A DNA stretch of 64,000 nt from the NCBI GenBank assembly GCA_012518215.1, contig JAAYSV010000008.1, positions 166,452 to 230,451 of the forward strand. The letters are read 5' to 3'. Below are positions 1-64,000 of the stretch, piece by piece. Each line of letters opens with the position of its first letter. Position 1 is the stretch's first letter. The stretch is from Bacillota bacterium. GTDB lineage: Bacteria > Bacillota > Dethiobacteria > DTU022 > PWGO01. Below the pieces are notes generated by a model. That model saw only the letters and a list, made by a program, of their open reading frames with translations. It searched no databases and was not told the DNA's origin. Made by a program: the position numbers and the translations under genes.

Positions 1-367
1 CCAGGGCCATGGCCAGTTCGTCAGGCGACTTGTTGTTCCCGTGAAAATAGACGCGATCCATGGGAAAATTGGCAGCAATGGCCGTATGGAGTTCACCCCC
101 GGAAACAACATCCAGGCCGAGACCCTCCTCGGCAATCAAGCTACACATCGCCATGGCAAGAAACGCTTTTCCCGCATAAATTACCTCTCCGTGAGGGTAA
201 CATTTTTCCAGGGCATGAAGGTACTCCCTGCACCTTCGCCTGATCTGCCCCTCATTGTAGACAAAAAGAGGCGTCCCGTAGTTGTGAGCCAGTTCTACAA
301 GGTCACAACCTTCCATCTCCAGATGCCCTTTATCATTTACGCCCAACCATTCCAGAAATAATACCAT
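1..367 (-). CDS. lysA: Diaminopimelate decarboxylase, N-terminal ~122 aa (partial, continues beyond left edge)
   Basis: Minus-strand translation from ATG(365-367): MVLFLEWLGVNDKGHLEMEGCDLVELAHNYGTPLFVYNEGQIRRRCREYL...GKAFLAMAMCSLIAEEGLGLDVVSGGELHTAIAANFPMDRVYFHGNNKSPDEL. This matches the conserved N-terminus of LysA (fold-III PLP decarboxylase; compare B. subtilis ...GTPLYVYD...LDVVSGGELYTA...HGNNKS). SD AAAGGGA lies 8 nt upstream. The gene is absent from the ORF track because it is partial. Confidence 0.85.
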   Translation of the reverse strand, partial: MVLFLEWLGVNDKGHLEMEGCDLVELAHNYGTPLFVYNEGQIRRRCREYLHALEKCYPHGEVIYAGKAFLAMAMCSLIAEEGLGLDVVSGGELHTAIAANFPMDRVYFHGNNKSPDELAMAL

Positions 368-397
368 TCCTGTTTCCCTTTCTTCGCCAGGCAAATA

Positions 398-430
398 AAA
401 ACGGCTAACCTGTCATGCGCTAGCCGGGAG
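398..430 (-). terminator. Intrinsic terminator of the lysine-riboswitch expression platform
   Basis: On the minus strand: CGGCUAGCGCAUGACAGGUUAGCCG followed by UUUUUAUUU, a 6-bp stem plus U-tract, immediately upstream of the lysA SD. Confidence 0.55.
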
Positions 431-447
431 ACACAGATTACCCCTTT

Positions 448-645
448 TACCTTGACGAGATAGCGCACCACCACAAAATCCGGGTAAACCTTGCGGTGAC
501 AGTTCGTCAGCTCTTTGCAGACGACCCAGCATCCGATCCACAGGGAGGATGGATACTTCGGCGGCAACCCCTTTCCTTCGGTTCATCGGGCCCCTTCTTA
601 ACCCTCCGCAGAAATACTCTTGGCAACCGCGCCTCTACCCCATCC
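448..645 (-). promoter_or_regulatory. Lysine riboswitch (L-box) in the lysA leader
   Basis: The minus-strand sequence contains the L-box hallmarks in order: GGUAGAGGCGCGGUUGCCAAGAGUA, then GAAAGGGGUUGCCGCCGAAG, then ACUGUCACC, then GGUGCGCUAUCUCGUC. Compare the B. subtilis lysC leader: AGAGGUGCGAACUUCAAGAGUA, GAAAGGGGAGCGUCGCCGAAG, GGCUGUCA, GGGCUAUCUCG. It sits directly 5' of lysA. Confidence 0.75.
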
Positions 646-687
646 CCGGTGAGATGAGGTATGCTTTATTATTTTTTTCTTCATGAC

Positions 688-716
688 ATTTTACCATGAC
701 CTTCGGGCAAAGACAA
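688..716 (-). promoter_or_regulatory. Candidate sigma-A promoter for the riboswitch-lysA transcript
   Basis: Minus strand: TTGTCT (711-716), 17-nt spacer, TAAAAT (688-693), about 45 nt upstream of the riboswitch P1. Confidence 0.4.
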
Positions 717-835
717 TACAGCCATGTGCCCATTGCCAGCACATTGTATGTCATCATCCATTCCGGAAGCCTTCACTGATGGAACAATGGTGACAACCGA
801 CTACAGGTACAGGTTGCCCCTGTAAATCGAAACAG

Positions 836-1306
836 TCAGCTTTCTTCCTCATCAGCCAATGCTGTTATCACCGGCCTGTACCGAGGGTTGTCCTTGACCC
901 TTCTGTCCCAGATCCTGATGCCCCCGAAGGTCATTGCAGCCAGGCTCAGCCCCGAAACAGCCGCAATCAAAACATGATCACCCTTGAAACCTACTGCCGC
1001 CGCCAGGGAGAACCCCGCCCAGATTCCCGCAAGAAGAACGATAACGGGTACGAGATAAAAAACAAAAGAGAATAACAGCAGCTTGCCATCATCAACTTCG
1101 ATCTTGACCGTCTGTCCGGGCAGTGCATCGATGGGGTTGTCCACTTCAACATGTGAGTCCATGGTGTCCGGTCCACCCAACAACCCCCCGCATCGGCCGC
1201 ATCCTTCACAGGCCACATGGCGCCTCATCAGCACAACAGCCCTGTTTCCACGTTTTTCGATTACCTTTCCGAAACGTTCCACCCTGTCCCCCCTTCCAGC
1301 AGTCAT
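836..1306 (-). CDS. RseC/MucC-family (SoxR-reducing-system / sigma-E positive-regulator family) small membrane protein
   Basis: ORF 836..1396, trimmed to ATG 1306 because the upstream 30 codons are low-complexity translation of an A-rich spacer. It has a Cys-rich N-domain (VACEGCGRCGG) and two C-terminal TM helices (LLLFSFVFYLVPVIVLLAGIWAGF / VLIAAVSGLSLAAMTFGG), typical of PF04246. The SD is weak and the start uncertain. Confidence 0.55.
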   Translation of the reverse strand: MTAGRGDRVERFGKVIEKRGNRAVVLMRRHVACEGCGRCGGLLGGPDTMDSHVEVDNPIDALPGQTVKIEVDDGKLLLFSFVFYLVPVIVLLAGIWAGFSLAAAVGFKGDHVLIAAVSGLSLAAMTFGGIRIWDRRVKDNPRYRPVITALADEEES

Positions 1307-1474
1307 CCCTATTTTACCACACCGCCCCCCGATTATAATAAAAAGGAAAAAAGGGCCGGGTTGTTGCAAGTTTGAAAGGGCCCTTGCCCGGAACATCGTT
1401 CAGCCAGCACCGCAACAATTGGCTGACAGCAAGTTTCCCATGAAAAGAACCGACAGCATGGAGGTTAAAATGGA

Positions 1475-1515
1475 GAAGGCCTGTTCCGGTAACAGGCCTT
1501 CTCTTCTTTTTCTTT
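1475..1515. terminator. Intrinsic terminator downstream of flxA-like gene (bidirectional hairpin)
   Basis: GAAGGCCUGUU-CCGGU-AACAGGCCUUC, an 11-bp stem. It is followed on the plus strand by TCTTCTTTTTCTTT and on the minus strand by UCCAUUUUAA. It lies 30 nt after the stop of the 1533..2381 gene. Confidence 0.5.
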
Positions 1516-1532
1516 ACCATCCGAACCGGCCT

Positions 1533-2381
1533 TCAAGCCGAAGCTTCGGGAACTCCTTTGAGCACCGCGTAACTGAATACCGGTCCATCCTTGCAAACAT
1601 AGAGGGGGCCCGCATTGCAACGGCCACATTTGCCTATGCCACACTTCATCCTGTTTTCAAGAGTCGTATAGATCTGCTCATCGGCAAAACCCAATTTTTT
1701 CAGATTCTCGATAACAAAACGAATCATGATCGGCGGACCGCAGGTGATGGCAATGGTGTTCTCCGGAGAGGGAGCCACCTCCATCAGCAAGTTGGGAACA
1801 AATCCGACATAATGAGGCCATCCTTCTTCTTCCACGTCCACCGACAGGTGGCAACAGATTCCATCCTGTTTGGCCAGGTTTTCAAACTCGGATTTGAAAC
1901 AGAGGTCGCCCGACGTTCGTGATCCGTAAATCGTGGTCAACCCCTCGTAATCACCGATATTGGCCTTCACATGCTCTACTATGGGGCGTAACGGCGCCTG
2001 GCCGATACCCCCTCCGATAGTGACAATATTTTTACCTTTCCAGTCCTCGACCGGAAAACTATTACCGTATGGTCCCCTGACCATCATCTTGTCACCCGGC
2101 TCCAATTGATGAAGTGCCCGGGTAACTTTGCCCATGCGCATCACTGAAAACCGCAGAAATTTCCCTTCCGTGGGCGAACAGGATATCGATATCATGCTCT
2201 CTCCCACACCAAGGACTCCGATCATTGCACACTGCCCCGGCCGATGTTCCCAACTATCTTTTATCTTCTCATCATCGAAGACCACTTTCAGGGTTTTTAT
2301 GCAACGATCACCGTACGTCTCGTGCCAGGCTTCCTCAACGGTAGCAATATGGGGTATATAAGGATTAGCGTTGTTTTTCAT
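1533..2381 (-). CDS. FlxA-like NAD(P)H:flavin oxidoreductase subunit (PyrK / sulfhydrogenase-gamma-like; FAD + NAD(P)-binding + C-terminal 2Fe-2S)
   Basis: ORF 1533..2609 trimmed to ATG 2381 (SD AAAGGAGGCG, spacer 5 nt). FAD motif RFSVMRM, NAD(P) motif GGGIGQAPLRP and C-terminal CGIGKCGRCN cluster motif are present. The ATG overlaps the upstream stop as ATGA. Confidence 0.8.
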   Translation of the reverse strand: MKNNANPYIPHIATVEEAWHETYGDRCIKTLKVVFDDEKIKDSWEHRPGQCAMIGVLGVGESMISISCSPTEGKFLRFSVMRMGKVTRALHQLEPGDKMMVRGPYGNSFPVEDWKGKNIVTIGGGIGQAPLRPIVEHVKANIGDYEGLTTIYGSRTSGDLCFKSEFENLAKQDGICCHLSVDVEEEGWPHYVGFVPNLLMEVAPSPENTIAITCGPPIMIRFVIENLKKLGFADEQIYTTLENRMKCGIGKCGRCNAGPLYVCKDGPVFSYAVLKGVPEASA

Positions 2382-3415
2382 AGCGCCTCCTTTACCTTTG
2401 AAAGAATGTCCAGTATATCTATATTGGCCGGGCAGTACTCTATACACCGGCCACATCCAACACAGGCTGTTTTCCCGAACTTGCTTACGTAGTAGTAATA
2501 CTTGTGATTGATCCGGTTGCGCGTTCGTTCGCGGGTCGTCGGGCGTGGATTGTGACCGGATGTATGAAGGGTATATTCTGCAAACATGCAGGAATCCCAC
2601 ATCCGGCAACGGCGGCCTTCTTCCATTTCCACTTCATCCTGGATGTCGAAGCAGTGACAGGTTGGACAGAGGAAAGTGCAAGTTCCACAGCTGATACAAG
2701 CGTTGGAAATGTCCTTCCACAATTGGTCCTCCCACAATTCCGGCAACCCCTCGGCAATGCCTTCGATTTCAATGGAGCGTCCTATCTTCTCCTCCGCCGC
2801 CCTGGTCAGAGCATCTGCAGCGCTCCTGTCTTCGGCGGTTGCATCGCTCAGCAAATCACCGTTCGAACCGAGGATTTCCTTGCCCTTTTCCGAAATTTCC
2901 CGGAGCAAATACCGATCGCCGAGGTCTACCATCAGAACATCCAGCCCCTCGGTCGAGGCCGGGCCACCCCCCACGGATGTGCAGAAACAGTTCACGCAGG
3001 GTTCGTTGCAGGCCAACCCGATCAGCAATGTCTGGTTTCTTTTATCCTGATAGTACCCATCATCGTAATCCCAGGAAAAGAGGCTGTCCACGATGGACAT
3101 GGCCCGGGCATCACATGGGCGGATTCCCAGTACCACCATTTCCTGTACCCCTTCGGGGACAGTTACTTCCTGCTGGCCCAGCTCGAAACTGAACATCGTC
3201 TCTGTTTGCGGAAAGACCACGCTTTTGGGAGGTACCGTGGTGTTGTGCCTCTTTGCTCCTTCGAAGGGAGGCGCCAATGTTGGTTGTGCTTCCCCTTCAG
3301 CATAGGGAACAAACTTCACTGCATCCTCGCTGTCAACCAGCCACACCTTCCTGGAGGAAGCCATCTTCTCCACAAATTCAGACCACTTATCTTTTTTCAA
3401 AATCTTATCAGACAT
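2378..3415 (-). CDS. FlxB-like Fe-S subunit (AsrA / sulfhydrogenase-beta-like, multiple 4Fe-4S motifs)
   Basis: ORF 2378..3421. The preferred start is ATG 3415 with SD AGGTGG 7 nt upstream. Cys motifs present: CNEPCVNCFC, CISCGTCTFLCPTCHC and CVGCGRCIEYCP. Confidence 0.7.
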   Translation of the reverse strand: MSDKILKKDKWSEFVEKMASSRKVWLVDSEDAVKFVPYAEGEAQPTLAPPFEGAKRHNTTVPPKSVVFPQTETMFSFELGQQEVTVPEGVQEMVVLGIRPCDARAMSIVDSLFSWDYDDGYYQDKRNQTLLIGLACNEPCVNCFCTSVGGGPASTEGLDVLMVDLGDRYLLREISEKGKEILGSNGDLLSDATAEDRSAADALTRAAEEKIGRSIEIEGIAEGLPELWEDQLWKDISNACISCGTCTFLCPTCHCFDIQDEVEMEEGRRCRMWDSCMFAEYTLHTSGHNPRPTTRERTRNRINHKYYYYVSKFGKTACVGCGRCIEYCPANIDILDILSKVKEAL

Positions 3416-3427
3416 ATTCACCCACCT

Positions 3428-4411
3428 CTAGAGAACAAAGTCTTCCTGATCATCAGGATGAAAACTGGCCTGAAACGGCTTTCCTTCCACATCCAACCCT
3501 GGTTCATAATCAAATTGGTTCCGCACTTCCTGAGCCAGTTTACGGTTAAGTTTACCCAGCGGCAATCCGGCGGGGCAAACTCTTTCACATTCGCCGCAAT
3601 CCACACAGCGGCCGACCAGATGAAAGGCACGGGCCAGATTGAAAATGGTGTTTTCACTGTAATTTGCCGCCCGGTTGATCCACGTCGGATTCAACCGATC
3701 AAGGACACAATCCTCGCAGTAACACATCGGACACACGTTGCGGCAAGAGTAACAGCGGATACAGCGGGAAAATTCTTTTTCCCAGTATGCCCACCGCTCT
3801 TCAAGAGACATATCTTCGATCTCTTTTACTTCCGGCGACTCCCCGTTACCGCCTGGTTGCACCTCGCTACCAAGACTGATATCGGCTATTACCGGATTTG
3901 GATGCCGGCATATCAGGCAGTTGTCCGCCAACACCTCTTCCCGTGCCACCTCTTTCTCCCCATCAGGGAATTTGAATACGATCTTGTCATCTTTCCATGC
4001 CGCCTCGACAGAATCCAGAGTTTCAGGATACTTTTCTCGTACTTTTTTTAAATCAACGACGCCCCGGCAGGGGCATCCGATTACAACCACCCGCTCCCTT
4101 TCTATCCCTTTTTCCACCAGCAATTGGACCACAGCGCGGCTGTCGCACCCTTTGACCAGCAATGCAACCTTTCGCTCATCTGGCTGCTGGCCGCGCGGGA
4201 CCGGCAACTTTTCGGCATAAGTGAGATAGCTGGCCAGGTTTGATACACACAACGGAGAAAAAATCAGTTTTTCCGTTTCTTCGGGCTTTTCAATAACACA
4301 GGGTGAAACCCGGTAACCGAAAGTCCCCTTCTGCCAGCCTAGCAAATGCTTCACATCGTCGCGTGAAACCACTTCTGCAGCGGTACTGCGAAGTTTTTCC
4401 AGATCTACCAA
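3428..4411 (-). CDS. FlxC-like Fe-S subunit (FrhB / HydB-like, two 4Fe-4S ferredoxin motifs)
   Basis: ORF 3428..4459 (TTG). I prefer TTG at 4409-4411 because a strong SD GGGGGGAGGAG ends 4 nt upstream and it lies 14 nt after the MvhD stop. Motifs present: CIRCYSCRNVCPMC and CVDCGECERVCP. Confidence 0.65.
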   Translation of the reverse strand: MVDLEKLRSTAAEVVSRDDVKHLLGWQKGTFGYRVSPCVIEKPEETEKLIFSPLCVSNLASYLTYAEKLPVPRGQQPDERKVALLVKGCDSRAVVQLLVEKGIERERVVVIGCPCRGVVDLKKVREKYPETLDSVEAAWKDDKIVFKFPDGEKEVAREEVLADNCLICRHPNPVIADISLGSEVQPGGNGESPEVKEIEDMSLEERWAYWEKEFSRCIRCYSCRNVCPMCYCEDCVLDRLNPTWINRAANYSENTIFNLARAFHLVGRCVDCGECERVCPAGLPLGKLNRKLAQEVRNQFDYEPGLDVEGKPFQASFHPDDQEDFVL

Positions 4412-4424
4412 GCGCTCCTCCCCC

Positions 4425-4856
4425 CTACCAATTGATCTTGTTACGTCGAAACTGTTCAAATGGTCCCAGTTCGCGAGTATCTTCTACAATTTTTTCCACG
4501 ACTTCCTTCCATTTGGTGGGCTCCGAAGCAGAAACCCAGCTCATCTGGAAACGACGGGGGTCGATACCCACAAACTCCATCATCTCTTTTAACAGTCCCA
4601 TCCTGCGGCGGGCATACATATTGCCCTCCATGTAGTGACAGTCACCCGGGTGGCATCCGGAAACAAGCACGCCGTCAGCCCCCTGCTGAAGCGCATTCAG
4701 GACAAAGAGCGGGTTGACCCTTCCCGAGCACATCACACGTATTACCTTGATATTGCAAGGATACTTCACCCGGCTGGTCCCAGCAAGATCAGCCCCGGCA
4801 TAGGAACACCAGTTGCACAGAAAAGCAACTATGTTTGGTTCAAAATTCTCCGTCAT
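4425..4856 (-). CDS. mvhD: MvhD / FlxD (methyl-viologen-reducing hydrogenase delta-subunit family, 2Fe-2S electron-transfer protein)
   Basis: ORF 4425..4958 trimmed to ATG 4856 (MTENFEPNIVAFLCNWCSYAGADLAG...GADGVLVSGCHPGDCHY). SD GGAG is present. The ATG overlaps the hdrA stop as ATGA. Confidence 0.85.
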   Translation of the reverse strand: MTENFEPNIVAFLCNWCSYAGADLAGTSRVKYPCNIKVIRVMCSGRVNPLFVLNALQQGADGVLVSGCHPGDCHYMEGNMYARRRMGLLKEMMEFVGIDPRRFQMSWVSASEPTKWKEVVEKIVEDTRELGPFEQFRRNKINW

Positions 4857-6850
4857 TCTCCAACCCCCAATGCAGCAATTTGCGGTAATATCTGGCAATC
4901 CATAAACGACCGCGACTGGATTGATCCAGACAGACATCCGGCCACACAGGCGCCGCATCCCTTGCAGAGTGCCTCGTTGACCCTGGCCACGTTGACCGTA
5001 CGGCCCATGCGATTGATTTCAACCAACTCGATGGCCGTGTAAGGGCATATCTCTACACAGAATGCACAACCGCGGCAGGTGCTCTCATCCACGCAGCTTA
5101 CCTGCGCTTCAACCTTCACCTTGCCGGAAGAAAGGGGAATCAGTGCCGAGGCAGCAGCCCCCTTGGCCTGGGCCACCGTGTCCGGTATGTCCTTGGGAGC
5201 CTGGCAACAGCCGGCCAGGAAAACCCCGTCCGAGGATGTATCCACCGGGCGCAGTTTGGGGTGCGCCTCCATGAGGAACCTGTCCGCGGATTGAGACAAC
5301 CTCAACAGATCGATCATCTCCCGTGTATCTTTCCGCGGCTCGAGCCCCACCGAGAGAACGACCAGATCCACCTCATCCTCGAGAGGCGTTGCTGTAAGCG
5401 TGTCCTCCACCTTGATGACCATCTTCTCCCCGCGCCGGAAGATCTCCGATGGATTCCCCCGGATGTACCTGACCCCTTCACGGCGAACCCGGTCATAGAA
5501 CTCCTCGAAACCTTTTCCGAAGGCCCGGACATCCATGTAATAAACCCTTACCCTGGCATCGGGAATCTTCTCTTTTACCAGGTGAGCCTGTTTGGCCGTG
5601 TACATGCAACATACCCTTGAACAGTACTCGTTGCCGACACTTGTATCCCGCGATCCCACACACTGGATGAAGGCAATATCCTTGGGTTCCCTGGCATCTT
5701 CACCTTCGCCGATCAGGATATTACCACCGGTCGGCCCCGAAGCCGACACCAGGCGCTCCATCTCCAACCCGGTGATCACGTTGGCATTCCCCGTGTAGGC
5801 AAACTCCGGCTTGCGGGCAGCATCGAATACATCAAATCCGGTGGCCACGATGATCGCACCGACCTTGAATTCCACAATCTCGTCCGTCTGCTCGAAATTG
5901 ATCGCTTCCGCACGGCAGACCTCCACACATTTGGGCCCCTTGCCGCATTTACCCCTGGTCAGAAACAGGCAGCGTTCGGGATCGATGGTGTAGACGGCCG
6001 GCACCGCCTGCGGAAACGGCAGATAGATTGCCGAACGTTTTCCCAGTCCCTCGTTGAACTCATCGGGAATACGATTGGCGATGCGACAGCTTGTAGCACA
6101 GTCGCCGCATCCGGTACACTTGCTGAACTCCACATAACGGGCTTTTTTTCTGACTTTAACATCAAAATTCCCCACAAAACCGCCGATTTCCTCAACTTCC
6201 GCGTAAGTCATCAGCTCGATGTTCGGGTGGCTGGCCACATCGACCATCTTGGGGGTAAGGATACAGGCCGAGCAGTCCAATGTAGGAAAGGTCTTGTCCA
6301 GCTGGGCCATGCGCCCCCCCACCGAGGGTGTCTTCTCGACAAGATAGACCTTGAAGCCCGCATCAGCAATATCCAGTGCCGCCTGGATACCGGCCACCCC
6401 TGCACCGATGACCAGCGCAGCCGGTTCGGCATCGACGAATTTTTCCTCCAGGGGTTCGAGCATCCGCGCCTTGGCCACTGCCGAGGCCACAAGTCTTTTA
6501 GCTTTCTGTGTAGCTTTCTCCCGATCGGAATGGACCCAGGAACAATGTTCCCGTATGTTGGCCATTTCCAGATAGAAAGGATTGAGGCCCGCTTCCTTGA
6601 GTGTCTTCCGGAAAGTGAGTTCGTGCATACGCGGAGAACAGGAAGCCACCACCACCCTGTTTATACCAGATTTGCTGATATCCTCGCGGATCAGCAACTG
6701 CCCGGGATCGGAGCACATGTAGGCATAATTTTTGGCGATGACGACGCCGGGAAGCGTCGCCGCAAAATTGGTTACTTCCTCAACATCGACGGTTGCTGAA
6801 ATATTTATCCCACAATGACAAACATAAACACCCAATTTTGGTTTTTCCAT
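4853..6850 (-). CDS. hdrA: Heterodisulfide reductase subunit A-like flavoprotein (FAD, N-terminal CxCGxN cluster, inserted and C-terminal 4Fe-4S ferredoxin domains)
   Basis: 665-aa protein with the following motifs: GVYVCHCGINIS; GAGVAGIQAALDIADAG; CTGCGDCATSC...CVEVC; CRGCAFCVEICP...CKGCGACVAGC. SD GGGAGGA. Confidence 0.9.
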   Translation of the reverse strand: MEKPKLGVYVCHCGINISATVDVEEVTNFAATLPGVVIAKNYAYMCSDPGQLLIREDISKSGINRVVVASCSPRMHELTFRKTLKEAGLNPFYLEMANIREHCSWVHSDREKATQKAKRLVASAVAKARMLEPLEEKFVDAEPAALVIGAGVAGIQAALDIADAGFKVYLVEKTPSVGGRMAQLDKTFPTLDCSACILTPKMVDVASHPNIELMTYAEVEEIGGFVGNFDVKVRKKARYVEFSKCTGCGDCATSCRIANRIPDEFNEGLGKRSAIYLPFPQAVPAVYTIDPERCLFLTRGKCGKGPKCVEVCRAEAINFEQTDEIVEFKVGAIIVATGFDVFDAARKPEFAYTGNANVITGLEMERLVSASGPTGGNILIGEGEDAREPKDIAFIQCVGSRDTSVGNEYCSRVCCMYTAKQAHLVKEKIPDARVRVYYMDVRAFGKGFEEFYDRVRREGVRYIRGNPSEIFRRGEKMVIKVEDTLTATPLEDEVDLVVLSVGLEPRKDTREMIDLLRLSQSADRFLMEAHPKLRPVDTSSDGVFLAGCCQAPKDIPDTVAQAKGAAASALIPLSSGKVKVEAQVSCVDESTCRGCAFCVEICPYTAIELVEINRMGRTVNVARVNEALCKGCGACVAGCLSGSIQSRSFMDCQILPQIAALGVGE

Positions 6851-6909
6851 CTCGAATTTTCATCCTCCCACGCAGATTAGCTTTTGATAGTGCTGAACCA
6901 GCTTGGGGG

Positions 6910-7887
6910 CTAAGCACCTTTCATTTCTTTGATTTTTTCGGCCAGTTTTGGAACCACCTTGAACAGATCATCAACAATGGCGTAATCCGCCTCTGCAAAA
7001 ATCGGCGCATTGGGATCCTTGTTGATAGCCACGATGGTTTTGGCTCCTTTGATTCCGGCCAGATGCTGGAAGGCACCCGAGATTCCCACTGCAATGTAGA
7101 GCTTCGGCTTCACCGTTTTACCCGATGTCCCCACCTGGCGATCATGAGGTATCCAGCCCGCGTCGGTCGCCGCACGGGAGCCGCAGATATCTGCCCCGAT
7201 GCTTTCTGCCAGCTCTTCCATCAGGGGCAAATTCTTGTCTTCACGCACACCACGGCCGATCCCTACCAGCAATTCCGACTGGGTGATATCAACGTCGCCC
7301 ACTTCAGCTTCCACATACTCGACAAACGTGCGGTAATCAAGATCCTCTTTCAAAGGGGAATCGATTTTCTCAACACTTCCCTTTTTGGAAGGCTCGATCG
7401 CTTCAAAAGCGGATTCGCGGATGGTAAACAGATAGGTCTCCGCATCCTTGAAAGAAAATTCTCCGTTTACTTTCCCCTGATAATACTGACGCTCGGCAAT
7501 CGGTTTGCCTTCTTCAATTTTCAAAGCCACCAGATCGGTAAGAAAGGGAAGCCCCTTCTCCACAGCCAGCGCGGGTGCAAAATCCACGCCCTGAGCGGTA
7601 TGCCCGACCATCACGATAAAAGGCTTGTATTCATCAATCAGGGCTGAAACGATTTTCTGGTATTTATCACCGTTGAAATCTGCCAGCAGGGCATCATCGA
7701 TACAGAGGACCCTGTCACATGCCCCGGCCAGTTCGGAAGCAAAATCATCCACACCGTGACCCAGCAGCACGGCCACAACTTCTCCCTGGGCATCTGCAGC
7801 GACCTGGGATGCCAGATTCAGCATCTCCCAGGAGATATCACGCAATGCCCCCTGCCTGTGCTCCGCCAGTACAAATACATCACCCAT
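6910..7887 (-). CDS. etfA: Electron transfer flavoprotein alpha subunit
   Basis: 325 aa with an FAD-binding C-domain ([28 protein letters not shown]). SD AAGGAGG. It follows etfB after a 1-nt gap. Confidence 0.9.
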
Positions 7888-7888
7888 C

Positions 7889-8677
7889 TTATAAATGACC
7901 TCCTTTTACGAGAATGGAAGCAAGTTTTTCCGCCTTTTCTTCCGGTTCACCCTCGATAAACTCCGCTGTCGAAACAACTTCCGGAATGTAAAGCTTGTTC
8001 AGAACGATCAACGAAGCAGACTCGTTCACCTGATCGGCAGGCATGGACAGATCGTCAAGATTCATTACCTTGAGTTCTTTTTTCTGCGCCTGTCTGATTC
8101 CCCTGATCGGGGCATAGCGGGGTTCGTTGATACCCGTCTGTATGGTCAGGACGGCCGGAAGGGCCACTTCCACAACCTCCATCAGCCCACCTTCAAGCTC
8201 CCTGCTTGCTTTTACCTTGCCATCAAGGACTTCAACATTTTTGACCATCGCCGCATGTGCCACACCCAGTTCTTCTGCCAGGGCCACCCCCACGGCCATC
8301 TGACCGTCATCGTTGGCCATGCAACCGGTGAGAACCAGGTCAAATTCTTGCCCCTTGATCGCTCCGGCAAGGACCTTGGCTATACAGATGGGGTCAAAGC
8401 TATTGATCCGGGGATCTTCTATGCGAATGGCACGATCCCCGCCCTTGGCAAGGGCCATACGGATCATGACTTCGGATTTCTGTGGCCCGATGGAAACGAC
8501 CGTGACCTCTCCTCCCTTGTCTTCCTTGATCAGCACGGATTCCTCGACCGCATAGTTGTCAGCATCGTTGATATCGAATGAAAATCGGCTGGAATCCACT
8601 GCCTTTCCGGTTTCGTCTAGTTTGATATCGGCTTCCGACGTATCCGGAACATACTTGATACAAACAAAAGTCTTCAC
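7889..8677 (-). CDS. etfB: Electron transfer flavoprotein beta subunit
   Basis: 262 aa starting MKTFVCIKYVPDTS... with a GTG start and SD GGAGGTGGAG. Confidence 0.9.
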   Translation of the reverse strand: MKTFVCIKYVPDTSEADIKLDETGKAVDSSRFSFDINDADNYAVEESVLIKEDKGGEVTVVSIGPQKSEVMIRMALAKGGDRAIRIEDPRINSFDPICIAKVLAGAIKGQEFDLVLTGCMANDDGQMAVGVALAEELGVAHAAMVKNVEVLDGKVKASRELEGGLMEVVEVALPAVLTIQTGINEPRYAPIRGIRQAQKKELKVMNLDDLSMPADQVNESASLIVLNKLYIPEVVSTAEFIEGEPEEKAEKLASILVKGGHL

Positions 8678-8709
8678 AAAACTCCACCTCCAACTTTCTA
8701 GTATTCGAT

Positions 8710-9852
8710 TTACATCACAGTGTCGATAATTTCCATTATTTCCGCTACCCTCATCTCTTCTTCAAGGCCCAATGCCTTGACAGCATCATCCAGAGTGAGT
8801 ACACAGAAAGGACAGGCTACGGCCACCACCTGTGCCCCCAGTTCTTTCGCATCCTTGATCCTTGTTTCCGCCAGGCGTTCCTCTTTCGATTCCGATTCCA
8901 CCCACATCTTCCCTCCGCCACCTTCACAGCAGAGGCTGCGTTCCCGGGAACGTTCAAATTCAACAAGTTCCACACCGGGGATGCTTTTCAGAATCATCCT
9001 CGGTTCATCAAAAATGAGGCTCTGCTTGCCCAGGAAGCATGGATCATGATAAACGATTCTCTCCTTCAACTCGCCCGAAAAACTCAATTGCTCTTTTTCA
9101 ATCAATTCGGCCAGAAGCTGTGTATAATGTATAACCTCGTGTTTCAGGCCTTCCATTTTCTTCAAAGCAGTCAGGCAATGGGGCGATAGGGTTACAATTC
9201 TTCCGGCGGAGAATTCATTGTATTTCTCCACCGTTTCCTCGGCCATCTCCCAGAAGAGTTCTTCCTCCCCCAGGGCTATGATCTCGCTGCCGCAGCAGGA
9301 TTCATCCTCGCCCAGAAAGGCATAGTCCACACCCGCTTTGTTGAGCAGCTTGACCATGTTTCTGGCTGTCGCCTGTACACGAGGATCGTAGGCAATCGTG
9401 CAGCAGACGAAAAAGAGATTTTCCACCTCCTGATCGGGATCGGCCAGTTTCACGTCCAGCCCATCCATCCAATCGTAACGGAGAGCCTTGGCCTTGTTCC
9501 AGGGGTTTCCTTCCAGGTATGTGCTTTCCAGAGCATCCCTGACAGTCGGCTGAACCTTCCCACTCTCTACCAGAAGATTGCGCAGGCCGAACAGAACCTC
9601 CACCGGTTTCAACCCCTTCGGGCATCTTACCGCGCAGGTATGACATCCGGTACAGTCCCATACTTCGACAAGGTGGGCAAGTTCATCCAGAAGGTCCTCG
9701 TTGTAAGCGTCATATACAAATCGACGTGGATTCAGATTTGTTCTGACTGTAACCGGGCAACCCCCGGTACACTTCCCGCACTGGATACAACCAAGTAAAT
9801 CAAATTTTTCTGTAAAAGAAATGTTTTCAACGCTCATCTTCATACCCCGCAT
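8710..9852 (-). CDS. HdrD/GlcF-like Fe-S oxidoreductase: N-terminal 2x[4Fe-4S] plus two CCG cysteine-rich domains (HdrC+HdrB-like fusion)
   Basis: Motifs present: CIQCGKCTGGCP and CTGCHTCAVRCP, then two CCG motifs (DESCCGSE, SLCCEGGGG) and CPFC. It is adjacent to etfBA, as in the ETF-linked Fe-S oxidoreductases of Syntrophomonas-type genomes. No obvious TM helix. The start could be M1, M4 or M6. Confidence 0.8.
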   Translation of the reverse strand: MRGMKMSVENISFTEKFDLLGCIQCGKCTGGCPVTVRTNLNPRRFVYDAYNEDLLDELAHLVEVWDCTGCHTCAVRCPKGLKPVEVLFGLRNLLVESGKVQPTVRDALESTYLEGNPWNKAKALRYDWMDGLDVKLADPDQEVENLFFVCCTIAYDPRVQATARNMVKLLNKAGVDYAFLGEDESCCGSEIIALGEEELFWEMAEETVEKYNEFSAGRIVTLSPHCLTALKKMEGLKHEVIHYTQLLAELIEKEQLSFSGELKERIVYHDPCFLGKQSLIFDEPRMILKSIPGVELVEFERSRERSLCCEGGGGKMWVESESKEERLAETRIKDAKELGAQVVAVACPFCVLTLDDAVKALGLEEEMRVAEIMEIIDTVM

Positions 9853-10078
9853 AGAGATATATTTTGTTTGCCTCTAGTAAACCGGTTTCGATATAGATTT
9901 TCTACGTTTGAAATTCCAGAAGCAAAAGACCGGACAGCCTTGATTCACCTCCTTTTCAACCCATGATTATTCCAATTATGAACGGAATATAACAAACATC
10001 GATTATGCTTGCCCTGACCCGGTTGGAAATGTTTTCCTGCCGGGATTTGACACGATTGCATAATTCATTTTCTACTCT

Positions 10079-10207
10079 TTCGACATTAATTTGAATAAAT
10101 CCTGCTAAGTATATAGAAATTAAAGAAATATAAAACAAATTAGAAGATAATGTATTTGCGCGAAATATTTTTTTCAAAAAAAGAGGATATTTCCATTTTA
10201 TGTCGAA
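10079..10207. promoter_or_regulatory. AT-rich intergenic region with two Spo0A-box-like heptamers (TTCGACA at 10079-10085, TGTCGAA at 10201-10207)
   Basis: Exact matches to the 0A-box consensus TGTCGAA in opposite orientations. They flank the promoter region shared by the spo0E-like gene and the etf-hdr operon. Confidence 0.25.
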
Positions 10208-10241
10208 ATCAACCAACCGACCCAAAAATCGGGAGGATAAA

Positions 10242-10427
10242 ATGACGATGAAACATGAATTCAGTAATGCGCAGAAGACCAAACATCTTCAGGCAAAAAT
10301 TGAAGGGCTACGCACCAAAATGTACAACACCAGTTTTATCCATGGATGCCCTCTCGATAGCAAGACCATCCGGGCCAGCAAGAATCTGGATAAAGCTATC
10401 AACGAGTACATGAAAATAAAACAGTGA
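10242..10427 (+). CDS. Spo0E-family sporulation regulatory protein (aspartyl-phosphate phosphatase-like), 61 aa
   Basis: MTMKHEFSNAQKTKHLQAKIEGLRTKMYNTSFIHGCPLDSKTIRASKNLDKAINEYMKIKQ fits the Spo0E-like helical hairpin pattern (L..IE.LR..M......G......I..S..LD..I..Y). SD GGGAGGA lies 5 nt before ATG 10242. The ORF track started at 10200. Confidence 0.5.
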   Translation: MTMKHEFSNAQKTKHLQAKIEGLRTKMYNTSFIHGCPLDSKTIRASKNLDKAINEYMKIKQ

Positions 10428-10443
10428 TTCAAAGGCCACGGAT

Positions 10444-11487
10444 CTATTTTTCCACAACGAGCAAACTGCCTGAATAATCAAGGACTTCTCCGACTGTATA
10501 ACAGCCAAGGCCTGCTCCGGTCATGGCATCTGTCAACCCCGGCAGCCGTGCAGGTGGTACGGACATAAGAAGCCCTCCGGATGTCTGCGGGTCAGCCATG
10601 AGCATCAACTTGCTGTCATCATCTACCATTATTTCCATTCTGGGCCGGTAAAAATCCAGGTTGCGGTAGGTACCGCCGGGAACAAAACCTTTTTCGAATA
10701 GCTCCTCCGTCCGGGGGTAAAGAGGCAGTGAACCCTGCCTGAGTTTGATGGAAACACGGCTTGATTCGGCCATCTCCGCTGCATGCCCCAGCAGTCCGAA
10801 ACCGGTAACATCCGTACAGGCGGAAACCCCGGACTGCTTCATGATCCGCGCAGCTCCATCATTCAACGCGGACATCCCGTCAAGAGCCTCTGCCACCTCC
10901 TCTTCCCTGACTGCCCCCCCTTTCAGGGCAGTGGTAATGATGCCGGTCCCTATGGGCTTGCTGAGTACCAGAACTTCTCCCGGCCGGGCTCCCGAAATGG
11001 TGACGAGTTCGCGTGGGTCTACCAGGCCCGTGACAGCCAGCCCGTATTTGGGTTCATCATCCTCGATGCTATGCCCTCCAACCACGACCGCTCCGGCTTC
11101 CTGGATTTTCACATGGCCGCCATGAAGAATATCTTTCAAAATATTACTTTTCAATTTTTGGCAAGGGAAAGAAACTATATTCAAAGCAGTAAGGGGTGTT
11201 CCGCCAACCGCGTAGATATCTCCCAGGGCGTTTGCCGCCGCGATCAAACCAAACAGGTAGGGATCGTCCACCACCGGGGTAAAATAATCGACCGATTGTA
11301 CCAGGGCGGTATCCTCTGCAATTTGAAATATTCCCGCGTCGGAGTTTTTTTCCTCACGGTTCAAGAAACGCCGATCCTCCGGCAGGGGCAATTGACGCAG
11401 AACCTGCGCCAGGGTCTCCGGACCTATCTTGGCTGCTCACCCGGCGCTACGTGCCAACGAGGTCAACCTCATTTTTTTCTCCGACAT
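10444..11487 (-). CDS. selD: Selenide,water dikinase (selenophosphate synthetase), selenocysteine-containing: in-frame TGA (Sec) at 11437-11439, codon 17
   Basis: ORF track gives 10444..11391 only. Reading upstream in frame gives MSEKKMRLTSLARSAG-U-AAKIGPETLAQVLRQLPLPEDRRFLN..., which aligns with E. coli SelD [23 protein letters not shown]; the UGA replaces Cys17. SD AAGGGGTG lies before ATG 11485-11487. The rest (SVDYFTPVVDDPYLFGLIAAANALGDIYAVGG...) is canonical SelD. Confidence 0.85.
11380..11436 (-). promoter_or_regulatory. Candidate SECIS region immediately 3' of the selD UGA
   Basis: mRNA: UGA GCAGCCAAGAUAGGUCCGGAGACCCUGGCGCAGGUUCUGC. A GGUC-CGGA-GACC hairpin starts 14 nt after UGA with outer GCAG...CUGC complementarity. 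The structure was not folded computationally. Confidence 0.3.
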
Positions 11488-11501
11488 CTGCCCACCCCTT
11501 T

Positions 11502-13415
11502 TCAAAGTTTCCAGGGTACACGATAATCCCCCACCCTTTTCGTGTACTTCTTCTGGTCAAAATGTTCCAGCAATGCTTGCATGTATTTCCGCGAACTCTG
11601 CAGGCAGTCACGAAATTGAGCCATCGTAAGCCGATCATGTTGGCGAAAATGATCCCGCAACATCTCCAGTGCCTCTTCATACAGATCCTGGAGCAGATAC
11701 ATATCTTCACTTATTTTGATTATCCAACCGCGATCGCTCATGTATTCCAGCAGAGATTCGAGGTCAGCAATCTTCCGGTCAGTGGAAGCCGCTATTTCTC
11801 TTGCCGGAGGAGGCTGGAACCGTGCTTCGCTCAGAATCGACTTGATCTTGCTGATGAAAATCTCCTCGCCGGGTGTCAGTTCAGGTACAAAACCGGCTCT
11901 GCAAACCTTCTCTCCCTGACAGCTCACCACCCCTTTGGCCTCCAGATTGTCCAGGAAAGCATCGTATTCCCTGATGGAGAGTTCTGCCGGAATTACGCCC
12001 CTCAACTGCGCCCGCGGAACCCCGGCCAGAAGAGGATGCTTGCGATGATAGTCATCCAGAAAAGCAGTTACCTCCTCTTCCCATTTTTCCAGCGTTTCCG
12101 CCGTTATATAACTGCCCCCCAGATCCATGATCTTTCCCTCATCCTTCAGTTCCCCGATAAGTGATTCCAGCTTCTCCTTTCCCAACCGGGCCATCGTTTC
12201 AAGCCGTGAAAAATCGGCCACTTTCAACTGGCTTATCTTCTGGACCACGTATGATCTGTCCGTTCCGGAAGTCAGAATCTCTCTCTCCAGTTCCCGGAGG
12301 GTTTTTATGATTGTGCGGCGGGCGCGGCGCGGCCTCCTTTCCGAGAAAGGGTCGAGGACCATCCCCCCACCAATCGTCACCACCGGCGAATAGGAGCGGA
12401 TGATGAAACGGTCCTTCCTGTCGGCGACCAGCGGCGACTCCAACCTGAGCTGGACAAGCCCCCTTTCCCCGGGCCGCAGGATCTCTTTATCCAGAATAGC
12501 CATACGCGCCACCACCCGGGACGTGCCAAGATAAAGATGCAGGGGGTCCAGGTTCTTCACGTCCCTGGTAACTCTATTCAATATCGTCACGGAGGCATCG
12601 AGCATCGATGTCCGCCTGAAATAACCCGGGGAACAGATCACGCTTCCCCGTTCCAGTTCACTCTTTTCCACCCCCGAAAGATTTATGGCCACCCTGTGTC
12701 CGGCAAAAGCTTCCTTGACACCGTGATTGAAAACCTCGATGTTGCGCACGCGCGCTTTCTCCCCCGCGGGCAACACTTCCACGATATCACCGATGCCCAC
12801 GCGCCCCTGGATGAGCGTGCCCGTCACTATCGTGCCAAACCCGGATATGATGAAGGAACGGTCAACGGGAAGCCGCATCGGTGCATTCAGGTCGCGGGGT
12901 GCGACCATCCTTGTAAGCCGATCAAGCATCGCCCGCAATTCCTCTATCCCGGATCCGGTTACCGCCGAAACCCGGCAGAAAGGGGCTTCCTGCAGGAAAG
13001 TACCCCGAAGTTCTCCTCGCACCTCTTCCTCCACCATGTCCAACCATTCTTCATCGACAAGGTCGATTTTGGTCAGCACGACCAGTCCTTTTTCCAGTCC
13101 CAGCAATTGCAGAATGTTGAGGTGTTCGCGGGTCTGGGCCATAACTCCCTCGGAGGCATCGATCACCAGCAGTACAAGATCTATGCCCGCGGTACCCGCC
13201 AGCATATTGTTGATAAATCTTTCGTGGCCCGGAACATCTATTATTCCCGCTACCCGGCCTCCGGACAAAGAAAAAGAAGCAAAACCCAGATCGATGGAGA
13301 TGCCCCTTTCCTTTTCTTCCTTGAGCCGATCCGTGTCCACCCCGGTAATCGCACTGATCAGCGCCGTCTTGCCATGGTCAACATGGCCGGCCGTACCGAT
13401 TATCACCGCATCCAA
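11502..13415 (-). CDS. selB: Selenocysteine-specific translation elongation factor SelB
   Basis: MDAVIIGTAGHVDHGKTALI... with GTPase G1-G4 motifs and a long winged-helix C-terminus. TTG start with SD GGAGTG 7 nt upstream. It lies 14 nt upstream of selD. Confidence 0.9.
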   Translation of the reverse strand: MDAVIIGTAGHVDHGKTALISAITGVDTDRLKEEKERGISIDLGFASFSLSGGRVAGIIDVPGHERFINNMLAGTAGIDLVLLVIDASEGVMAQTREHLNILQLLGLEKGLVVLTKIDLVDEEWLDMVEEEVRGELRGTFLQEAPFCRVSAVTGSGIEELRAMLDRLTRMVAPRDLNAPMRLPVDRSFIISGFGTIVTGTLIQGRVGIGDIVEVLPAGEKARVRNIEVFNHGVKEAFAGHRVAINLSGVEKSELERGSVICSPGYFRRTSMLDASVTILNRVTRDVKNLDPLHLYLGTSRVVARMAILDKEILRPGERGLVQLRLESPLVADRKDRFIIRSYSPVVTIGGGMVLDPFSERRPRRARRTIIKTLRELEREILTSGTDRSYVVQKISQLKVADFSRLETMARLGKEKLESLIGELKDEGKIMDLGGSYITAETLEKWEEEVTAFLDDYHRKHPLLAGVPRAQLRGVIPAELSIREYDAFLDNLEAKGVVSCQGEKVCRAGFVPELTPGEEIFISKIKSILSEARFQPPPAREIAASTDRKIADLESLLEYMSDRGWIIKISEDMYLLQDLYEEALEMLRDHFRQHDRLTMAQFRDCLQSSRKYMQALLEHFDQKKYTKRVGDYRVPWKL

Positions 13416-13452
13416 TTCTTATCACTCCGCACCATAGAGATTGTTTTTTGAT

Positions 13453-14871
13453 CTATTCCCCGGGATTTACCGCCTTCATCATCACGGTAACAATTTCTTC
13501 CTCCTGTCCGGGCAAAACGGTCCGCAAATCCAGAAGCAAATGTTCCTGGTGGACCCTCGCTATCAGGGGGGGGTCTCCCCACCGCAATCTTTTCATCAAC
13601 TCCTCCGCCGAAATGTCCCCGGATCGGTAGGAGATCAGATACGTGGGCAATTCTGCCAGGGGCATGGCTCCACCCCCCACACAGGAGGTCCCTTTCATTA
13701 TCTGCCAATCCCCTGCCTTGACCTGCTGTTTCAAACGGCGCAGCAAACGGTCAGCCCTCGCCTTCAGGTCACGGGTATCAGCGGTCAACATCCCCAGAAC
13801 GGGAATTTCACATCGGGCCTTCTCGTGGTCATGATAGAGGCGTAAAGTCGCCTCCATGGCCGCGATGGTTAGTTTATCAACGCGCAATGCCCTTGACAGC
13901 TGGTTATCACGCAACCGCCGGATCAGGTCCCTGTCCCCTACAATTATCCCTGCCTGCGGTCCGCCAAGGATCTTGTCCCCGCTGAATGAGACTGCCCCGA
14001 CACCCTCTTCGAGGCATTCTTGCACGGTGGGTTCCGGAGGCAACCCGTATTCGGTGAGATCATAAAAAGCCCCACTGCCCAGATCTTCCACCACCGGCAA
14101 GCCAACCTGCCGACCCAGGGAAACCAGTTCTTTCCGGGAAACCTCCTCCGTAAAACCAATGATACGATAATTGCTTGTATGTACCTTCAGGAGCAATGCA
14201 GTCCGATCAGAAATGGCTCTTTCATAATCATGCCGGTAACATTTGTTCGTAGTTCCCACTTCCACCAGCGTTGCCCCGCTGGCTTTCATGACATCGGGAA
14301 CACGGAACCCTCCCCCTATCTCGACCAGTTGCCCGCGGGAAACGATAACTTCCCTATCCCTGGCCAAAGTATTGAGAAGAAGCAATACCGCCGCGGCATT
14401 GTTGTTGACAATCAGGGAAGCTTCCGCCCCGGTCAAGGTGCATACCAGCCCCTCCACGTGGGCCAGCCGTGAATCCCTCCGGCCACTTTCCAGCGAAAGT
14501 TCAAGATTGGAATACTGCCCCGCCGTGGATGTAACTGCGTGGATAGCCTGTTCGGCCAGCGGCGCCCGCCCCAGATTGGTATGCAATATAACCCCTGTTG
14601 CATTGATCACATGGCGCAGCCCGGAAAAAAACCGCAGCCTTGCCCTTTCCGCGGCTTCGGCAGCAATCACGGCGGGGTCGATGGCCAGGTTTTCAAGTTC
14701 CTCGCCGGAGGAAGAAGCGATGATTTTCTCTCTGAAATGATCTATGCTCTCGCGTGAAACTTCGAGCAGGAGACCGTGGGGAATCCGATTCGCGATTTTT
14801 TGCAGGGGCTCTTCCTGCAAGATACGGTCCACCGCCGGCAAGGCCCTGAGAAAAGAGTTTTTAACGTCCAT
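13453..14871 (-). CDS. selA: L-seryl-tRNA(Sec) selenium transferase
   Basis: ORF 13453..14901 trimmed to ATG 14871 (SD AGAGGTG, spacer 5). The sequence MDVKNSFLRALPAVDRILQEEPL... is a typical SelA N-terminus. Confidence 0.9.
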   Translation of the reverse strand: MDVKNSFLRALPAVDRILQEEPLQKIANRIPHGLLLEVSRESIDHFREKIIASSSGEELENLAIDPAVIAAEAAERARLRFFSGLRHVINATGVILHTNLGRAPLAEQAIHAVTSTAGQYSNLELSLESGRRDSRLAHVEGLVCTLTGAEASLIVNNNAAAVLLLLNTLARDREVIVSRGQLVEIGGGFRVPDVMKASGATLVEVGTTNKCYRHDYERAISDRTALLLKVHTSNYRIIGFTEEVSRKELVSLGRQVGLPVVEDLGSGAFYDLTEYGLPPEPTVQECLEEGVGAVSFSGDKILGGPQAGIIVGDRDLIRRLRDNQLSRALRVDKLTIAAMEATLRLYHDHEKARCEIPVLGMLTADTRDLKARADRLLRRLKQQVKAGDWQIMKGTSCVGGGAMPLAELPTYLISYRSGDISAEELMKRLRWGDPPLIARVHQEHLLLDLRTVLPGQEEEIVTVMMKAVNPGE

Positions 14872-14905
14872 CCCGACACCTCTGACATATGATTTGATCA
14901 TTTAC

Positions 14906-14922
14906 TAAAAACTATCATACCA
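14906..14922 (-). promoter_or_regulatory. Candidate extended -10 promoter (TGgTATGAT) for selA-selB-selD
   Basis: Minus strand: ...TTGTGGTATGATAG... about 40 nt upstream of the selA ATG. No good -35 element. Confidence 0.3.
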
Positions 14923-15158
14923 CAAAACAATGGAATGATTAATCGAAGTGGCCAGTTACGGAAGATCCGCCCGGGCTGCAACCTGCATCCCCGTGGCCTC
15001 CGGGGAAAAGATGGGCCCTGTCGGAAGCCGTTCGCCGCCTCCGGAGTAAAGATGGAAAGGCCGACAATCCATCAAAAACTGGCCTTGCAAAAGCTCCCAT
15101 AACCATGCGGAAAGGGCGGTGAGGCCTCTCCCTGATGGAAGCAAAACGGCCAACAAGA

Positions 15159-15182
15159 CAGCCGGACCAAACCGGCTGTCTG
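15159..15182 (-). terminator. Intrinsic terminator downstream of thiolase gene
   Basis: Minus strand: GACAGCCGG-UUUGGU-CCGGCUGUC, a perfect 9-bp stem, followed by UUGUUGGCCGUUUUGCUU. Confidence 0.55.
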
Positions 15183-15266
15183 CATCCCGCCCTGTTTTTC
15201 TGGTAGAATCACTGGCCGCGATTCGATCAACGCAACACCCGTTTGCCGGAACTGATCACGTACAGA

Positions 15267-16448
15267 TTACATCCCTTTCACCAGCGTGGCAACGCCCTGC
15301 CCGCCTCCGATACAGAGAGAAGCGACACCCAGGTTGCTTTTTCTTCTCCTCATCTCGAAAATCAAAGTGATGAAGATCCTGGCGCCGCTGGCCCCGATAG
15401 GATGGCCCAGAGCAATCGCCCCGCCGTTGACGTTGACAATCTCCGGGTTCACCTGCAGCTCTTTCAGTACAGCCAGGGATTGGGAAGCAAAAGCTTCATT
15501 CAATTCAAAAAGATCGATATCTTCAACGGAGAGGCCGGTCTTCTTGAACAGGCGCCGGCAAGCAGCTATGGGGCCGGTTCCCATCACCCGGGGTTCAACC
15601 CCCGCCGAGGCAAAATTGATCACCTCCACCATGGGCTTCAGGCCAAGCTTCCCCACCACCCTGCCGGAAGCAAGGACCACTGCAGCAGCACTGTCGTTGA
15701 TGCCCGAAGCGTTGCCTGCCGTAACCGTACCATCTTTTTTGAATGCCGGGCGAAGGGCCGCCAGTTTTTCCAGGGTTGTCCCCCGCCGGGGATGTTCATC
15801 GGTGCTGAAAGGCAGCGGTTCACCCTTTCTCTGCGGGACAGGCACGGGTATTATCTCATCATCAAACCTTCCTTCATCAATGGCGGCGATGGCCCTGTGC
15901 TGGCTCTGCAAGGCAAAAAGGTCCTGATCTTCCCTGCTGATATTGTAATCATCCGCAATATTCTCGGCCGTGATCCCCATGTGTATGTCCTCGAACGCAC
16001 ACCAGAGGCCATCCAGAATCATCGCGTCCTGCATCACCGTATGCCCCATCCGCCCCCCCCATCTGGCCATCGGCGCGAGATAGGGAGCCGCACTCATATT
16101 CTCCATCCCCCCGGCCACAACGATATCTGCATCCCCGAGCATGATGCTCTGGGCACCCAGATTGATCGCCTTCAGCCCGGAACCGCAGACCTTGTTTACC
16201 GTCAATACCGGTACTTCCACGGGTATCCCGGCATTGACAGCAGCCTGTCGGCCGGAACTCTGCCCGAGCCCCGCTTGCAGAACATTGCCCATGATCACTT
16301 CATCCACATCTTTCTTGTCCAATCCCGCCCTTTTCAGCGCTTCCTCGATGACAATAGAGCCGAGCTTCACCGCCGTTACATCTCTCAAGGACCCACCGAA
16401 GCTACCTACCGCTGTTCGCACCGCACCTACCACATATACTTTCTCCAC
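15267..16448 (-). CDS. Acetyl-CoA C-acetyltransferase (thiolase II)
   Basis: ORF 15267..16460. I prefer GTG 16446-16448 (SD GAGGTGA, spacer 8), giving MEKVYVVGAVRTAVGSFGGSLRDV..., which matches the clostridial ThlA N-terminus. Catalytic Cys in NKVCGSGLKA; C-terminal GHPIGASGARI...CIGGGQG. Confidence 0.9.
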   Translation of the reverse strand: MEKVYVVGAVRTAVGSFGGSLRDVTAVKLGSIVIEEALKRAGLDKKDVDEVIMGNVLQAGLGQSSGRQAAVNAGIPVEVPVLTVNKVCGSGLKAINLGAQSIMLGDADIVVAGGMENMSAAPYLAPMARWGGRMGHTVMQDAMILDGLWCAFEDIHMGITAENIADDYNISREDQDLFALQSQHRAIAAIDEGRFDDEIIPVPVPQRKGEPLPFSTDEHPRRGTTLEKLAALRPAFKKDGTVTAGNASGINDSAAAVVLASGRVVGKLGLKPMVEVINFASAGVEPRVMGTGPIAACRRLFKKTGLSVEDIDLFELNEAFASQSLAVLKELQVNPEIVNVNGGAIALGHPIGASGARIFITLIFEMRRRKSNLGVASLCIGGGQGVATLVKGM

Positions 16449-16494
16449 TTGCAGTTTCACCTCTGATTCTATATGTTAAAAAATTGCCCCTGGT

Positions 16495-16532
16495 TCATAA
16501 AAAGGCGGGTGGCGTAACCAACGCCGCCCGCC
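16495..16532 (-). terminator. Intrinsic terminator between acyl-CoA dehydrogenase and thiolase genes
   Basis: GGCGGGCGGCG-UUGGUUA-CGCCACCCGCC, an 11-bp GC-rich stem, followed on the minus strand by CUUUUUAUGA. Confidence 0.65.
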
Positions 16533-16563
16533 TCTTTCAACTCCCGCTTACCCTTTCAACAGT

Positions 16564-18348
16564 CTACTTCTCCAAAAAGTATTTCTTCGCCTTGTAAGCC
16601 TCATCTGCCAATTCGCGCTTGATAACATAGGTGTTGAGCGGAATATTACGGCTCAGCAGGAGGATGTTATCCGTATTTCTTGCTGCTTTTTCCGGTTCAA
16701 AAGTACCGGCAATGACCTCGTTGGTCCATGCCTGGCATTTCGGAACCATTTCGCTCACCAGGCACTGGGTCATCAACATCGGCAGGCGGGCAGCTTCCTC
16801 ACCACTTTCAGCGGCAATCTTCCTCGCCCTCAGCAAGGAGCTTTCAGCGGCGAAAACTTCCATGGCAATATTGGCCAGGGCCACCAGAATCTCCTGTTCC
16901 TGCTCGATGGCCTGTTCAAACTGACGTGCTGCATTGCCGCAAGCCAGCAGGAATAGTTTCTTCATGTTTTCAATGACGAAGGCTTCCTTCTCCGGTGACT
17001 CCGTGGGTACCTCCATCTCTTTCAGCTTGTCAAGTTCCCCTTTCAATCCGAAGACAGCGTCCATGAAAGGAAGGTCGCCGCTCATCGCCTTGGGAAGAAG
17101 GGTTCCGGGGATAAGCATGCGGTTGACCTCGTTGGTGCCTTCAAAAATCCGGTTGATACGGCTATCCCGGTACAACCTTTCCACGATATATTCGGCCGAA
17201 TAACCGTAACCACCGTAGATCTGCACTGCCTCATCGACGATCTGATCCAGCCCTTCCGAGCAGTAAACCTTGTTGATCGAACATTCAATGGCGTATTCAC
17301 GAATCGAATTGACAACCTGCTGGTTGGCATCCTCGGCATCCATGTCCACATCTTCCATCTTGGTGTCGATCAGTCCCACGGTGCGATAGACCATACTTTC
17401 CATGGCATAGGTCTTGATCAACATGTCGGCAATCTTGTTCTTGATCAGGTTGAACTGCGCGATGGGCTGGTTGAACTGATGCCTCTCCAGTGCATATTCG
17501 ATCGAAGCTTCAATTGCTTTCTTGGCCCCGCCGACTGCACCGGCAGCCAGCTTGAAGCGGCCGATATTCAAGATATTCAGCGCCACCTGATGTCCCTTGC
17601 CGATCACATGAAGAACGTTTTCCACGGGAACCTTGCAGTCTTCCATGATCACGCTGCAGGTCGAAGATCCATGGATCCCCATCTTCTTCTCCTCGGGACT
17701 GATGGAAAGCCCTTCCGAATCACGATCAACGATAAAAGCGGTGAACTTCTCTCCGTCAATCTTGGCGAATACAATGATCACGTCCGCCCAGGCAGCATTG
17801 GTAATAAACATCTTGGTCCCGTTAAGTATGTAATGCTTGCCGTCTTCAGTCAGAACAGCCGTGGACCTTGCGTTCATGGCATCGGAACCGGCTTCCGGTT
17901 CAGTCAGTGCATATGCCGCAATTTTGTTTCCCACTGCCAGATCGGGAAGATAGCGTTCCTTCTGCTCCTTGGTACCGAAATAGACGATCGGCAGGGTACC
18001 GATACCCGTATGAGCACCGAATGCCGTGGAGAAGGAACCTGAATAGGTCAGGGCTTCGGCAATGAGCGCCGAAGTAGTCTTGTCCCCACCGTCTCCGCCA
18101 TATTCTTCGGGAATATCGCTGCCAAGAAGCCCCAGTTCCCCCGCTTCTTTCAACAGGCCTACCGTCACCCCTTCGGCTTTGGCTTCGATCTCATCAGTGA
18201 GGGGAAATACTTTGTTCTCACCAAAATCATCACACGTCTTCTTGATCATAAGATGCATGTCATCCAGTTCTTCGGGGGTAAAAACATCATCTGGACCAAG
18301 CTGGCTGAGCAAGAAAGACCCACCTTTTACATAATCCTGTTCACTCAT
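16564..18348 (-). CDS. Acyl-CoA dehydrogenase, long (~594 aa) form with C-terminal extension
   Basis: ORF 16564..18387 trimmed to ATG 18348 (SD AAGGAGGAG, spacer 9; MSEQDYVKGG...). ACAD N/M/C domains are present (YALTEPEAGSDA, catalytic region IYGGYGYSAEYIVERLYRDSRINRIFEGTNEVNR) plus an extra ~200-aa C-terminal domain. Confidence 0.9.
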   Translation of the reverse strand: MSEQDYVKGGSFLLSQLGPDDVFTPEELDDMHLMIKKTCDDFGENKVFPLTDEIEAKAEGVTVGLLKEAGELGLLGSDIPEEYGGDGGDKTTSALIAEALTYSGSFSTAFGAHTGIGTLPIVYFGTKEQKERYLPDLAVGNKIAAYALTEPEAGSDAMNARSTAVLTEDGKHYILNGTKMFITNAAWADVIIVFAKIDGEKFTAFIVDRDSEGLSISPEEKKMGIHGSSTCSVIMEDCKVPVENVLHVIGKGHQVALNILNIGRFKLAAGAVGGAKKAIEASIEYALERHQFNQPIAQFNLIKNKIADMLIKTYAMESMVYRTVGLIDTKMEDVDMDAEDANQQVVNSIREYAIECSINKVYCSEGLDQIVDEAVQIYGGYGYSAEYIVERLYRDSRINRIFEGTNEVNRMLIPGTLLPKAMSGDLPFMDAVFGLKGELDKLKEMEVPTESPEKEAFVIENMKKLFLLACGNAARQFEQAIEQEQEILVALANIAMEVFAAESSLLRARKIAAESGEEAARLPMLMTQCLVSEMVPKCQAWTNEVIAGTFEPEKAARNTDNILLLSRNIPLNTYVIKRELADEAYKAKKYFLEK

Positions 18349-18414
18349 ACAACAATTCTCCTCCTTGATTTTTTTTAAATAAAACATTTTTGGTTGAAAC
18401 CAATAACTATACTT

Positions 18415-18438
18415 ACTTAACTATTTCGCTAGTTAAGT
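18415..18438. promoter_or_regulatory. Perfect 9-bp inverted repeat ACTTAACTA-N6-TAGTTAAGT, candidate repressor operator upstream of the acyl-CoA dehydrogenase gene
   Basis: Seen directly about 70-90 bp upstream of the ACAD start in an AT-rich promoter region. It has dyad symmetry typical of TetR/FadR-type operators. Confidence 0.4.
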
Positions 18439-18815
18439 TTTATTCCCTGCAAGATTCCAAAAAAAATATATTTAATTTTGCCACATCCTGCAATATTGCC
18501 ACTTCATGCGCAAGTCCCGCAAATTTAACGGCCCCATTCAGCCGGTACATTGTCCCCCTGTACCATTTTTGAAAACAAATCGGTTATTTCCCGGGCAAGC
18601 GCAAAATGCGATTCCATTCCCTGTTTTTTGCCAAAATCAGTTTTCGTCCCCTCCCCGGGTCTGAAAAAGTGTATCCTTTCCCCGCGCCTCCGTGTTTCTT
18701 GGTTTCGCGCACTGTTGTAAAACATTGATACAAATCTGCCATTATTTTTACAATTAAAAATAAACGAATCTGTGTTTTAATGTAATAGCGATCATGTTAT
18801 GGGACGTGGTATGTC

Positions 18816-21260
18816 ATGTTTGGAAACAAGGAACGATTCAAAGCATGTTTTGTTGAAAAACTCAAAAATCTACGCGGGAAAGATTGCCTGCAAGCAACTT
18901 CTCTGGATATTTACCAGGTTCTGGGCACGATGATCCGTGAAGCGATCACGGATGAATGGTCGGCTACGATGGCGCGGTATCATGAACTGGGTGCCAAGCA
19001 AGTTTACTATCTGTCCATGGAATTTCTCCTGGGGCGTCTGCTGGAAAGCAACATGATCAATCTTCATATCCTGGAACTGTGCCGCGAAGGGTTGCACGAA
19101 CTTGGCATCGAACTGGCCGACATTGTCGCTGAAGAACCCGATGCCGGCCTGGGAAACGGCGGCCTTGGCCGCCTGGCGGCCTGTTTTCTGGATTCCCTGG
19201 CTTCCCTGGGCCTGCCTGGCCATGGATGTGGAATCAGATACAGATACGGGCTTTTTGAACAAAAAATTGTCGATGGTTACCAGATAGAACTCCCCGAAAA
19301 CTGGCTCAAGGAGGGCAATGTCTGGGAAATACGCCGGGTAGAGGAAACGGTTGAGGTAAAGTTTGGCGGGCACATCGAATTTGAAGAAAGAAATGGCCGC
19401 TACTTTTTCCACCATAGAAATGCTGAAATAATCAATGCGGTTCCCTATGATATGCCCATGATCGGCTTTGATGGCAAGACTGTCAATACGCTTCGCTTGT
19501 GGGATGCCGAGGCATCCAAAACCGAACTGTGCGCCATCATGGACTGTTACCAGCGTATCGTTGACTACAAGCATAACCTGGAATCAATCTCTGCTTTTCT
19601 CTATCCCGACGACTCACATCATGAGGGCAAAATACTGCGTCTCAAACAACAGTATTTTCTTGTTTCCGCCGCCATCCAGAGTATCACCCGCTGTGTCAAA
19701 AACAGGTATGGTTCCCTGGAAAGATTGAACGAGCTGGTGGCAATCCATATCAATGACACTCACCCGGCTCTGGCCATTCCCGAACTCATGCGCATCCTGA
19801 TGGACAGGGAGGGAATGTCCTGGGAAAAAGCATGGGAAATCACAACCGGGACAATCTCTTACACCAACCATACCACCCTCGTGGAGGCTCTTGAAAAATG
19901 GCCCGTGGGTCTGTTCAAACCATTGCTGCCACGTATCTACATGATCATCGAGGAGATCAACAACCGTTTCTGCCAAACCATAATGAAAGAATACCCCCTC
20001 TACCGGGACAAGATCGGCTCCATGTCCATCATTGCCGACAAACACGTGAAGATGGCTCATCTTGCCCTGGTAGGCAGTCACAGTATAAACGGTGTAGCCA
20101 GGTTGCATACCGAAATCCTCAAACACCGGGAGATGAAAAATTTCTACGGGATATTTCCGGGGAAATTCAATAACAAGACCAACGGGATCACTCACCGCCG
20201 TTGGCTTTTGAAGGTCAACCCGCTGCTGTCAAATCTGATCAACGAAACCATCGGGCCGGATTGGATCAAACACCCCCGTTCCCTGATAGCATTATCTGAT
20301 TATGTCGAAGATTCAGCTTTTCTGGACAGGCTTTACGATATAAAACAGTGCAACAAAGCTGCGCTGGCCCGGATTGTAGAGGAAAAACATGACCTTAAAA
20401 TCGATACCCATTCCATCTTCGACGTCCAGGTAAAACGGCTCCACCTTTACAAACGCCAGCTGCTCAACATCATGCACATCATGGATCTCTACAACCGCCT
20501 TCTGGAAAACCCGGATATACAGATAACCCCCCGCACCTTTATTTTTGCAGCCAAGGCATTCCCGAACTATTATCTGGCCAAAAAAATAATCAAGCTGATC
20601 AACACCGTGGCCGGGGTTATCAATACCGACCGCAGGATAAGGGACCGCATCAAGGTCGTCTTCCTGGAAAATTACCGTGTTTCGCTGGCTGACATCATTA
20701 TCCCCGCAGCAGATCTGAGCCAGCAGATCTCGACGGCGAGCAAGGAAGCTTCCGGTACAGGCAACATGAAATTCATGTTGAACGGCGCGGTGACAATCGG
20801 CACCCTTGATGGTGCCAACATCGAAATAATGGAAGCCGTCGGTGAAGACAATATCATCACATTCGGATTGACGGCCGATGAAGTCAACAATTATCATGAA
20901 AAAGGTCATTACCGTTCTACCGATATCTACAACACCAACCCCCGTATCAGGAAGGTAACCGACCAGCTGATAAACGGTTTTCTTCCCACCGGGGAACATG
21001 AATTCAGGGCCATTTTCGATCATCTCATCGGCGGCAACGATGAATTTTTTGTGTTGAAGGATCTCCCCTCTTTCGGTGCCGCCCGTGAAAGGGCGGAGCA
21101 TGCATACGGCAACAGGCAAAGCTGGCAGAAAAAATGCGCTGTCAACATCGCCCACGCGGGCAAATTTTCCAGCGACCTTACGATAAAAAGATATGCCGAT
21201 GAGATCTGGAAAATCGAGCCCGTTACCACAGCCCTGCCGACAGAAATCGGTCAGCGGTAA
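18816..21260 (+). CDS. glgP: Glycogen / maltodextrin phosphorylase
   Basis: 814 aa with GT35 family motifs (YYLSMEFLLGR, EPDAGLGNGGLGRLAACFLDS, PLP-Lys region EASGTGNMKFMLNGA). Confidence 0.9.
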   Translation: MFGNKERFKACFVEKLKNLRGKDCLQATSLDIYQVLGTMIREAITDEWSATMARYHELGAKQVYYLSMEFLLGRLLESNMINLHILELCREGLHELGIELADIVAEEPDAGLGNGGLGRLAACFLDSLASLGLPGHGCGIRYRYGLFEQKIVDGYQIELPENWLKEGNVWEIRRVEETVEVKFGGHIEFEERNGRYFFHHRNAEIINAVPYDMPMIGFDGKTVNTLRLWDAEASKTELCAIMDCYQRIVDYKHNLESISAFLYPDDSHHEGKILRLKQQYFLVSAAIQSITRCVKNRYGSLERLNELVAIHINDTHPALAIPELMRILMDREGMSWEKAWEITTGTISYTNHTTLVEALEKWPVGLFKPLLPRIYMIIEEINNRFCQTIMKEYPLYRDKIGSMSIIADKHVKMAHLALVGSHSINGVARLHTEILKHREMKNFYGIFPGKFNNKTNGITHRRWLLKVNPLLSNLINETIGPDWIKHPRSLIALSDYVEDSAFLDRLYDIKQCNKAALARIVEEKHDLKIDTHSIFDVQVKRLHLYKRQLLNIMHIMDLYNRLLENPDIQITPRTFIFAAKAFPNYYLAKKIIKLINTVAGVINTDRRIRDRIKVVFLENYRVSLADIIIPAADLSQQISTASKEASGTGNMKFMLNGAVTIGTLDGANIEIMEAVGEDNIITFGLTADEVNNYHEKGHYRSTDIYNTNPRIRKVTDQLINGFLPTGEHEFRAIFDHLIGGNDEFFVLKDLPSFGAARERAEHAYGNRQSWQKKCAVNIAHAGKFSSDLTIKRYADEIWKIEPVTTALPTEIGQR

Positions 21261-21302
21261 CTGCTGCACCCCTGTTTCCTTTCGATTGCAGCCATAAAAA
21301 TT

Positions 21303-21337
21303 CATAAAAAATGGGGAGAACGCAAATCGTTCACCCC
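21303..21337 (-). terminator. Candidate terminator after the HTH gene
   Basis: Minus strand: GGGGUGAACG-AUUUG-CGUUCUCCCC followed by AUUUUUUAUG. Confidence 0.4.
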
Positions 21338-21375
21338 GGTTGTTACTTCCTCCACCCCATCAAGCCCGAAAAGGT

Positions 21376-21981
21376 CTATCCGTTTTCTTTTTCTTTCAGG
21401 GCCTGGATCTTCTTGGACAATATTTCAATCTTCTTCTCCAGTTGTTCCACATCCTGCCTGGTAACGATCTTGCTTCTGACCGCCTCGACCCCCTCCATCA
21501 ATTTGATCAGATAGATATTTTTCTGTTCTTCAAATTTATCCATGAACGAATCGACCAGACTGTCGGCATCCTCGATGTGCAGGCCCCCTTTTTCGGCCAG
21601 AGACCTGGTCAGCTCCTCGGCCCTGTCTTTCCATTCCAGGACAAAATCGATGGCCTGCGATATAAATTCACCGGACAACAATGCCTCCACGATGCCACTT
21701 TCCTTGATACAAAAACCCTTTTTCCCCTCCGGAACCCCCGGTGAGGCGTCCGCGGCTGGAGAAGACTGCGGATCGGTGTCGGTAACCGCCTGTTCCACTA
21801 TCCGGTCGGCTTTTCGCATCCGTTTCCTTTCAATTTCCTCATCTGTCAAAGATACCAACCAATGCCCACGATTGTCTTTGCGCGCCTCTATTGTTTTACG
21901 TTCTATCCTCCTCTGGATCGCGCTCGGTGTAACTCCAAGAAGCAACGCCGCCTCTTTCTTCGAATATTCCCTTCTGCTCAT
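21376..21981 (-). CDS. Excisionase-family (HTH_17-type) DNA-binding protein with long C-terminal coiled coil
   Basis: N-terminus KKEAALLLGVTPSAIQRRIERKTIEARKDNRGHWLV matches MerR/excisionase-type HTH (PF12728-like). The C-terminal half is acidic and coiled-coil. It lies directly downstream of tRNA-Sec. Confidence 0.6.
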   Translation of the reverse strand: MSRREYSKKEAALLLGVTPSAIQRRIERKTIEARKDNRGHWLVSLTDEEIERKRMRKADRIVEQAVTDTDPQSSPAADASPGVPEGKKGFCIKESGIVEALLSGEFISQAIDFVLEWKDRAEELTRSLAEKGGLHIEDADSLVDSFMDKFEEQKNIYLIKLMEGVEAVRSKIVTRQDVEQLEKKIEILSKKIQALKEKENG

Positions 21982-22114
21982 GCTTTACCCCCCTGTCAAA
22001 TCAACTTCAAGTCTGCCCCCGGAAACAAACTGATGGAATGGCACCACTCACACTTCATTTTACCACAAATTATGTTTTACGTTAACCCCAACTTCTCTTC
22101 TTGCAACACAGCAA

Positions 22115-22210
22115 TGGCGGGAGTAGATGGGAATCGAACCCACCGTGGACGGATCGCGCCCACCACTGGATTTGAAGTCCAGGAGCGTCACCAGACCGCC
22201 AACTACCCCC
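22115..22210 (-). tRNA. selC: tRNA-Sec (anticodon UCA), 96 nt
   Basis: Minus strand: GGGGGTAGTTGGCGGTCTGGTGACGCTCCTGGACTTCAAATCCAGTGGTGGGCGCGATCCGTCCACGGTGGGTTCGATTCCCATCTACTCCCGCCA. It has an 8-bp acceptor stem, an anticodon loop CTTCAAA identical to E. coli selC, a long variable arm, and encoded CCA. Confidence 0.9.
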
Positions 22211-22397
22211 GTGCAGGAAACTTGTCCACACATTATCTTACTAGAATCATCCGAATTAATCAACCTTGAACAGCTCCCCCGGAAACTGCTTCAAAACGGG
22301 GCTGTGCCAAAGAAATTGGCATTCAAGCAGGACATCTTCTCCCTTTGTTTGAATATTTTAAACATATATCTATCAAACATCGGGAGGGAAAAATAAT

Positions 22398-23843
22398 ATG
22401 CCTGAAAACAAATATATCAGCAGCCTGAAAAAATTGAAGCGCAAAGTCTATATCCGGGGCACCCCGGTCGATGCACCGCAGGAACATCCGCTGGTGCAGC
22501 TCAGCACCGCAGCAGTAGCCCGGTCCTATGCTCTGCAGGGCCAGCCGGAACACGAACAGCTGATCTATGCGAACTCTCATCTGGATGGCCGCCGCATCAA
22601 TCGTTTCACCCATATTCATCGCTCGGCAGAAGACCTGATCAACAAGGTAAAGTTGCAGCGTCTTCTTGGCCAGCAGACGGGAACATGCTTTCAGCGTTGC
22701 GTGGGCATGGACGCTTTGAATGCACTGGAAATCACCACTTTTGAACTGGAACGGGATCTGGGCACACCCTATCATCGTAATTTCAACCATTTCCTGCAGC
22801 AGGTTCAGGAGGAGAATGCTGTCTGTGACGGGGCAATGACCGACCCCAAGGGGGATCGCAGCAAGCGCCCCCATGAACAGGCCGACCCCGATCTATACCT
22901 GCGAGTAGTCAGCCGGAACAGGGAAGGTATCGTGGTCAACGGTGCGAAATGCCATCAGACCGGCGCGCTCAATTCCCACTACATCATCGCCATGCCAACC
23001 ACGGCAATGCGTGAAGAGGACCGTGATTATGCCGTGGCCTTTGCCGTGGAAGCGGATAACCCGCAATTGATCTACATTCTGGGGCGCCAACCTTCGGATC
23101 TCCGCAAAATGGAACCTGATCGTGCCGACACCGGCAACATGTATTTCGGTGGACAGGAATGCCTCATCATCTTCGATCATGTTTTTATCCCCTGGGAAAG
23201 AGTATTCCTCTGCGGGGAATACGATTATTCCGGCCGGCTGGTCGAACGTTTTGCCGGTTATCATCGCCAGAGCTACGGCGGCTGCAAGACCGGAGTGGGC
23301 GACCTGCTTATCGGTGCAGCGGCCTCATTGGCAGAATACCATGGCCTCGACAGGGCTTCCCACATCAAGGATAAACTTGTGGAGATGATTCATCTGAATG
23401 AAACGATATTCTGCTGCGGTATTGCCTGCTCTTCCCGGGGCAACCCCACCGCTTCGGGAACGTATCTTGTTGACCTTCTGCTGGCCAATGTCTGCAAATT
23501 GAATGTGACCCGTTTTCCCTACGAGATAGCAAGGCTTGCCGAGGACATCGCCGGCGGTCTGGTGGCCACCCTGCCATCACTGAAAGATCTGGAACATCCG
23601 GAGATCGGGCCGTTGTTGAAAAAATATTTTCAAGGCGTTGCCGGCATGGAAACCACCTGCCGCCTCAGGATGCTGCGTTTTGTGGAAAACCTTACCCTGG
23701 GAGCAGCAGCCGCCGCCTACCTGACCGAATCCTTGCATGGCGCCGGTTCACCTCAGGCCCAGCGGGTGGTCATCGCCAGGCAGGCTGATCTGGAAGGGAA
23801 GAAAAGAATGGCCCGGAAGTTGGCTGGAATCAAGGATGATTGA
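22398..23843 (+). CDS. abfD: 4-hydroxybutyryl-CoA dehydratase / vinylacetyl-CoA delta-isomerase
   Basis: 481 aa, collinear with Clostridium aminobutyricum AbfD. The 4Fe-4S ligand motifs CFQRCVG and H(x6)C (YHRQSYGGCKTG) are conserved, as are FAD-fold regions (DGAMTDPKGDR, HLNETIFCCGIAC). SD GGGAGGG. Confidence 0.9.
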   Translation: MPENKYISSLKKLKRKVYIRGTPVDAPQEHPLVQLSTAAVARSYALQGQPEHEQLIYANSHLDGRRINRFTHIHRSAEDLINKVKLQRLLGQQTGTCFQRCVGMDALNALEITTFELERDLGTPYHRNFNHFLQQVQEENAVCDGAMTDPKGDRSKRPHEQADPDLYLRVVSRNREGIVVNGAKCHQTGALNSHYIIAMPTTAMREEDRDYAVAFAVEADNPQLIYILGRQPSDLRKMEPDRADTGNMYFGGQECLIIFDHVFIPWERVFLCGEYDYSGRLVERFAGYHRQSYGGCKTGVGDLLIGAAASLAEYHGLDRASHIKDKLVEMIHLNETIFCCGIACSSRGNPTASGTYLVDLLLANVCKLNVTRFPYEIARLAEDIAGGLVATLPSLKDLEHPEIGPLLKKYFQGVAGMETTCRLRMLRFVENLTLGAAAAAYLTESLHGAGSPQAQRVVIARQADLEGKKRMARKLAGIKDD

Positions 23844-23845
23844 TT

Positions 23846-24601
23846 TCAAACATCCAGGAGATTGTCGGCATCCTCGATCTTCTTCTGTTTCCGCCGCTGT
23901 ACCAGCACCACCATGAAGATGCCAAGCTCGTAGAGAATCATCAGGGGGAGAGTCATCAAAACCTGGGAAAAAACGTCCGGCGGGGTAATTATTGCCGAAA
24001 GAACCAGCATGACCAGCAGGGCATACTTGCGGTTTGCCCGCAAAAAAGCCGGGCGGACCAATTCCAGGGCCCCCAGGAACAGAAACACCAGTGGAAGCTG
24101 AAAAGCCAGGCCGAAAGCAAACATGAATGATATCGAAAAGGAGAGATAGTTGTGCAGGGTGAAAACGGCTTCCAGCGTCTCATCTTCAAAACTTTTGAAA
24201 AACTGTATGGCCATGGGATACACGACCATGTAGGAAAATACCAGCCCGGCAACAAAAAGAAAGATCATGAAGAGCGGAAGGAAGATCATCAGTTTCTTCC
24301 GCTCCCTGGTCAGGAATGGCCAGAACAGGGCGATGATCTGATATATCAACAGGGGAGAAACGAGCACGACCCCTGCAGCAAAAGCAAGCCGGATATTGGC
24401 CATCAATGCTTCTGCCGGTGAAATATAGATCAACTCCGGGTTTCCAGCCGGTTTCAACAGAAGCACGCGGATTTCATTGATATAGTAGAAACAGACGATG
24501 CCGGAGACAAAAACACATACGATCATGATCACCAGGCGCTTTCTGAGGTCCTCGAGCCTGGCCAACCAGTTGCCTGCCCTGTTGCCCCCTTCCTCCATCA
24601 C
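23846..24601 (-). CDS. tatC: Twin-arginine translocase subunit TatC
   Basis: 251 aa with six predicted TM segments. TatC signature HLEDLRKRL..., PAEALMANIRLAF, ALELV. Confidence 0.85.
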   Translation of the reverse strand: MMEEGGNRAGNWLARLEDLRKRLVIMIVCVFVSGIVCFYYINEIRVLLLKPAGNPELIYISPAEALMANIRLAFAAGVVLVSPLLIYQIIALFWPFLTRERKKLMIFLPLFMIFLFVAGLVFSYMVVYPMAIQFFKSFEDETLEAVFTLHNYLSFSISFMFAFGLAFQLPLVFLFLGALELVRPAFLRANRKYALLVMLVLSAIITPPDVFSQVLMTLPLMILYELGIFMVVLVQRRKQKKIEDADNLLDV

Positions 24602-25266
24602 CGTTCCTCGCTTTCCCCTTCATTTCCGGTTCCATCAAGACCATCGTAGCGGGCAATCTCCTGCCGGGCATGAAGATACAGATCGGAGCCTTCCGGTTCG
24701 GAAGCCAATATTACCTCCAGCTGTTCCCGGGCAGCCACCGGATCGCGACGGTATTCATCCAGCAATTTACTCAAATAATAACGGTCAAGATTGTTGTCAG
24801 GATCCCCTGCAAGCCGTTCCCTCAGAAGCCCCTCCCCCTGGACCGCTTTCTCCGCGGCTTTCTCGTCAAGGCCCATCATGCTGTAGACATCGTAAAGCTG
24901 CATATAATTCTCGGGTTCACGGGGTTCCATTTCAACAGCCTGTTCCAGAACCGAAGCTGCTTTTTCCAGATACTTTTGCCTTTCCTCGACGCGATCAAGA
25001 TACAAAGAACCGGCAATATATGCGGAAGCCAACTCCCTCAACAGATATGCCCCGGGCTCATTTTCCTCCAGGTATTTTTCCAGGGAAGCAATCCATTCTT
25101 GACTTCGCTCCACGGCATCCCCGGAACCGGAATTGGTCTGGCCATGGTTATTTCCCGCACCCTGTCCGCCAATAATATTTACCATATTGTAAAGGGGCAG
25201 AATCATGGCCACCACAAGGACAATGACCACCAATGTTGCCCAGAATCCTCTGCCGCGCCCGATCAA
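24598..25266 (-). CDS. TPR-repeat protein with N-terminal membrane anchor
   Basis: N-terminal TM helix (FWATLVVIVLVVAMILPLY) followed by TPR-like repeats. TTG start with SD AAAGGGG. 4-nt overlap with tatC. Confidence 0.6.
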   Translation of the reverse strand: MIGRGRGFWATLVVIVLVVAMILPLYNMVNIIGGQGAGNNHGQTNSGSGDAVERSQEWIASLEKYLEENEPGAYLLRELASAYIAGSLYLDRVEERQKYLEKAASVLEQAVEMEPREPENYMQLYDVYSMMGLDEKAAEKAVQGEGLLRERLAGDPDNNLDRYYLSKLLDEYRRDPVAAREQLEVILASEPEGSDLYLHARQEIARYDGLDGTGNEGESEER

Positions 25267-25292
25267 TGTGCAGCAGCCCCTTTCGATCCATA

Positions 25293-26027
25293 TTATTTTC
25301 TACTGATTTTATCTTCACTGAACATGACCAGCAGCCTGCCGCAGTTCTCACAATACACCAATGATTGTGGATTGTAAAGGTTGCCCCTCTGGGCCGAAGA
25401 AATGAATACCCGACAACCTTCACAGATATTGTCGGCAACACGTGCCATCCCTTTTTTGTCCGGTCTCTGACACACTATCCTGTACCTTTCCAGGTAAAAA
25501 TCATCTATCTTTTCCAGAAGCCCCTTTCTCTCCGTTTTCAGTTCGGCGATATTCCGCTCGATTTCGGCCATCCGTTCTTTCAGATCGGAGCGTCTGCTCT
25601 CCATGATCTTCTTGCAATCTGCCACCATCATCTTCCCGGATTCCCGGGTTTTCTCCACTGTTTCCAACTCCTCGATCAATTCGAGGATTTTGTTTTCCAG
25701 GGCATCTTTGTTTTTTTCAACGCTGGTCAGACGCTTCTCCATCATCTCCAGTTCACGCACGTTGGAAACCTCACCGCCGTACAGCCGTGTCTTCAGGTTC
25801 TTGATCTCGTCGGTTGCAGATTGCAGGTTGAGTTCCTGCCGCTTTATCTCCTTCTGCCTGGCTTTGATGTCTTCGCCGATTTCTTCCAGCCTCTCCTTCT
25901 CCCTGCGGAATCTGTCCTCGCTTGCCTTTGATTCCGCAATCAGGGGATCTTCTTTGAGTTGTTTTTCCAGCTCCGCGATGGATGTATCGCACTCCTGCAG
26001 ATGCCACAACAGTTCCAGCTGTTCCAT
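25293..26027 (-). CDS. COG1579/DUF164-type zinc-ribbon protein (long coiled coil + C-terminal CxxC...CxxC)
   Basis: Coiled-coil N-region and C-terminal CEGCRV...CENCGRLL zinc ribbon. SD AAGGAGAGGAGGG. Confidence 0.6.
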   Translation of the reverse strand: MEQLELLWHLQECDTSIAELEKQLKEDPLIAESKASEDRFRREKERLEEIGEDIKARQKEIKRQELNLQSATDEIKNLKTRLYGGEVSNVRELEMMEKRLTSVEKNKDALENKILELIEELETVEKTRESGKMMVADCKKIMESRRSDLKERMAEIERNIAELKTERKGLLEKIDDFYLERYRIVCQRPDKKGMARVADNICEGCRVFISSAQRGNLYNPQSLVYCENCGRLLVMFSEDKISRK

Positions 26028-26054
26028 GCAAGCCCTCCTCTCCTTGTAAAAACC

Positions 26055-26090
26055 TTTTCAATAAAAAAGGATAGGGTTTCGACCCTATCC
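26055..26090 (-). terminator. Intrinsic terminator after nif3-family gene
   Basis: GGAUAGGGU-UUCG-ACCCUAUCC followed on the minus strand by UUUUUUAUUG. Confidence 0.6.
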
Positions 26091-26094
26091 TTGC

Positions 26095-27207
26095 TCAAAA
26101 CTTTCCCGTATCCCTGTTCGGTACGGGCCAGACCTTGTTCGAATGGCCCCGTTCCCGTATTTTATCTTGCAAATATCCGGCCAACCAGGGGACGATGGGA
26201 TATTCGGTTCCATAATGCCCGGCATCAACGAGGGCCAGCCCCAGCGCCCGCGCCAGTTGAACATCATGATATTTCAGATCCCCGGAAACGAGGACATCGG
26301 CTCCCCTCTCCGCTGCGGTTCTGACCAGACTGCCACCACTGCCGCCGCAGAGGGCAATTGTCTTCACCGACCGCTGCGGATCCCCCCACGTTTGCACCTC
26401 ACCGATCTCCAGCAACTTTTTACATCTTTCCGAAAAACTTTTCAGCGTCAGCGATTTTCCCAGGGTTCCCAACCTTCCCAGGCCCAGGGGAATCCCCTCG
26501 CGGGCCAGTTCATACAGATCGTAGGCCACCTCCTCGTAGGGGTGGCTTCCTTGCAGAGCTTCCAGTACCTGCGTTTTCATGGAAAGAGGCATGACCGTCT
26601 CCAGGCGAAATTCCCTGGCCCGGTTGAGTCTACCCTCCTCTCCGCTGAAAGGCCGGCTGCCTTCCCGTGGCATGAAAGTGCCGCTTCCCTCCAGCTGAAA
26701 TGTACAGTGGCTGTAATTTCCGATCCACCCGCCCCCTGCATCCGTGATCGCTTCCCGGACTCCGCCCTCGTACCCCCCGGGAACAAAAACCACCAATTTC
26801 AGAAGAGGATCGGATGCGGTTACTTTCAGAACGGAAGTGCCCTGCAACGCGAAAAGCTCCGCCAGCAATGAATTTACCCCCCGTGGCGCAACATCCAGAT
26901 TGGTATGCGCCACGAATACATTCACATTATTGTGAATAATTGTTTCAATGAGCGCACCTTCGGGTGAACCGGTGTTTATCGCCTTCAAGGGATGGAAAAT
27001 AAGGGGATGATGGCTGATAATCACATTTGCATCCCGGGACAGTGCCTCATCGAGCACCGCAACGTCCATATCCAGAACGGTGATGATATTTCTGACTTCA
27101 GCAAGGGGATCGCCTATCTGCAGGCCAACATTGTCATGATCAAAGGCCAGATGAGGGGGAGCCAGGCCATCCATCAGATCAATCACTTCCCGAAGTTGCA
27201 ACGACAA
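26095..27207 (-). CDS. Nif3-family dinuclear metal centre protein (YqfO/GTP cyclohydrolase 1 type 2 homolog)
   Basis: 370 aa with N- and C-terminal NIF3 halves (MSLQLREVIDLMDGLAPPHLAFDHDNVGLQIG; HYGTEYPIVPWLAGYL) and an inserted domain. Confidence 0.85.
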   Translation of the reverse strand: MSLQLREVIDLMDGLAPPHLAFDHDNVGLQIGDPLAEVRNIITVLDMDVAVLDEALSRDANVIISHHPLIFHPLKAINTGSPEGALIETIIHNNVNVFVAHTNLDVAPRGVNSLLAELFALQGTSVLKVTASDPLLKLVVFVPGGYEGGVREAITDAGGGWIGNYSHCTFQLEGSGTFMPREGSRPFSGEEGRLNRAREFRLETVMPLSMKTQVLEALQGSHPYEEVAYDLYELAREGIPLGLGRLGTLGKSLTLKSFSERCKKLLEIGEVQTWGDPQRSVKTIALCGGSGGSLVRTAAERGADVLVSGDLKYHDVQLARALGLALVDAGHYGTEYPIVPWLAGYLQDKIRERGHSNKVWPVPNRDTGKF

Positions 27208-27892
27208 GAGAAAGAACCTCCTTCAATCGCTTTCCTTTGCTTTTGTAATATCTCAGTTTCCTGAGAGCGGTGGTTCCCCTGGCCGTGCCCAGCGTATTCA
27301 TGATCCTTTCGCACCGTGAAATTTTTTCTTCGAGGTAGGGAATCAGCAGCGGATCCTTGTTCTCGATCAGCCCTGGCCCCACCTCCGACAGAAAATCATC
27401 CGGTTGCACCTGCCTGCCCTTCTCCACCACCATGATTTCATAAAAACGCCCTTTTTCGCGGGCCAGGCTCTCATTTTTGATACAGAAACCATGCGCCATC
27501 AGCCATCTGCGCAGCAGATAAACATCGGACATCGGCTGCAGAACGAAATATTTGAAAGCATCCAGTTTCCCGGCCCCTCCCTGCAATATCCTGCAGATTG
27601 TGCGGCCACCAAGGCCAGCGATGACAGCTACATCAACCTGCTCATCGCTCCCTATGGCCGAAAAACCGTCGCCGCAGCGCAACTCGATCCGGGAAGTTAG
27701 ATTGAACAGGTCAACCGTCTTCTGCGCTTTTTCCAGGTTCCCGGCAAGCTTTTCCACACCGATCACCTTGCGGCAAATACCTTCCATGACGAGATGGGCT
27801 GGAAGATAAGCATGGTCGGTTCCGATGTCCACCACGACACTTTCCGGTATGATACGGTTTGCCACTTCCGCCAGACGCGGCTTCAGTTTCAT
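27179..27892 (-). CDS. trmK: tRNA (adenine22-N1)-methyltransferase TrmK (YqfN family)
   Basis: MKLKPRLAEVANRIIPESVVVDIGTDHAYLPAHL... is a typical TrmK N-terminus. 29-nt overlap with nif3, as in the Bacillus trmK-nif3 pair. Confidence 0.85.
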   Translation of the reverse strand: MKLKPRLAEVANRIIPESVVVDIGTDHAYLPAHLVMEGICRKVIGVEKLAGNLEKAQKTVDLFNLTSRIELRCGDGFSAIGSDEQVDVAVIAGLGGRTICRILQGGAGKLDAFKYFVLQPMSDVYLLRRWLMAHGFCIKNESLAREKGRFYEIMVVEKGRQVQPDDFLSEVGPGLIENKDPLLIPYLEEKISRCERIMNTLGTARGTTALRKLRYYKSKGKRLKEVLSLVVATSGSD

Positions 27893-28345
27893 GTAAAGAC
27901 CACACCACCCAAAGTTAGCGGACAGAACACATTGTAACCGCTCGGAAAGTACTATTTACCTATTCCATAGAATTTATGAAAAACCCTTTTGTCAGAGGAT
28001 ATAATTTTCATGCACCGGCCACCTTCCTGGACATATTGGCTGCTCCGCCCGATAACCCTTGCAAGGGTAGCCCGGCGATCCCGGCCAGCCCGGAGCGGTT
28101 TGACTCGATCGAAACACTTTGATGACCCTGGATTATTTTTTGGTGGGGCCGGGTTGCTCTGTCCACTCCTCGGAAACAGAACAATGTCACGGATATGATC
28201 GGGCACCGGAGCGGACGCTCCGGCATTGTAACACCATACCACCCGATTCTGTTACAGCAGCTCCTGTGATTCCATGATTTCTTTCTGTGCAGGTGCCGGG
28301 GTTTGCGGATGTTTTCCGGGAACGGGGAAAGAACCACGAAAAGTC

Positions 28346-30157
28346 CTATTTTTCAAAATGCCTGGCCGTCAGGATGGCCGTGAAAGCTTCCTGCGGTATC
28401 TCCACCCTGCCTACCTGTTTCATCCTTTTCTTGCCTTCTTTCTGTTTCTCCAGTAATTTTCTCTTCCGGGTTACATCGCCGCCATACAGTTTTTCCGTGA
28501 CGTTCTTGCGGTAAGCCTTGATGGTTTCCCGGGCAATCACCTTGTTGTCAATCGAGGCCTGAACGGGCACATCGAACATCTGCCTGGGGATAATCCCCCT
28601 CAGTGCCTCCACCATCTCACGAGCCCGTCGGTAAGCCCGATCACCGTGGATGACAAAAGAAAGAGCATCCACTTTATCACCGGCCACCAGGATATCGACG
28701 AGCAACAGATCGGAGGCCCTGTACCCGGACAGGGAATAATCCAGGGAAGCATATCCGCGTGTTCTGGACTTGAGAAGATCAAAGAAATCATGGATAATCT
28801 CTGCCAGGGGAAGAAAATAAATCAGCCTTACCCGCCCGGACTCCAGATATTCCGTGTTCAGATATTCCCCCCTGCTCTCCTGGCAGAGTTCCATTACCGC
28901 GCCCATATATTCCGCCGGCAGGAGTATCGAGGCTTTCACATAGGGTTCCTCGATACTGGCCCTTTGTTCGAGCGGAGGGAATTGGGCCGGATTATCGATC
29001 TTCATCACCGTCCCGTCCTTGCAATGGACTTTGTAGATGACACTCGGTGCGGATATGATCAGGGCCAATCCATATTCTCTTTCCAATCTTTCCCGGACGA
29101 TATCCATATGCAACAATCCCAGGAATCCGCAGCGGAAACCGGGGCCCAGGGCCAGGCTGGTTTCCGGCTCGTATACAATGGCCGCATCGTTCAGTTTGAG
29201 TCTTTCCATCGCTTCCCGCAGGGAATTGAAGTCATTGCTATCCTGGGGATAAAGCCCACAGAAAACCATGGGTACCACGCGCCGATAGCCGGGAAGCGGT
29301 TCGGCTGCCGGTGTTGATGCGGATGTAACCGTATCACCCACCTGCGCATCGGCAACATTTTTTATGGAGGCAACCAGGTAACCAACTTCCCCGGCAGCCA
29401 GGCTTTCCGTAGGTTCCATTTCCGGTTGAAAAACCCCCGTCTCCAGCACCTCGAAAGCCTGTCCCGTACTCATGAATTTGATCATCGTTCCTTTTTGAAC
29501 CCGGCCTTCCATGATACGGATGTAGACGATAACCCCCCGGTAAACATCATAGCAAGAATCAAACACCAGGGCCCGAAGAGGTGCATCGGGGAGAACTGTC
29601 TTCGGCGGAGGAACCCTCCCGACGATCGCCTCCAGCACCTCGCTGATGCCCGTGCCCTCCTTGGCTGAAACCAGCAAGGGAGCATCTCCCCCGGCCCCCG
29701 GGATTTCCGCCAGTTCATCACCAACTCTTTCCGGATCGGCGTTCTCCAGATCGATCTTGTTGATAACCGGAATGATCCTCAACCCGTGTTCCAGGGCCAG
29801 GTAAATGTGGGCCATGGTCTGGGCTTCCACACCCTGAACAGCATCCACAACCAGGATAGCCCCTTCGCAAGCAGCAAGGCTTCTGGACACCTCGTAGGTG
29901 AAATCAACATGGCCGGGCGTATCGATCAGGTTCAGGACATATTCCTCCCCGTCCCCGGCCCGGTAGGCCAGGCGGACGGCCTGCAATTTTATGGTGATAC
30001 CCCGTTCGCGTTCCAGATCCATCCGATCAAGAACCTGTTCTCTCATCTTCCTGTCGGAAAGAGTTTCCGTCGCCTCCAGAAGACGATCGGCCAGGGTAGA
30101 TTTGCCGTGATCGATATGTGCAATGATACAGAAATTCCTGATCTTTTCAGAAGACAA
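28346..30157 (-). CDS. lepA: Translation elongation factor 4 (LepA)
   Basis: 603 aa: [28 protein letters not shown]... through the C-terminal ...[18 protein letters not shown]. Confidence 0.95.
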
Positions 30158-30359
30158 TGATTCAAGCCTCCGTCATCCATGTACTGACTCTCATTTTTGG
30201 GTAAAGACAGCATTGCCTGTCCATCTTCAATGGGGAAATGAATATCGTGCGGAACCGATCCTTCGTCACCCGGTCAGGTAAATACAACAGACAGGGATCT
30301 GTCAATCTTCACCGGGATGCCGGACTATCTTTCACTGTTTGAACAGAAAAAATCTCCCG

Positions 30360-31346
30360 TTAGAACCAATTGGCCTTGTTTTCCAGCCGTTCAGTGACAT
30401 TTACCCCGTAAAAATGCTCAATCGGCTGCAAGATTTCGGGGTTCTTCTCCCACACTTCCCTGATCGCATTCCTTGCCTTTTCCACACCTTCGGGGAGCAT
30501 CCGGCCCAGGGGTTGCCGGCACCCGCCCGCAGGCATACCCAGCCCCCGCATCATCGTCTTCACGGGAACCGGATTCCTGAATTTATGTTGGCCGCAGGCA
30601 ACCGTTACCATGCTCAGCAACGGCTCCAGCGCTTCTTTGATCTCCCGGGCCCTGTCGGTCTCGCCCCTCAGGATACAGTCACACATTTCCTTCATCGCCC
30701 GCGGCGCAATGTTGGAAATCACGGAAATCACGCCGGATGCCCTTATCTGTTCATCGGTCATCATTTTGTAAGTCAGATCATCATCCCCGGAAATGATATG
30801 AAATCGGTCGGGCATTATCCTTCTTGTCTCTCTCATCCTCTCCAGATCCCCCGTCGCCTCCTTGACCGCTCTCACATTGGGGTAACGGCGGGCCAGAACC
30901 TCCATATCTTCCGGTAACAGGGCGCACCCGGTGCGTCCGGGGATCACATATGGGCAGATGAGCAGATCGGGGAATTTTTCCGCGGCAGGGCGGTAATACT
31001 CTTCCCGCAATTCAAGCGATGACGGCCCATTGTAATAGCAATCCACCAGCAGCAACCCGTCACATCCCACCGCCCGAGCCGACTCCCCATATTTTAACAT
31101 CTCCCTGGTGGAGTTGGAACCGGTCCCGGCCATGACAAAAACATCTTCCCTGGCCATCCTGGCAATCACGTTGGCGTGTTCCATCGGGGTCAGGGTCGGC
31201 GATTCGCCCGTTGTCCCGGCAGGAACCAATCCCCTGATCCCTTCCTGTATCTGAAATAGAATATTTTTGTTTAACCCCGCCCAATCGATATCCCCCGTTT
31301 CATCGAATGGGGTTACCATGGCTGTAAAACATCCTATACTTTTCAT
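30360..31346 (-). CDS. DapA-family lyase (4-hydroxy-tetrahydrodipicolinate synthase / N-acetylneuraminate lyase superfamily)
   Basis: ORF 30360..31361 trimmed to ATG 31346 (SD GAGGAGG, spacer 7). Motifs MVTPFDETGDID and GTTGESPTL are present. It is ~35 aa longer at the C-terminus than canonical DapA, so the exact substrate is uncertain. Confidence 0.75.
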   Translation of the reverse strand: MKSIGCFTAMVTPFDETGDIDWAGLNKNILFQIQEGIRGLVPAGTTGESPTLTPMEHANVIARMAREDVFVMAGTGSNSTREMLKYGESARAVGCDGLLLVDCYYNGPSSLELREEYYRPAAEKFPDLLICPYVIPGRTGCALLPEDMEVLARRYPNVRAVKEATGDLERMRETRRIMPDRFHIISGDDDLTYKMMTDEQIRASGVISVISNIAPRAMKEMCDCILRGETDRAREIKEALEPLLSMVTVACGQHKFRNPVPVKTMMRGLGMPAGGCRQPLGRMLPEGVEKARNAIREVWEKNPEILQPIEHFYGVNVTERLENKANWF

Positions 31347-31673
31347 TTTGAACCTCCTCATTGATTCGGAATCATTTTCCTTGCAGCCGTTCCTGACACA
31401 GCTTGATTGAATGCCGGAAGCAAGCCGGAATCACCGCCAGCTATCATTATAATATGGCAAATGGACCACCATTGTAAACTTTTTGCTTGTTATTCTATCA
31501 TTCCGATTTGCGGCCCATTCCTTGCCCGTTCCCCGCGGATCGCGATCGGAACATTCACCGACCATGAAAAAACACCTTGCAAGTGAAAAATAAAGGTGGC
31601 ATGATTGTCAATCAACAGGTAAAAACATCCGTTTCCGGGATGCATTCCCCCGCTGCTGCTCTTCGGCGCCTGC

Positions 31674-32078
31674 CTATTTTTTGTATTTCTCCCGGTAAGG
31701 TTTGCCCGTATCCGTACGTTTGTTGAGGTAATCCCTTACAGCCGCTTTCAAGGCACTTGCACCCAGATTGGAACAATGCATCTTCTCTTCGGGCAGCCCT
31801 TCCAGGGCCTCGACAACATCCTGTTCGGTCATCTCCAGCGCCTCCCGAAGTGTCCGCCCCCTGGCCATCTCGGTGGTCATGCTCCCGACAGCTATTGCAG
31901 CCGTGCATCCGTAAACGATGAAACTTATATCCTCGATAACCCCCTTGCCCACCTTGATGAAGATGGTCATGGAATCACCGCAATTCGGATCGCCGCACAG
32001 ACCCACGCCATCGGGATCTTGCATGGTACCCACATTTTGAGGGCTTAAAAAATGGGCAATGACCATATCCGAGTACAT
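31674..32078 (-). CDS. iscU: NifU/IscU-type Fe-S cluster scaffold protein
   Basis: ORF 31674..32204 trimmed to ATG 32078 (SD GGAGG, spacer 9): MYSDMVIAHFLSPQNVGTMQDPDGVGLCGDPNCGDSM...GCTAAIAV...HCSNL, with the three conserved Cys. Confidence 0.8.
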   Translation of the reverse strand: MYSDMVIAHFLSPQNVGTMQDPDGVGLCGDPNCGDSMTIFIKVGKGVIEDISFIVYGCTAAIAVGSMTTEMARGRTLREALEMTEQDVVEALEGLPEEKMHCSNLGASALKAAVRDYLNKRTDTGKPYREKYKK

Positions 32079-32442
32079 TTCCGCCATCCTCCAAGGGAAA
32101 ACTACCATTAATATTATTTTATATGGGCCTCGATTGCAACACGGCCGCTGAATTTCATGTCGGTTATTTTCCGTGCATGGTGACAGAAACCGACATGAAG
32201 CCACGATGCAGTCCGGAAAAAATGCCTCTGGTCAGAAATATTTTCACCGTTGCAGATCGTGAAAACAAGGATGAACATGTAAATCCGGACGTCAGGATGT
32301 TGGCGCAAAACTGCCGTATTTATGAACAGGAAATAGCGAATAATATTATCAGGCAACCTGCAGGACACTGCACTGCTATTTTTCTTTACCTTTTGATTCG
32401 TTTTTATTATAATATGAATAAAAGAAAACAGAGGTGATGGAT

Positions 32443-32727
32443 ATGAGTAACAAGGGAGGTTTCATACTGGGTGTATTTATCGGTGGCCTACTCGGAGCGG
32501 CAGCAGGGCTTCTCTTTGCTCCCTCCGCGGGGGAGGAAACCAGAACCCAGCTCATGGAGAAGGGCAGGGAATGGAAAGATATCGCCACCGAGAAGGCCTT
32601 GATCAAATCGCAAGAGGCCATAAGCTCCACGAAAGAATTGATTGCCGGCCTCAAGGAACGCTTCCTGAACAGTGAAGAGGTTCAACTTGTCCTGGATCAG
32701 GTCGATGAAGGATTGTCGGGTGAATAA
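32443..32727 (+). CDS. YtxH-family small membrane-associated protein
   Basis: MSNKGGFILGVFIGGLLGAAAGLLFAPSAGEETR... is the characteristic YtxH glycine-zipper N-terminus. SD AGAGGTGA. Confidence 0.6.
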   Translation: MSNKGGFILGVFIGGLLGAAAGLLFAPSAGEETRTQLMEKGREWKDIATEKALIKSQEAISSTKELIAGLKERFLNSEEVQLVLDQVDEGLSGE

Positions 32728-32729
32728 GT

Positions 32730-33104
32730 ATGGACAACATGTGGATCTATGTTCTATTTTTCCCCACTATATTGAATACGATTCTTCTGCTCATCATGGT
32801 CGTTGCTCTTTACAAACTGGTCTCGGCCATGGGGAATTTGACATCGAAACTGGAAAGTTTTCTGGTTCGCAGCGAGGAAGAACTGTTCACCACTGCCGGT
32901 GCTTTTCGTGAACTTGCAACCCAGGGAGCAAATCTTCTTCAGATGGTCATGCAGATAGCCGACTCCTTTTTCTATACATACTCCATGAGGCAAAGCCCTT
33001 TCGTGGGCCAGAAATTGCCACAGATACTTTCGGGACTGAGTGTGGGTTGGGATCTGTTCAATTTCATAAAACGTCTTTTCAAAAGAGACAAAGCAAATAA
33101 TTAG
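32730..33104 (+). CDS. DUF948-like membrane protein (YtxG-like)
   Basis: N-terminal TM helix then coiled-coil region. It immediately follows the ytxH-like gene, as in ytxGHJ-type stress loci. Confidence 0.5.
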   Translation: MDNMWIYVLFFPTILNTILLLIMVVALYKLVSAMGNLTSKLESFLVRSEEELFTTAGAFRELATQGANLLQMVMQIADSFFYTYSMRQSPFVGQKLPQILSGLSVGWDLFNFIKRLFKRDKANN

Positions 33105-33124
33105 TTGATCGCCATTTTGAAATA

Positions 33125-33158
33125 AAGACTGCAACCGAAATTGCAGTCTTTGTTTTTT
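33125..33158. terminator. Bidirectional intrinsic terminator
   Basis: AAGACUGCAA-CCGAAA-UUGCAGUCUU followed by UGUUUUUUGG on the plus strand and UAUUUCAAAAU on the minus strand. It sits between the DUF948 gene (plus) and the pfp gene (minus). Confidence 0.75.
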
Positions 33159-33196
33159 GGTGTACGATTCTGCCCTGCATGCTGCACTGCCGTCAT

Positions 33197-34414
33197 CTAC
33201 TTTACCGACAATCTGGGAACGGCGGGAGCACGGAATCTGTAGCTGCGTGGCTGGCCCGAGCCCAGCAGGGGCCTCACATAATCGATGAATGCCGATGTAA
33301 CATCATTTCCATCCCTGTTGATAAAATCATCCGGCATATATCTCGTTTTACCGGCAACTTCCTCCAGGGGGGACAGCCTGTAGTCCACGGCATAATTGCC
33401 ACAACGCTGGATGGTAACCGAACCATCCCTGCCTTCCCAGATCGCGAACTGCACCCCTTTTTCTCCGACCTCCCTTGCCTCCTTCCGGTCCACATCCGAT
33501 ACACAACCGAAAAAAGACCTTTGCAGGTAGCCGAAGGTATCGGATCTGACCCTTTTGATCTTCAACCTGTCCCGGATAACATCACCAAGGAGATCGCCGA
33601 GAGCACCCGTTCCCGACAACTGCACGTTGCCATGAGCATCCTTCTCGATATTTTCTACCAGTTTGGCCATTACGGGGTTGCCCTCTTCATCCTGGATACC
33701 TTCGGAAACAGCGACCACACAACGCCCGAATTTTTCATGTGCCGCTTTGACATCGGCTACGTAACGCTCCAGATCAAAAGGCCTCTCCGGCAGGTAGACG
33801 AGGTGGGGGCCATCGTCATCGTAATGCCTCCCCGCAGCCGCCGCCGCAGTCAAAAATCCGGCATGCCGCCCCATGACCACCCCGATATAAACCCCGGGCA
33901 GGGAACGGTTATCCAGATTTACCCCCATGAAAGCCTGGGAGACAAACTTTGCTGCCGACCCGTACCCCGGGGTATGATCGTTGAGTACCAGGTCATTGTC
34001 AATTGTCTTGGGTATATGTACCGCCCTGAACTCGTAATCTTCCTGCCGGGCATGTTCCTTGACAAGATGCAACGTATCCGAAGAATCGTTGCCACCGATA
34101 TAAAAGAAATAACGTATATTGTAAGCTTTCAAGACGTTGAATATTTCGCGGCAGTACTGCTGGTCAGGTTTATCACGCGTCGACGACAGTGCTGCCGAAG
34201 GCATGGCCGCCACCTGTTCAAGGTTGTGAGTTGTCTCCTGTGTCAAGTCTATGAATTCCTCGTTGATGATCCCGGAAACCCCCCTGATCGCACCGTAAAC
34301 CTTTTCAATCAGCGGATACCTCTTCGCTTCCGTTACCACGCCGACAACCGATTGATTGATTACAGCCGTCGGGCCCCCTCCCTGCGCAACAACAGCATTC
34401 CCTTCCAGTTTCAT
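33197..34414 (-). CDS. pfp: 6-phosphofructokinase, long (~400 aa) form, probably pyrophosphate-dependent
   Basis: MKLEGNAVVAQGGGPTAVINQSVVG..., the GGNDS motif (Asp at the 4th position as in PPi-PFKs) and PKTIDNDL. SD AAGGAGG. Confidence 0.85.
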   Translation of the reverse strand: MKLEGNAVVAQGGGPTAVINQSVVGVVTEAKRYPLIEKVYGAIRGVSGIINEEFIDLTQETTHNLEQVAAMPSAALSSTRDKPDQQYCREIFNVLKAYNIRYFFYIGGNDSSDTLHLVKEHARQEDYEFRAVHIPKTIDNDLVLNDHTPGYGSAAKFVSQAFMGVNLDNRSLPGVYIGVVMGRHAGFLTAAAAAGRHYDDDGPHLVYLPERPFDLERYVADVKAAHEKFGRCVVAVSEGIQDEEGNPVMAKLVENIEKDAHGNVQLSGTGALGDLLGDVIRDRLKIKRVRSDTFGYLQRSFFGCVSDVDRKEAREVGEKGVQFAIWEGRDGSVTIQRCGNYAVDYRLSPLEEVAGKTRYMPDDFINRDGNDVTSAFIDYVRPLLGSGQPRSYRFRAPAVPRLSVK

Positions 34415-34995
34415 AAAGAACCTCCTTGATTGATGTTGTTAACTATGCGGCAAGTTTATTGCCGATCATGCCCTCTCCCTCCATATACATATATTATATT
34501 CTTTCCCGTTTTTTTAACTCGATGCCATCCCCCGATGTCTGGATATCGCATGCCCGACCATTTCCTGAAAAATTCCCATGCCAGGATAAACCAGGGGGAG
34601 CCTTTGTTCCGGAGAATACAATCGTGTCCTTTATTTTTCGATATTTCGTTACATGATTCCTTCAATACAATAAAATTCGGCAACCGGGTACCCGAAACCG
34701 GTGGCCAGGTACAGGAAAGAATACACGATGATACAATCAATAACTCTGCCTGCCCGTCCGCAGGGGAGTGTGGAAAAATCATGCAGCATGTACCGCCCGC
34801 TCCGGGGTTGGAAATCGCTTCATCCGGTCCATGCCCGATTTTTTGTGGACAATCAAGTTCTTCAATATCTCCGGCAAGAATATTATTAATTGAATAGCCT
34901 GATTCTCGGGTACAGCAGGAAGTTTTTTATCAACCGTCGAATACACCCAATAACTGCGTTTGGAATTTTCCAACAATTACAAGGGAGGGTTTACC

Positions 34996-36417
34996 ATGGC
35001 TATCAAAGTTGATCTTGATCCAGGCATGGAACATGAGCTGGACGATTTATCGTTCAAGGAGGCTCCCAAAATTGTCAGCGAGGTCCCCGGACCAAGAAGC
35101 AGGGAGATACTGGCTGCCGAGATGGAGAATGAAACACCGACCAGGGTCACACCGACCGTCCTTTCCACGGTCTGGGAAGAATCGAAAGGAGCAACGGTTA
35201 AAGACCCCGATGGCAATATCTTCATCGATCTTACCGCCGGTATAGCGGTAAACAATGTCGGGCATTGCCATCCCAGGGTGGTAGAAACCATCAGGCGGGA
35301 ATGTGGCCGCTTGATGCACAATCCGGATGCCACCACCGCCCACCGCGCGCAGCTGGGAAAGAAACTTCGGGAAATCGCCCCCGGTGAACTGAAAGGCAAA
35401 GCCAGGGTAGCCTACGGCCTGAGTGGTAGCTCCGCCGTGGAAATCGCCACCAAATTTGCCCGTGGGGTAACGGGGAAATCTCATATCATTGCCTTCCATG
35501 GAGCTTACCATGGTGTAATGGGCAGTACCCTGGGCTACACCACTTCCCAGCAGTTCCGCGCCAATTACAGACCGCTGAACCCCTTTGTCTATCACGTGGG
35601 ACCGTATGCTTACTGCTACCGCTGCCCCTGGAAAATGGAATACCCGCAGTGTGATCTGGAATGTGCCAGATATGTGGAACACCTCTTGCTGAGCCCCTCC
35701 ACCGGTATCGATATCGAGTCGGTCGCCGCCATGGTTGTCGAACCGATTCAGGGTGAGGGAGGATATGTACCTCCGCCGGATGGCTTTGTAAATGCCCTGA
35801 AGAACATCTGTGAGAAAGCCGGAATCTTCTATATCGATGACGAGGTACAGGCCGGCATGGGGCGGACGGGCAAAATGTTTGCCATCGATCATTATGGAAT
35901 CACTCCCGATTTCATCACCCTTGGCAAGGCCCTCGGAGGTGACCTGCCTTTCAGTGCCGTCATCATGAGGGAAGAGATTGCCGAAAATCTTGGACCCATG
36001 AGCCATATACTTACCGCAGCCGGAAATGCCACCTCCTGTGCGGTCGCCTGTACCAACCTGGATCTTCTGCAGGACGGTATCGTGGACAGGGCCGAAAAAT
36101 TGGGCCACTACACCCTGGCCATGCTCAAGGAGATGATGAACGAAATCGAAATAATCGGCGATGTTCGCGGCAAGGGGATGATGATCGCCATCGAGCTGGT
36201 CAGAAACAGGGACACCAGGGAGCCTCTCGATTATGGAGAAATACTGCAATTGCTTTGGGCGCTCAGGGACAGGGGGGTACTCTTCCTCCCCTGCGGCCAG
36301 TACAGCAATGTCTTCCGGATGATGCCCCCACTTGTGATCACCAGGGAACTCATCGATAAAGCGCTGGAGATCATACGCGAGGTCTTGAAAGATAACGAAA
36401 GCAGTATGTTGGCGTAA
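34996..36417 (+). CDS. Class-III (omega/4-aminobutyrate-type) aminotransferase
   Basis: ORF 34960..36417 trimmed to ATG 34996 (SD AAGGGAGGG, spacer 6). PLP motifs present: GSSAVEIATKFAR, DEVQAGMGRTGKMFA. Catalytic Lys in ITLGKALGG. Confidence 0.85.
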   Translation: MAIKVDLDPGMEHELDDLSFKEAPKIVSEVPGPRSREILAAEMENETPTRVTPTVLSTVWEESKGATVKDPDGNIFIDLTAGIAVNNVGHCHPRVVETIRRECGRLMHNPDATTAHRAQLGKKLREIAPGELKGKARVAYGLSGSSAVEIATKFARGVTGKSHIIAFHGAYHGVMGSTLGYTTSQQFRANYRPLNPFVYHVGPYAYCYRCPWKMEYPQCDLECARYVEHLLLSPSTGIDIESVAAMVVEPIQGEGGYVPPPDGFVNALKNICEKAGIFYIDDEVQAGMGRTGKMFAIDHYGITPDFITLGKALGGDLPFSAVIMREEIAENLGPMSHILTAAGNATSCAVACTNLDLLQDGIVDRAEKLGHYTLAMLKEMMNEIEIIGDVRGKGMMIAIELVRNRDTREPLDYGEILQLLWALRDRGVLFLPCGQYSNVFRMMPPLVITRELIDKALEIIREVLKDNESSMLA

Positions 36418-36442
36418 GGTAAAATCAATATCAACCGTGGAA

Positions 36443-36470
36443 AGCGGCGGTTATTCCCCCGCCGTTTTCC
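36443..36470 (+). terminator. Terminator after plus-strand aminotransferase
   Basis: GCGGCGG-UUAUUCCC-CCGCCG followed by UUUUCC. Confidence 0.5.
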
Positions 36471-36534
36471 CGCATGGCATATCATACTTCGGCAGATCTG
36501 CCACCGCCGCCACCGGCCAACATGAATGACAGGT

Positions 36535-36580
36535 CAAAAAAAGGACCCGTTTCTTGCGAAAGGGTCCTTTTTCATTTTTT
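36535..36580. terminator. Bidirectional terminator between the two convergent aminotransferase genes
   Basis: AAAAAAGGACCC-GUUUCUUGCGAAA-GGGUCCUUUUUCAUUUUUUU, with A-run and U-run on either side. Confidence 0.7.
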
Positions 36581-36589
36581 TGGAGCTTC

Positions 36590-37975
36590 TCAGTTTACCA
36601 ATTCCTCTACACATTCCCCCACGACCCGGACATAGTGATCAACATCTTCTTCCGTGGTCACCGGAGAAACCAGAGCCATATCGTGTACCGGTGAAAGCAG
36701 GATGCCGCGGTTGGTGCAGTAAACATGAATCAGCGCCTCCAGCGGCCCGGTAAGGCCTTCGCTGATCAGATCAACCTCGTTGTATTCGACATCCATGAGC
36801 GTATCGATCCCCCGTCGAGGCGGTTCGGACAGGAAACGGAATTCAACCCGGCAACCGACACGGCCGACATACCAGGGAAGACTGTGCCGTTCAATGACCG
36901 CGGCAATGCCCTCTTCCATCTTCCGGGCCAGCGGAATCATGTGTGCAAACGATTCCTCGGTCAGAAGGTGATCCAGGGTGGCCTTGATTGCCGCCACCGC
37001 GGGGGGGTTGCCGGAAAGGGTGCCCCCGAAGCCAAAAAAGTTATGCCAGGGAACTCTTCGGGCAACCATCTCCGCAATTTCTCGCGAAAAACCAAGCACA
37101 GCGGCCGGATAGCCGCCGGCAATCAACTTGCCCAGTACGAAAATATCGGGTTCAAGGTTGAGTTCACCGGTCATCCCGGCCGGCCCCCCGCAGATAGAAT
37201 GGGTCTCGTCGATCAGGAGCAGGGTGCCGTATTTCCTCGTCAGGCTGCGCAGAGTCTCATGAAAACCCGGTTCGGGATGGATGATCCCCACGTTGGTCAT
37301 CACCGGCTCGGTGATGACACAGGCCACGTCGCGGGGCGAAAGAGCCTCTTCAAGTGCTTCAACATCATTGAACTCGACTATACGCGTCATCGTGGATGGA
37401 TCTTCAACCAGGGGGCCCATCAATCCGGGCATGTTCAACAAATTTCCGTAAAAGTCAACGACCAACGTCTCATCAACACTCCCATGATAGGAGGCGTTGA
37501 AGGCCAGGATCAGCCTGCGGCCGGTAAACTCGCGGGCCACCTTCAGCGCCATACGATTGGCATCCGATGCCGTCATCAACACTTGCCAGAAAGGCAGTCC
37601 GAACCGGCGTGACAGTTCTTTCCCGACTTCAATGCAACCTTCGTGAGGAAGCATCGTGGTGATACCCTTGCCCAGTTGTTCCGCAAGCGGGCCAATCAAG
37701 GCCGGGGGTGAATGGCCCAGCAAGGCCCCGGTATCTCCCAGGCAAAGGTCAAGGTAAGTATGCCCATCCACATCTACAAGTTTTGCCCCTTCTGCTTCGC
37801 GGACAAAAATGGGAAAACCACCCGGCCATATACGCATCCAGCTCATCGGCACTCCGCCAACATAATGATGGCATGCTTTCTCGTAAAGCTCCTTTGATTC
37901 TGGACGCTCCCTGGCATAACGCTCCTCTTCCCTGGCCAGAAGACCCTTTACCTTCTCAAGCGTGATTTCAGCCAT
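36590..37975 (-). CDS. Class-III aminotransferase (glutamate-1-semialdehyde aminomutase-like family member)
   Basis: 461 aa with PLP-fold motifs (FNASYHGSVDETL, LLLIDETHSI, catalytic Lys in FVLGKLIAGG). Confidence 0.85.
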   Translation of the reverse strand: MAEITLEKVKGLLAREEERYARERPESKELYEKACHHYVGGVPMSWMRIWPGGFPIFVREAEGAKLVDVDGHTYLDLCLGDTGALLGHSPPALIGPLAEQLGKGITTMLPHEGCIEVGKELSRRFGLPFWQVLMTASDANRMALKVAREFTGRRLILAFNASYHGSVDETLVVDFYGNLLNMPGLMGPLVEDPSTMTRIVEFNDVEALEEALSPRDVACVITEPVMTNVGIIHPEPGFHETLRSLTRKYGTLLLIDETHSICGGPAGMTGELNLEPDIFVLGKLIAGGYPAAVLGFSREIAEMVARRVPWHNFFGFGGTLSGNPPAVAAIKATLDHLLTEESFAHMIPLARKMEEGIAAVIERHSLPWYVGRVGCRVEFRFLSEPPRRGIDTLMDVEYNEVDLISEGLTGPLEALIHVYCTNRGILLSPVHDMALVSPVTTEEDVDHYVRVVGECVEELVN

Positions 37976-38113
37976 TGATCGATCCTCCCCTTCAATTATT
38001 TGTTACTATATGTATTCGTTCCCCCGTGTCGGATTCCCTCTATCCCGACAATTGCATCATCGTTGATGGAAATACAGAGCGACAAAAAGGTGCCTGCAGT
38101 ACATCAACGAACA

Positions 38114-38182
38114 AAATGTAAAATAGTATTGACATTTACACACGTCTGGTTCATAATGAAAATGTAAAACATGTTTTACATT
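38114..38182 (+). promoter_or_regulatory. Sigma-A promoter (TTGACA-17-CATAAT) flanked by three AATGTAAAA half-sites, including a 22-bp perfect palindrome AATGTAAAACATGTTTTACATT over the +1 region
   Basis: TTGACA at 38129-38134, 17-nt spacer, CATAAT at 38152-38157. The palindrome spans 38161-38182. An additional AATGTAAAAT lies at 38114-38123. This is a classic autoregulated XRE-repressor architecture. Confidence 0.5.
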
Positions 38183-38205
38183 ATCTTTACCCGGAGGGAA
38201 AGCAA

Positions 38206-38454
38206 ATGAAAAGATTTTTCAGGAAAATCGGCTTCCGCTACATGGATGAGATGGAAATGGAGATCATGTTCAGATCACTGCGGTGGGCTTTTATTTTTTC
38301 GGAGGCTGCGCTGCTGGCCCTGGTCATTTATGAATTGGTCACGACCGCTGAACTGGGTTGGCCCTTCGCCATCCTCCTGGGCCAGAACCTCGTTCTCCTG
38401 ATCACCAATCTGGTTTTGAACGGGAAGATGGGCGGTGGGGAAAATGCAGAATAA
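38206..38454 (+). CDS. Small membrane protein (two TM helices) encoded upstream of XRE regulator
   Basis: 82 aa with two hydrophobic helices (WAFIFSEAALLALVIYELV / WPFAILLGQNLVLLITNLVL). SD GGAGGG. Confidence 0.5.
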   Translation: MKRFFRKIGFRYMDEMEMEIMFRSLRWAFIFSEAALLALVIYELVTTAELGWPFAILLGQNLVLLITNLVLNGKMGGGENAE

Positions 38455-38638
38455 AATCAGAAAACTACGCAAGGAACTGGGTCTGCGACAGGAGGATCTG
38501 GCCCGGAAAACAGGTGTTACACGCCAGACGATCAACGCCATTGAAAATGATAAATACAATCCCACCCTGGTCCTGGCCATGAAACTGGCCCGGCTCCTCG
38601 ATACATCGGTCGAGGAACTTTTTCAGCTTGAAGAATGA
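38435..38638 (+). CDS. XRE-family (Cro/CI-type) helix-turn-helix transcriptional regulator, YozG-like
   Basis: LRKELGLRQEDLARKTGVTRQTINAIENDKYNPTLVLAMKLARLL is a canonical HTH_XRE. Alternative ATG at 38444. It overlaps the end of the upstream small ORF. Confidence 0.75.
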   Translation: MGKMQNKIRKLRKELGLRQEDLARKTGVTRQTINAIENDKYNPTLVLAMKLARLLDTSVEELFQLEE

Positions 38639-38741
38639 ACGGACCGACCCGTCCGGGCGGATTGATATCCGGACCTACCTCACGACCGATGCCCCGTACA
38701 TACATCCAAACATTCCCGTGAATTGGTAATCGAACGCCGCA

Positions 38742-38769
38742 GTACAAAGATGGCGAAGCCGTCTGGCTC
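38742..38769 (-). terminator. Hairpin (candidate terminator) 3' of the tRNA cluster
   Basis: GAUGGCGgAGCC-AGAC-GGCUuCGCCAUC, a 12-bp stem with 1 mismatch, followed by a weak U-tract UUUGUACU. Confidence 0.35.
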
Positions 38770-38780
38770 CGCCATCCGCA

Positions 38781-38855
38781 TGGTGGGCGATGTAGGATTT
38801 GAACCTACGACCCCCTGCTTGTAAGGCAGGTGCTCCCCCGCTGAGCTAATCGCCC
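38781..38855 (-). tRNA. tRNA-Val (anticodon TAC)
   Basis: GGGCGATTAGCTCAGCGGGGGAGCACCTGCCTTACAAGCAGGGGGTCGTAGGTTCAAATCCTACATCGCCCACCA. Confidence 0.9.
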
Positions 38856-38859
38856 GGAT

Positions 38860-38935
38860 TGGTGACCCCTAGGGGATTTGAACCCCTGCTGCCAGCTTGA
38901 AAGGCTGGTGTCCTAACCGATTAGACCAAGGGGCC
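38860..38935 (-). tRNA. tRNA-Glu (anticodon TTC)
   Basis: GGCCCCTTGGTCTAATCGGTTAGGACACCAGCCTTTCAAGCTGGCAGCAGGGGTTCAAATCCCCTAGGGGTCACCA. Confidence 0.9.
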
Positions 38936-38964
38936 GGCCATATCAACATTATTGTACAAATAGG

Positions 38965-39040
38965 TGGTGGGCCCACCAGGGCTCGAACCTGGGACCGACC
39001 GGTTATGAGCCGGCTGCTCTTCCGGCTGAGCTATGGGCCC
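38965..39040 (-). tRNA. tRNA with CAT anticodon (elongator Met or lysidine-modified Ile2; not initiator)
   Basis: GGGCCCATAGCTCAGCCGGAAGAGCAGCCGGCTCATAACCGGTCGGTCCCAGGTTCGAGCCCTGGTGGGCCCACCA. The anticodon loop CTCATAAC resembles Bacillus tRNA-Ile(LAU). It lacks the initiator 3xGC anticodon-stem signature. Confidence 0.8.
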
Positions 39041-39044
39041 ACAA

Positions 39045-39120
39045 TGGCACCCCAGGCAGGATTCGAACCTGCAACCTATCGGTTAACAGCCGATTGCTCT
39101 ACCGTTGAGCTACTGAGGTA
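39045..39120 (-). tRNA. tRNA-Asn (anticodon GTT)
   Basis: ACCTCAGTAGCTCAACGGTAGAGCAATCGGCTGTTAACCGATAGGTTGCAGGTTCGAATCCTGCCTGGGGTGCCA. The 5' end is +/-1 nt. Confidence 0.85.
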
Positions 39121-39224
39121 TGCCTTCACGCGCAAGTAATATTATACTTAATCGGGGGTACGAGGTCAAGCATCTGAATGGGCAATCAGAAAATAAGTTT
39201 GCCGCAGGCAATGGCAGGCCGGAT

Positions 39225-40373
39225 CTATTCAAGATAATCTTTCAAGCGCTTGCTGCGCATGGGGTGGCGAAGCTTTCTCAACGCCTTGGCCTCGATCTGC
39301 CGGATGCGCTCACGGGTCACCCCGAAGTAATGCCCCACCTCTTCCAGGGTACGTGAACGTCCATCATCCAGGCCGAAACGCAGGCGTAGCACTTTTTCCT
39401 CGCGGGGAGTCAACGTTTCCAGAACATCCTCGAGCTGCTCCTTGAGCAGTTCGAAAGCTGCCGCATCAGCCGGAGCACGGGCTTCCTGATCTTCAATAAA
39501 ATCACCCAGGTGGCTGTCATCTTCCTCCCCGATCGGTGTTTCCAGAGAAACCGGTTCCTGGGCAATTTTCAATATCTCCCGCACGCGCTCCGCACTTATA
39601 TCCATGACTTCGGCAATTTCCTCGGGAACCGGTTCCCGGCCAAGTTCCTGGACAAGTTGCCGGGAAGCACGGATAAGCTTGTTGATCGTTTCAACCATAT
39701 GGACGGGTATCCTGATCGTCCGGGCCTGATCGGCTATAGCTCTGGTTATGGCCTGGCGGATCCACCAGGTTGCATAGGTGCTGAACTTGTAACCCTTGCT
39801 GTAATCAAATTTCTCCACCGCTTTGATGAGCCCCAGATTGCCCTCCTGGATCAGATCGAGAAAGAGCATGCCCCGCCCCACATATTTTTTGGCAATGCTG
39901 ACCACGAGCCTCAGGTTCGCCTCTGCCAATTTTCTCTTTGCTTCCTCATCCTTCTGCTCGATTCTTTTGGCCAGCAACACTTCCTCCTCTGCAGAAAGCA
40001 GGGGTATCTTGCCTATTTCTTTCAGATACATCCGCACCGGATCGCTTACGCTTACACTGTCCTGCATTCCGGCGATCGCTTTTTTCACATTCGTTTTTTC
40101 GCCAGTTTCATCCTCATCATCTTCATCAGCCTTGTCATTGATCGAATCTTTATCATCGGTTTCCAGATCAAGCTCGGTATTTTCATCGATAACGTCGATC
40201 CCCAACTGCTCCAATTTATCGATAATGTCATCTATCGCTTCCACAGATAAATCAAAGAGTTGGAGGGTTTCCTCGATTTCTTTGTATGAAACCGTCCCGT
40301 TTTTCTTCCCCAGCCCGATCAATTCCTGCTGGGCTTCTTCAAGCGACACGGTTTTTCCCACGTTCTTGGCCAT
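39225..40373 (-). CDS. sigA: RNA polymerase primary sigma factor (sigma-70/SigA)
   Basis: 382 aa with acidic region 1 and regions 2-4 ([37 protein letters not shown]; ...[29 protein letters not shown]). SD AAGGGAGGG. Confidence 0.95.
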
Positions 40374-40375
40374 TG

Positions 40376-42220
40376 CTAACCCTCCCTTTTACCCTCACCA
40401 CAAAGCTCCTGCTCGGCCTGTTTTATGTTTTCCCATTCAGCCAGCAGCAGCCGGATCGTCTCGCCTTGCCCTCCCGCCAGTTCCATCTTTTTGATCTTCT
40501 TCTCTATCAGCGTGCGATCCTCGGCCATCTTTTTTATCTTTAGCCTATGTATACAATCATCAACTACCCTCATGATTTCCTCATCGGGAAACCCTTCCCA
40601 GGGGTTATCGAAACCTATGGATGCCACCAACCCGTACAGGGACTCATCGGAAAGATAATCACGCAATCTGTCGATTTTCAATTCCGAACCCATCTCATAA
40701 ATTTTACTACAGGCCGCAAAAATCTTTTCCATATTGTTGCTAAAAGAAATGTCTTTTCTTCTTTCTACGACCCGGTTAAAAACTCCTTCATCCACGAATA
40801 AAAGACTTAAAATAACTTTTTCGGCCGGATCGATTTCATTTGGCCGAATATACATAGTTTGTTCAATTTTTCCCAGATTATTACCCTTCCTCTCTTCTTT
40901 TCGCTGCTTTTGTGTAAATTTCTTGATTTCAGTCCTCAGGGCTCCCTCGGAAACATCCAATTCCTCGGCCATTTCTTTGATATATTCCTCTTTTTCCAGC
41001 CTGTTGTTGATCGAAACCAGCACCGGCATGGCCTCCTGAACGTAGCTCAACCTGTCTTCCATCCGATTCAGATCATATTTCTCCTTTATCTTGTTCAATC
41101 GATAAGCTGTCAGAGGCAACGCCGCATCCATCAATTTTTCGAAAGCGTCCCGGCCATTGCTGCGGATGAAACTGTCCGGGTCGGCTCCACTGGGGAGTGA
41201 AACCACCTTTACCGTACAACCCGATCTTTTCAATATGTCGAGGCCCCTCTCGGTTGCCGCTTCCCCGGCTGAATCCGCATCGTAGGCGATGACCACTTCC
41301 CGGGCCTGGGCTCTCAGCAGATGAGCCTGCATCTGTGTAAGTGCAGTTCCCAGGGAAGCAACAGTATTGGTGATTCCCTCCTGGTGAGTCAGGATCACAT
41401 CCGTGTAACCTTCCACCACCACCGCCTTCTTTTCTCTGCGTATCTCTTTCATCGCCTTCTCGATCCCATACAATACCCGGCGCTTGTTGAAAAGTTGTGT
41501 CCCCGGAGAATTGAGATATTTGGGATTTCTTTCATCTTCTTCAAGGCTCCGTCCGCCAAAACCGATCACCCGTTCACGATAATCAAAAATAGGGAAGATG
41601 ATCCTGTTTCTGAATCGATCGTAAAACCCCCCCGTTTTCTTGGCTACGACCAGACCTGCTTCCACCAGATCCCGGGGTTCATGCCCTCTTCTGACCGCCT
41701 CTTTCAGCAAGGTATCCCACCCCGGAAGGGCGAAACCGACCCCGAATGATTCCAGGGAAGACCTTTCAATTCCCCTGTTCTCGAGATACTGCAAGGCCTT
41801 CCTGCCGGCGGGTTTTTCCAGCAGAATATGTTGATAAAATTCCATTGCCATCCTGTTCAGGGAATACTGCATCGCCTTCTGTTTATCCGCGCGGTGCGAA
41901 AACCCTCCGGTTTTATCGGGTAAAACCACCCCGGCCCTTCTGGCCAGAAGAGACTTTGCCTCGGTGAAAGATATATTTTCCGTCTGCATTACAAAACTGA
42001 ATATATCCCCGGAGGCCCCGCAACCAAAGCAGTAATAAAGCTGTTTTTCCGGGGAGACAGAAAAAGAAGGTGTTTTCTCCTGGTGAAAGGGACACAACCC
42101 CACATAATTTTCCCCTCTTTTTTCCAGGCTTATCCGTTCGCCCACTATCTCCACCAGATCGCAACGGGACTTGATTTCTTCCACCTGGCTTCCGCTGAAC
42201 TTGCCCGACAAAATAATCAC
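40376..42220 (-). CDS. dnaG: DNA primase
   Basis: Zinc-ribbon [13 protein letters not shown]...[17 protein letters not shown] ([11 protein letters not shown]) and C-terminal helicase-binding domain. GTG start at 42220, or TTG at 42211 with the better SD. Confidence 0.9.
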
Positions 42221-42556
42221 ACCTTCTTCGATTCAAACTTGCCATCACCGCATAAAAAAACCTCACTAACAGGAGGCGAGGTTGCAGGGTACCATGCTTT
42301 TACGGCATCAAAATTTTATGCCGCTCCCCCCTCCTCCGCAACAACATCCTCTGCTCGACATAAAAATCTATTTACAGACATTCTCTTTCTCTCCACGCTT
42401 TTGTAATAAAATTTATCGTGTATTATATTCTCTATTTCTTTACCATATCCTTCTTTTTTTTGATCTTTTGCTGGATGAAACATGACGGGAAATTTACGGG
42501 TATTTGTTGGATGGCATGATAATACTTTTTGTTAATATCTATTTTGGATTGTCAAA

Positions 42557-42586
42557 AATAATACCCGGTAATTACCGGGTATTATT
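42557..42586. terminator. 30-bp perfect palindrome AATAATACCCGGTAA|TTACCGGGTATTATT: terminator-like hairpin and possible protein-binding dyad
   Basis: Exact 15-bp inverted repeat with no spacer, flanked by T-runs on both strands, 34 nt after the stop of the 42620..44710 gene and upstream of the dnaG promoter region. Confidence 0.6.
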
Positions 42587-42619
42587 ACAAAATCATTATC
42601 TTTTTTCACGAACGGATCA

Positions 42620-44710
42620 TCATTTTTCCCCGGCCGCCGGGGCAAAAGCCTCCTCGGTTTCCTTGATTATATCCCTTACAGCCTGCTCAAAATTCCCAAC
42701 CCCCGCCTGGGAAAGAGTTGCAAATACCACTCTCTCCGGTGCAATGCCGATTTCACCCAGCACCTTCCTGGCCCTCTGCACCCGGCGTTCTCCCCAGAAG
42801 AAAGTATCACGGAAGGGGCAATCTCCATTATCCTCATCCTCGCATCCAACCACAACTACCCGCTCTGCCCCCGCTTCAAAAGCTTTCAATATGTGCAAAC
42901 TGTCAACCTTGGACACACAGGGGAAACGCACCACTCCCAGTTCGGTCTCCCTGTCCAGAATATATTTTTTCGTGAATTCAGGATCCGCATAGGCACCGTA
43001 CGCGCAACTGAAAACAACCACGGCCTCCTTGCCATCTTTCCCCCGGGAAACGGATTCAATCCGGGAAGCAGCCTGTTCGATATAATCGGAACGGAATTCA
43101 ATGGCTACAGCCGGGCAGATACCCATGCACAGGCCACAGGCCTGGCATTGTTCCTTGCGGATATTGATAACTCCCTCCTCATCAATTACAGGAACACCGT
43201 AGGGGCAGACCCTCAAACAAGTCAAGCAATTCACACACAATTCCTCGATGCGGCTGGCCCCAGCCAGGCATCCCAGGCATCGTTTAGCTTCCGTGAGAGC
43301 CTGCTGTCGGCTGAAGCAGCTTTCTACATGTTCGAAGTTGGAAACTCTGACTGCCGGATCGATCAGGACCATTTCCTGGCGTTCGCTTCTTTTCACTTCC
43401 CCGGCCACTTTCTCGTCCAGTTTCTCGGCTGGTTCCGGTTCCTCGACGGAATCGATCGTGAACGGTTGGCCCTCGAGATAGGCCATGATCGAAAGTGCGG
43501 CCCGACGGCCCGAAGCCATCGATTCCACCGCCGTTCCCGGGCCCGTTGCTACCTCCCCGCAGGCAAACACCCCTTCCTGGGAAGTGACAAAATTGTTGCG
43601 ATCATAAATCAGATTTCCCCTGGCATCGAGCTCGACCTCACCTTTCAGGGTATCCAGATCGGATCCCTGTCCCACGGCAAAAATGATGATGTCTCCTTCC
43701 AGATCGCCGGTACATTCTTCATTGTACTCCGGATTGAAACGGCCCTGGTCATCAAACACACACACACATTCTTTTATTTTGAGCCCTTTTATGTTATCTC
43801 CATCTTCCAGCACGGAAACCGGGCCGTTGGAACAGACAATTTCCACTCCTTCATCCCTGGCTTCCTCGATTTCCCATTCAAAGGCCGGCATTTCATCCTC
43901 GGCTTCCAGGCAGACGGCCTTGACTTTTTTGGCACCACAGCGTACCGCGGAGCGAGCCACATCCATGGCCACGTTGCCACCGCCGATGACGATCACCGTG
44001 GGATTGCCCTCGAACTGGAAACCATCCCGTTTGACCGCTTTCAGGAAAGGCAGCGCCTTCAGAACTTTGGGGTGTTCCACTCCGGGGATGGGAACGGTGC
44101 GGCTTTCCTGCAACCCCAGGGCAAGCAATATGGCCTTGTATCCGTTATTCTTCAATTCAGCGATCGATATATCCTTACCCAGCTCCACGCCATCCTTGAA
44201 TTCGATCCCCGCATCGCGGAATACATCGATATCACGATCGATTTCCTCGTCCGGGAGCCTGTACAACGGAATGTAATGCCTGACGGCTCCCCCCATGAGT
44301 TTTTCCCGATCAAAAACTGTAACCGTGCAACCCTGCATGGCCAGATCCCATGCCGCAACCAGGCCGCTCGGGCCACCGCCAATCACAGCAACTTTTTTCT
44401 CGGGATCGGGCTTGGGCATCTTCTCCAGCATTGCCTTCCCGTTTTCTACAGCAAACCGCTTTAACCCCCGTATGGAAAGAGGTTTATCGACATCATTTCG
44501 ACGACATTCTTCTTCGCAGTGATGAGCGCAGATCGTTCCACATATTGCAGGCAGGGGGTTTGTTTCCCTGATCTTGTCCAGAGCTTCATCAAAATTGCCA
44601 ATAGCTATGGAATAAATATATTCGCGGATACCCTGGTGGATAGGACAGGCCGCCTGACACGGAGGAACCAGAGCCTCATCAGTGGGCAGGTGTTGGGACA
44701 CTAATATCAC
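42620..44710 (-). CDS. Fusion oxidoreductase: GltD/NfnB-like NAD(P)H-binding flavoprotein (N-terminal Fe-S + FAD/NAD(P) Rossmann) - 2x[4Fe-4S] ferredoxin - C-terminal MvhD domain
   Basis: 696 aa. N-terminus: PPCQAACPIHQGIREYI...CGTICAHHCEEECRR; VAVIGGGPSGLVAAWDLA; second Rossmann VIVIGGGNVAMDVARSAVRCGA; CVNCLTCLRVCP and CQACGLCMGICP; C-terminal VVFSCAYGAYAD...RFPCVSKVD...VVVGCEDEDNGDCPF (MvhD signature). GTG start; alternative GTG 9 nt downstream. Confidence 0.8.
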   Translation of the reverse strand: MILVSQHLPTDEALVPPCQAACPIHQGIREYIYSIAIGNFDEALDKIRETNPLPAICGTICAHHCEEECRRNDVDKPLSIRGLKRFAVENGKAMLEKMPKPDPEKKVAVIGGGPSGLVAAWDLAMQGCTVTVFDREKLMGGAVRHYIPLYRLPDEEIDRDIDVFRDAGIEFKDGVELGKDISIAELKNNGYKAILLALGLQESRTVPIPGVEHPKVLKALPFLKAVKRDGFQFEGNPTVIVIGGGNVAMDVARSAVRCGAKKVKAVCLEAEDEMPAFEWEIEEARDEGVEIVCSNGPVSVLEDGDNIKGLKIKECVCVFDDQGRFNPEYNEECTGDLEGDIIIFAVGQGSDLDTLKGEVELDARGNLIYDRNNFVTSQEGVFACGEVATGPGTAVESMASGRRAALSIMAYLEGQPFTIDSVEEPEPAEKLDEKVAGEVKRSERQEMVLIDPAVRVSNFEHVESCFSRQQALTEAKRCLGCLAGASRIEELCVNCLTCLRVCPYGVPVIDEEGVINIRKEQCQACGLCMGICPAVAIEFRSDYIEQAASRIESVSRGKDGKEAVVVFSCAYGAYADPEFTKKYILDRETELGVVRFPCVSKVDSLHILKAFEAGAERVVVVGCEDEDNGDCPFRDTFFWGERRVQRARKVLGEIGIAPERVVFATLSQAGVGNFEQAVRDIIKETEEAFAPAAGEK

Positions 44711-44818
44711 TCCTTCTTCATATTTATGAACAATAATCTAATTATTCTATGCAACTGATGAATATTCCTGCAAATTATAAATATTTTTGACAAAATAGAG
44801 GAAATTCTCATTTTTGAA

Positions 44819-45430
44819 TCAGCAGATAAATTTCCCCTGGCGCAAAGAAGCCGTTGCCGTGGTCACCTGAACGATGCGCCGGGCCAGAACCAGGGCCCTT
44901 CCCAGAGCGGTACCATCTTCGGAAGACGGTTGTTGGGAACATACTCCATGATGGCCGGCATCGTTGTCAATATAACCATCGCCAACGATGATCATACCTT
45001 GCACGAGCATCATGTCAAACAACGCCTTCAAGGTGGTCTCCTGTCCGCCAAAACGCGCCCCGCCCGATGAAATTGCCCCACCGACCACGTTGATAAGCGC
45101 TTTCTCGGTACGTAACCGGCGTGATTTATCCCAGAAACATTTCAACTGGGAGGAAACCGTGCCAAAGTACACGGGGCTTCCCAGAATCAAAGCATCGGCC
45201 TTTCTCAGCTGATCGTAGGCTTGCGCCAGTGCGGAATCGCGGTAACATTTCCCCTCGCAGGGAGAAGAGCAAGCCCGGCAATACGGGAATTTCTGCTCCT
45301 TGATGATTTCCTGTATATAAAGAAGTTTTGTTTCACAGCCGTTCTCTTTTGCTTCATGGAGAACAGCCTCCAGAAGATGGGCGGTGTTACCATGGCGGTG
45401 TGGGCTGCCGTTGAGTGCCAGTATGTACAT
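44819..45430 (-). CDS. Iron-sulfur flavoprotein (Isf-like NADPH-dependent FMN reductase fold with compact Cys cluster)
   Basis: MYILALNGSPHRHGNTAHLL... is flavodoxin-like. Compact cluster motif CRACSSPCEGKC. SD GAAGGGGAGAG. Confidence 0.75.
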   Translation of the reverse strand: MYILALNGSPHRHGNTAHLLEAVLHEAKENGCETKLLYIQEIIKEQKFPYCRACSSPCEGKCYRDSALAQAYDQLRKADALILGSPVYFGTVSSQLKCFWDKSRRLRTEKALINVVGGAISSGGARFGGQETTLKALFDMMLVQGMIIVGDGYIDNDAGHHGVCSQQPSSEDGTALGRALVLARRIVQVTTATASLRQGKFIC

Positions 45431-45573
45431 GCTCGTCTCTCCCCTTCAAATACAAAATACCGTTGAAATTGCTGTATACATATAATATCATTGTTGGTGT
45501 TTATGGTAAATACTGCGGGGTATGATATGCCAACGGTCAAATTGGTATAATAATTCCTGGGAGGTCGATTGAA

Positions 45574-46779
45574 ATGAGATCCAAAGATCTGAAACCGAAG
45601 ATAGCTGTTCTGCTCATGATCATGTTCCTGGCACTGCCTCTATCCACCTGGGCGGAAGTAACCATGAAGCTTGATGTTGATCTGCCCCTTGCTGCCGAGG
45701 CAGCTGTTCTGATGGAAGCGCACAACAACCAGGTTCTTTATGACAGGAATGCGGAAACGCGCATGCACCCGGCCAGCTTGACCAAGATAATGACCCTCTT
45801 GCTGGTTGGTGAAGCCCTTGACCAGGAACTGATACATTGGGATGACCAGGTCAAGGTAAGCCTGAATGCTTACAGGATGAACATAGGCTCTCGAATGTTC
45901 CTCGAACATGAACAGTTGGTTTCCGTGGAGGATCTGGTCAAGGGTATCGCCATCATCTCTGCCAACGATGCCTGCGTGGCCATCGCTGAATATATCCACG
46001 GCTCCGAGCAGGCGTTCGTGCAGAACATGAACAAACGGGCCGCGGAGCTGGGGCTGAAAAACACTTCTTTTGTCAACTCGCACGGTCTTCATGATCCCGG
46101 CCAGTACATGAGTGCCATGGATGTCGCATGCCTGGCCGCCTTCTTTATCCGCACCCAGCAAAAAATAGCCAGATTTCAGGCAGAAAAGGAATGGACCTTC
46201 AACAACATCAGGCAATTCAACCGCAACCCCCTTCTGGGTAAATATGAAGGGGTCGACGGAATCAAAACCGGTTTTCTCAACGAGGCCGGCTGGTGTCTGG
46301 CCGCAACTGCAAAAAGGGATGACCTCCGTCTCATTTCCGTGGTGATGAAATCCCCCGATGCCGCCACCCGCAAGACGGACAGCGAGGTTCTCCTGCAGCA
46401 TGGGTTCAATCGCTATGAATCGATCAAGATAGCCGCTGCCGGTGAAACGATGGAATCCATAAAAGTTTCCCGTGGAAAAGAAAAGACCGTTCCTGTGGTC
46501 CCCGCCGAGGATATAGATGTCGTGATCCCCAGGGGGCAGGAACGTTTTATCAAAGAAAAATTGACCATGGAACAGAAAAAAGTAAAAGCACCCCTGAAAA
46601 AAGGAGATGAACTGGGGCACCTGAAGGTTTTTTACGACCAGGACCTCCTGTTGGATAAAAAACTGGTTGCCGGCAAGGACATCGAGCGCCAGGGCTTTTT
46701 TGCCCATATCGGCAGTTCGATCAAGGGATTCTTTGTCGGTATATGGCAGCGCATCTTCGGCCCGGGGAAAAAAAGTTGA
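45574..46779 (+). CDS. D-alanyl-D-alanine carboxypeptidase (PBP5/DacA-DacF family, S11 peptidase) with signal peptide
   Basis: Signal peptide KIAVLLMIMFLALPLSTWA. Motifs SLTKIMT (SxxK), SANDA (SxN) and KTGF (KTG). C-terminal PBP5-C domain. SD GGGAGG. Confidence 0.85.
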   Translation: MRSKDLKPKIAVLLMIMFLALPLSTWAEVTMKLDVDLPLAAEAAVLMEAHNNQVLYDRNAETRMHPASLTKIMTLLLVGEALDQELIHWDDQVKVSLNAYRMNIGSRMFLEHEQLVSVEDLVKGIAIISANDACVAIAEYIHGSEQAFVQNMNKRAAELGLKNTSFVNSHGLHDPGQYMSAMDVACLAAFFIRTQQKIARFQAEKEWTFNNIRQFNRNPLLGKYEGVDGIKTGFLNEAGWCLAATAKRDDLRLISVVMKSPDAATRKTDSEVLLQHGFNRYESIKIAAAGETMESIKVSRGKEKTVPVVPAEDIDVVIPRGQERFIKEKLTMEQKKVKAPLKKGDELGHLKVFYDQDLLLDKKLVAGKDIERQGFFAHIGSSIKGFFVGIWQRIFGPGKKS

Positions 46780-46949
46780 CGGGCAGGGCAGTTATTCTGC
46801 CCTCCACCCGGTGATTTCGCCAAATAATTTTCATCCGCCCCCTGTACGGAGTACAATACCCGGGTTGCAAGAACAAAACAAAAAGGGCACTGCACCCTGT
46901 CATTGATAGATGCAATGCCCTTTTTCCTGTCAGTCGATGGCGCCGCTAC

Positions 46950-46991
46950 ATGTTCAAATTCAATATAGACGTCCCGATCAAGCGGGACGTC
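46950..46991 (-). terminator. Candidate terminator after ppdK
   Basis: GACGUCCCG-CUUGAU-CGGGACGUC, a 9-bp stem, followed by UAUAUUGAAUUU. Confidence 0.45.
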
Positions 46992-46996
46992 GCCTG

Positions 46997-49654
46997 TTAA
47001 CGTGACTGATTTATCGCAGCCTGTGCCGCAGCCAGGCGTGCCACGGGAACGCGGAAAGGAGAACAACTCACATAATCGAGCCCGACTTCCCGGAAAAATT
47101 TGACCGAAGCGGGGTTACCACCGTGTTCCCCGCAGACACCCTGCTCCAGGCCCGGTTTGATCAATCGGCCTTTCTCCACGGCAATTCGCACCAGTTCGCC
47201 AACCCCGTCCCGATCTATTTCCATGAAAGGATTTCTGGCCAGGATTTTATTTTCAAGATAATGCGGAAGGAATTTGCCTTCGGCATCATCCCGGCTGAAG
47301 CCAAACGTGGTCTGGGTCAGATCGTTGGTGCCGAAGGAGAAGAAATCGGCATGTTTGGCAATCCGCTCCGCGATCATGCAAGCCCGGGGAAGTTCGATCA
47401 TCGTCCCCACGGGGTATGATAATTTTACCGATGTCTCCTTCTCCACCTCGGCCATGACCCCTTCCACCAGTTCCCTGATGGCCTTGATCTCACCCTCATT
47501 CCCGACCAGCGGAATCATGATCTCCGGCATGATCCTGGCCTCCTCGACCCCTTCCTTGATGAGTTCCACTGCCGCTTCCAGAATGGCCCTGACTTGCATC
47601 CTGTAAATCTCGGGAAAGACCAGGCCCAGGCGGCAGCCCCGATGCCCCAGCATGGGATTGAACTCATGCAGGGCATTGACCTTCTGCCAGAGTGCCTCCT
47701 TCTCCTTCAACGCCGCGGATTCACCCTTTTTTCTCAGATCATTCACTTGCAGCAGCAGTTCATCGCGATCCGGTAGAAACTCATGTAGTGGCGGGTCAAG
47801 CAGCCGCACCGTGACCGGATAGCCGAGCATTGCTTCAAAGATTCCCTTGAAATCGTCCCGCTGCAACGGCAAGATGCGTTGCAGGGCCGCCTCTCTTTTT
47901 TCCATGGATTCGGCCAGAATCATCTCCTGGACCACGGGCAGGCGTTCCGGTGAGAAAAACATATGCTCGGTGCGGCAGAGGCCGATCCCTTCCGCACCCA
48001 GCTCTATAGCCCGGGCAGCATCCCCGGGGGTGTCAGCATTGGCCCTGACCTTCATCGTCCTGACCTGATCGGCCCAATCAAGGATGGTCTGGAAATCCCC
48101 GCTGATCCGGTGTTCGACCATCGGTACTTCACCCCACATCACCCTCCCCGTGGCTCCGTCGATGGAAATGACCTCCCCCCTGGTCACGGTCCGTCCGTCA
48201 ACCTGCAAACACTGGTTTTCATTGTCTACCCGGATCTCTTCACTCCCGCAAACACAAGGTTTTCCCATTCCCCGCGCCACCACCGCTGCATGGCTGGTCA
48301 TCCCCCCCCGGCTGGTAAGGATACCCTCGGCGGCGATCATTCCGTGAATATCATCCGGCGTTGTCTCCGTCCGGACCAGGATGACCTTGCGTCCTTTTTC
48401 ACTCCATTCCTCGGCCGTATCCGCATCGAAAACCACCTGCCCCGCAGCGGCCCCCGGAGATGCCGGTAGCCCGCCGGCGATGACATCCAATGCCGCCCGC
48501 TCATCGATCTGGCGGTGCATCAACTGTTCAAGCTGATCCGGCTCTATCCTCGATATGGCCTCTTCCCTGGAGATAATCCCCTCCTCAACCAGATCCACGG
48601 CCACCTTCACTGCCGAAGCCGCCGTCCTCTTTCCCGTCCTCGTCTGTAGAAAATAAAGTTTCCCTTCCTCTATGGTAAATTCTATATCCTGCATATCCCT
48701 GTAATGCTTCTCGAGTTTCTTGCAGAGGCGGATCAATTCATCGTAGATCCGGGGCATTTCGTCTTTCAATTCATCGATATGTTTCGGGGTACGAATTCCG
48801 GCCACCACATCTTCACCCTGGGCATTGATCAGGTATTCCCCGTACAGTTTGTTTTCTCCGGTGGAGGGGTTGCGGGTAAAGATAACCCCCGTACCACTGC
48901 TCTCGCCACGGTTGCCAAAAACCATCGTCTGCACATTTACCGCCGTTCCCAGATCATCGGGAATATTGTTTGCCCTTCTGTAAACGTTTGCCCGCGGCGT
49001 GTTCCAGGAATCAAAAACAGCCTGAATCGAACGAAAAAGTTGTTCCCGGGGATCGTTGGGGAATGGCTGCGCGGTTTCTTTCTCGGTCACAGCGATGAAC
49101 CGATCTATGATTACCTCCAGCGCCTCTTCATCAAGTTCAATATCGGTCTGGAAGCCCCTTCTATCCTTTTCCTCCTGCATGATTCCATCAAAATCATGTT
49201 CCACCTTGAGCACCACATCACTGTACATCTGTATAAAACGACGATAGCAATCCAGAGCAAAGCGGCGGTCGCCAACCTGCCTGGCCAGACCCTCCGTTGT
49301 TTCCCGGTTCAGGCCCAGATTCAAGATAGTATCCATCATCCCGGGCATGGACACCACTGCCCCGGAACGCACGGAGAGCAACAAGGGTTTTTCTGCATCA
49401 CCGAACCTCTTGCCCATCTTCTTTTCCAGCGCTTTCAGATGCTCCTCGACTTCCTCTTTCAAGGAAGAAGACATCGTCTGCCCTTCCTCGTAATAACGGA
49501 TACAAGCTTCTGTAGTCACCACGAAACCGGGGGGAACGACCAGCCCGATGCGGATCATTTCCGCCAGGTTGGCCCCTTTCCCTCCCAGCAGTGCTTTCAT
49601 CTCTGCTCGCCCTTCCTCAAAACTGTACACCTGCTTTTCGGGGATGATGGCCAT
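46997..49654 (-). CDS. ppdK: Pyruvate, phosphate dikinase
   Basis: 885 aa. MAIIPEKQVYSFEEG..., phospho-His domain (GGMTSHAAVVARGMG) and PEP/pyruvate TIM-barrel C-domain (NDLTQTTFGFSRDD). Confidence 0.95.
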   Translation of the reverse strand: MAIIPEKQVYSFEEGRAEMKALLGGKGANLAEMIRIGLVVPPGFVVTTEACIRYYEEGQTMSSSLKEEVEEHLKALEKKMGKRFGDAEKPLLLSVRSGAVVSMPGMMDTILNLGLNRETTEGLARQVGDRRFALDCYRRFIQMYSDVVLKVEHDFDGIMQEEKDRRGFQTDIELDEEALEVIIDRFIAVTEKETAQPFPNDPREQLFRSIQAVFDSWNTPRANVYRRANNIPDDLGTAVNVQTMVFGNRGESSGTGVIFTRNPSTGENKLYGEYLINAQGEDVVAGIRTPKHIDELKDEMPRIYDELIRLCKKLEKHYRDMQDIEFTIEEGKLYFLQTRTGKRTAASAVKVAVDLVEEGIISREEAISRIEPDQLEQLMHRQIDERAALDVIAGGLPASPGAAAGQVVFDADTAEEWSEKGRKVILVRTETTPDDIHGMIAAEGILTSRGGMTSHAAVVARGMGKPCVCGSEEIRVDNENQCLQVDGRTVTRGEVISIDGATGRVMWGEVPMVEHRISGDFQTILDWADQVRTMKVRANADTPGDAARAIELGAEGIGLCRTEHMFFSPERLPVVQEMILAESMEKREAALQRILPLQRDDFKGIFEAMLGYPVTVRLLDPPLHEFLPDRDELLLQVNDLRKKGESAALKEKEALWQKVNALHEFNPMLGHRGCRLGLVFPEIYRMQVRAILEAAVELIKEGVEEARIMPEIMIPLVGNEGEIKAIRELVEGVMAEVEKETSVKLSYPVGTMIELPRACMIAERIAKHADFFSFGTNDLTQTTFGFSRDDAEGKFLPHYLENKILARNPFMEIDRDGVGELVRIAVEKGRLIKPGLEQGVCGEHGGNPASVKFFREVGLDYVSCSPFRVPVARLAAAQAAINQSR

Positions 49655-49806
49655 ATTCTTTCAAAAACCTCCTTGGTAGATATTTTTCCTGACGCAGGGC
49701 TCTACCCTTGCGTTCCTCGGCTCCGAAAAGATGGGCCCGCCGTTGGACTCTACAAAGATATCGCTTTTATTATTAACGGACCGGGAACCGTTATTCATAT
49801 TTTATT

Positions 49807-51894
49807 TCAAGTGATCTGGATTAATGAAAATTCCGCATAACGGTTGAACATTTTTTTTATCCGCGCCAGCATGTTGAGGCGATTATTCCGCAGCGATTCG
49901 TCATCGGCCATAACCAGGACTTTATCAAAAAACAGATCGACGTCTGCCCTCAGGCTTCCGAAGGTGGATAGAACCCCCTCGTAATTGGATTCCGCCCATT
50001 CCTCCCCACTTTGGATTTCAGCCTCCTGCAAGGCCTGCCAGAGCCGGGATTCAGCCGGGTCTTCGAACAGGGAATCATCTACATCACCACCGCCCGGAAT
50101 GTGGCGGACCATGTTATGCACCCTGGTATAGAGAGCCAACGCATCTTCAAGATATTTTTGTCCACGGGCCTCCTGCAAAACCGATGCCCGTTTGAACAGA
50201 TCGGCAATGATTTCGTACGGCACTGCCAGAACCGCATCTATTATATCATAGGGTAGATTTTTTTCCTTCAAAAACAGGTATCTGATCCTCTGTGTAACAA
50301 AATCCCCCATCTTCTGCCTGGCCTCTTCCCCTTCTGCAGGTTCTTTCCCGCCGTTTTGCTCGATCTGCAAAAATGCTTCATTGATGGCCCGGGGGAGAGA
50401 GACCGGGATCTTTTTCTCCAGGAGGATACTTGCCATCCCCAATGCCTGCCTTCTCAAAGCATAGGGGTCTTCCGACCCGGTAGGCTGTATACCGGCGTAA
50501 AAACAAGAGGCCAACGTGTCCAGCCTGTCGGCAAGTGACACGAGCAATCCGGCATTGGAAGAAGGCAGATCATCACCCGCAGATCTGGGCAGGTAATGTT
50601 CATACACTGCCCCGGCAACCCCTTCCCCCTCTCCGCTCAGAATGGCATATTCCCTGCCCATGACTCCCTGCAACTCGGGAAATTCCTTGACCATGTTGGT
50701 GATCAGATCGGCTTTGCATAGATAGGCTGCCCTCCCCGCTTCTTCCAGATCCCGGGAGGAGAGGCCCCATTGTTCCCCCATGTATTGCGTAAGATGTTTA
50801 ATCCTTCCGGTTTTTTCGAACAGGGAGCCCACCGCTTCCAGAAAAACAACCTTTTTCAGATCGGGTACATACTCATCCAGCCCGATCTTCGCATCTTCGC
50901 GGTAGAAAAAAACTGCGTCGGCCAGACGGGCCTCGATCACCTTCTCGTAGCCCCGCTGTGTATGTTCGCTGTGAAGATTGTTGCTGATCCCCAGAAAATT
51001 GGGCATCAATTCTCCCGTAGAAAGCGAAACCACGGGGAAAAAACGCTGATGCACCTGCATCGTCGTCACCAGAACTTCCGGGGGTATGCTCAGATATTCT
51101 TCCGGGAACGACCCGCTGATCGCCACGGGATATTCAACAAGGTAAGAAACTTCTTCCAGCAATTCCGGCGTGTACAGGGGTTTCCCGCCCAATTCCGCTG
51201 CACTTTCCATCAGCATTTCCAGGATATACTCTTTCCGTTCCTGCCTGTCGATGATGACATGATTATCCTTCATGGCCCGGAAATATTCATCTGCATCCAC
51301 CAACTCGATGGCCCCACCGGAAAGAAATCGGTGGCCGTATGTTTTTCTTGAGGAAAGCACGCCGGCAAAATCAAAATTCACTTCCCGGTGTCCAAAAAGG
51401 CATAAAAGCCAGCGTACGGGCCGCGCAAAGCGGGTTCCTTTTTTCTGCCAGTACATGGATCTCGGAAATCTGATCAAGCTGGCAATCTGGTACATCAATG
51501 CCGGAAGCAATTCCATGGTTGGTTTTCCGTAAACCTCTTTTTGGGCCACAAGGTATTCCGTCCCGTTGATCGTTTTTCTGGCGAGATCCTCCACTTCTAC
51601 CCCGGCACGCCGGGCAAAACCTGTAGAAGCAGCGGTGGGGAATCCATCATGGTCAAAAGCGTTCTTGACCGGAGGCCCTTTCAGTTCTTTCACCAGATCC
51701 TCCTGGCCTTCGGCCACCCCTTCGAGCATCACGGCCAATCGGCGCGGTGTGGACCAGCTTCGTGCCCCGCTGAACCTGATTCTTTTTTCTTCAAACAGTG
51801 ACGTTGCAATATCCTTTATCTGTTGCGTGGCCGAAGCCAGATACCGCGAAGGAATCTCCTCACAACCTATTTCCAGGAGCAGATTAGCGGGCAA
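49807..51894 (-). CDS. glyS: Glycyl-tRNA synthetase beta subunit
   Basis: 695 aa starting [15 protein letters not shown]... TTG start with SD AAGGAGG (spacer 8). 11-nt overlap with glyQ. Confidence 0.95.
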
Positions 51895-52771
51895 TTGTTT
51901 CGCCTCCTTGCATCAGTGGATAATTGATCTGCTCACGTTGTTCCAGATATTTTCGGGCACAGGTCCGTGCCAGGGAACGAACCCTGGCAATAAAACCTGT
52001 TCTTTCGGTGACACTTATCGCCCCCCTGGCCTCCAGCAGATTGAATACATGCGAACACTTCAGAATATAATCGTAAGCAGGTATGATCAAATCACTCTGT
52101 AGTAGAGTGCGTGCTTCTTCCTCGTAGAGAGTGAAAAGCCGAAGCAACATATCCATATCGGATGCCTCGAAACTGTAAGTGGAATGTTCCCATTCCGCCC
52201 TTCGGAAGATCTCCCCGTAAGATACACCCTTCTTCCATATGAGGTCATAGACGTTATCCCTGTCCTGAATATACATCGCTATCCGTTCCAACCCGTATGT
52301 GATCTCCACCGCGACCTCTTCCACATCAAAGCCCCCGACCTGCTGAAAATATGTGAACTGGGTTATCTCCATCCCGTCGAGCCATACCTCCCACCCCAAT
52401 CCCCAGGCTCCGAGTGTCGGTGACTCCCAGTTGTCTTCCACGAAACGGATGTCATGTTCGGCCGGATCAACCCCCAGAACTCTCAGGCTCTCTATGTACA
52501 GATCCTGTATATCGGCCGGAGCAGGTTTGATGATCACCTGGAATTGCAAATGCTGGAAAAGCCTGTTGGGATTCTCCCCGTAGCGCCCATCCTGCGGCCT
52601 TCGCGAAGGCTCCAGGTAAGCCACCGCCCATGGTTCCGGGCCGAGCGCCCTTAAAAAAGTAGCCGGATTCATGGTTCCCGCCCCCTTTTCCATATCATAG
52701 GGGTACCAGAGCAGGCAGTCCTGTTCCATCCAAAATTTTTGCAGAAAAACAATGATGTTCTGAAAAACCAA
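51884..52771 (-). CDS. glyQ: Glycyl-tRNA synthetase alpha subunit
   Basis: [48 protein letters not shown]... is the canonical GlyQ. TTG start with SD AAAGGAGG. Confidence 0.95.
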
Positions 52772-52794
52772 CGCTTCAACCTCCTTTCAGTTCT

Positions 52795-53544
52795 TCATTC
52801 CCCGTCGGGGAAATGCCGCCTGATATATTTCAGAGATTTACACTCTCCCACTTCCAGATAATAGCCGATCATTCCCATGGTAAAGTCACGGATCTCGCTT
52901 TTCTGTGAAGGGCTACCCCTTACAACCCCTATCTCCTCGAAAGAATGATCCATAAAATATTTCACCAGTTTCTCTGCCCCTCCGGAGAAGCTCCGTGCCT
53001 GAAGATCTTTCCCTGCACAACTTCTGCAAACCAGCCCCCCCATCCCGGGGCTAAAATACCCTTTTTCTTCCGCATTGCAACCCGCGCATGCGGTGAAATG
53101 GGGGTGATATCCAACCGCGGAGAGCAGCTTGATCTCGAAAGCACGCGCCAACAAGAAAAAGTCCCGATCTTCCTTCAAAACCCGCCATGCATCGATCAGA
53201 AGCCCCAGTACCTTCCTGCTCCTTGCCTCCTCGACCAGTACCTTGTCCACGAGTTCGCTGAAATACAGGGCATGGGCATAGGCAGCCGGATCTTCCTTCA
53301 GATGAGCGAACGTTTCCAGGATCTCCTGTTGGGTCACCGTTGCCAGCGTTTTCCCCTGGTAGAGCATGTAATTGCCATGGGTAAACAGATCCACCCCGGC
53401 AGCCAGCTTGCTCTTGATTTTACGAGCCCCCCTGGCCACGGCATTGATCTTGCCTCTCTCCCGCGACAACAGGGTTACCAGCCGATCGGCCTCCCCCAGT
53501 TCGCGCGTCCGCAGAACAGCCGCTTCCGTTTTGAATAGCTTCAT
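52795..53544 (-). CDS. recO: DNA repair protein RecO
   Basis: 249 aa with N-terminal OB fold (MKLFKTEAAVLRTRELGEADRLVTLLSRERGKI) and zinc motif CAGC...CRSC. Confidence 0.9.
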   Translation of the reverse strand: MKLFKTEAAVLRTRELGEADRLVTLLSRERGKINAVARGARKIKSKLAAGVDLFTHGNYMLYQGKTLATVTQQEILETFAHLKEDPAAYAHALYFSELVDKVLVEEARSRKVLGLLIDAWRVLKEDRDFFLLARAFEIKLLSAVGYHPHFTACAGCNAEEKGYFSPGMGGLVCRSCAGKDLQARSFSGGAEKLVKYFMDHSFEEIGVVRGSPSQKSEIRDFTMGMIGYYLEVGECKSLKYIRRHFPDGE

Positions 53545-53552
53545 TTTCTACC

Positions 53553-54509
53553 TCAATCGCTCCTGTAGCCCAGATTCCTCAGCGCCGCCTCCCTGTCACG
53601 CCAGCCCGGGCTGACCTTTACCCACAGATCCATATAAACCTGTTGACCAAGCAGCGCTTCTATCTCGGGTCGCGCCTCTGTCCCTATTTCCCTCAGCATG
53701 CTCCCGCCTTTGCCGATGACGATACCTTTCTGCGATTTCCTGTCCACATGGATGACCGCCCGGATATCGATCAGTTCCCTGTTTTCCCGTTCCTTCATCT
53801 CCTCGATCTCCACGGCCACCGCAAAAGGAACCTCCTCGCGGGTAAGCTGCAGCACCTTCTCCCGGATCAGTTCACTGACCAGGAAATATTCAGGTTTGTC
53901 CGTTACCATATCGGGGGGATAATAGCGAGGGCCTTCCGGCATGCAAGCGATGATATCTTTCAACAGGGTGCCGATGTTCTCACCATGAAGGGCCGAGATC
54001 ATGTATTCTCCACCAAAAGCATGCAGTTGACGATAAAGAGCAAGGTGTTCCTCGCCCCTTGCCTGTGAAACACGATCGATTTTGTTCAGAACCAGAAATA
54101 CCGGTGTGTCTATACCCTTCAACCATCGGCTGATAAAAACATCCCCCCGTCCCGGCGGATGGTCTGCTTCCACAAAAAAGAGCACTACTTCCACGTCGTT
54201 CAAGGTGCTGTGAGCCGCCCCGACCATGTAGTTTCCCAGCCTGTGCCTGGGTTTATGGACACCCGGTGTATCGATAAAGATGATCTGGTATTCCTCATCG
54301 GTAAGGATGGCACGTATCTGATTGCGCGTGGTCTGGGGCTTGTCCGAAACGATTGCCGCTTTCTCCCCGACCACCTGGTTCAAGAAGGTTGATTTTCCAA
54401 CATTGGGCCTGCCGATGATGGACACAAATCCCGAACGGTACACCCCTTTGCCAGACCCCCCTGCCTGGATATTTTGACCCCCCATACCCCGTGCCTTGCC
54501 GCCATCCAA
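53553..54509 (-). CDS. era: GTPase Era
   Basis: SGFVSIIGRPNVGKSTFLN, DTPG and NKID G-motifs with a C-terminal KH domain. Start uncertain: TTG 54509, ATG 54485 or GTG 54443. Confidence 0.9.
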   Translation of the reverse strand: MDGGKARGMGGQNIQAGGSGKGVYRSGFVSIIGRPNVGKSTFLNQVVGEKAAIVSDKPQTTRNQIRAILTDEEYQIIFIDTPGVHKPRHRLGNYMVGAAHSTLNDVEVVLFFVEADHPPGRGDVFISRWLKGIDTPVFLVLNKIDRVSQARGEEHLALYRQLHAFGGEYMISALHGENIGTLLKDIIACMPEGPRYYPPDMVTDKPEYFLVSELIREKVLQLTREEVPFAVAVEIEEMKERENRELIDIRAVIHVDRKSQKGIVIGKGGSMLREIGTEARPEIEALLGQQVYMDLWVKVSPGWRDREAALRNLGYRSD

Positions 54510-54620
54510 TTATACATTTTCCCGCACCACCATGCAAAATGATTCACCTGCGCCTGTACACACGGCATGGCCTCCTCTATCATCCGGATCCCTGGCCCTC
54601 CCGTTTGCCGGAGGTAAAAA

Positions 54621-55052
54621 TCACCTTCCGAAATATCTCCGCGGAGAAGAAATCTTTGTAGTAACAAAGGGGTGGGGCAATATGTTGGAAAGCGGGGTTA
54701 TTATAATTTTGTGTTCCAGGTTGGCGGCAATGATTTGAATATCTCCTGCCAATTCCCATAGCACCTGGCGACAGGAACCGCAAGGGAAAACCGGTTCCGG
54801 GCTGTCGGCAGTCACGGCCAGGGCAAGAAAATTGTAATACCCCGCGGAGACCGCCGTGAAAACAGCAACTCGCTCGGCACATATTGTAAGGCTGGAAGAG
54901 GCATTTTCCAGATTTGCCCCGGCAAATATTTGCCCATCCTCGGCCAGCAATGCCGCCCCAACGGCAAACCCCGAATAGGGCGCATATGCCCCGGCCCGGG
55001 CCTTCTCCGCCGAAGCAATGATAATGTCAAGTTTCTGTTCATTCATTTTCAT
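54621..55052 (-). CDS. cdd: Cytidine deaminase
   Basis: AYAPYSGFAVGAALL, zinc ligands CAERVA and PCGSCRQ. Confidence 0.85.
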   Translation of the reverse strand: MKMNEQKLDIIIASAEKARAGAYAPYSGFAVGAALLAEDGQIFAGANLENASSSLTICAERVAVFTAVSAGYYNFLALAVTADSPEPVFPCGSCRQVLWELAGDIQIIAANLEHKIIITPLSNILPHPFVTTKISSPRRYFGR

Positions 55053-55061
55053 CCCCCGTTT

Positions 55062-56144
55062 TCAGGAACTCCTGGCATAACCGGGCAAGGTCAAGCTATC
55101 CACCTTCTCGACCTCGAAGGAAAGCCCCCGATCCCTCTCCATTGTATTTTTGATTATCTCCATACCACTGTTAAGGAGATCGGGGTCGCCCACAACCTTG
55201 ATTTCCACGGGGTTCACAGCAACCAGTTTGTCATCAACCTTGATCAGGGGGCCGGTGCATCTGATCGATGAAGTGGTAGTCAGCCTCTGGTCGCCCACGG
55301 CTATCCCCACGGCACCGGAAGCAAACAGCTCATTGACCACGTCACGTATATCGGTGTCGTGCACAAAGGAAGGATTGTCCACCGCCCCGATCTGGTCATA
55401 GATCCTGACGATCAGCCCTGAACCGGTCATCTCCGTCAAACCCGCGGAAACCCTGAGTTCCCTCAAGGCGACTCGCAAGGAATTGATTTCCTCCGTAAGT
55501 ATCTTTTTCAATTCCTCGGGATTTTCGTTGACCACCATGTGGACTTCGCCGTTGACCACTTCCATCTCCATAACATGTTCACGTCCCAGGTCATCAGATG
55601 ATATTATCTGCTGGATCCGGGCCAGAGTCGAAGGGCTCAACATATTGTAAGGTTCAAGCGTTATTTCATCTCCCGATATCTTCAGATTGATGCGCATCTG
55701 TTCGGTTATTTTCTTGACCTCTACATCCCGATTCAACGTCAGGATGATCTGGTCCTGCAATTCCGCTTCCCACTCCTGAAGGATTATCTCCTGTACCTTG
55801 CGCGGATGGCCAAGCAGAACCTGGGTTATCTCCTCCTTGGTGGAGGCTATTTCAATGTCATAGCTGAAATCGGCAAGGGCCTTCTTGACAGCAGACCGTT
55901 CCATGATCTTCAACTCCGTGGCCAGACGGCGATTGTAATCAAGAAGGCTGTTGGCCACGTACTGTTTGTAATTGAACTGCGAACTGCTCCCGGGAAATTG
56001 GGAAAACAGGATAAAAGCAACATAACCGGTCAGGAATACGTTGGCTGCCAGAATCACAACCATGGCTATGGCCAGATAGAAAATTGGTTTGTTGCCCGTG
56101 ATCACCTTTAACGGATTGTTGAATTGTTCCTGAACTTCGGACAA
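55062..56144 (-). CDS. DUF881-domain membrane protein (YlxW/YlxX-like)
   Basis: N-terminal TM helix. C-terminal region GLIVRIYD...VHDTDIRDVVNELFASGAVGIAVGDQRL...IRCTGPLIKVDDKL fits the DUF881 pattern. TTG start with SD GGGGAGGG. Confidence 0.65.
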   Translation of the reverse strand: MSEVQEQFNNPLKVITGNKPIFYLAIAMVVILAANVFLTGYVAFILFSQFPGSSSQFNYKQYVANSLLDYNRRLATELKIMERSAVKKALADFSYDIEIASTKEEITQVLLGHPRKVQEIILQEWEAELQDQIILTLNRDVEVKKITEQMRINLKISGDEITLEPYNMLSPSTLARIQQIISSDDLGREHVMEMEVVNGEVHMVVNENPEELKKILTEEINSLRVALRELRVSAGLTEMTGSGLIVRIYDQIGAVDNPSFVHDTDIRDVVNELFASGAVGIAVGDQRLTTTSSIRCTGPLIKVDDKLVAVNPVEIKVVGDPDLLNSGMEIIKNTMERDRGLSFEVEKVDSLTLPGYARSS

Positions 56145-56335
56145 GAAAGAACCCTCCCCGGTTATCCTGTTTTTGCCTGCTGCCTGTTATTAATATTAGA
56201 AACAGAGCGAGTCAATTCCTATCTGAAAAACGGAACAGAAAATTAAAATTCCTTAATATGTTGAGTGATCATGAATCGGCCCTGCAGGGGAAATGTGAAA
56301 TTGATGGACTGCACCCTTGCGATGGAGAGTATGTC

Positions 56336-56788
56336 CTAGAATGCTTTTCCAACCAGGTCTTCCACCAGCATCTCCATCTCCCGCCTGCCGGATTCATCGG
56401 CATGATCAAAACCCAGTAGATGATACAGGCCATGAGCCAGAAGGTACAAAATTTCTTTCTCCAGTGGTTCCCCGGTTTCCTCGATCCGGGCCAGGGCCCT
56501 GTCCACGGAAATATAAATCTCCCCGAGCAGCTGTCGCCTTTTTCCCCCGGGCATTTTTATCTCCCCGTCATCGTCAAGGGAAAAAGAAAGGACATCCGTT
56601 GGGCCCTTCTCCCGGCGGTATTTCTCATTCAGATGGGCCAGATGGTCATCCCCGGACAGGATGACGCCCATTTCAACATTCAAAATGTTTTCCTTGACCA
56701 GGAAAAACCTGATCATTTTCATCATCTGCCATCTGAGCAAGGAATTGTATTTGACTACCCTATGCACGTTATTCAGATAAACTTTCAT
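56336..56788 (-). CDS. ybeY: Endoribonuclease YbeY (rRNA maturation factor)
   Basis: 150 aa with the metal-binding motif HGLYHLLGFDH. Confidence 0.9.
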   Translation of the reverse strand: MKVYLNNVHRVVKYNSLLRWQMMKMIRFFLVKENILNVEMGVILSGDDHLAHLNEKYRREKGPTDVLSFSLDDDGEIKMPGGKRRQLLGEIYISVDRALARIEETGEPLEKEILYLLAHGLYHLLGFDHADESGRREMEMLVEDLVGKAF

Positions 56789-58895
56789 CCGGCAACCTCC
56801 CTATTTCTGCCCGCAATTCGCTTTCGGGGTATTCGATTCGATGATGGTATATACCGGTAAGGATATAGACGAATGCATCCGCTATTTTATCAATATCCTT
56901 CAGTGTCAGATCGGATTCATCCAACTGCCCATCATTGAGTTTTTCCCTGATTATCTTGTGAACCATCCCTTCCATGCGGTCACTTGATGGTTGAGAAAGA
57001 GATCTGACCCCCGCTTCAACAGCATCGGCAAGCATGATAATTGCCGCTTCTTTTGTCTGCGGGCGGGGCCCTTCGTAGCGAAAGTTCTCTTCCATTACCT
57101 CTGCACGTTCATTTTCCAGGGCCTGCTGATAAAAATATGAAATCATACTCGTACCATGGTGTTGCTTGATAATATCGATGATGATCTCCGGCAAATTTTC
57201 ACTGCGCGCCAGTTCCACCCCTTCCTTCACATGGGCGCTGATGATCAACGCGCTCAAATTGGGGGATAGTTTCTGGTGTGGATTCTCGCCGGCAATCTGG
57301 TTCTCGGAAAAAAAATAGGGTCGGTTTATCTTCCCGATATCGTGATAATAGGCTCCAACCCGGACCAGTAGCGGATCGGCGTTAACCTTCTCTGCTGCTG
57401 ACTCCGCCAGATTCCCCACCACGATGCTATGATGATAGGTTCCGGGTGCCTTTATCAGCAACTGGCGTAACAGGGGTTGGTTCGGGTTCGAGAGTTCGAG
57501 CAAGGTAACGGAAGTGGTAAGGCCGAAGCCACTTTCCAGAAAAGGCAGCAATCCTATAGCCACCACAGCTGAAAATATCCCGTTCCCTATTCCCGCCGCC
57601 AGGCTGTAGCCAAACTCCCGCATGTAGCCGTATTCCAGGCGCAGATTCCCCAGAAGGAGAAAAACGGCAATGATGATCACCGCATTTACCATGGAAACAT
57701 AGAGGCCCGCCTTTACCAGGTCGGTCCTCCTGCTAAGCCGGGAGACGGTCAATATAGCCACCAGCCCACCGATCAGGGACATGATGATGATGCTGGTTTC
57801 CCCACCCGTTATCAGGCCGACCATCAGGGCAAAGATTGCATTCAGCAGGATCGCCAATCGATAATCGAAAAGTATGGTAATGAGTATGACCGCAGCTGCG
57901 ATTGGCATCAGGTATGCGGAAAAATAATTGACTGCCATGGCAAATATGAGGGTGATGACGACGATCAAACCCAGCAACACCAACATGGAAGTATTGGCGT
58001 AAATATCTTTCTGAAAGACATAAAGATAGATGCCCACCGCAAAGAAAAAAATCACCAACAGGAGAAATAGCCCTGTATATCTCAAATAATCGGCATGCCC
58101 CCCACGGACCAGACCGAGCGTCTCCAGCCTGGCCAGATGCTCCCTTGTTACCGTTTCCCCTTCGCTTATGATCCGTGTTCCCCGGTGAATCACCGTCGGC
58201 TCAACCTCCTGCCGGGCTGCCTCTTTCTTCTCCGCCGTGGCCGTGGGATTGAAGATCATATTGGGACGGACCAGTGGCTCGATAAGCTTTTCGGCGACTT
58301 TTTTCAGTTCAAGGCTGAAGATCGAGATGCCGATCTCCTGCATTGCCTGTTTTTTGGCCGTCTCCACCCCTTCCACCTTGATCCCCTGTTCCTCGATAAT
58401 TCTGGTCAACATGACTTCCAGCTGCCCATGTAGATCATCCAGGGTGGCCTTGCCCGTCTGGAGCAGGGTAACCAGAACCGTTTCCGGCACATCATCTCCC
58501 AGATACTGCTGCAACTCACCTGTTTTTTCGGATAAATCCTTCTCTGTATCTTCCCTCAACCGGGAAACGACATCGAAGAACTCGTCCATGGTACGGAGAG
58601 CATCTTCCAGAATACGGGAATCATGGGTGAAGACATCCTGTACCGCACTGGCAGCTTCCTCCCGTCGGAGGTTGGTTGAATATTCATCCAGAACATCCCT
58701 CGTGGCAAACACCGTCCGCGGGCTGGGCTTGCCCAGCTCCACGGTCACCCGGGCAGGGGCAATCATTACCGCAAAAAGCAGATAGATAAGACCAAAAACA
58801 ACTGCTGTTAAAAAAAATCTTTGGGTAACCAGATTGCGGGCCAGGGAAAATATATTTTTTAGCCATTTCTTTATCGTGGGGCCTGATTTCATCAC
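56769..58895 (-). CDS. pgpH: 7TM-receptor-HD membrane phosphohydrolase (PgpH/YqfF-type, cyclic-di-AMP phosphodiesterase family)
   Basis: 708 aa with an extracellular N-domain, seven TM helices and a C-terminal HD domain (HHSIVVGNLAESAAE...YYHDIGK). Confidence 0.85.
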   Translation of the reverse strand: MMKSGPTIKKWLKNIFSLARNLVTQRFFLTAVVFGLIYLLFAVMIAPARVTVELGKPSPRTVFATRDVLDEYSTNLRREEAASAVQDVFTHDSRILEDALRTMDEFFDVVSRLREDTEKDLSEKTGELQQYLGDDVPETVLVTLLQTGKATLDDLHGQLEVMLTRIIEEQGIKVEGVETAKKQAMQEIGISIFSLELKKVAEKLIEPLVRPNMIFNPTATAEKKEAARQEVEPTVIHRGTRIISEGETVTREHLARLETLGLVRGGHADYLRYTGLFLLLVIFFFAVGIYLYVFQKDIYANTSMLVLLGLIVVITLIFAMAVNYFSAYLMPIAAAVILITILFDYRLAILLNAIFALMVGLITGGETSIIIMSLIGGLVAILTVSRLSRRTDLVKAGLYVSMVNAVIIIAVFLLLGNLRLEYGYMREFGYSLAAGIGNGIFSAVVAIGLLPFLESGFGLTTSVTLLELSNPNQPLLRQLLIKAPGTYHHSIVVGNLAESAAEKVNADPLLVRVGAYYHDIGKINRPYFFSENQIAGENPHQKLSPNLSALIISAHVKEGVELARSENLPEIIIDIIKQHHGTSMISYFYQQALENERAEVMEENFRYEGPRPQTKEAAIIMLADAVEAGVRSLSQPSSDRMEGMVHKIIREKLNDGQLDESDLTLKDIDKIADAFVYILTGIYHHRIEYPESELRAEIGRLPDESLSE

Positions 58896-58922
58896 ATATC
58901 GCCTGCTTTTTTTGACAGAGAG

Positions 58923-59894
58923 CTAGCTGTTGTTTCTTTCCTCGTATCTCTCATAGGCCGTTATGATCTCTTGAACCAGGGGATGCCTTACCACATCTTT
59001 TTCTGACAGATAGATGGTTGCAATACCCTCGATCCCTTTCAAAACTTCGGAAGCTTGTACCAAACCTGAATAGCGCCCTTTGGGCAGATCAACCTGGGTA
59101 ATATCCCCCGTGATGACCGCTTTTGAACCGAAACCGAGGCGGGTCAGAAACATCTTCATCTGTTCCGGCGTGGCGTTCTGCGCCTCATCCAGAATAATAA
59201 ATGAATCATCCAGGGTTCTTCCACGCATATAAGCCAGGGGCGCCACTTCGATGATACCCTTTTCCTTGTATTTCTGAAATACGTCTACCCCCAGCAGATC
59301 AAACAGCCCGTCGTAGAGCGGCCTCAGGTAAGGATCCACCTTCTCCTGAAAATCGCCGGGCAAGAAACCGAGGTGTTCACCCGCCTCCACCGCCGGACGG
59401 GTCAGAACGATGCGCTCCACGACCTTGTTCTGCAGCGTATCGATTGCTCTGGCCAGGGCAAGATATGTTTTTCCTGTCCCCGCCGGGCCGATCGATAGTA
59501 CAATATCACATTCACGCATGGCTTCAAGATACTTTTTCTGCCCCAGAGTCTTGGGCCTGATCTGCCTTCCACGACGTGAAATGAGGACCACATCGGAAAA
59601 AATTTCTCCGATTTTACCGGCCTGGCCCTTCCGGGCCATCGCCAGAGCATACTCGAAATCACGAGAAGATATATAATGACCTTTTCGCACAACCCCCGTC
59701 AGTGCATTGAACAGGAGATGCAGCTTGCTGACCTCGTTCTTCTCCCCTTCAACAATCAATTCATTGCCCCGGGGGATTACACGAACGTTGAAGTGCCTCT
59801 CGATCAGATCAATATTCTCGTCAAAGCGACCCAGAAGGTACAAAGAATCCTCTTCTTTTTCCAGTTCCAATCTCTGCGTTATTATCTCCGTCAA
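58923..59894 (-). CDS. phoH: PhoH-like ATPase
   Basis: Walker A GPAGTGKTYLA and Walker B IILDEAQN. Confidence 0.9.
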   Translation of the reverse strand: MTEIITQRLELEKEEDSLYLLGRFDENIDLIERHFNVRVIPRGNELIVEGEKNEVSKLHLLFNALTGVVRKGHYISSRDFEYALAMARKGQAGKIGEIFSDVVLISRRGRQIRPKTLGQKKYLEAMRECDIVLSIGPAGTGKTYLALARAIDTLQNKVVERIVLTRPAVEAGEHLGFLPGDFQEKVDPYLRPLYDGLFDLLGVDVFQKYKEKGIIEVAPLAYMRGRTLDDSFIILDEAQNATPEQMKMFLTRLGFGSKAVITGDITQVDLPKGRYSGLVQASEVLKGIEGIATIYLSEKDVVRHPLVQEIITAYERYEERNNS

Positions 59895-59949
59895 ATAGAG
59901 AACCCGCCCCCATTGCTGCCCTTTTTATATACATATTTTATTTCATGGA

Positions 59950-61122
59950 TCACTGTCTGGCAATATTCTCCCTGGTTTCGGCGATGGCCCTCATCGTCCG
60001 TGAACCATCATCCCCGTGTTCCTCACAAAACAATCGTTCAACAATGGCTCCCTCGGGCAACTGTTTCAGCACCGATTTCCTGGCTGCCTCCCCGGCCTTG
60101 CGTACGGCCTCCTCCGGAGGCCAGCTCCTCCGTTCCAGATGGAGTTCATTGTAAGTTATAATTACTAATTCTACAGGCAATGATATATTCCTCCAACTCC
60201 AGCCCCAACTCGATCTTTCCTCGCCATATTCATGGTAAGGTGCCTTGCCCGGCCCCATCACCCTGTACTCTTTCCCCCGATAAATAAAACATATACAGCT
60301 TCGTTTCTTTCCTGTCGGCTTTCGGGATGTCTCCTCGGTGATGATCGGTTCACGCGCTTCGTACCATACCCTGGCGATCACTTCACCCCGCGCCCGCACC
60401 TTCCTGGGTTTGGCCTCCTCCGGAGGAAATTCACCGTAATCCTCGATTCCCTCGATCAACAGGTCCCCCCGTGAGACAATGTCCCCGGGAGCAACCGTTG
60501 CCTTGCCCTCTATGACCAGTACCTTCAAGACCAATCCATCTTTTTCGGCAATAATATCGGTTGGCTGCTCATCAACCGTCGGCTCGGGAAGATGTTCGGC
60601 AATCTCGATACGCAGTTTCGTCCCCCTGAAACTCAGGCCCACCCAGGTAATCTCACGATGCAATCTGGCCAATTCCCTCTCCAGTCTGCTCAGATCAAGG
60701 TTTCCCTTGTAGGCGCCCCTTTTTATACCGATGCTTTCTGCCAGCCGCAAAACCTCAACTTCTGTTATATTCTCCAGTCCATCAATCTCTATAAACCAGA
60801 TAAACAGGGAGGAAACGTATATCGCTGCCAGAAAAATAACCAGTCCCCAGGCAAAACCCTTGCGGCGGCGTATTTTCTTCAGAAGAAAAGGCAGGCCTGT
60901 CCGCCGGGAAATCCTTACCCTGCTGCGGGATTTACGAGCCAGGGGACGTATTTCCCGGAAAGATCTGACCGGAATCCTGAACGTGGCCCCACGATTGTTT
61001 TTTTTGAAATCCCAGAAATTTATTCCCCTGGCAATGGCCAGATTGACCAATCGTTCCGTGCCTTTTCCCTCGGCACTGACGATCAGATAACCCTTGATGT
61101 AGCGCCATAATCTTGACAGCAA
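59950..61122 (-). CDS. yqfD: Sporulation protein YqfD (stage IV sporulation family)
   Basis: MLSRLWRYIKGYLIVSAEGKGTERLVNLAIARGINFWDFKK..., single TM helix, in the conserved yqfC-yqfD-phoH order. Confidence 0.8.
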   Translation of the reverse strand: MLSRLWRYIKGYLIVSAEGKGTERLVNLAIARGINFWDFKKNNRGATFRIPVRSFREIRPLARKSRSRVRISRRTGLPFLLKKIRRRKGFAWGLVIFLAAIYVSSLFIWFIEIDGLENITEVEVLRLAESIGIKRGAYKGNLDLSRLERELARLHREITWVGLSFRGTKLRIEIAEHLPEPTVDEQPTDIIAEKDGLVLKVLVIEGKATVAPGDIVSRGDLLIEGIEDYGEFPPEEAKPRKVRARGEVIARVWYEAREPIITEETSRKPTGKKRSCICFIYRGKEYRVMGPGKAPYHEYGEERSSWGWSWRNISLPVELVIITYNELHLERRSWPPEEAVRKAGEAARKSVLKQLPEGAIVERLFCEEHGDDGSRTMRAIAETRENIARQ

Positions 61123-61137
61123 CAGGATCTTCTCCCC

Positions 61138-61419
61138 TTATTCCTCGTAGATGATTCCCTCGATCTCGCCCTCGATGGACAGGTCCCGGCTCAGAAGAGT
61201 TCGAATCTGCAAGCCCTTGCCGCATACTGCAATCTCCCCGTTGCCCACCGCAATTCTGATTTTTTGCTCCCCGTACTCGATGATCCCGCGATGATTTTCC
61301 AGGAAAAGTTGAAGATTCCCGATCAATACGAGGCGAGGCATATCCAGCATGATATCTTTGGGCAACTCGAAAATATCGGCAAACACATCCTTCCAGTTCA
61401 TTCCCCTCCTTCTTTTCAT
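61138..61419 (-). CDS. yqfC: Sporulation protein YqfC
   Basis: ...FELPKDIMLDMPRLVLIGNLQLFLENHRGIIEYG... matches the YqfC family. SD GGGGAGGTG. Confidence 0.7.
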   Translation of the reverse strand: MKRRRGMNWKDVFADIFELPKDIMLDMPRLVLIGNLQLFLENHRGIIEYGEQKIRIAVGNGEIAVCGKGLQIRTLLSRDLSIEGEIEGIIYEE

Positions 61420-61536
61420 CCGGGCACCTCCCCATGATTACCATAACCTTTTATCAATTTATGCTTTACAAAAAATCGATATGACCGGCATGGTGGAAAA
61501 GCAACGCCACAGCCCGTTCTTCCGGATGATCGGAAT

Positions 61537-61568
61537 AAAAAAAACGGGGCGCGAAGCCCCGTTTTTTA
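61537..61568. terminator. Bidirectional intrinsic terminator
   Basis: AAAAAAAACGGGGC-GCGAA-GCCCCGUUUUUUAC, a perfect GC stem with a U/A-run on both sides. It lies 27 nt after the rpsU stop. Confidence 0.8.
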
Positions 61569-61594
61569 CGGATCAAAGCAACAAGCATACAGCC

Positions 61595-61771
61595 CTAGTA
61601 ATACCTTCTCTTTCGAGCCGCTGCCGACTTTTTCTTTCTTCTTACACTTGGTTTTTCATAATGAGCACGCTTGCGGATTTCTACCAGTATCCCGGTGCGG
61701 GCACATTGTTTTTTGAACCTTTTCAAAGCCTTGTCCAACGGCTCGTCCTTGCCTACCCTGACCTCTGTCAA
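61595..61771 (-). CDS. rpsU: 30S ribosomal protein S21 (58 aa; below ORF-track size cutoff)
   Basis: Minus-strand TTG start after SD GAGGGGGGAGA: [58 protein letters not shown]. Compare B. subtilis RpsU [48 protein letters not shown]... Confidence 0.8.
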
Positions 61772-61843
61772 TTGTCTCCCCCCCTCATCTCTCAGATCGG
61801 ACCGTCCGAGGAGCCCGGATGCTGCTACAAACTACTGCTGAAC

Positions 61844-62203
61844 CTAAACTCCCCGCCCAGCGGCAAAAGAGTTCGAGAGCGGCTGACCGCCCAGAAGATG
61901 TAGATGAATATGGTAAACTGCCTGCCCCGCATCCTGGCCGCAGTTGATTACCGTTCTGAACCCATTCCTGTCTATTTTAAAATCCCTGGCCAACTTGTTG
62001 GCCACCAGATGCATCCTGCCAATCAAACCGGCGTCCTCTTCTTTCAGATCTAACAAGGTACTGATATGCTTGCGAGGAATGATCAGCAGATGGATCGGTG
62101 CCGCTGGAAAAATATCCTTGAACGCAACAATCTCATCGTCCTCATAGACAATATCGGCCTCGGCTTCTTTGTTGGCAATTCTACAAAAAAGGCAATCAGA
62201 CAA
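61844..62203 (-). CDS. HIT-family (histidine triad, Hint-like) nucleotide hydrolase
   Basis: ORF 61844..62287 trimmed to TTG 62203 (SD GGGAGGGAG, spacer 6): MSDCLFCRIANKEAEADIVYEDDEIVAFKDIFPAAPIHLLIIPRKHI...HIHLHLLGG. An upstream TTTCCA-17-TATAAT promoter is seen. Confidence 0.8.
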   Translation of the reverse strand: MSDCLFCRIANKEAEADIVYEDDEIVAFKDIFPAAPIHLLIIPRKHISTLLDLKEEDAGLIGRMHLVANKLARDFKIDRNGFRTVINCGQDAGQAVYHIHLHLLGGQPLSNSFAAGRGV

Positions 62204-62442
62204 CTTTACTCCCTCCCATGGCCGCATATTCAAAATGGCAAACTCCATTCGATTATAGCATGATTGATGCGTCTTGGAAAGGCGCACCCGTGGATCTTGC
62301 CACCATCCGTTCGGCCGCCGCCTCTGTCAATGGCCAATCAATTACTTCTTTATCACTGGTGATATTACCTTCTTGCCACGATAAAATCCACCGTTTTTCT
62401 TGCGCCCCGCCTCTCTTATTGGCTATAATAAATTTAATCTGC

Positions 62443-63534
62443 TTGCAGGAGGCTGTCCATATCGATAATCAGATTGATGTCCACGAAGCACTGAAAAGGA
62501 AAGACCTGATCTTTGTCGATGTTCGTTCTCCCCGGGAGCATCGGAAGGAGAAGATACCCGGTTCCCTGAATATTCCACTGTTCTCCGACGAAGAACAGAA
62601 AGAGCTGGGGACAACCTACAAACATGCCGGCCATCTCGAAGCAAGGCAAAAAGGCCTGGAATATGCTGCGCCGAAACTTGCCAGGCTGGCAAGCATGCTG
62701 GGTGAAGTCGCTTCCCGGAAAACCCCGGTTCTCTACTGCAGGCGCGGAGGGCTTCGCAGCCGGAGCCTCTCCCAGATTCTTTCCCTGGTCGGAATCCCCG
62801 CCCTGCGGCTCAAGGGGGGATACAAAGCTTACCGTCAATTCATTTTTCAGTCGCTGGGCAACTACCATCTCCATCCCCGCCCGGTGTTGTTACATGGCCT
62901 GACGGGAACAGGCAAGACACCGATCATCCAAACATTGATCACTTCAGGTTATGCAGCCCTTGATCTGGAAGGTATGGCCTGCCACCGGGGGTCAGTTTTT
63001 GGCAAGATCGGTTTTACGACCGAGCGTTCTCAGAAAGATTTTGAAGCACTGCTCTGGAACCAACTGGAAAAACATGGCCGTTCCCGCTATCTGGTGATCG
63101 AGAAAGAAGGGCGGAGAATCGGTCGGCTGGTCCTGCCCGATTTCCTCGTACAATCCATGGAAGAAGGCATGCATATTCTTCTTGAAGCCCCCCTGGAAAC
63201 CAGGGCTGAAAGAATTGTTTCCGAGTATATCGATGGCCCCCTTTCGGAAAGCGAAAAAGAGGAATTCACTCATGCCATCACCTCCCTCGTTCCCCGCCTG
63301 GGAAGGAAAACGGCGGAAAAAGTGTTATCCCTGTTTGAAACGGGCGATTACCGGCAAGTAGCCCTGATCCTCTGCCGGGATTATTACGATCGTTTCTACA
63401 CCGATGCCCGCCCGGACAGATATCCCTACGCAGCCGTGTTCGATTCCTCGTCGATTCCCGTTGCCACGGAACAGGTCATCGCTTTCCTGGAAAATAACAA
63501 ACTGATCGAAAGAAGAAAGGAGGTGAAGACATGA
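62443..63534 (+). CDS. selU: tRNA 2-selenouridine synthase (rhodanese domain + P-loop)
   Basis: ORF 62218..63534. The N-terminal 75 aa of that ORF are antisense to the hit gene and low complexity. The rhodanese domain begins DLIFVDVRSPREHRKEKIPGSLNIP with active-site CRRGG. Walker A GLTGTGKT. The start is provisionally TTG 62443, which has no canonical SD, and is therefore uncertain. Confidence 0.75.
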   Translation: MQEAVHIDNQIDVHEALKRKDLIFVDVRSPREHRKEKIPGSLNIPLFSDEEQKELGTTYKHAGHLEARQKGLEYAAPKLARLASMLGEVASRKTPVLYCRRGGLRSRSLSQILSLVGIPALRLKGGYKAYRQFIFQSLGNYHLHPRPVLLHGLTGTGKTPIIQTLITSGYAALDLEGMACHRGSVFGKIGFTTERSQKDFEALLWNQLEKHGRSRYLVIEKEGRRIGRLVLPDFLVQSMEEGMHILLEAPLETRAERIVSEYIDGPLSESEKEEFTHAITSLVPRLGRKTAEKVLSLFETGDYRQVALILCRDYYDRFYTDARPDRYPYAAVFDSSSIPVATEQVIAFLENNKLIERRKEVKT

Positions 63535-63863
63535 ACCCTTACGATTCTGCTCATGCCCTGGCCGCGGCACTCAAAAATTCAACCGAATTCGCGGACTATT
63601 CAAAGGCATTTCATCGATTGAAAGACGATTCGACCGCCAGTTCCATCATCGAAGATTTTTACAAGATACAGACGGAGATCCAGCAACTTCAGCTGGAAGG
63701 GCAAGAAGTGTCTGCCGAGAAAGAAGAGAAATACAAGAAGATGGCGGAGATAGCAAACATGAATCTGGTGGTAAAAGAATATATGGAAGCCGAATACCGC
63801 CTCGCGGTGCTGGTGGGAGACATCCAGAAGATCATTGTCGAGGCCATCGAGGTGAAAAAATAA
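63531..63863 (+). CDS. YlbF/YmcA-family regulatory protein (helical)
   Basis: 110 aa all-helical (LAAALKNSTEFADYSKAFHRLKDD...). SD GGAGGTG. The ATG overlaps the selU stop. Confidence 0.6.
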   Translation: MNPYDSAHALAAALKNSTEFADYSKAFHRLKDDSTASSIIEDFYKIQTEIQQLQLEGQEVSAEKEEKYKKMAEIANMNLVVKEYMEAEYRLAVLVGDIQKIIVEAIEVKK

Positions 63864-63930
63864 CAGGGCAGCCTTCCACATCCTTGGCAAGGGGCAGGAA
63901 TGACAGAATGTTGTTTTCTACTGCCCCCGG

Positions 63931-64000
63931 CTACCCTTCTTCCATGACCATCTCTCCCTGTGGTACCACTTCCTGCATCAGTACCTTCCCGTCTTTGTCG
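63931..64000 (-). CDS. C-terminal fragment of an unidentified minus-strand gene running off the right edge
   Basis: In-frame ...DKDGKVLMQEVVPQGEMVMEEG* ending at TAG (63931-63933). It is too short to identify. Confidence 0.25.
   Translation of the reverse strand, partial: DKDGKVLMQEVVPQGEMVMEEG

Follow-up and report, generated by a model that had tools for sequence, protein, structure and literature searches.

Eight contiguous genes in the window (the whole 64,000-nucleotide stretch of DNA that was analysed) probably constitute one operon for a soluble, reversible NADH:ferredoxin/ETF oxidoreductase built on the bifurcating FAD of HdrA. They run from 9852 to 1533, all on the minus strand, and encode, in this order, an HdrD-like Fe-S/CCG protein, EtfB, EtfA, HdrA, MvhD, FlxC, FlxB, and FlxA (Table 1). 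The encoded system would represent a Flx-Hdr variant with an ETF branch, so far unnamed in databases and the searchable literature. From the sequence we infer the physical complex, its electron path, its substrates and its direction in vivo, and most likely NADH electrons would be split between ferredoxin and an ETF serving fatty-acid metabolism. The host of the operon is an uncultured biogas bacterium.

Table 1 Features of the eight-gene cluster and its ends.
Feature	Position	Strand	Basis
HdrD-like / EtfD-like Fe-S protein, soluble	8710..9852	-	Pfam Fer4 dicluster + 2x CCG
EtfB, ETF small subunit, non-bifurcating type	7889..8677	-	Pfam ETF
EtfA, ETF large subunit, electron-transfer FAD	6910..7887	-	Pfam ETF + ETF_alpha
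HdrA, full length	4853..6850	-	HdrA-type; NCBIfam HdrA2 model, 883 bits
MvhD/FlxD [2Fe-2S] adaptor	4425..4856	-	Pfam FlpD/MvhD, 185 bits
FlxC-like Fe-S protein	3428..4411	-	Pfam FrhB_FdhB_C + Fer4 (4Fe-4S dicluster)
FlxB-like Fe-S protein, sulfhydrogenase beta / AsrA-like	2378..3421	-	Pfam Fer4_22
FlxA-like NAD(P)H/FAD-binding subunit with [2Fe-2S], sulfhydrogenase gamma / AsrB-like	1533..2381	-	Pfam NAD_binding_1 + DHODB_Fe-S_bind
Intergenic region, likely operon promoter	9853..10241	.	34% GC, -35/-10-like hexamers
Hairpin, likely (possibly bidirectional) terminator at operon end	1472..1504	.	14-bp stem, palindromic

The eight co-directional genes described in a first-pass annotation of this DNA were confirmed at these positions, and Pfam and NCBIfam searches found all parts present and intact, with the domains named there. 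The junctions also agreed with that description: hdrA and mvhD overlap by 4 nt, with the mvhD ATG overlapping the hdrA stop (ATGA), flxB and flxA likewise overlap by 4 nt, and gaps of 32, 1, and 59 nt separate the HdrD-like gene from etfB, etfB from etfA, and etfA from hdrA, respectively. The 14 nt given between mvhD and flxC is start minus stop, and the actual spacer is 13 nt. A GGAGG-type ribosome-binding site lies just upstream of seven of the eight starts; flxC begins with TTG and has a strong site. The first gene has as its sole candidate a GAGG about 20 nt upstream of the ATG at 9852, whereas gene callers start it at 9843 (377 aa). For flxB, the ATG at 3415 (345 aa) is the more likely start than the GTG at 3421. 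The FlxA-like protein is named “heterodisulfide reductase subunit F” by NCBI. In Clostridia, hdr genes are followed by flxDCBA, and the hdrA-flx part of the operon is arranged likewise.

The upstream intergenic region (389 nt) is shared with a divergent spo0E-like gene, has a lower G + C content than the operon (34% vs 52%), and contains sigma-70-like hexamers at 9995–9966 on the minus strand. At the other end, the hairpin is placed 28 nt past the flxA stop; of the two strands, the plus strand has the better T-tract, and on the minus strand ATTTTA follows. Scans for promoters and terminators returned motif counts no higher than expected from shuffled sequence. The single operon proposed earlier therefore rests on the tight junctions and not on the scans.

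Gene neighbourhoods were compared in 80 species-level genomes carrying the closest EtfA relatives. The eight genes were colinear in 36 of them (27 Dethiobacteria-type MAGs and nine Actinomycetota). A further 19 loci with at least 57% EtfA identity were consistent with this order, 18 being cut by contig ends and one having fragmented hits, and no counter-example occurred among loci at or above that identity. Pairwise-distance matrices of the eight proteins correlate with r = 0.81–0.96. An identical locus is found on about 40–50 public metagenome contigs, and since the gene order is also kept across two phyla, the locus is real rather than a chance arrangement. In distant lineages, the ETF, HdrD-like protein, HdrA, and MvhD are still clustered in differing orders, whereas Flx is missing (L060, L061, L064, L066, L070, L072, L073) or swapped for a NuoEFG-like module; L075 has a split HdrA with fusions to NuoE/F/G-like proteins, and gene orders are permuted in L078 and L083. 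The architecture, carried by at least 55 species, is common yet unnamed: databases give only generic protein names and the searchable literature holds no description. The earlier statement that this is not a characterised system thus stands, and of the objection raised alongside it, that the gene order might prove a common and already named architecture, only the first half applies.

Judged by its motifs and closest relatives, the ETF belongs to the non-bifurcating type. The EtfB of the window lacks all three motifs that define bifurcating ETFs, DGDTAQVGP (b-FAD), RXFXG (NAD+), and SPT (PMC9232219), and EtfA lacks an N-terminal ferredoxin domain. The corresponding positions are unconserved across about 70 clade members. 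Among solved ETFs, the W3A1 enzyme is the closest, and we take it to be non-bifurcating; its chain 1o94_C is the best PDB match of EtfB, with 171 bits compared with 80–107 bits for bifurcating EtfBs. It is therefore highly improbable that the ETF itself bifurcates as a group 2 ETF, oxidising NADH while HdrA and Flx merely extend the electron-transfer chain, and the operon encodes FlxA as a subunit of its own for NAD(P)H binding. The features that would fit such an enzyme are an EtfB N-terminal stretch, VC[IV]K.VPDT, resembling that of bifurcating EtfBs, and the fairly good scores of EtfA against CarE and the Clostridioides difficile EtfA. The first-pass annotation had counted a non-bifurcating EtfAB with a membrane-bound, quinone-reducing partner elsewhere against a complex; the ETF part of this is what was found, and alone it refutes nothing.

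With a non-bifurcating ETF, bifurcation would be placed at the HdrA FAD and the ETF would be the high-potential partner, as in class II benzoyl-CoA reductase. For this enzyme, cryo-ET together with an in vitro assay showed that the flavin of the HdrA-type BamE passes the high-potential electron through the HdrD-like BamD to ETF (bioRxiv 10.64898/2026.04.10.717634, preprint of April 2026). The BamE-BamF-BamD + ETF system of Geobacter metallireducens resembles the operon in its HdrA-type bifurcating flavin, its MvhD-like adaptor, and an HdrD-like subunit that carries modified non-cubane clusters and delivers the high-potential electron to a non-bifurcating ETF. The operon differs in lacking the tungsten BamBC catalytic module, so that free ferredoxin is presumably the low-potential acceptor, in its FlxABC rather than BamGHI input (a NuoEFG-like module in the distant locus L075), in a canonical rather than fused double HdrA, and in having the ETF genes within the operon.

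HdrA, the proposed site of flavin-based bifurcation, matches the crystallised HdrA 5odc_A over residues 1–659 with 826 bits and 58.8% identity. K420 aligns with K409 of 5odc_A, so the N5 lysine is kept, and the two proteins share 28 Cys, including those of both ferredoxin-like domains.

The HdrD-like protein is the sole CCG protein of the operon, with two [4Fe-4S] motifs and two CCG domains. Its best solved relative is the mycobacterial EtfD 9ojn_A (E = 2e-49) rather than HdrB (5e-5), and it is nearer the ETF-oxidising EtfD/EMO group than methanogen HdrB. Among its 150 nearest 50%-cluster representatives, 103 exceed 600 aa, and 92 of these have at least two hydrophobic segments, as in EtfD/EMO. 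The EtfD and EMO (DUF224) proteins, ETF:(methyl)menaquinone oxidoreductases of mycobacteria, Syntrophus, and Syntrophomonas, share a homologous Fe-S/CCG module with it. In EtfD, cluster D2 has been proposed to face the ETF (PMC13083937); its five Cys ligands are all kept without exception in 61 homologues of the HdrD-like protein, and etfBA is adjacent in both cases. Unlike EtfD/EMO, it has no membrane or haem domain and no quinone site, a search finding no TM segment, and it would exchange electrons with HdrA rather than with the quinone pool. Its first CCG site also differs in keeping a CC pair and having SPHC instead of CPHC.

Because that pair (C186/C187) is of the Hdr type, the site may support disulfide chemistry, and the Flx and HdrA parts fit the Flx-Hdr layout. 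The operon could accordingly be read as a conventional Flx-Hdr, in which HdrA bifurcates NADH electrons to ferredoxin and to a disulfide carrier (DsrC-like or of low molecular weight) reduced at the HdrD-like CCG clusters, ETF being an extra donor or acceptor on the same Fe-S chain. The best NCBIfam model of the HdrD-like protein, thiol:fumarate reductase TfrB (154 bits, below cutoff), is also a thiol-using enzyme. TfrB-like, LUD/lactate-type, and other soluble CCG proteins lie at a similar distance; the superfamily is functionally mixed, so homology alone does not fix ETF as substrate. We nevertheless consider this reading unlikely. None of 55 loci has a candidate disulfide carrier gene in or beside the operon, the first Cys of the CCG1 CXXC is Ser in 58 of the 61 homologues, EtfD is the closest solved relative, and etfBA is an internal, co-varying part of the operon. 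The HdrD-like subunit of class II benzoyl-CoA reductase, moreover, reduces ETF and binds no heterodisulfide.

FlxABCD-HdrABC of Desulfovibrio vulgaris, an NADH dehydrogenase/heterodisulfide reductase (Ramos et al. 2015, as cited in PMC6687939), has the same FlxA-type NAD(P)H/FAD/[2Fe-2S] subunit, Fe-S proteins FlxB and FlxC, MvhD-type FlxD, and full-length HdrA with bifurcation hallmarks. In the operon, one fused EtfD-like CCG protein replaces HdrB and HdrC, etfB and etfA lie between its gene and hdrA, and ETF takes the place of DsrC or a disulfide as the proposed high-potential partner.

The same eight genes might instead encode two enzymes that share regulation without forming a complex: the ETF with a soluble ETF-oxidising Fe-S protein serving another partner, and an independent HdrA-MvhD-FlxABC enzyme of the NADH:ferredoxin oxidoreductase type. 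HdrD-like-EtfBA does occur without HdrA nearby in three distant loci (L059, L063, L079), so HdrD-like-EtfBA can evidently function with partners other than HdrA. The Desulfotomaculum reducens hdr locus I (Dred_0137-0148: HdrD, MvhD, HdrA-type, FlxA-like), compared by description only, is a Firmicute Flx-Hdr-like locus reported with HdrD in place of HdrB/HdrC and without etf genes (PMC4759654). However, HdrA-type enzymes need an HdrBC or HdrD-like high-potential branch, and the sole one encoded is the etf-adjacent protein; a soluble ETF oxidase makes no sense alone without an onward acceptor; and the five genes remain grouped in at least four distinct arrangements. Two separate enzymes are thus distinctly unlikely.

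In the single complex that we favour, NAD(P)H would be oxidised, or NAD(P)+ reduced, at the FAD and [2Fe-2S] of FlxA, with FlxB, FlxC (both Fe-S proteins), and the MvhD/FlxD adaptor relaying electrons to the HdrA flavin. The ferredoxin-like domains of HdrA itself would form the low-potential branch, which ends at free ferredoxin, and the high-potential branch would lead through the soluble HdrD/EtfD-like CCG protein, in place of HdrBC, to the single FAD of the ETF, which would carry electrons to or from acyl-CoA dehydrogenases. The predicted net reaction, reversible, is 2 NADH + 2 Fd(ox) + ETF(ox) <-> 2 NAD+ + 2 Fd(red) + ETF(red). Together with an acyl-CoA dehydrogenase, the complex would act as an enoyl-CoA-dependent NADH:ferredoxin oxidoreductase, performing Bcd-EtfAB chemistry with HdrA instead of ETF bifurcating. 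Bcd-EtfAB, CarCDE, and Ldh-EtfAB likewise couple NADH, ferredoxin, and an acyl-CoA/enoyl-CoA (or similar) couple reversibly via ETF, but they bifurcate at the second FAD of EtfB, which HdrA must replace here given the missing b-FAD, NADH, and SPT motifs. In reverse, ETF could be re-oxidised to NADH in beta-oxidation, driven by ferredoxin and needing no quinone or membrane. Standard potentials are -320 mV for NAD, about -450 mV for Fd, and about 0 mV for ETF, from which we roughly estimate a cost of +35–40 kJ per 4 electrons in this confurcating direction, so that it would be feasible only with a very oxidised NAD pool and with reduced ferredoxin supplied independently.

The soluble ETF-coupled HdrA/Flx complex suggested by the first-pass annotation is supported by the cross-phylum conservation and alternative architectures, by the absence of TM segments from all eight subunits, and by adjacent genes of acyl-CoA metabolism. 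The link to that metabolism stems from lineages other than Dethiobacteria. A long acyl-CoA dehydrogenase and a thiolase are indeed present in the window, the former 6.7 kb from the operon, beyond selD-selB-selA, but neither the thiolase nor any acyl-CoA dehydrogenase is a conserved operon neighbour in the Dethiobacteria loci. In Actinomycetota and distant lineages, the cluster has genes for acyl-CoA dehydrogenase, B12 acyl-CoA mutase, MeaB, CobO, and crotonase on its flanks.

With an EtfA alignment, each GTDB species was scanned in a single genome; tblastn then placed the eight proteins of the window on the 80 best loci, among which the closest match had 77% identity and the window's own species was not represented. 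The full colinear order hdrD'-etfB-etfA-hdrA-mvhD-flxC-flxB-flxA, where hdrD' encodes the HdrD-like CCG protein, was present in 36 of these 80 loci, comprising 27 Dethiobacteria-type MAGs (many labelled Syntrophomonadaceae, with digesters and soda lakes as sources) and nine Actinomycetota (Geothermincola, Solincola, Anoxymicrobiaceae and relatives). Eighteen further loci with EtfA of at least 57% identity were sub-chains ended by contig ends, locus L054 contained all eight genes with fragmented matches, and no locus within this EtfA identity range contradicted the gene order. The arrangement described in the first-pass annotation is therefore kept in species loci of two phyla, and this conservation rules out chance adjacency of the eight genes. 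The distance matrices of the eight proteins were correlated (r = 0.81–0.96), also within Dethiobacteria alone, and mean between-phylum identity was lowest for FlxC (52%) and highest for HdrA (74%). The block has been passed on as a unit, both by descent and in one exchange between the two phyla. Across Dethiobacteria, the order selA-selB-(selD)-operon was kept, and the wider synteny including rseC (selA-selB-(selD)-operon-rseC) indicates vertical inheritance in this lineage. The rseC-like gene occupied the site downstream of flxA in 25 Dethiobacteria loci and was absent from the Actinomycetota loci; it probably reflects chromosomal synteny and was not counted in the system.

ORF listing and translation placed eight genes on the minus strand, all in one direction, from 9852 to 1533, and Pfam and NCBIfam assignments matched the identities proposed in the first-pass annotation, as did the junctions, with two ATGA overlaps of 4 nt each and intervening gaps of 1, 13, 32 and 59 nt. 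A GGAGG-type ribosome-binding site was located near seven of the eight starts. The sole motif upstream of the first gene was GAGG approximately 20 nt before the ATG at 9852, and the starts of flxB and the first gene are probably at 3415 and 9843, respectively. The earlier proposal of a single operon was borne out by the tight packing. A hairpin lies after flxA, and a 389-nt, 34%-GC region 5' of the first gene is shared with a divergent spo0E-like gene; promoter and terminator scan counts showed no enrichment over shuffled sequence and are used descriptively, so that the operon call is based on gene packing. An Rfam search of the window detected no RNA elements within the operon, its matches (a lysine riboswitch, tRNAs and tRNA-Sec) lying outside, and none of the eight genes showed an in-frame TGA. 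An identical locus was present on approximately 40–50 public contigs from biogas reactors, one of 2.70 Mb, and the source names of the proteins assign it to uncultured Bacillota of the class Dethiobacteria.

Positions and assignments of the operon genes and other features of the window
Feature	Position	Strand	Length	Assignment or remark
Lysine riboswitch	453-645	-		102 bits; 5' of diaminopimelate decarboxylase / DAP epimerase genes (extended contig L001)
rseC-like	836-1396	-		RseC/MucC-family small membrane protein, Cys-rich N-terminus; directly 3' of flxA
Hairpin	1472-1504			14-bp stem; after flxA
flxA-like	1533-2381	-		NAD_binding_1 and [2Fe-2S] DHODB_Fe-S_bind; kin to sulfhydrogenase gamma / AsrB
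flxB-like	2378-3421	-		Fer4_22; kin to sulfhydrogenase beta / AsrA
flxC-like	3428-4411	-		FrhB_FdhB_C and ferredoxin (Fer4) domains
mvhD	4425-4856	-	143 aa	MvhD/FlpD, 185 bits
hdrA	4853-6850	-	665 aa	Full length; HdrA2 model, 883 bits
etfA	6910-7887	-	325 aa	Pfam/NCBIfam
etfB	7889-8677	-	262 aa	Pfam/NCBIfam
hdrD'	8710-9852	-	380 aa	Fer4 dicluster and two CCG domains (Pfam, NCBIfam)
selD, selB, selA	10444-14901	-		Selenocysteine machinery; immediately upstream of operon
tRNA-Sec	22119-22210	-		12 kb away
HpaB-family protein	22398-23843	+
Class-III aminotransferase	34960-36417	+
Class-III aminotransferase	36590-37975	-
Four tRNA genes	38784-39119	-		Downstream of sigA-dnaG pair
MvhD fusion	42620-44710	-	696 aa	GltD/NfnB-like NAD(P)H flavoprotein (Fer4_20 and Pyr_redox_2) / ferredoxin / C-terminal MvhD/FlpD
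FMN reductase	44819-45430	-		Adjoins MvhD fusion gene

The three conserved segments of bifurcating EtfB, DGDTAQVGP (b-FAD), RXFXG (NAD+) and SPT, were validated by mutagenesis in a study of Ldh-EtfAB, from which our motif definitions were taken (PMC9232219). When aligned with reference EtfBs, of which two were bifurcating and three were not, the window EtfB had DDGQMAVGV (NDDGQMAVGV with the preceding Asn) instead of DGDTAQVGP, PRINSF at the RXFXG site and SAS at the SPT site, and all three sites varied freely among approximately 70 clade members. The group-2 (bifurcating) ETF that the first-pass annotation had raised is ruled out by these three motif tests across the clade, and a mechanism in which the ETF itself bifurcates fails on the same tests. 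EtfB scored 171 bits against W3A1 ETF (1o94_C), which we take to be a non-bifurcating ETF, versus 80–107 bits against bifurcating EtfBs, and EtfA showed a parallel pattern. Because the motifs are absent and variable and the scores lean towards W3A1, the operon ETF is predicted to be a plain one-FAD carrier. HdrA aligned with the crystallised Methanothermococcus HdrA (5odc_A) over residues 1-659 with 58.8% identity (826 bits), having 28 Cys in common with it, including those of both ferredoxin-like domains, and Lys420 aligned with the N5-contacting Lys409. An N5-contacting Lys is described as a hallmark of Hdr-type bifurcating flavins (bioRxiv 10.64898/2026.04.10.717634). All elements of an HdrA-type bifurcation module were found: a full-length protein with a TrxR-like FAD domain, an N-terminal domain, inserted and C-terminal ferredoxin domains and the N5 Lys.

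None of the eight proteins contained a transmembrane segment, which rules out a membrane-bound ETF:quinone oxidoreductase; in the CCG protein, the maximum Kyte–Doolittle(19) value was 1.62, at the CPFC cluster motif. Its best solved relative was the mycobacterial EtfD 9ojn_A (E=2e-49, residues 64-377); HdrC matched only the N-terminal dicluster, and HdrB gave E=5e-5. EtfD oxidises ETF and reduces menaquinone, and its cluster D2 has been proposed to face ETF and to be the point of electron entry (PMC13083937). The equivalents of the D2 ligands C637, C672, C673, C709 and C712 did not vary among the 61 homologues in the retrieved loci. Of the two CCG sites, the first (residues 150-226, VCC...CCG...SPHC) kept the Hdr-type CC pair and had Ser in place of the first CXXC Cys in 58 of the 61 sequences; the second (residues 308-310) was CCE rather than CCG, likewise in 58. 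These deviations are specific to the clade, and the Ser substitution, likened by description, may parallel the reported Cys-to-Ser change at the distal cluster of BamD in the class II benzoyl-CoA reductase (BCRII) of Geobacter metallireducens.

An exhaustive search against 1.84 billion cluster representatives gave 1,492 relatives of the CCG protein at E<=1e-30. The best 150 of these comprised 103 proteins exceeding 600 aa in which the homologous region is C-terminal (92 of them with two or more hydrophobic segments, and most with 3–5), 20 of 421–600 aa, of which the two scanned resembled TfrB and had a [2Fe-2S] domain at the N-terminus, and 27 soluble proteins of approximately 380 aa. The CCG protein shares the module of two [4Fe-4S] and two CCG domains and the D2 non-cubane ligands with EtfD/EMO, but the N-terminal multi-helix membrane (haem/quinone) domain is missing; judged by sequence, the protein belongs, without a membrane domain, to a superfamily in which EtfD/EMO-type enzymes predominate. 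Thiol- and lactate-linked members also occur there, and the assignment to ETF therefore owes as much to gene context as to homology.

More distant EtfA relatives (50–55% identity) came from uncultured Gemmatimonadota, Zixibacteria, Dehalococcoidia, unclassified bacteria, Bathyarchaeia and Ca. Alkanophaga, and their loci retained subsets of the core genes. Seven distant loci had etfBA-hdrA-mvhD without flx genes. In the four where the sequence continues past mvhD and carries acyl-CoA genes (L061, L066, L072 and L073), mvhD was followed by cobO, meaB and the large and small subunits of a B12 acyl-CoA mutase, together with acyl-CoA dehydrogenase and HMG-CoA-synthase-like genes. In an unclassified bacterial MAG (L075:1506-7958), the ETF-linked HdrA was split into an N-half fused to a NuoE-like [2Fe-2S] domain, with a NuoF-like FMN/NADH protein next, and a C-half fused to a NuoG-N-terminal-like Fe-S domain, 5' of mvhD. 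L075 has another kind of NADH module, a BamGHI/HydBC-type input replacing Flx. Gene orders were permuted at L078 (Bathyarchaeota) and L083, and five loci (L059, L063, L067, L076 and L079) from Bathyarchaeia, Ca. Alkanophaga and uncultured bacteria had no neighbouring hdrA and a soluble hdrD'-etfB-etfA triplet next to acyl-CoA dehydrogenase genes (one to four per locus). The eight-gene block itself was flanked by cobO and acyl-CoA mutase in Geothermincola and Solincola, and in Geothermincola (L040:2634-5224 and 16707-18706) by mutase, crotonase and acyl-CoA dehydrogenase. These neighbours and those after mvhD in L061, L066, L072 and L073 suggest butyrate/isobutyrate-type metabolism. The strongest evidence that ETF, the CCG protein, HdrA and MvhD are a functional unit for acyl-CoA redox chemistry is their retention through several rearrangements, equally supported by the interchangeable input modules and the recurrent acyl-CoA neighbours.

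The operon shares with FlxABCD-HdrABC a FlxA-type NAD(P)H-/FAD-binding subunit with a [2Fe-2S] domain, and, as judged by domain content, has counterparts of FlxB, FlxC and FlxD (MvhD). Instead of separate HdrB and HdrC, it has one fused Fer4 and two-CCG protein; hdrB and hdrC were not found within 10 kb in L001-L003, nor was a dsrC-like gene, the disulfide acceptor of FlxABCD-HdrABC, found in the locus. A conventional disulfide-reducing Flx-Hdr would account for the shared subunits but is without any candidate carrier gene and leaves the embedded ETF unexplained, and we consider it improbable. Two independent enzymes under one promoter are also unlikely, because they would leave the soluble ETF oxidase with no acceptor and HdrA with no high-potential branch.

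In BCRII, the HdrA-type BamE bifurcates and the high-potential electron passes from BamE via the HdrD-like BamD, which has altered non-cubane clusters and is without a heterodisulfide pocket, to a non-bifurcating ETF, which was docked on the enzyme in cells and reduced in vitro (preprint April 2026, bioRxiv 10.64898/2026.04.10.717634). The operon encodes this ETF branch pared down to its minimum, with a canonical HdrA and an Flx module for NADH added; what it has in common with BCRII is the BamD/E/F-like logic only, and no genes for the tungsten BamB/BamC catalytic module occur in the operon or its flanks. From the BCRII-type branch, the Flx module and the canonical HdrA, we propose with moderate confidence that the operon encodes a reversible NADH:ferredoxin/ETF oxidoreductase. 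The ferredoxin-like domains of HdrA would serve free ferredoxin, and with acyl-CoA dehydrogenase the complex would perform Bcd-EtfAB chemistry from another bifurcating centre. The NADH-oxidising direction would be exergonic by roughly 35–40 kJ per four electrons (our estimate from standard potentials), and for the confurcating (ETF-oxidising) direction the NADH/NAD+ ratio must be low and reduced ferredoxin must be supplied.

The long acyl-CoA dehydrogenase, of VLCAD type, and the thiolase previously placed in the window were both found, 5–8 kb upstream of the operon. The HpaB-family gene may encode 4-hydroxybutyryl-CoA dehydratase, a member of that family, and together with the aminotransferase genes may hint at conversion of 4-aminobutyrate/4-hydroxybutyrate to crotonyl-CoA. 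These genes would fit crotonyl-CoA reduction equally well, and the window would be compatible with either direction. More tentatively, and with the balance of our judgement against it, the operon family could represent a widespread quinone- and membrane-independent route of ETF re-oxidation, in which HdrA would join the electrons of ETF and of reduced ferredoxin by confurcation to form NADH, through Flx or other inputs. Such confurcation would be the soluble counterpart of EtfD/EMO in strict anaerobes that degrade fatty and branched-chain acids, both in several phyla of bacteria and in some archaea, and would make ETF a general, not BCR-specific, high-potential partner of HdrA-type bifurcation.

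Full-text literature searches, in which PMC10553843 and PMC2702500 were known from search matches only, found no description of the eight-gene architecture, and the operon proteins carry consecutive accessions (NLI69634-NLI69641) with generic names only, in agreement with the earlier view that this is not a characterised system. Among the matched passages, the literal string 'Etf-Hdr' had a single occurrence in the literature searched, in PMC10553843 and its preprint, and the Desulfobacterium autotrophicum genome paper mentions etfBA along with hdrA, mvhD and hdrD (PMC2702500). Syntroph papers give 'Flox-Hdr' as an uncharacterised complex and handle ETF re-oxidation separately, and a Flx-Hdr locus of the HdrD type that lacks etf genes (Dred_0137-0148) is reported from Desulfotomaculum reducens (PMC4759654). 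On present evidence, the operon appears to be a new form of Flx-Hdr / HdrA-type bifurcating enzymes, common in genomes and unnamed.

In anaerobic fatty-acid degradation, no redox step is harder than acyl-CoA oxidation (about -10 mV), for which two solutions are known: Bcd-EtfAB-type bifurcating ETF complexes, and membrane-bound ETF:quinone oxidoreductases with reverse electron transport. A soluble HdrA-centred complex with an ordinary ETF as high-potential partner would, if true, be a third, encoded by a single compact operon in abundant lineages of biogas, soda-lake and subsurface settings, with modular variants elsewhere. It would extend the very recent finding of ETF as acceptor of the HdrA-type high-potential electron from one specialised 1-MDa enzyme to a broad family and give a function to the 'Flx-Hdr' clusters that metagenomic studies call uncharacterised and syntroph-associated. 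The eight-gene, all-soluble target would be suited to heterologous expression and structural work.

Elsewhere in the window, with no adjoining hdr gene, the 696-aa fusion is a second MvhD-containing redox protein.

Follow-up and report, generated by a model that had tools for sequence, protein, structure and literature searches.

The mechanical open-reading-frame call for selD in the window (the whole stretch of DNA that was analysed, 64,000 nucleotides) covers 10444..11391 on the minus strand and gives a product of 315 aa from a TTG start. The same frame continues upstream across a TGA. This raises two questions: does this TGA encode selenocysteine (Sec), and which RNA hairpin would direct its decoding? 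We concluded, with a probability of roughly 93%, that selA, selB, and selD form an operon here and that selD, its last gene, specifies a Sec-containing selenophosphate synthetase.

The selD reading frame and its internal TGA

On the minus strand, the selD frame runs from ATG 11487-11485 through 16 codons to TGA 11439-11437, and then through 330 codons to TAG 10446-10444. Together with the homology described below, this defines a full-length coding sequence at 10444..11487 of 347 codons plus TAG, with the predicted Sec codon (11437..11439) at position 17. Translation from ATG 11487 reads MSEKKMRLTSLARSAG-TGA-AAKIGPETLAQVLRQL..., in which the TGA is the single internal stop, and the minus-strand sequence around the start is ...CTTTGAAAAGGGGTGGGCAGATGTCGGAG.... 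Direct reading confirmed a Shine-Dalgarno (SD) sequence, GGGGTG, at 11498-11493 (minus strand, 11493..11498), separated from the ATG by a 5-nt spacer. The ATG lies exactly 14 nt past the selB stop (TGA 11504-11502), and both features agree with the initial annotation. Its claim that an in-frame UGA at codon 17 had cut the open reading frame short was also correct. The TTG used by the mechanical call (11389..11391, minus strand) is codon 33. The same TGA context was found in seven independent metagenome assemblies from different samples, with 0-1 mismatch over 191 nt, which excludes a sequencing or assembly error.

We then compared the predicted protein, with the UGA position filled, to known selenophosphate synthetases. 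It scored 371.3 bits against the NCBIfam equivalog TIGR00476 (cutoff 125) and 328 against NF002098 (cutoff 299). It aligned over its whole length with E. coli SelD (3u0o; E = 2.6e-69, residues 1-345 against 1-344) and also with Aquifex aeolicus SelD (2yye). In the E. coli alignment the UGA falls on Cys17 (HGAGCGCKI), as previously proposed, and the lysine three residues on corresponds to Lys20. Around this site the sequence almost matches that of the Cys form of the Aquifex protein (PDB 2yye/2zod), with RSAGUAAKIGP in the window against the deposited RSSGCAAKVGP and the UGA on its Cys. The N-terminal glycine-rich loop of the window protein is S-A-G-U-A-A-K, and the product contains the Cys/Sec and Lys loop of SelD only when translation passes the UGA. 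The E. coli protein is colinear with that of the window and shares its catalytic loop and its metal and ATP ligands. The ATP/metal residues D50, D67, N86, D90, and D226 were invariant in a 20-sequence family alignment and map to E. coli D51, D68, N87, D91, and D227. The two genes differ at residue 17: the window has UGA, whereas the E. coli gene encodes Cys there (TGY) and does without a SECIS.

The comparison with SelD orthologues was extended to 80 species-level loci from a genome collection, the closest of which is 56-58% identical to the window protein. The codon aligned with the UGA was TGA in about 66 of the 80 and TGC or TGT in the other 14, and the motif (R/K)LT-x6-G upstream of the Sec/Cys codon was conserved. 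Full-length Cys-type proteins (P0012, P0014, and P0016) carry SSGCAAK. One database homologue of 347 aa, P0114, has Leu at this position (SSGLAAK), and it may be catalytically odd or a translation or sequence artefact. A 78%-identical relative was recovered from other metagenomes (L005-L007) and retains the ATG, the SD, and the TGA. Eight of the 16 codons before the TGA differ between the window and this relative, and five of these changes are synonymous, at the third position. This mostly synonymous pattern marks the stretch before the TGA as translated.

The alternative that the TGA is a genuine stop, leaving a pseudogene or a truncated protein behind a 16-codon chance frame or leader peptide, is the reading followed by every automated call on record. 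Of the best 120 database homologues of the selD product, only 11 reach 343-347 aa, and the other 109 do not exceed 330 aa. Calls of 306 aa begin at the TTG of codon 42, and include P0121, identical to the window protein over 306 residues, and P0001, which differs at one residue. A JGI call is 315 aa and starts at codon 33. The 78% relative was called as 322 aa, and as 327 aa in the NCBI MAG record MFY9113905.1 (P0124), assigned to a Dethiobacteria bacterium. The latter begins MGPETL, from a start just past the Sec codon that coincides with an Ile codon (ATA in L005), indicating that curated pipelines cut selD short too. These four starts differ from each other and are arbitrary, and none of the resulting products retains the catalytic Sec/Lys loop shared by all homologues. 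No in-frame ATG, GTG, or TTG was found between the TGA and TTG 11391, and the TTG itself has no SD; initiation there or later loses the G-U/C-x-x-K loop (Sec17/Lys20). Together with the retention of the TGA across species, the synonymous changes ahead of it, and the complete Sec machinery adjacent to the gene, this makes a genuine stop extremely improbable.

Instead, codon 17 of selD almost certainly encodes the catalytic selenocysteine. The prediction that pipelines treating TGA as a stop would report an N-terminally truncated SelD is borne out by the public calls of 306-327 aa for this gene and its relatives. Setting the coding sequence to 10444..11487 and reading codon 17 as Sec yields the right protein and marks the organism as a selenium user, a gain that is practical and not conceptual.

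Selenocysteine machinery and genomic setting

The window encodes all four components of the Sec pathway, SelA, SelB, SelD, and tRNA-Sec. The Sec-specific elongation factor gene selB (11502..13415, minus strand; TIGR00475, 403 bits) lies directly upstream of selD, and the selenocysteine synthase gene selA lies beyond it (13453..14901, minus strand; TIGR00474, 589 bits). A tRNA-Sec gene (selC) with anticodon TCA was located at 22115..22210 on the minus strand by ARAGORN and by Rfam (RF01852, 73 bits). The SelB winged-helix domains PF09106 and PF09107 were found in identical loci. In the window and in other assemblies selB is a single open reading frame of 637 aa. On one metagenome contig that is 99% identical to the window (L001:951-2863) it was called as two frames of 285 and 352 aa, a split that is likely a frameshift from an assembly error.

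This setting also bears on whether the UGA could be read as a standard amino acid, Trp, Gly, or Cys, through an alternative code or near-cognate read-through. Under selenium limitation, Cys is known to be misincorporated at Sec codons, which speaks for such decoding. Against it, UGA is a real stop in the same operon, where the selB TGA is followed by the SD and ATG of selD; a normal stop 14 nt upstream of the selD start argues that no alternative genetic code is in use. In addition, the window has a dedicated tRNA-Sec, selA, and selB, the UGA occupies the catalytic Cys/Sec site, and a covarying hairpin downstream of it, described below, is specific to Sec-type genes and absent from Cys-type genes. 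We consider decoding as a standard amino acid very improbable.

Under the preferred reading, in which the UGA specifies Sec, translation of selD would begin at ATG 11487, and at codon 17 a SECIS hairpin inside the coding sequence would recruit SelB-GTP with Sec-tRNA(Sec). Sec would then enter the S-A-G-U-A-A-K loop and take the role that Cys17 has beside Lys20 in E. coli. The predicted SelD would supply the selenophosphate required by SelA. As SelA needs selenophosphate from SelD, the synthesis of SelD would depend on its own product. We infer both the actual insertion of Sec at this UGA and the choice of the hairpin bound by SelB. The status of selD as a selenoprotein gene, as first proposed, is strongly supported by homology, TGA conservation, synonymous changes, the presence of selA, selB, and tRNA-Sec, and the truncated public calls.

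Sec-containing SelD proteins are known from Aquifex aeolicus, Haemophilus influenzae, Eubacterium acidaminophilum (in a selDABC cluster), Moorella, and Clostridium. The window gene shares with Sec-type bacterial SelD the PurM-like AIRS/AIRS_C enzyme type, the predicted Sec residue in an N-terminal G-U-x-x-K loop, a candidate SECIS within the coding region just downstream, and clustering with selA and selB. We found no difference in kind; the gene order in the window is selA-selB-selD, with tRNA-Sec 7 kb away. SelD is a selenoprotein across many bacteria (PMC1794560, PMC12013277, PMC13188914), and the two most widespread selenoproteins in bacteria are FdhA and SelD, with SelD second (PMC1794560). 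The finding is a correct and useful annotation fix, and the arrangement itself is ordinary and already well known.

The operon is set among beta-oxidation and electron-transfer genes (7889-9852 and 15267-23843). These neighbors include genes for a thiolase, an acyl-CoA dehydrogenase, ETF subunits, a CCG/4Fe-4S oxidoreductase, a glycogen phosphorylase, and an HpaB-family protein resembling 4-hydroxybutyryl-CoA dehydratase. A Spo0E-like open reading frame (10200-10427, plus strand) is convergent with selD. Contigs identical to the window came from biogas-fermenter metagenomes. Together, the neighboring genes and the origin of these contigs suggest that the host is a syntrophic fatty-acid-oxidizing, Bacillota-like anaerobe. 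Rich selenoproteomes have been documented for this lifestyle (PMC1794560, Table 3).

We also searched the window for other selenoprotein genes and obtained 110 ORF-TGA-ORF candidates in six frames, of which the ten largest had no Cys/Sec-like context. These ten were rejected, either as out-of-frame noise or as ordinary genes preceded by untranslated sequence, such as those resembling PPDK, GlyS, and DapA. A promoter and terminator scan of the sel operon gave no decisive signal. Elsewhere in the window, Rfam identified a lysine riboswitch at 453-645 (minus strand; RF00168, 102 bits), and a tight cluster of tRNA genes for Asn, Met, Glu, and Val was found at 38781-39119 (minus strand).

Candidate SECIS hairpins downstream of the UGA

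Two small hairpins, here denoted H1 and H2, can be drawn in the coding sequence after the UGA. H1 is GGUC-CGGA-GACC at +13..+24 (11413..11424, minus strand). H2 is UGGCGCAG-GUU-CUGCGUCA at +26..+44 (11393..11411, minus strand), with its apical loop GUU at 11403-11401. The initial annotation had proposed H1, enclosed by an outer stem GCAG...CUGC and starting 14 nt after the UGA, as the SECIS. The small hairpin exists. Its GGUC begins at +13, with 12 nt intervening, so the given distance was incorrect, and the hairpin is weak: folded alone it reached -3.3 kcal/mol (z = -1.1), and 58 of 200 shuffles were as stable. H2 folded alone reached -10.2 kcal/mol (z = -4.7), and none of 200 shuffles was as stable. 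When the 45-60 nt after the UGA were folded whole, their stability did not exceed that of shuffles (z = -0.5 to +0.2), and H2 stands out only as an isolated hairpin.

The enclosing stem between GCAG (+1..+4) and CUGC (+37..+40) was rejected, as relatives pair it at 73% and its covariation did not rise above that of shuffles. In every MFE fold, CUGC (+37..+40) instead pairs with the adjacent GCAG (+30..+33) within the 8-bp stem of H2.

In the published bSECIS model the loop has 3-9 nt and the stem 4-16 bp, the distance from the UGA is 16-37 nt, the MFE is -7.5 kcal/mol or lower, and a G occurs within the first two loop positions (PMC13188914). The bSECIS check of the region after the UGA, also proposed earlier, was made with a scanner using these published criteria, and it passed H2 and not H1. 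With its GUU loop, 8-bp stem, 33-nt spacing, and -10.2 kcal/mol, H2 lies within all five limits, although the spacing is near the far end of the published range of 16-37. H1 fails on energy, reaching -7.4 kcal/mol even with its lower stem, against -7.5. Rfam at the gathering threshold matched tRNA-Sec and no SECIS family, and a permissive scan of 11340-11500 (E <= 10) also gave no SECIS family, with only the chance matches RAGATH-5, Rev41, and HOTTIP_2. Bacterial SECIS elements are heterogeneous, according to published reviews.

Pairing of H2 was next examined among related genes. The register was bimodal among 69 distinct Sec-type sequences, with all eight pairs present in 27 and seven of eight in 5, and full pairing was found in none of the 13 Cys-type genes. 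Across these 32 H2-class sequences the stem was 98% paired, a figure that is partly circular because the subset was selected for pairing, and two-sided changes were observed at five of the eight pairs. One pair shows GC, AU, CG, and UA. The encoded residues covary across the hairpin while the stem is kept (A...R, T...S, and A...G). The invariance of G and U in the loop also follows from a conserved Val codon. Under a synonymous-codon null for the window sequence alone, pairing of all eight positions reached no better than P = 0.035.

The apex of H2, GCAGGUUCUGC, resembles that of the E. coli fdhF SECIS, GCAGGUCUGC. The fdhF apex reads GCA-GGUC-UGC (sequence verified in 5419 of 5426 E. coli genomes) and that of the window GCA-GGUUC-UGC; the loop exposes a G and a U, which in fdhF have a structural role. 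Both elements are stem-loops that follow the UGA within the coding sequence. The upper stem of the fdhF SECIS has a bulged U and starts 11 nt past the UGA, whereas the stem of H2 begins 25 nt after it, has no bulge, and is preceded by the small extra hairpin H1.

Taken from folding, covariation, and the bSECIS limits, H2 is the best SECIS candidate and probably the SelB-binding element. The hairpin that would recruit SelB is most likely UGGCGCAG-GUU-CUGCGUCA, which overlaps the codons L-A-Q-V-L-R-Q.

It is also conceivable, though unlikely, that H1 is the functional SECIS, alone or with H2, and that H2 is an accessory or unrelated mRNA structure. The stem of H1 starts at +13, close to the verified +12 of fdhF, its CGGA loop has a G at the second position, and its 4/4 pairing has a synonymous-codon probability of 0.036. 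Its low stability and its energy just short of the bSECIS threshold weigh against this, and H1 was only 70% paired in H2-class relatives. Moreover, its pairing potential is largely due to the G-P-x-(T/D) codons (GGN-CCN...ACC/GAC-CUN), and 5 of 13 Cys-type genes have a version of it in a shifted register. The distribution of hairpins across loci bears on the same choice.

Two hairpin positions among Sec-type selD genes

We applied the scanner to positions +1..+60 after the Sec codon in 69 distinct Sec-type and 13 Cys-type selD loci (L008-L087). Strong bSECIS-compliant hairpins were found in 39 of the 69 Sec-type loci and in none of the 13 Cys-type loci. They fell into two groups. In a proximal class (14/69), mainly from Dehalococcoidia and deltaproteobacterial MAGs, the loop is at +17..+21, as in GUCCAGG-GGA-CCUGGAC. 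In a distal class (26/69), mainly from Bacillota and Desulfuromonadales, the loop is at +33..+38, mostly at +34. Both positions passed in only one locus.

The proximal class favors H1 to the extent that these 14 loci have their sole strong hairpin in the H1 zone. However, a locus with a strong hairpin at one position almost never has one at the other, and the window falls in the distal class, in keeping with H2 as the preferred element.

We tentatively suggest that the SECIS of Sec-type selD may occupy either of two nearly exclusive sites, with the loop 16-20 or 32-33 nt after the UGA. If true, the SECIS would have moved along the selD coding sequence in evolution while the Sec codon stayed fixed, and SelB and the ribosome would accept spacings that differ by about 16 nt inside one gene family. 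Two alternative positions could also help to tune bacterial SECIS predictors. This is the sole mildly new point of the analysis. The proximal and distal hairpins overlap different codons of selD, and the predicted loop in the window lies 33 nt from the UGA, against 16-20 nt in the other subset of Sec-type genes.

What the first reader, a model, noticed from the sequence alone, without database searches (positions are those of the whole stretch)
22115..22210. Selenium-utilisation trait spread over the window: selA-selB-selD operon, tRNA-Sec 7 kb away, and selU
Seen in sequence: a 96-nt tRNA with an 8-bp acceptor stem, a UCA anticodon loop identical to E. coli selC and a long extra arm lies at 22115-22210 (minus). 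The selABD operon is at 10444-14871 and a rhodanese/P-loop selU is at 62443-63534.

Established knowledge: together these specify both Sec-decoding and 2-selenouridine tRNA modification.

Inference:
- selC is unlinked from selAB here and sits next to an excisionase-family HTH gene.
- Other selenoproteins of this genome outside the window would likewise be mis-called; the Hdr/Flx, MvhD-fusion and dehydratase genes inside the window have no in-frame TGA.
Basis: partly seen in the sequence, partly recalled or inferred. Interest (0 to 1): 0.5.

Follow-up and report, generated by a model that had tools for sequence, protein, structure and literature searches.

The report
Standard bacterial selenium-use gene set
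The window carries a complete, ordinary bacterial toolkit for using selenium: the selenocysteine tRNA, the selA-selB-selD genes and the selenouridine synthase.

Summary
ARAGORN and Rfam both call a 96-nt tRNA-Sec (UCA) at 22115-22210 (-), with the bacterial 8/5 fold, a long extra arm, G73 and an encoded CCA. selA (13453-14871/14901), selB (11502-13415) and selD form a tightly spaced minus-strand cluster 7.2 kb away. selU/mnmH lies at about 62443-63534 (+). All four proteins pass NCBIfam equivalog cut-offs.

It carries an in-frame TGA at 11437-11439, which is Sec17, the position of E. coli Cys17. That TGA is conserved in six relatives (SelD identity about 78-54%). It is followed by a 7-bp hairpin with a GUN loop at 11394-11410, which pairs in all 7 sequences and has two compensatory pairs. 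This is a SECIS. Public gene calls truncate this SelD to 306-315 aa.

No other gene in the window needs TGA read-through.

The "excisionase" neighbour scores below family cut-offs and has no integrase or att repeat near it. A relative, however, carries a ~870-bp insert at selC, flanked by a 22-nt repeat of the tRNA 3' end.

Verdict: a known system in an uncultured biogas-reactor Firmicute (Dethiobacteria-like). Low interest.

The parts
22115..22210 (-). selC: tRNA-Sec, anticodon UCA, bacterial 8/5 cloverleaf, long variable arm, G73, CCA encoded
   Evidence: ARAGORN; Rfam RF01852 73.2 bits; pairing check; 77% identity to annotated E. coli tRNA-Sec with an identical anticodon stem-loop
22235..22263 (-). 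Candidate sigma-A promoter for selC: TTGATT, 17 nt, TAAGAT. Identified by eye, 8 of 12 matches, tentative.
   Evidence: Read from the sequence. The same two hexamers lie upstream of selC in relative L013. Not reported by the consensus scan, which needs 9 of 12. Inference only.
13453..14871 (-). selA, L-seryl-tRNA(Sec) selenium transferase, 472 aa; the longest ORF runs to 14901
   Evidence: TIGR00474 589 bits, Pfam SelA 516 bits; PLP-lysine motif SGDK at residue 297-300; RBS GAGGTG before the ATG at 14871
11502..13415 (-). selB, Sec-specific elongation factor, 637 aa, TTG start
   Evidence: TIGR00475 403 bits; Pfam GTP_EFTU, Beta-barrel_SelB, SelB-wing_2, SelB-wing_3; GHVDHGKT and DVPG motifs
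10444..11487 (-). selD, selenide water dikinase, 347 aa including Sec17. The mechanical ORF (10444-11391) lacks the N-terminal 32 residues.
   Evidence: TIGR00476 340 bits for the ORF, with the match starting at model position 35. The segment upstream of the TGA matches model positions 1-59. Translation gives MSEKKMRLTSLARSAG-U-AAKIGPETL.
11437..11439 (-). In-frame UGA = Sec17 of SelD, followed by Lys20
   Evidence: The same TGA in the motif SAG-U-AAK is present in 6 relatives.
11394..11410 (-). SECIS hairpin of selD: 7-bp stem GGCGCAG/CUGCGUC with a GUU loop. The loop starts 33 nt after the UGA.
   Evidence: 100% paired in 7 sequences. Pair 33-43 is GC, AU or UA. Pair 36-40 is GC, AU or GU. 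0 of 500 shuffles reach the covariation score, and slid controls reach at most 61% paired. RNAalifold predicts the same helix.
62443..63534 (+). selU / mnmH, tRNA 2-selenouridine(34) synthase, about 363 aa; start codon uncertain
   Evidence: NF008750 346 bits, TIGR03167 311 bits, Pfam Rhodanese; rhodanese Cys in CRRGGLRS and Walker A GLTGTGKT; the family match begins at residue 85 of the 438-aa maximal ORF

Best explanation
The window holds the complete canonical bacterial selenium-utilisation system of an uncultured anaerobic-digester Firmicute (Dethiobacteria-like).

How it works, from established knowledge of the pathway rather than from tests here:
1. SelD makes selenophosphate.
2. SelA converts Ser-tRNA(Sec), carried on the selC product, into Sec-tRNA(Sec).
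3. SelB-GTP delivers it to in-frame UGA codons that are followed by a SECIS hairpin.
4. SelU/MnmH uses the same selenophosphate to convert 2-thiouridine to 2-selenouridine at the tRNA wobble position.

selA, selB and selD are tightly spaced on one strand (37-nt and 14-nt gaps), so they probably form one operon; this is inferred. selC has its own locus 7.2 kb away, and selU lies about 51 kb from selD.

SelD is itself a selenoprotein. It has Sec17, encoded by UGA at 11437-11439, which is decoded through a 7-bp hairpin with a GUN loop at 11394-11410. The system therefore feeds back on its own selenium donor.

Shown here: gene identities, the tRNA fold, the conserved UGA, and the hairpin with covariation. 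Inferred: operon structure, promoters, actual Sec insertion, and SelB binding.
For: - tRNA-Sec is called by two independent methods and has an explicit 8/5 fold.
- SelA, SelB, SelD and SelU all score above NCBIfam equivalog cut-offs and carry the expected catalytic motifs.
- Sequence homology to SelD continues across the TGA.
- The TGA is conserved at the same codon in 6 relatives spanning about 78-54% SelD identity.
- The hairpin downstream pairs in 7 of 7 sequences and has two compensatory pairs. In one of these, the wobble base of an Ala codon (G/A/U) covaries with the first base of an Arg/Cys/Ser codon (C/U/A).
- Most of the closest database homologues are 306-330 aa, the signature of Sec forms that were truncated by gene callers.
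- The literature lists SelD and FdhA as the most widespread bacterial selenoproteins, and the Sec and SeU traits commonly co-occur (PMC1794560).
Against: - No expression or selenium-incorporation data exist.
- The covariation rests on only 7 related sequences, and 3 of the 7 pairs never vary.
- Single-sequence folding of the region is no better than shuffled sequence (z = -0.7).
- No Rfam SECIS family matches, even at E <= 10.
- The loop lies 33 nt after the UGA. That is further than in E. coli fdhF (from memory) and near the upper end of the 16-37 nt range used by bSECISearch (from memory).
- selD is not next to selU, whereas PMC1794560 says these two 'almost always form an operon'.
- No selenoprotein other than SelD is visible in the window.
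Confidence: 0.93

Rival explanations
1. The TGA in selD is a true stop. Either the gene is a 315-aa N-terminally short SelD or a pseudogene, and the upstream 16 codons are not translated as part of it.
For: Mechanical ORF listing and public gene callers give 306-315 aa. Single-sequence folding after the TGA is unremarkable.
Against: - The short form would lack the N-terminal glycine-rich loop with the catalytic Sec/Cys17 and Lys20.
- The 16 codons before the TGA and the codons after it match SelD model positions 1-59.
- The TGA and its flanks (SAG-U-AAK) are conserved in 6 relatives down to about 54% identity.
- A covarying hairpin follows the TGA.
- The full Sec machinery lies immediately upstream.
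Confidence: 0.03
2. The selC locus is the edge of an integrated mobile element, and the HTH_17 'excisionase-family' gene next to it is the element's excisionase.
For: - tRNA-Sec is a classic integration site in Enterobacteria (from memory).
- There is a weak HTH_17 / excisionase-domain hit.
- In relative L013, a ~870-bp insert flanked by a 22-nt repeat of the tRNA 3' end sits at exactly this site.
Against: - In the window there is no second copy of the tRNA 3' end and no integrase.
- No relevant repeats lie within 15 kb.
- The HTH hits are below family cut-offs.
- The HTH gene lies outside the repeat-bounded insert in L013. It is conserved in the same place, with the same promoter-like site, in relatives at 67-85% identity.
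- It is followed by housekeeping genes (GlgP, ACAD, thiolase) in conserved order.
Confidence: 0.04
3. The tRNA is a selC-like or allo-tRNA that decodes UGA as something other than Sec (for example Cys or Ser), not a genuine Sec tRNA.
For: Such tRNAs exist in some bacteria (from memory), and aminoacylation cannot be tested here.
Against: The tRNA has a canonical 8/5 fold, G73 and a 6-bp D stem. Rfam tRNA-Sec scores 26 bits above its gathering score. SelA and SelB are intact in the same window, and a conserved Sec codon with a SECIS is present in selD.
Confidence: 0.02

Closest known systems
E. coli selC / selAB / selD / selU (ybbB, mnmH) system
   Same: The same five components are present. The tRNA has the same 8/5 fold and an identical anticodon stem-loop. 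All proteins reach equivalog cut-offs. selC is unlinked from selAB, as in E. coli (from memory).
   Different: Here selD follows selAB directly, and SelD carries Sec17 instead of Cys17. The tRNA D stem has a bulged G, and the sixth anticodon-stem position is C.U rather than G.U.
Sec-containing SelD of anaerobes (Clostridia, Deltaproteobacteria), as catalogued by Zhang et al. 2006 (PMC1794560)
   Same: UGA sits at the catalytic Cys17 position. SelD is listed among the most widespread bacterial selenoproteins, and it co-occurs with the selenouridine trait.
   Different: This is a new lineage (an uncultured Dethiobacteria-like Firmicute from digesters). selD is linked to selAB rather than to ybbB/selU.
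Bacterial SECIS, E. coli fdhF / Moorella fdhA type
   Same: A hairpin within the coding sequence just 3' of the UGA, with an invariant G-U at the start of the apical loop (GCAG-GUU-CUGC here; fdhF has GCA-GGUC-UGC, from memory).
   Different: The loop lies about 33 nt after the UGA, against about 20 nt in fdhF (from memory). No bulged U is evident. No Rfam SECIS model matches.
selC-associated genomic islands of Enterobacteria (LEE, SHI-2 and others; from memory)
   Same: In relative L013 an insert sits at the 3' end of tRNA-Sec, bounded by a direct repeat of the tRNA end.
   Different: The window's site is empty. The insert in the relative is only about 870 bp, with two small genes and no integrase.

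Membership tests
Bacterial tRNA-Sec (selC) | UCA anticodon in a 7-nt loop | tested here: met
   ARAGORN gives tca at position 36; the loop is CUUCAAA.
Bacterial tRNA-Sec (selC) | 8-bp acceptor stem plus 5-bp T stem (8/5, 13 bp in all) | tested here: met
   G1-C92 to G8-C85 and G68-U84 to G72-C80 all form standard pairs.
Bacterial tRNA-Sec (selC) | 6-bp D stem with a 4-nt loop, a long variable arm, and a G73 discriminator | tested here: met
   3+3 bp D stem with a bulged G14 and loop UGGU; 7-bp variable arm with a 5-nt loop; G93 comes before the CCA.
Bacterial tRNA-Sec (selC) | Scores above the curated covariance-model threshold | tested here: met
   RF01852 73.2 bits against 47. The tRNAscan-SE Sec model was not available.
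Bacterial tRNA-Sec (selC) | Serylated by SerRS, converted by SelA, bound by SelB and not by EF-Tu | not testable with these tools
   Biochemical property.
SelA (TIGR00474) | Equivalog score and PLP-binding lysine | tested here: met
   589 bits against 268; SGDK motif at residue 297-300.
SelB (TIGR00475) | EF-Tu-like GTPase with a C-terminal winged-helix extension that binds the SECIS | tested here: met
   403 bits against 242; Pfam SelB-wing_2, SelB-wing_3 and Beta-barrel_SelB.
SelD (TIGR00476) | Equivalog score, and an N-terminal loop with Sec/Cys17 and Lys20 | tested here: met
   340 bits against 125. U17 and K20 lie in SAG-U-AAK once the gene is read from the ATG at 11487.
Bacterial SECIS | Conserved hairpin 3' of the UGA within the ORF, G(U) in the apical loop, loop within about 16-37 nt of the UGA (criteria from memory of bSECISearch) | tested here: met
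   The helix at columns 30-46 pairs in 7 of 7 sequences with 2 compensatory pairs. Loop positions G37 and U38 are invariant.
Bacterial SECIS | Binds SelB and directs Sec insertion | not testable with these tools
   Needs a reporter or binding assay. No Rfam SECIS model hit.
SelU / MnmH (NF008750, TIGR03167) | Equivalog score, rhodanese active-site Cys, and a P-loop | tested here: met
   346 bits against 241 and 311 against 220; CRRGGLRS and GLTGTGKT motifs.
Excisionase / HTH_17 (PF12728, TIGR01764), for the gene at 21376-21981 | Score at or above the family cut-off | tested here: not met
   26.1 bits against 27, and 20.1 against 28.8. The C-terminal 150 aa are coiled-coil-like with no family hit.
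tRNA-integrated genomic island at selC | Integrase gene and a direct repeat of the tRNA 3' end bounding foreign DNA | tested here: not met
   In the window there is only a single copy of the tRNA 3' end, even allowing 3 mismatches, and no integrase domain among the neighbours. The repeat is present in relative L013.

The most novel reading that the evidence does not exclude
The Sec-decoding machinery may be kept in this lineage largely for SelD itself: selA-selB-selD(Sec) would be a self-sustaining module whose main output is selenophosphate for tRNA selenouridine. In addition, the in-ORF SECIS would dictate protein sequence, since SelD residue 31 switches between Arg, Cys and Ser in step with a synonymous Ala-codon change across the stem. 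The conserved position of selABD between beta-oxidation genes and the Etf/FeS-oxidoreductase/Hdr-Flx genes might also reflect a functional tie to syntrophic electron transfer. None of this is excluded by the evidence, but the window alone cannot show it, and the first idea is already discussed in PMC1794560.
Probability: 0.12. Interest if true: 0.3.

Novelty: new member of a known kind. Interest (0 to 1): 0.12.

Why it matters
The main value is for annotation. In this organism and its relatives, SelD is systematically truncated by gene callers, and a spurious 89-aa ORF is called over tRNA-Sec. Recognising the trait flags that other TGA-interrupted genes elsewhere in the genome need re-calling. 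The selD SECIS, with its codon-level covariation, is a clean small example of RNA structure constraining a coding sequence. Nothing here challenges current understanding of selenium utilisation.

Tried and rejected
- Searched for other selenoprotein genes in the window. I listed every reading frame with TGA read as a sense codon, then tested each confident gene for in-frame extension through one TGA upstream or downstream, using a codon-usage score. Only selD qualifies. The DUF881-to-cytidine-deaminase adjacency in one frame is two separate genes. The 416+155 aa plus-strand pair lies antisense to a phosphofructokinase gene.
- Rfam at a permissive threshold over the selD 5' region gave only chance hits and no SECIS family.
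- Single-sequence folding of the SECIS region was not better than shuffles. The comparative data were needed to pick the right hairpin. The alternative hairpin at columns 15-28 is broken in 2 of 7 sequences at three of its pairs.
- Mobile-element idea for selC: no repeat, no integrase, sub-threshold excisionase hit.
- The consensus promoter/terminator scan found no terminator, and found only a promoter-like site for the HTH gene, none for selC.
- The genome-contig scan with SelA returned only two loci (a short Dethiobacteria MAG contig and a Geobacter MAG), so synteny had to be built from exact-protein look-ups instead.
- The look-up of P0025 (Desulfuromonas SelD) found nothing on record.

Full report
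**Observation.** ARAGORN reports a tRNA-SeC with anticodon tca at exactly 22115-22210 on the minus strand. Rfam's tRNA-Sec model RF01852 matches 22119-22210 end to end at 73.2 bits (gathering score 47, E = 4.3e-13). I wrote out the cloverleaf and checked each pair:
- acceptor stem of 8 bp (G1-C92 to G8-C85, one G-U);
- T stem of 5 bp, giving the bacterial 8/5 arrangement;
- D stem of 3+3 bp with a bulged G14 and a 4-nt loop;
- anticodon stem of 5 bp plus a C.U mismatch, with loop CUUCAAA;
- variable arm of 7 bp with a 5-nt loop;
- G73, and an encoded CCA.

The tRNA aligns with the annotated tRNA-Sec of E. coli at 77% identity over positions 16-81. This is not a chance match.

**The protein genes.** The table gives the family scores.

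| Gene | Window coordinates | Model | Bits | Cut-off |
|---|---|---|---|---|
| selA | 13453-14901 (-) | TIGR00474 | 589 | 268 |
| selB | 11502-13415 (-) | TIGR00475 | 403 | 242 |
| selD (ORF) | 10444-11391 (-) | TIGR00476 | 340 | 125 |
| selU/mnmH | 62218-63534 (+) | NF008750 | 346 | 241 |
| selU/mnmH | 62218-63534 (+) | TIGR03167 | 311 | 220 |

SelB also has the SelB-specific beta-barrel and winged-helix Pfam domains. The expected motifs are present: the SelA PLP-lysine motif SGDK, SelB GHVDHGKT and DVPG, and the SelU rhodanese CRRGGLRS and P-loop GLTGTGKT.

Start codons:
- selA most likely starts at 14871, which has an RBS (GAGGTG) and gives the 472 aa used in most public calls.
- The selU family match begins at residue 85 of the maximal ORF.
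- The gaps selA-selB (37 nt) and selB-selD (14 nt) suggest one operon. This is an inference.

The SelD ORF matches its model only from position 35 onward. Reading the minus strand from the ATG at 11487 gives MSEKKMRLTSLARSAG-TGA-AAKIGPETLAQVL. The 62 residues around the TGA match SelD model positions 1-59. The TGA (11437-11439) is codon 17, the position of the catalytic Cys17 of E. coli SelD (from memory), and Lys20 follows.

The closest database homologues are mostly 306-330 aa rather than about 345 aa, which is what truncated calls of Sec forms look like. I fetched the DNA of six of them, at SelD identity of about 78, 60, 59, 57, 55 and 54%. All six have the in-frame TGA inside the same SAG-U-AAK motif, preceded by an open, homologous N-terminus.

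**SECIS.** In an alignment of the 60 nt from the UGA onward in the seven sequences, columns 30-36 pair with columns 40-46 in every sequence. This corresponds to window 11394-11410. The count is 49 of 49 cells paired, against at most 61% when the partners are slid by 1-3 columns. None of 500 shuffles reaches the observed covariation score.
- Pair 33-43 occurs as G-C, A-U and U-A. Pair 36-40 occurs as G-C, A-U and G-U.
- The 33-43 covariation links the synonymous third base of an Ala codon (GCG/GCA/GCU) to the first base of a codon that changes amino acid (CGU/CGC Arg, UGC Cys, AGC Ser). That is hard to explain except by selection on the RNA helix.
- The loop is GUN, with G37 and U38 invariant. 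This recalls the G-U of the fdhF SECIS loop (from memory).
- RNAalifold independently predicts the same helix.

Caveats: there are only seven related sequences, three pairs never vary, single-sequence folding is unremarkable, and no Rfam SECIS family matches.

**Other selenoproteins in the window.** There are none. I scanned all frames with TGA read as sense. I then examined every confident gene for in-frame continuation through a single TGA, using a codon-usage score. The following are uninterrupted ORFs with full domain coverage: HdrA (4853-6850), MvhD/FlxD (4425-4856), the Flx subunits, the GlpC-like CCG Fe-S oxidoreductase (8710-9852), the NfnB-like::MvhD fusion (42620-44710) and the 4-hydroxybutyryl-CoA dehydratase-type gene (22398-23843). 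Those in the fetched loci (all but the NfnB-like::MvhD fusion) are called at the same or nearly the same lengths in relatives. Homologues of HdrA, FrhD/MvhD and GlpC are selenoproteins in some syntrophs (PMC1794560). Here they are the Cys forms.

**Organism and context.** Exact-protein look-ups place the window in contigs from biogas and anaerobic-digester metagenomes. The HTH protein next to selC is 100% identical to a protein from a 'Firmicutes bacterium' MAG. The nearest species-representative genome found is a Dethiobacteria MAG, with SelA at 87% identity. Sporulation genes (YqfD, Spo0E-like) fit a Firmicute.

Two blocks of gene order are conserved:
- acyl-CoA dehydrogenase, thiolase, selA, selB, selD(Sec), Spo0E-like, CCG Fe-S oxidoreductase, EtfB, EtfA, HdrA, FlxD-C-B-A and RseC, in relatives down to about 57-60% SelD identity;
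- selA-selB-selD(Sec) alone, in more distant relatives.

No tRNA-Sec lies within 8-10 kb of selD in those more distant loci. Having selC unlinked from selAB is therefore the norm in this group, as it is in E. coli.

**The neighbour of selC.** The 201-aa protein at 21376-21981 scores just below the cut-offs for HTH_17 (26.1 against 27) and for the excisionase domain (20.1 against 28.8). Its C-terminal 150 residues look coiled-coil. Only four protein clusters in 5.8 billion sequences resemble it.

The window has no integrase near selC, no second copy of the tRNA 3' end even allowing three mismatches, and no meaningful repeats within 15 kb.

In a relative (L013, GCA_002049705.1), selC is followed by a ~870-bp insert carrying an 83-aa ORF and a 62-aa XRE-type HTH gene. 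The insert ends in a 22-nt direct repeat of the tRNA 3' end. After it, the sequence rejoins the window's sequence, with the same GGGGTTAACGTAAAA promoter-like site followed by the HTH_17 gene. So tRNA-Sec does serve as an insertion site in this lineage, the window shows the empty site, and the HTH_17 gene lies on the chromosomal side.

**Mechanism.** The system works as the textbook bacterial one does (established knowledge, not tested here):
1. SelD makes selenophosphate.
2. SelA converts Ser-tRNA(Sec) to Sec-tRNA(Sec).
3. SelB delivers it to a UGA followed by a SECIS.
4. SelU uses selenophosphate for wobble 2-selenouridine.

Because SelD needs Sec17, the module is autocatalytic, an arrangement already discussed in the literature (PMC1794560). 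One small departure from the usual pattern is that selD is linked to selAB rather than to selU, which that paper says is the common partner.

**Verdict.**
- Sec17 and the SECIS in selD;
- corrected gene bounds;
- evidence that public calls truncate SelD and place an ORF over the tRNA;
- the conclusion that the 'excisionase' neighbour is not evidence of a mobile element here.

This is a new instance of a well-known system. Interest is low.

Noticed in passing
L013:4897-5863 (relative, GCA_002049705.1); corresponds to window 22115 downstream junction: A ~870-bp insert sits at the 3' end of tRNA-Sec, bounded by a 22-nt direct repeat of the tRNA end (CGATTCCCATCTACTCCCGCCA). It carries an 83-aa ORF and a 62-aa XRE/HTH_3 gene and has no integrase. 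The window has the empty site.
   Followed up: partly
window 22127-22396 (+) and 10444-11391 (-): On contigs of the same organism, public metagenome gene calls place an 89-aa protein over the tRNA-Sec gene and truncate SelD to 306-315 aa at the Sec codon.
   Followed up: yes
L013:4925 (position 29 of tRNA-Sec): The relative's tRNA-Sec differs from the window's by a single base, C29A. This turns the C29-G45 anticodon-stem pair into A.G. It could be a real variant or an assembly error.
   Followed up: no
window 836-18387 and loci L009-L012, L016: selABD lies in a conserved block between beta-oxidation genes (acyl-CoA dehydrogenase, thiolase) and a CCG Fe-S oxidoreductase/EtfBA/HdrA-FlxDCBA/RseC cluster. 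This gene set is typical of syntrophic fatty-acid oxidisers. All the redox subunits are Cys forms.
   Followed up: partly
window 10200-10427 (+): A small Spo0E-like gene (Pfam 39 bits) is convergent with selD and conserved in relatives. The 108-aa minus-strand ORF at 9956-10282 is probably spurious.
   Followed up: yes
window 453-645 (-): Lysine riboswitch (Rfam RF00168, 102 bits). The gene it controls runs off the window start.
   Followed up: no
window 38781-39119 (-): Cluster of four tRNA genes (Asn, Met, Glu, Val) downstream of sigA-dnaG.
   Followed up: no
L017:10226-14336: In a more distant relative, a xanthine-dehydrogenase-family molybdoenzyme gene and an Aminotran_5::CCG fusion gene lie just downstream of selD(Sec). 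This may be a link to the selenium-cofactor trait.
   Followed up: no
window 22057-22085 (-): A promoter-like site (TTAACG, 17 nt, TG-n-TAAAAT) lies between selC and the HTH gene and is conserved in L013. The HTH gene probably has its own promoter rather than being co-transcribed with selC.
   Followed up: partly
window 42620-44710 (-): A 696-aa fusion of a GltD/NfnB-like NAD(P)H flavin oxidoreductase, a ferredoxin domain and a C-terminal MvhD (FlpD) domain. It is intact, with no TGA.
   Followed up: no

Follow-up and report, generated by a model that had tools for sequence, protein, structure and literature searches.

MvhD is normally treated as an adaptor between hydrogenase and HdrA, and the discovery of an MvhD domain at the end of a protein with its own NAD(P)H-FAD module raises the question of where this domain delivers its electrons. 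The gene for this fusion protein lies on the minus strand of the window (the whole 64-kb stretch of Bacillota DNA that was analysed), and the original prediction offered two destinations, the HdrA complex encoded 36 kb away, or a separate redox module formed with an Isf-like flavoprotein encoded just upstream. We see about an even chance that the fusion protein is an NAD(P)H electron-input module with the Isf-like protein as its likeliest partner. A palindrome beyond its stop codon is the terminator of the unit. The features of the fusion gene are as follows:

42620..44710, minus strand: fusion gene, open reading frame as listed (GTG 44710, 696 aa)
42620..44701, minus strand: fusion gene with revised start (GTG 44701, 693 aa)
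44435..44665, minus strand: Fer4_20 (PF14691), residues 16-92, Pfam 70.9 bits
43508..44398, minus strand: FAD and NAD(P)H Rossmann domains, Pyr_redox_2 (PF07992), residues 105-401, Pfam 96 bits
43100..43279, minus strand: RCLGC (C478, C481), followed by the 2x[4Fe-4S] ferredoxin domain (Pfam Fer4_10/Fer4_7)
42653..43021, minus strand: MvhD/FlpD domain (PF02662), residues 564-686, Pfam 77.6 bits, E 1.1e-21

Judged from its sequence, the fusion protein is a GltD/StnC-type NAD(P)H-FAD module joined to an HdrA-type 2x[4Fe-4S] ferredoxin and a [2Fe-2S] domain of the MvhD type. Fer4_20, Pyr_redox_2 and, at the C-terminus, FlpD were all detected, and all four domains score above their own Pfam gathering scores (22.3 bits for FlpD). 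Together with NCBIfam matches and alignment to solved chains, these matches bear out the GltD/NfnB-like, ferredoxin and MvhD architecture that had been proposed, and every motif quoted for it is present (GGGPSG, GGGNVA, CVNCLTCLRVCP, CQACGLCMGICP, SCAYGAYAD and GCEDEDNGDCPF). The N-terminal Fer4_20 domain carries the cysteine motifs PPC18QAAC22P and C57x3C61x3C65x3C69, and is followed by the FAD (GGGPSG) and nicotinamide (GGGNVA) Rossmann motifs, by the Fer4_10 dicluster (residues 488-533, 29.9 bits) with C492/495/498/502 and C522/525/528/532, and by an MvhD domain with four invariant cysteines (C569, C598, C623 and C631), which align with cysteines of the MvhD chains 9sw2_D and 9sfi_K. MvhD chains in the PDB that match the C-terminus are 9sfi_K (3e-13), 9sw2_D and 5odc_D. 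Among 19 homologues, all Fe-S cysteines are invariant except C57, which at least 90% of them retain. Across the Fe-S domains the AlphaFold model cannot be relied on (pLDDT < 50 over residues 481-535). Orthologue N-termini read MSHHLP or MTHHLP, and a conserved Shine-Dalgarno sequence, AGGAGTGAT, stands before the second GTG, so that GTG 44701 is most likely the true start rather than GTG 44710.

The best solved matches to the fusion protein are the GltD-like NADPH module in the C subunit of Stn-type transhydrogenases (8oh5_C, 9bov_A) and a chain deposited as 'NfnA' (9n5u_A), with E values of 6.5e-90 to 2.3e-78. 8oh5_C and 9bov_A cover fusion residues 15-535, and in the end-to-end alignment residues 12-532 correspond to 101-626 of the StnC-type chains. 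The StnC-type chains 8oh5_C and 9bov_A share with the fusion protein the split cysteine motifs PPCxxACP and CxxxCxxxC, a post-flavin RCLxC, and two Rossmann motifs followed by a ferredoxin-like dicluster, but they continue into a NuoG/molybdopterin-like domain where the fusion protein continues into MvhD, and they work within NuoE/NuoF-containing complexes, whereas the fusion gene has no such neighbours. The Fer4_20 plus Pyr_redox_2 architecture is also that of the NfnB-type large subunit, GltD and the N-terminal module of dihydropyrimidine dehydrogenase (4ylf_B, 5jca_L, 2vdc_G and 1gt8_A; E 1e-59 to 1e-40); this group stands further from the fusion protein than the StnC type and lacks the C-terminal ferredoxin-MvhD extension, and no gene for an NfnA/PyrK-like partner adjoins the fusion gene. 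HdrA2 (the type Ia HdrA of methanogens, an HdrA-MvhD fusion of the kind already on record (PMC12054007)) has its C-terminal ferredoxin domain and MvhD in the same order, and the C-terminal 210 residues of the fusion protein align with the HdrA C-terminal ferredoxin domain (8rvv_A residues 578-640, 5odc_A) and MvhD. The NCBIfam HdrA2 model (NF040770) matches residues 488-687 only, at model positions 575-770 of 777, with 126 bits where the cut-off is 1100, and the fusion protein has a GltD-type flavin module in place of the thioredoxin-reductase-like bifurcating FAD core of HdrA2, so it was rejected as an HdrA2. An assignment as the beta subunit of an NADP-dependent formate dehydrogenase or SfrB-like protein (PRK12771) was likewise rejected (NF009410 gives 449 bits, below its cut-off of 516), and no molybdopterin oxidoreductase gene adjoins the fusion gene or occurs among the annotated open reading frames of the window or in orthologous loci. 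Some homologues carry the JGI name 'formate dehydrogenase (NADP+) beta subunit'. The description of the gene as stand-alone holds in one sense only, namely that it has no Hdr, molybdopterin or MetVF gene as a neighbour.

The choice between NADH and NADPH can be approached in the second Rossmann domain, where beta-strand 2 ends: the fusion protein and all 19 homologues have C267-L268-E269 there, and the NADPH-type relatives 8oh5_C, 9bov_A and 9n5u_A have YRR. The fusion protein lacks these NADPH-specificity residues in alignment with the three chains, and YRR and CLE alternate at this single alignment position across the GltD-ferredoxin-MvhD family. NADH is probably the likelier cofactor, because C-L-E replaces the 2'-phosphate-binding YRR. 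The GGGNVA motif conflicts with this case, as it is a GxGxxA motif, which some authors take as an NADP signature (PMC7483475; PMC12054007), and for that reason the cofactor is one that we infer.

In the reading that we prefer, the fusion protein would be a soluble flavo-iron-sulfur oxidoreductase, acting as a nicotinamide-dependent electron input (or output) module. NAD(P)H, probably NADH, would reduce the FAD of the GltD/StnC-type module, from which electrons would pass to [4Fe-4S] clusters bound by the N-terminal cysteine motifs and the RCLxC motif, and then across the ferredoxin domain of HdrA type, with its two predicted [4Fe-4S] clusters, before reaching the [2Fe-2S] cluster of MvhD at the C-terminus, the putative adaptor that would pass them on to another Fe-S/flavin protein. 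For most family members this acceptor would be MetVF (methylene-THF reductase); at the window locus it would most likely be the Isf-like protein (a predicted [4Fe-4S]/FMN protein), whose gene lies 108-117 bp upstream, or possibly MetVF in trans. The fusion and Isf-like proteins together would form an NADH:Isf oxidoreductase, for which Isf and WrbA suggest, by analogy, O2/H2O2 or a quinone-like compound as a possible final acceptor. The terminator closes the fusion-gene unit ahead of the dnaG-rpoD leader. The upstream features are the following:

44819..45430, minus strand: Isf-like/WrbA-like FMN_red flavoprotein, 203 aa (PF03358, 108 bits)
45245-45280, minus strand: Isf-like 4-Cys motif C51xxC54xxxC58xxxC62, kept in five close orthologues
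44744..44773, minus strand: promoter-like TTGCAG-N18-TAGAAT between the Isf-like and fusion genes, read from the sequence

An FMN_red protein with a CxxCxxxCxxxC motif is thus present where it had been predicted, separated from the fusion gene by 108 bp if counted to GTG 44710 and by 117 bp if counted to GTG 44701. Isf has a compact 4-Cys motif, CX2CX2CX4-7C, that binds a [4Fe-4S] cluster in the N-terminal third of the protein. The Isf of Methanosarcina thermophila and the Isf-like protein of the window share an FMN_red/flavodoxin-like fold. The four cysteines of the window protein also stand close together in its N-terminal third, but with a different spacing (CX2CX3CX3C), and are a candidate cluster site. 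The nearest solved kin of the Isf-like protein are WrbA-type NAD(P)H:quinone oxidoreductases (4la4, E 5e-13), but it falls below the NCBIfam cut-offs for a WrbA equivalog (79 against 141 for NF002999, and 71 against 132.5 bits for TIGR01755), and a profile search at E <= 1 recovered no solved chain named Isf.

Gene order gives this partnership, the second destination of the original prediction, some support. In 8 of the 19 assessable loci of the Bacillota clade to which the window belongs, the Isf-like gene is the immediate upstream neighbour and shares the strand of the fusion gene. One of the eight is the locus of Natranaerofaba carboxydovora, in which the FMN_red-fusion pair has otherwise different surroundings; the FMN_red neighbour there is only 26% identical to the Isf-like protein of the window and has the cysteine motif CX2CX2CX8C. 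The remaining 11 loci have the fusion gene with no adjacent Isf-like gene, as in L004, where the fusion gene comes straight after PPDK and before dnaG; the Isf-like protein is therefore not an obligatory cis-encoded partner. The two genes stand 100-250 nt apart, with promoter-like sequence in the gap, unlike the overlapping junctions between fusion gene and metV described below. Since TTGCAG-N18-TAGAAT precedes the fusion gene in the window, although a promoter scan did not list it, the sequence suggests that the fusion gene may have a transcript of its own as well.

The wider family points to a different partner. Homologues of the fusion protein are numerous (7,483 matches at E <= 1e-10, of which the 120 listed are full length and 52-93% identical to it), and about 45 clusters at 50% identity have the complete fusion architecture. 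A literature search found no characterised member or study of the GltD-ferredoxin-MvhD family. At distant loci (29-42% identity), metV and metF follow directly after the fusion gene in 38 of 45 assessable cases; in L089, L091, L092 and L093, MetV (PF12225) and MetF (PF02219) are encoded after the fusion with overlapping or nearly overlapping stop and start codons, and the fusion proteins of L089-L093 have a Pfam set identical to that of the window protein, with the motifs aligned. Going by this gene order, MetVF is the dominant partner of the family elsewhere. The partnership had not been raised in the original prediction. A neighbour-joining tree places the window clade as a monophyletic group among the MetVF-linked lineages, and within this clade the fusion gene has the PPDK gene on one side and dnaG-rpoD on the other. 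The 64-kb window contains neither metV nor metF, with dnaG downstream of the fusion gene instead, and no true member of the clade has an adjacent metVF in the 19 assessable loci, the sole hit in the group being L006, a contig from Dehalococcoidia whose C-terminal match is truncated. By tree and synteny, the Bacillota clade is one branch of the GltD-ferredoxin-MvhD family, in which the gene has left metVF.

These observations raise the alternative that the window protein still serves a MetVF-type methylene-THF reductase encoded elsewhere, and that its Isf-like neighbour is incidental. The electron source of such reductases is a standing problem in acetogen bioenergetics; acetogen MetF and MetV have no NADH site of their own, and the type III (RnfC2-MetVF) and type IV (HdrCBA-MvhD-MetVF) enzymes have an NADH-oxidising Fe-S/flavin subunit encoded beside metVF, with MvhD as part of the type IV complex (PMC8760232). 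The distant family members occupy exactly this gene position, and the fusion protein could be the missing NAD(P)H-oxidising subunit of MetVF, comparable to RnfC2 in type III and HdrA/MvhD in type IV. The translationally coupled junctions of the distant loci and the branching of the window clade among MetVF-linked lineages are in line with this alternative, as are the lack of a nearby Isf-like gene in about half of the clade and the presence in that clade of N. carboxydovora, an acetogen with metF in its acs cluster (PMC8359318). Against it, the type III/IV input subunits adjoin metVF and the fusion gene of the window does not, the window contains no metV or metF and no true clade member has them adjacent, nothing points to a Wood-Ljungdahl pathway in the window organism, and loss of gene adjacency usually accompanies loss of functional coupling. 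We consider delivery to MetVF in trans rather unlikely.

A GltD-type module with a fused MvhD falls outside the four methylene-THF reductase types of PMC8760232, and our literature search found no report of the fusion as a metVF-linked NAD(P)H subunit. On a broader and speculative proposal, to which we give a similarly low probability, the family would be a fifth nicotinamide-dependent input type for MetVF, possibly bifurcating, with NADH and NADPH sublineages, and the window clade would act in trans or have been re-targeted to the Isf-like protein. If it acts in trans, it would supply the missing route from NAD(P)H in organisms where metVF lacks a neighbouring gene for an NAD(P)H-binding subunit; if it was re-targeted, MvhD would be a portable docking adaptor, re-usable for different partners. 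The occurrence of MvhD on a GltD-type module, ahead of MetVF or near an Isf-like gene, suggests a general plug between NAD(P)H and Fe-S/flavin enzymes, and a widespread metVF-linked NAD(P)H subunit would be directly testable. The NADH:Isf reading that we prefer for the window locus has a more modest meaning, that of a candidate NADH:Isf oxidoreductase of anaerobic Bacillota, possibly concerned with oxygen or peroxide detoxification.

Less probable still is that the fusion protein is an Nfn-like flavin-based electron-bifurcating enzyme, in which the FAD would split the electron pair of NAD(P)H, sending one electron through the N-terminal [4Fe-4S] clusters to ferredoxin and the other through the ferredoxin domain and MvhD to a high-potential partner (the Isf-like protein or MetVF). 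The flavin module is 40-45% similar to the NfnB-type large subunit (4ylf_B and 5jca_L, which are deposited under other names), predicted Fe-S clusters flank the flavin domain on both sides in the sequence, and methylene-THF is a high-potential acceptor for which bifurcation has long been proposed (PMC8760232). However, the nearest solved relatives are StnC-type GltD modules, in which the N-terminal cysteine motif and the post-flavin RCLxC appear to form one linear wire, not two branches. In the published Stn structure the GltD-type FAD is reportedly a plain NADPH entry point, with bifurcation elsewhere in the enzyme.

Docking onto the distant HdrA complex fares worse. The cluster at 1533-9852 comprises:

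1533-2609: PyrK/NfnA-like NAD-binding subunit
4425-4958: MvhD (FlpD, 184 bits)
4853-6850: hdrA

In solved Hdr-Mvh complexes MvhD does bind HdrA (chains of 5odc and 7bkb were matched), and the window does encode one HdrA, its only one, which on this proposal would gain from the fusion protein an additional route for electrons to or from NAD(P)H. The cluster is, however, already provided with its own MvhD gene, directly after hdrA, and with its own NAD-binding subunit, an FrhB-like subunit and EtfAB, and the MvhD domain of the fusion is already joined to an HdrA-type ferredoxin domain, its normal contact. No hdrA was found near the fusion gene in any orthologous locus examined or adjacent to it in the window, and a separation of 36 kb is no evidence for linkage. 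We regard this docking as very improbable and set aside that part of the original prediction.

The remaining feature lies just beyond the fusion gene:

42554..42586, minus strand: intrinsic terminator of the fusion gene (13-bp stem, 4-nt loop, then UUUUU)

The exact 15-bp inverted repeat that had been noted, AATAATACCCGGTAATTACCGGGTATTATT, is confirmed as a perfect 30-bp palindrome at 42557-42586, 33 nt past the TGA stop. It had been left open whether it acts as a terminator hairpin or a regulator dyad, and it is the terminator that stands. The stem has the core CCCGG/CCGGG and a centroid of -17.4 kcal/mol (RNA fold), and a simple scanner missed it because the U-run lies partly inside the stem. 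A strong hairpin follows the fusion gene at the same position in all six orthologous loci folded (L001, L003, L004, L085, L086 and L088), with a clear U-run in all but L004. The palindrome is an ordinary intrinsic (rho-independent) terminator with no special significance, and its presence is unsurprising, since a hairpin right after a stop codon has the look of a terminator. An operator for a dimeric regulator is suggested by the perfect dyad symmetry and by zero chance copies expected in 100 shuffles, but is scarcely credible for a palindrome that has a single copy in the window, lies past a stop codon, runs into a U-tract and is replaced in the folded loci by hairpins of unrelated sequence. 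The one exception is the closest orthologue, L001 (84% identical), which keeps the palindrome arms around a different, longer loop, and the perfect palindrome is therefore not conserved.

The fusion gene encodes the domains that the original prediction had assigned to it, a GltD/NfnB-like module followed by a ferredoxin domain and an MvhD domain, with four Pfam domains matched, each above its gathering score. Among them is FlpD at residues 564–686, the domain whose presence had been set beforehand as the test of that reading. The FMN_red flavoprotein with a CxxCxxxCxxxC motif expected upstream is also present, the cysteines being C51xxC54xxxC58xxxC62.

Features of the fusion gene and of the Isf-like (iron-sulfur flavoprotein) gene
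42620..44710, minus strand: fusion gene ORF, 696 aa as listed
fusion residues 16–92: Fer4_20 (Pfam)
fusion residues 105–401: Pyr_redox_2 (Pfam)
fusion residues 488–537: 4Fe-4S dicluster domain (Pfam)
fusion residues 564–686: FlpD, MvhD family (Pfam)
44819..45430: Isf-like gene, 203 aa, FMN_red PF03358, 108 bits

Since the orthologues begin with MSHHLP or MTHHLP, and since a AGGAGTGAT Shine-Dalgarno sequence followed after 5–6 nt by a TTG or GTG start is conserved across the clade (genes 52–84% identical), the true start of the fusion is most likely GTG 44701, which would give a protein of 693 aa and a gap of 117 bp to the Isf-like gene. This initiation region, AGGAGTGAT-N5/6-(T/G)TG, with its strong Shine-Dalgarno sequence and non-ATG start, lies at window 44690–44720 (minus strand) and has equivalents in loci L001–L107 (an L with a number denotes a locus carrying a relative).

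Residues 15–535 match the GltD-like NADPH-binding module of the StnC-type chains 8oh5_C and 9bov_A from end to end, and 9n5u_A (deposited as 'NfnA') is matched strongly over residues 15–416 and weakly beyond, with E-values for the three chains of 6.5e-90 to 2.3e-78. NfnB-type large subunits (4ylf_B, 5jca_L), GltD and dihydropyrimidine dehydrogenase are poorer matches than these chains, which share with the fusion an unusual split of cysteines: the flavin domain is preceded by PPCxxACP and CxxxCxxxC and followed by RCLxC. Residues 486–696 align first to HdrA, over its C-terminal ferredoxin domain, and further on to MvhD (9sfi_K, 3e-13; 9sw2_D, 5odc_D); the NCBIfam HdrA2 model matches them as well, with its C-terminal end. 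Across 19 homologues (51–84% identity) the Fe-S cysteines C18, C22, C61, C65, C69, C478 and C481 are invariant, as are eight cysteines of the ferredoxin domain and four of the MvhD domain, and C57 is kept in at least 90%. By these alignments the fusion is a predicted GltD/StnC-type flavin module joined to a cassette of MvhD plus its HdrA landing pad. An AlphaFold2 model of the whole protein (19 sequences) reached a mean pLDDT of 76 but dropped under 50 both at the N-terminal Fe-S motifs and across the ferredoxin domain, so that its placement of the MvhD domain relative to the rest is not trustworthy. The identity SfrB/formate dehydrogenase beta, a JGI name carried by some homologues, was rejected, because the model score falls below its cut-off and no molybdopterin subunit gene adjoins the fusion locus.

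The family is common, with 7,483 matches at E<=1e-10 in a search of 5.8 billion proteins. The best 120 of these are all about 690 aa, 52–93% identical, carry PF02662 and are named only "FAD-dependent oxidoreductase" or have a JGI name, which for some homologues is formate dehydrogenase (NADP+) beta subunit. The closest protein among the matches listed (93% identical) is from a 'Firmicutes bacterium' MAG, and an exact look-up of the window protein gave no entry. A search of 50% cluster representatives gave approximately 45 full-length clusters at 36–46% identity, from Bacillota, Spirochaetota, Chloroflexota and sediment metagenomes, under generic names only ('FAD-dependent oxidoreductase', 'hydrogenase iron-sulfur subunit', '4Fe-4S ferredoxin'). 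Neither a characterised member nor a paper on the fusion architecture turned up, which is weak evidence of absence, as the subscription literature was only partly covered.

The wider family is linked to methylene-tetrahydrofolate (THF) reductase, MetVF. In four of the five distant members looked up (40–42% identity, same Pfam architecture) the next genes are metV (PF12225, "methylene-tetrahydrofolate reductase C terminal") and metF (PF02219), with stop and start codons overlapping or nearly so at the junctions. A profile search of genome contigs with the full-length alignment placed its patterns in the GltD module, and its best 80 loci were mostly ordinary GltD/NfnB genes, only about six having the MvhD end; metagenome contigs were scanned with the alignment of the C-terminal ferredoxin-MvhD part only. 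Where this part is less than 43% identical to that of the window, 38 of 45 assessable loci have metV/metF immediately downstream, as do a further 11 of 15 loci with short flanks, and an Isf-like gene is present in none of 51. These counts include the other loci too, and the proportions are indicative only, because the sample is the best 80 loci of the metagenome scan. We propose that members of the fusion family oxidise NAD(P)H as input subunits for MetVF, a role that would resemble that of RnfC2 in type III and of HdrA/MvhD in type IV methylene-THF reductases; only four types are described (PMC8760232). It is mainly this family-level link that gives the locus its interest, no description of it having been found in the literature; likewise no paper was found on the GltD-MvhD-MetVF arrangement, an absence that is weak evidence given the limited coverage.

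Some loci carry the GltD module within a GltD-HdrA-like protein of 1,490–1,600 aa (GltD module, HdrA-like FAD domain and ferredoxin domain), behind which come an MvhD-like piece and metVF. These proteins, at L156 1777–6243 and in L124, L135, L142, L147, L150, L167 and L170, are similar to the archaeal 'type III HdrA with inserted GltD' (PMC12054007); metV and/or metF follow in seven of the eight (not L170), and in L156 the MvhD-like match runs on past the stop codon of the ORF, which may be due to a frame change, a separate ORF or a recoded stop. Most MvhD cysteines are lost in the MetVF-linked loci L089 and L169, so the adaptor domain of some MetVF-linked members may be without a cluster.

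The window's own clade, the Bacillota branch of the family, is no longer linked to metVF. It is monophyletic in a neighbour-joining tree built from 41 full-length proteins and branches among MetVF-linked lineages, and among the 23 clade loci taken in, metVF adjoins the fusion only in a truncated match on a Dehalococcoidia contig (L006). The orthologues (52–84% identity) sit in one housekeeping region comprising glyQS, PPDK, a PBP5-type carboxypeptidase gene on the opposite strand, the FMN_red gene, the fusion, dnaG and rpoD, with dnaG downstream in 15 of 19 assessable loci and the Isf-like gene upstream in 8 of the 19, so that the originally proposed alternative of a redox module with Isf stands. 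One subclade has the fusion right behind PPDK, without the FMN_red gene; the Natranaerofaba carboxydovora locus has a wholly different neighbourhood, yet an FMN_red gene with CxxCxxCx8C lies directly upstream. The two genes are linked, though loosely, being separated across loci by spacers of 100–250 nt with promoter-like sequence.

As the most frequent neighbour in this clade, the Isf-like protein is a plausible replacement acceptor, because a single chain would hold an Fe-S site and FMN, as MetV and MetF do together. Electrons would pass from NADH to the FAD of the fusion, along its [4Fe-4S] wire to the [2Fe-2S] cluster of MvhD, and from there to the [4Fe-4S] cluster and FMN of the Isf-like protein. 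By analogy with the Isf and WrbA families, the final acceptor could be O2/H2O2 or a quinone-like compound. The main rival is that the fusion still serves a MetVF encoded elsewhere, as the habit of its relatives would suggest, yet no metVF occurs within the 64-kb window. The original prediction had also offered the fusion as a second NAD(P)H entry or exit for the HdrA complex encoded 36 kb away.

1533–9852, minus strand: HdrA cluster, comprising an HdrB/C-like CCG protein, EtfB, EtfA, HdrA, MvhD, FrhB-like, a Fer4_22 protein and a PyrK/NfnA-like NAD-binding subunit

That tie is highly improbable, as the cluster has its own MvhD (FlpD, 184 bits) and its own nicotinamide entry point, the MvhD domain of the fusion is already attached to an HdrA-type ferredoxin domain, its normal contact, and no orthologue lies near hdrA. 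The fusion locus is better read as a probable NAD(P)H/Fe-S input module whose MvhD adaptor would be portable. The HdrA cluster is itself an unusual mix of genes, and near it, at 15–24 kb, are acyl-CoA dehydrogenase, thiolase and 4-hydroxybutyryl-CoA dehydratase-like (HpaB family) genes.

With regard to the nicotinamide cofactor, beta-strand 2 of the second Rossmann fold ends in YRR in solved NADPH enzymes and in C-L-E throughout the window's clade, the window protein included, and the two alternate by lineage at that single alignment position across the family. YRR occurs in one MetVF-linked clade (L108, L110, L112–L116, L119, L121, L122); CLE is shared by the window's clade with other MetVF-linked clades (the distant members L089–L093 and others). 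By the classical rule an acidic residue there favours NAD and arginines favour NADP, and the alternation suggests that cofactor use has switched between NADPH and NADH within the family. We infer that the fusion prefers NADH, and go no further because its glycine motif, GGGNVA (GxGxxA), is taken by some authors as an NADP signature.

GGCGAA(T/A)A, GCGAAATATT and GAATATTC-like motifs recur 40–60 nt 5' of the fusion start (window 44744–44809, minus strand; L004, L086, L094, L099, L101, L103–L107), including loci without the Isf-like gene, and may be the fusion gene's own promoter or operator. No known box was recognised in them, and inspection by eye upstream of the two genes gave no convincing match to Rex- or PerR-type boxes.

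The exact inverted repeat noted after the fusion gene was confirmed as a 30-bp perfect palindrome (42557–42586), 33 nt past the TGA stop and present once in the window. It had been proposed as a terminator or a regulator dyad, and the former reading holds: the palindrome is an intrinsic terminator, not an operator, because on the mRNA strand a 13-bp stem with a 4-nt loop runs into UUUUU (RNA fold), and because among orthologues the position of the hairpin is kept, but neither its sequence nor its symmetry. When 130 nt past the stop codon were folded for six orthologous genes, all six gave a strong hairpin in the matching position, five with a clear U-run after it, in mutually unrelated sequences. 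The closest orthologue, L001 (84% protein identity), keeps the arms AATAATACCCGG/CCGGGTATTATT with a longer and different loop, so that the perfect dyad is not maintained between the two.

This terminator separates the fusion gene from a dnaG-rpoD leader of approximately 330 nt (42221–42553, minus strand), 83% identical to L001 10150–10476. The leader has a TATAAT-containing block and a hairpin, CGGCATAAAA..TGATGCCG. Just 5' of the dnaG ribosome-binding site is a terminator-like GCCTCC..GTGAGG+U7 (42260–42277), and the leader may serve the dnaG-rpoD operon as an attenuator; Rfam gave only sub-threshold noise between the terminator and dnaG, with no family matched. Elsewhere in the window are a lysine riboswitch (102 bits), selB and selA, a tRNA-Sec gene and a four-tRNA block downstream of rpoD.

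453–645, 11502–14901, 22119–22210, 38784–39119: collectively, lysine riboswitch, selB/selA, tRNA-Sec, four-tRNA block
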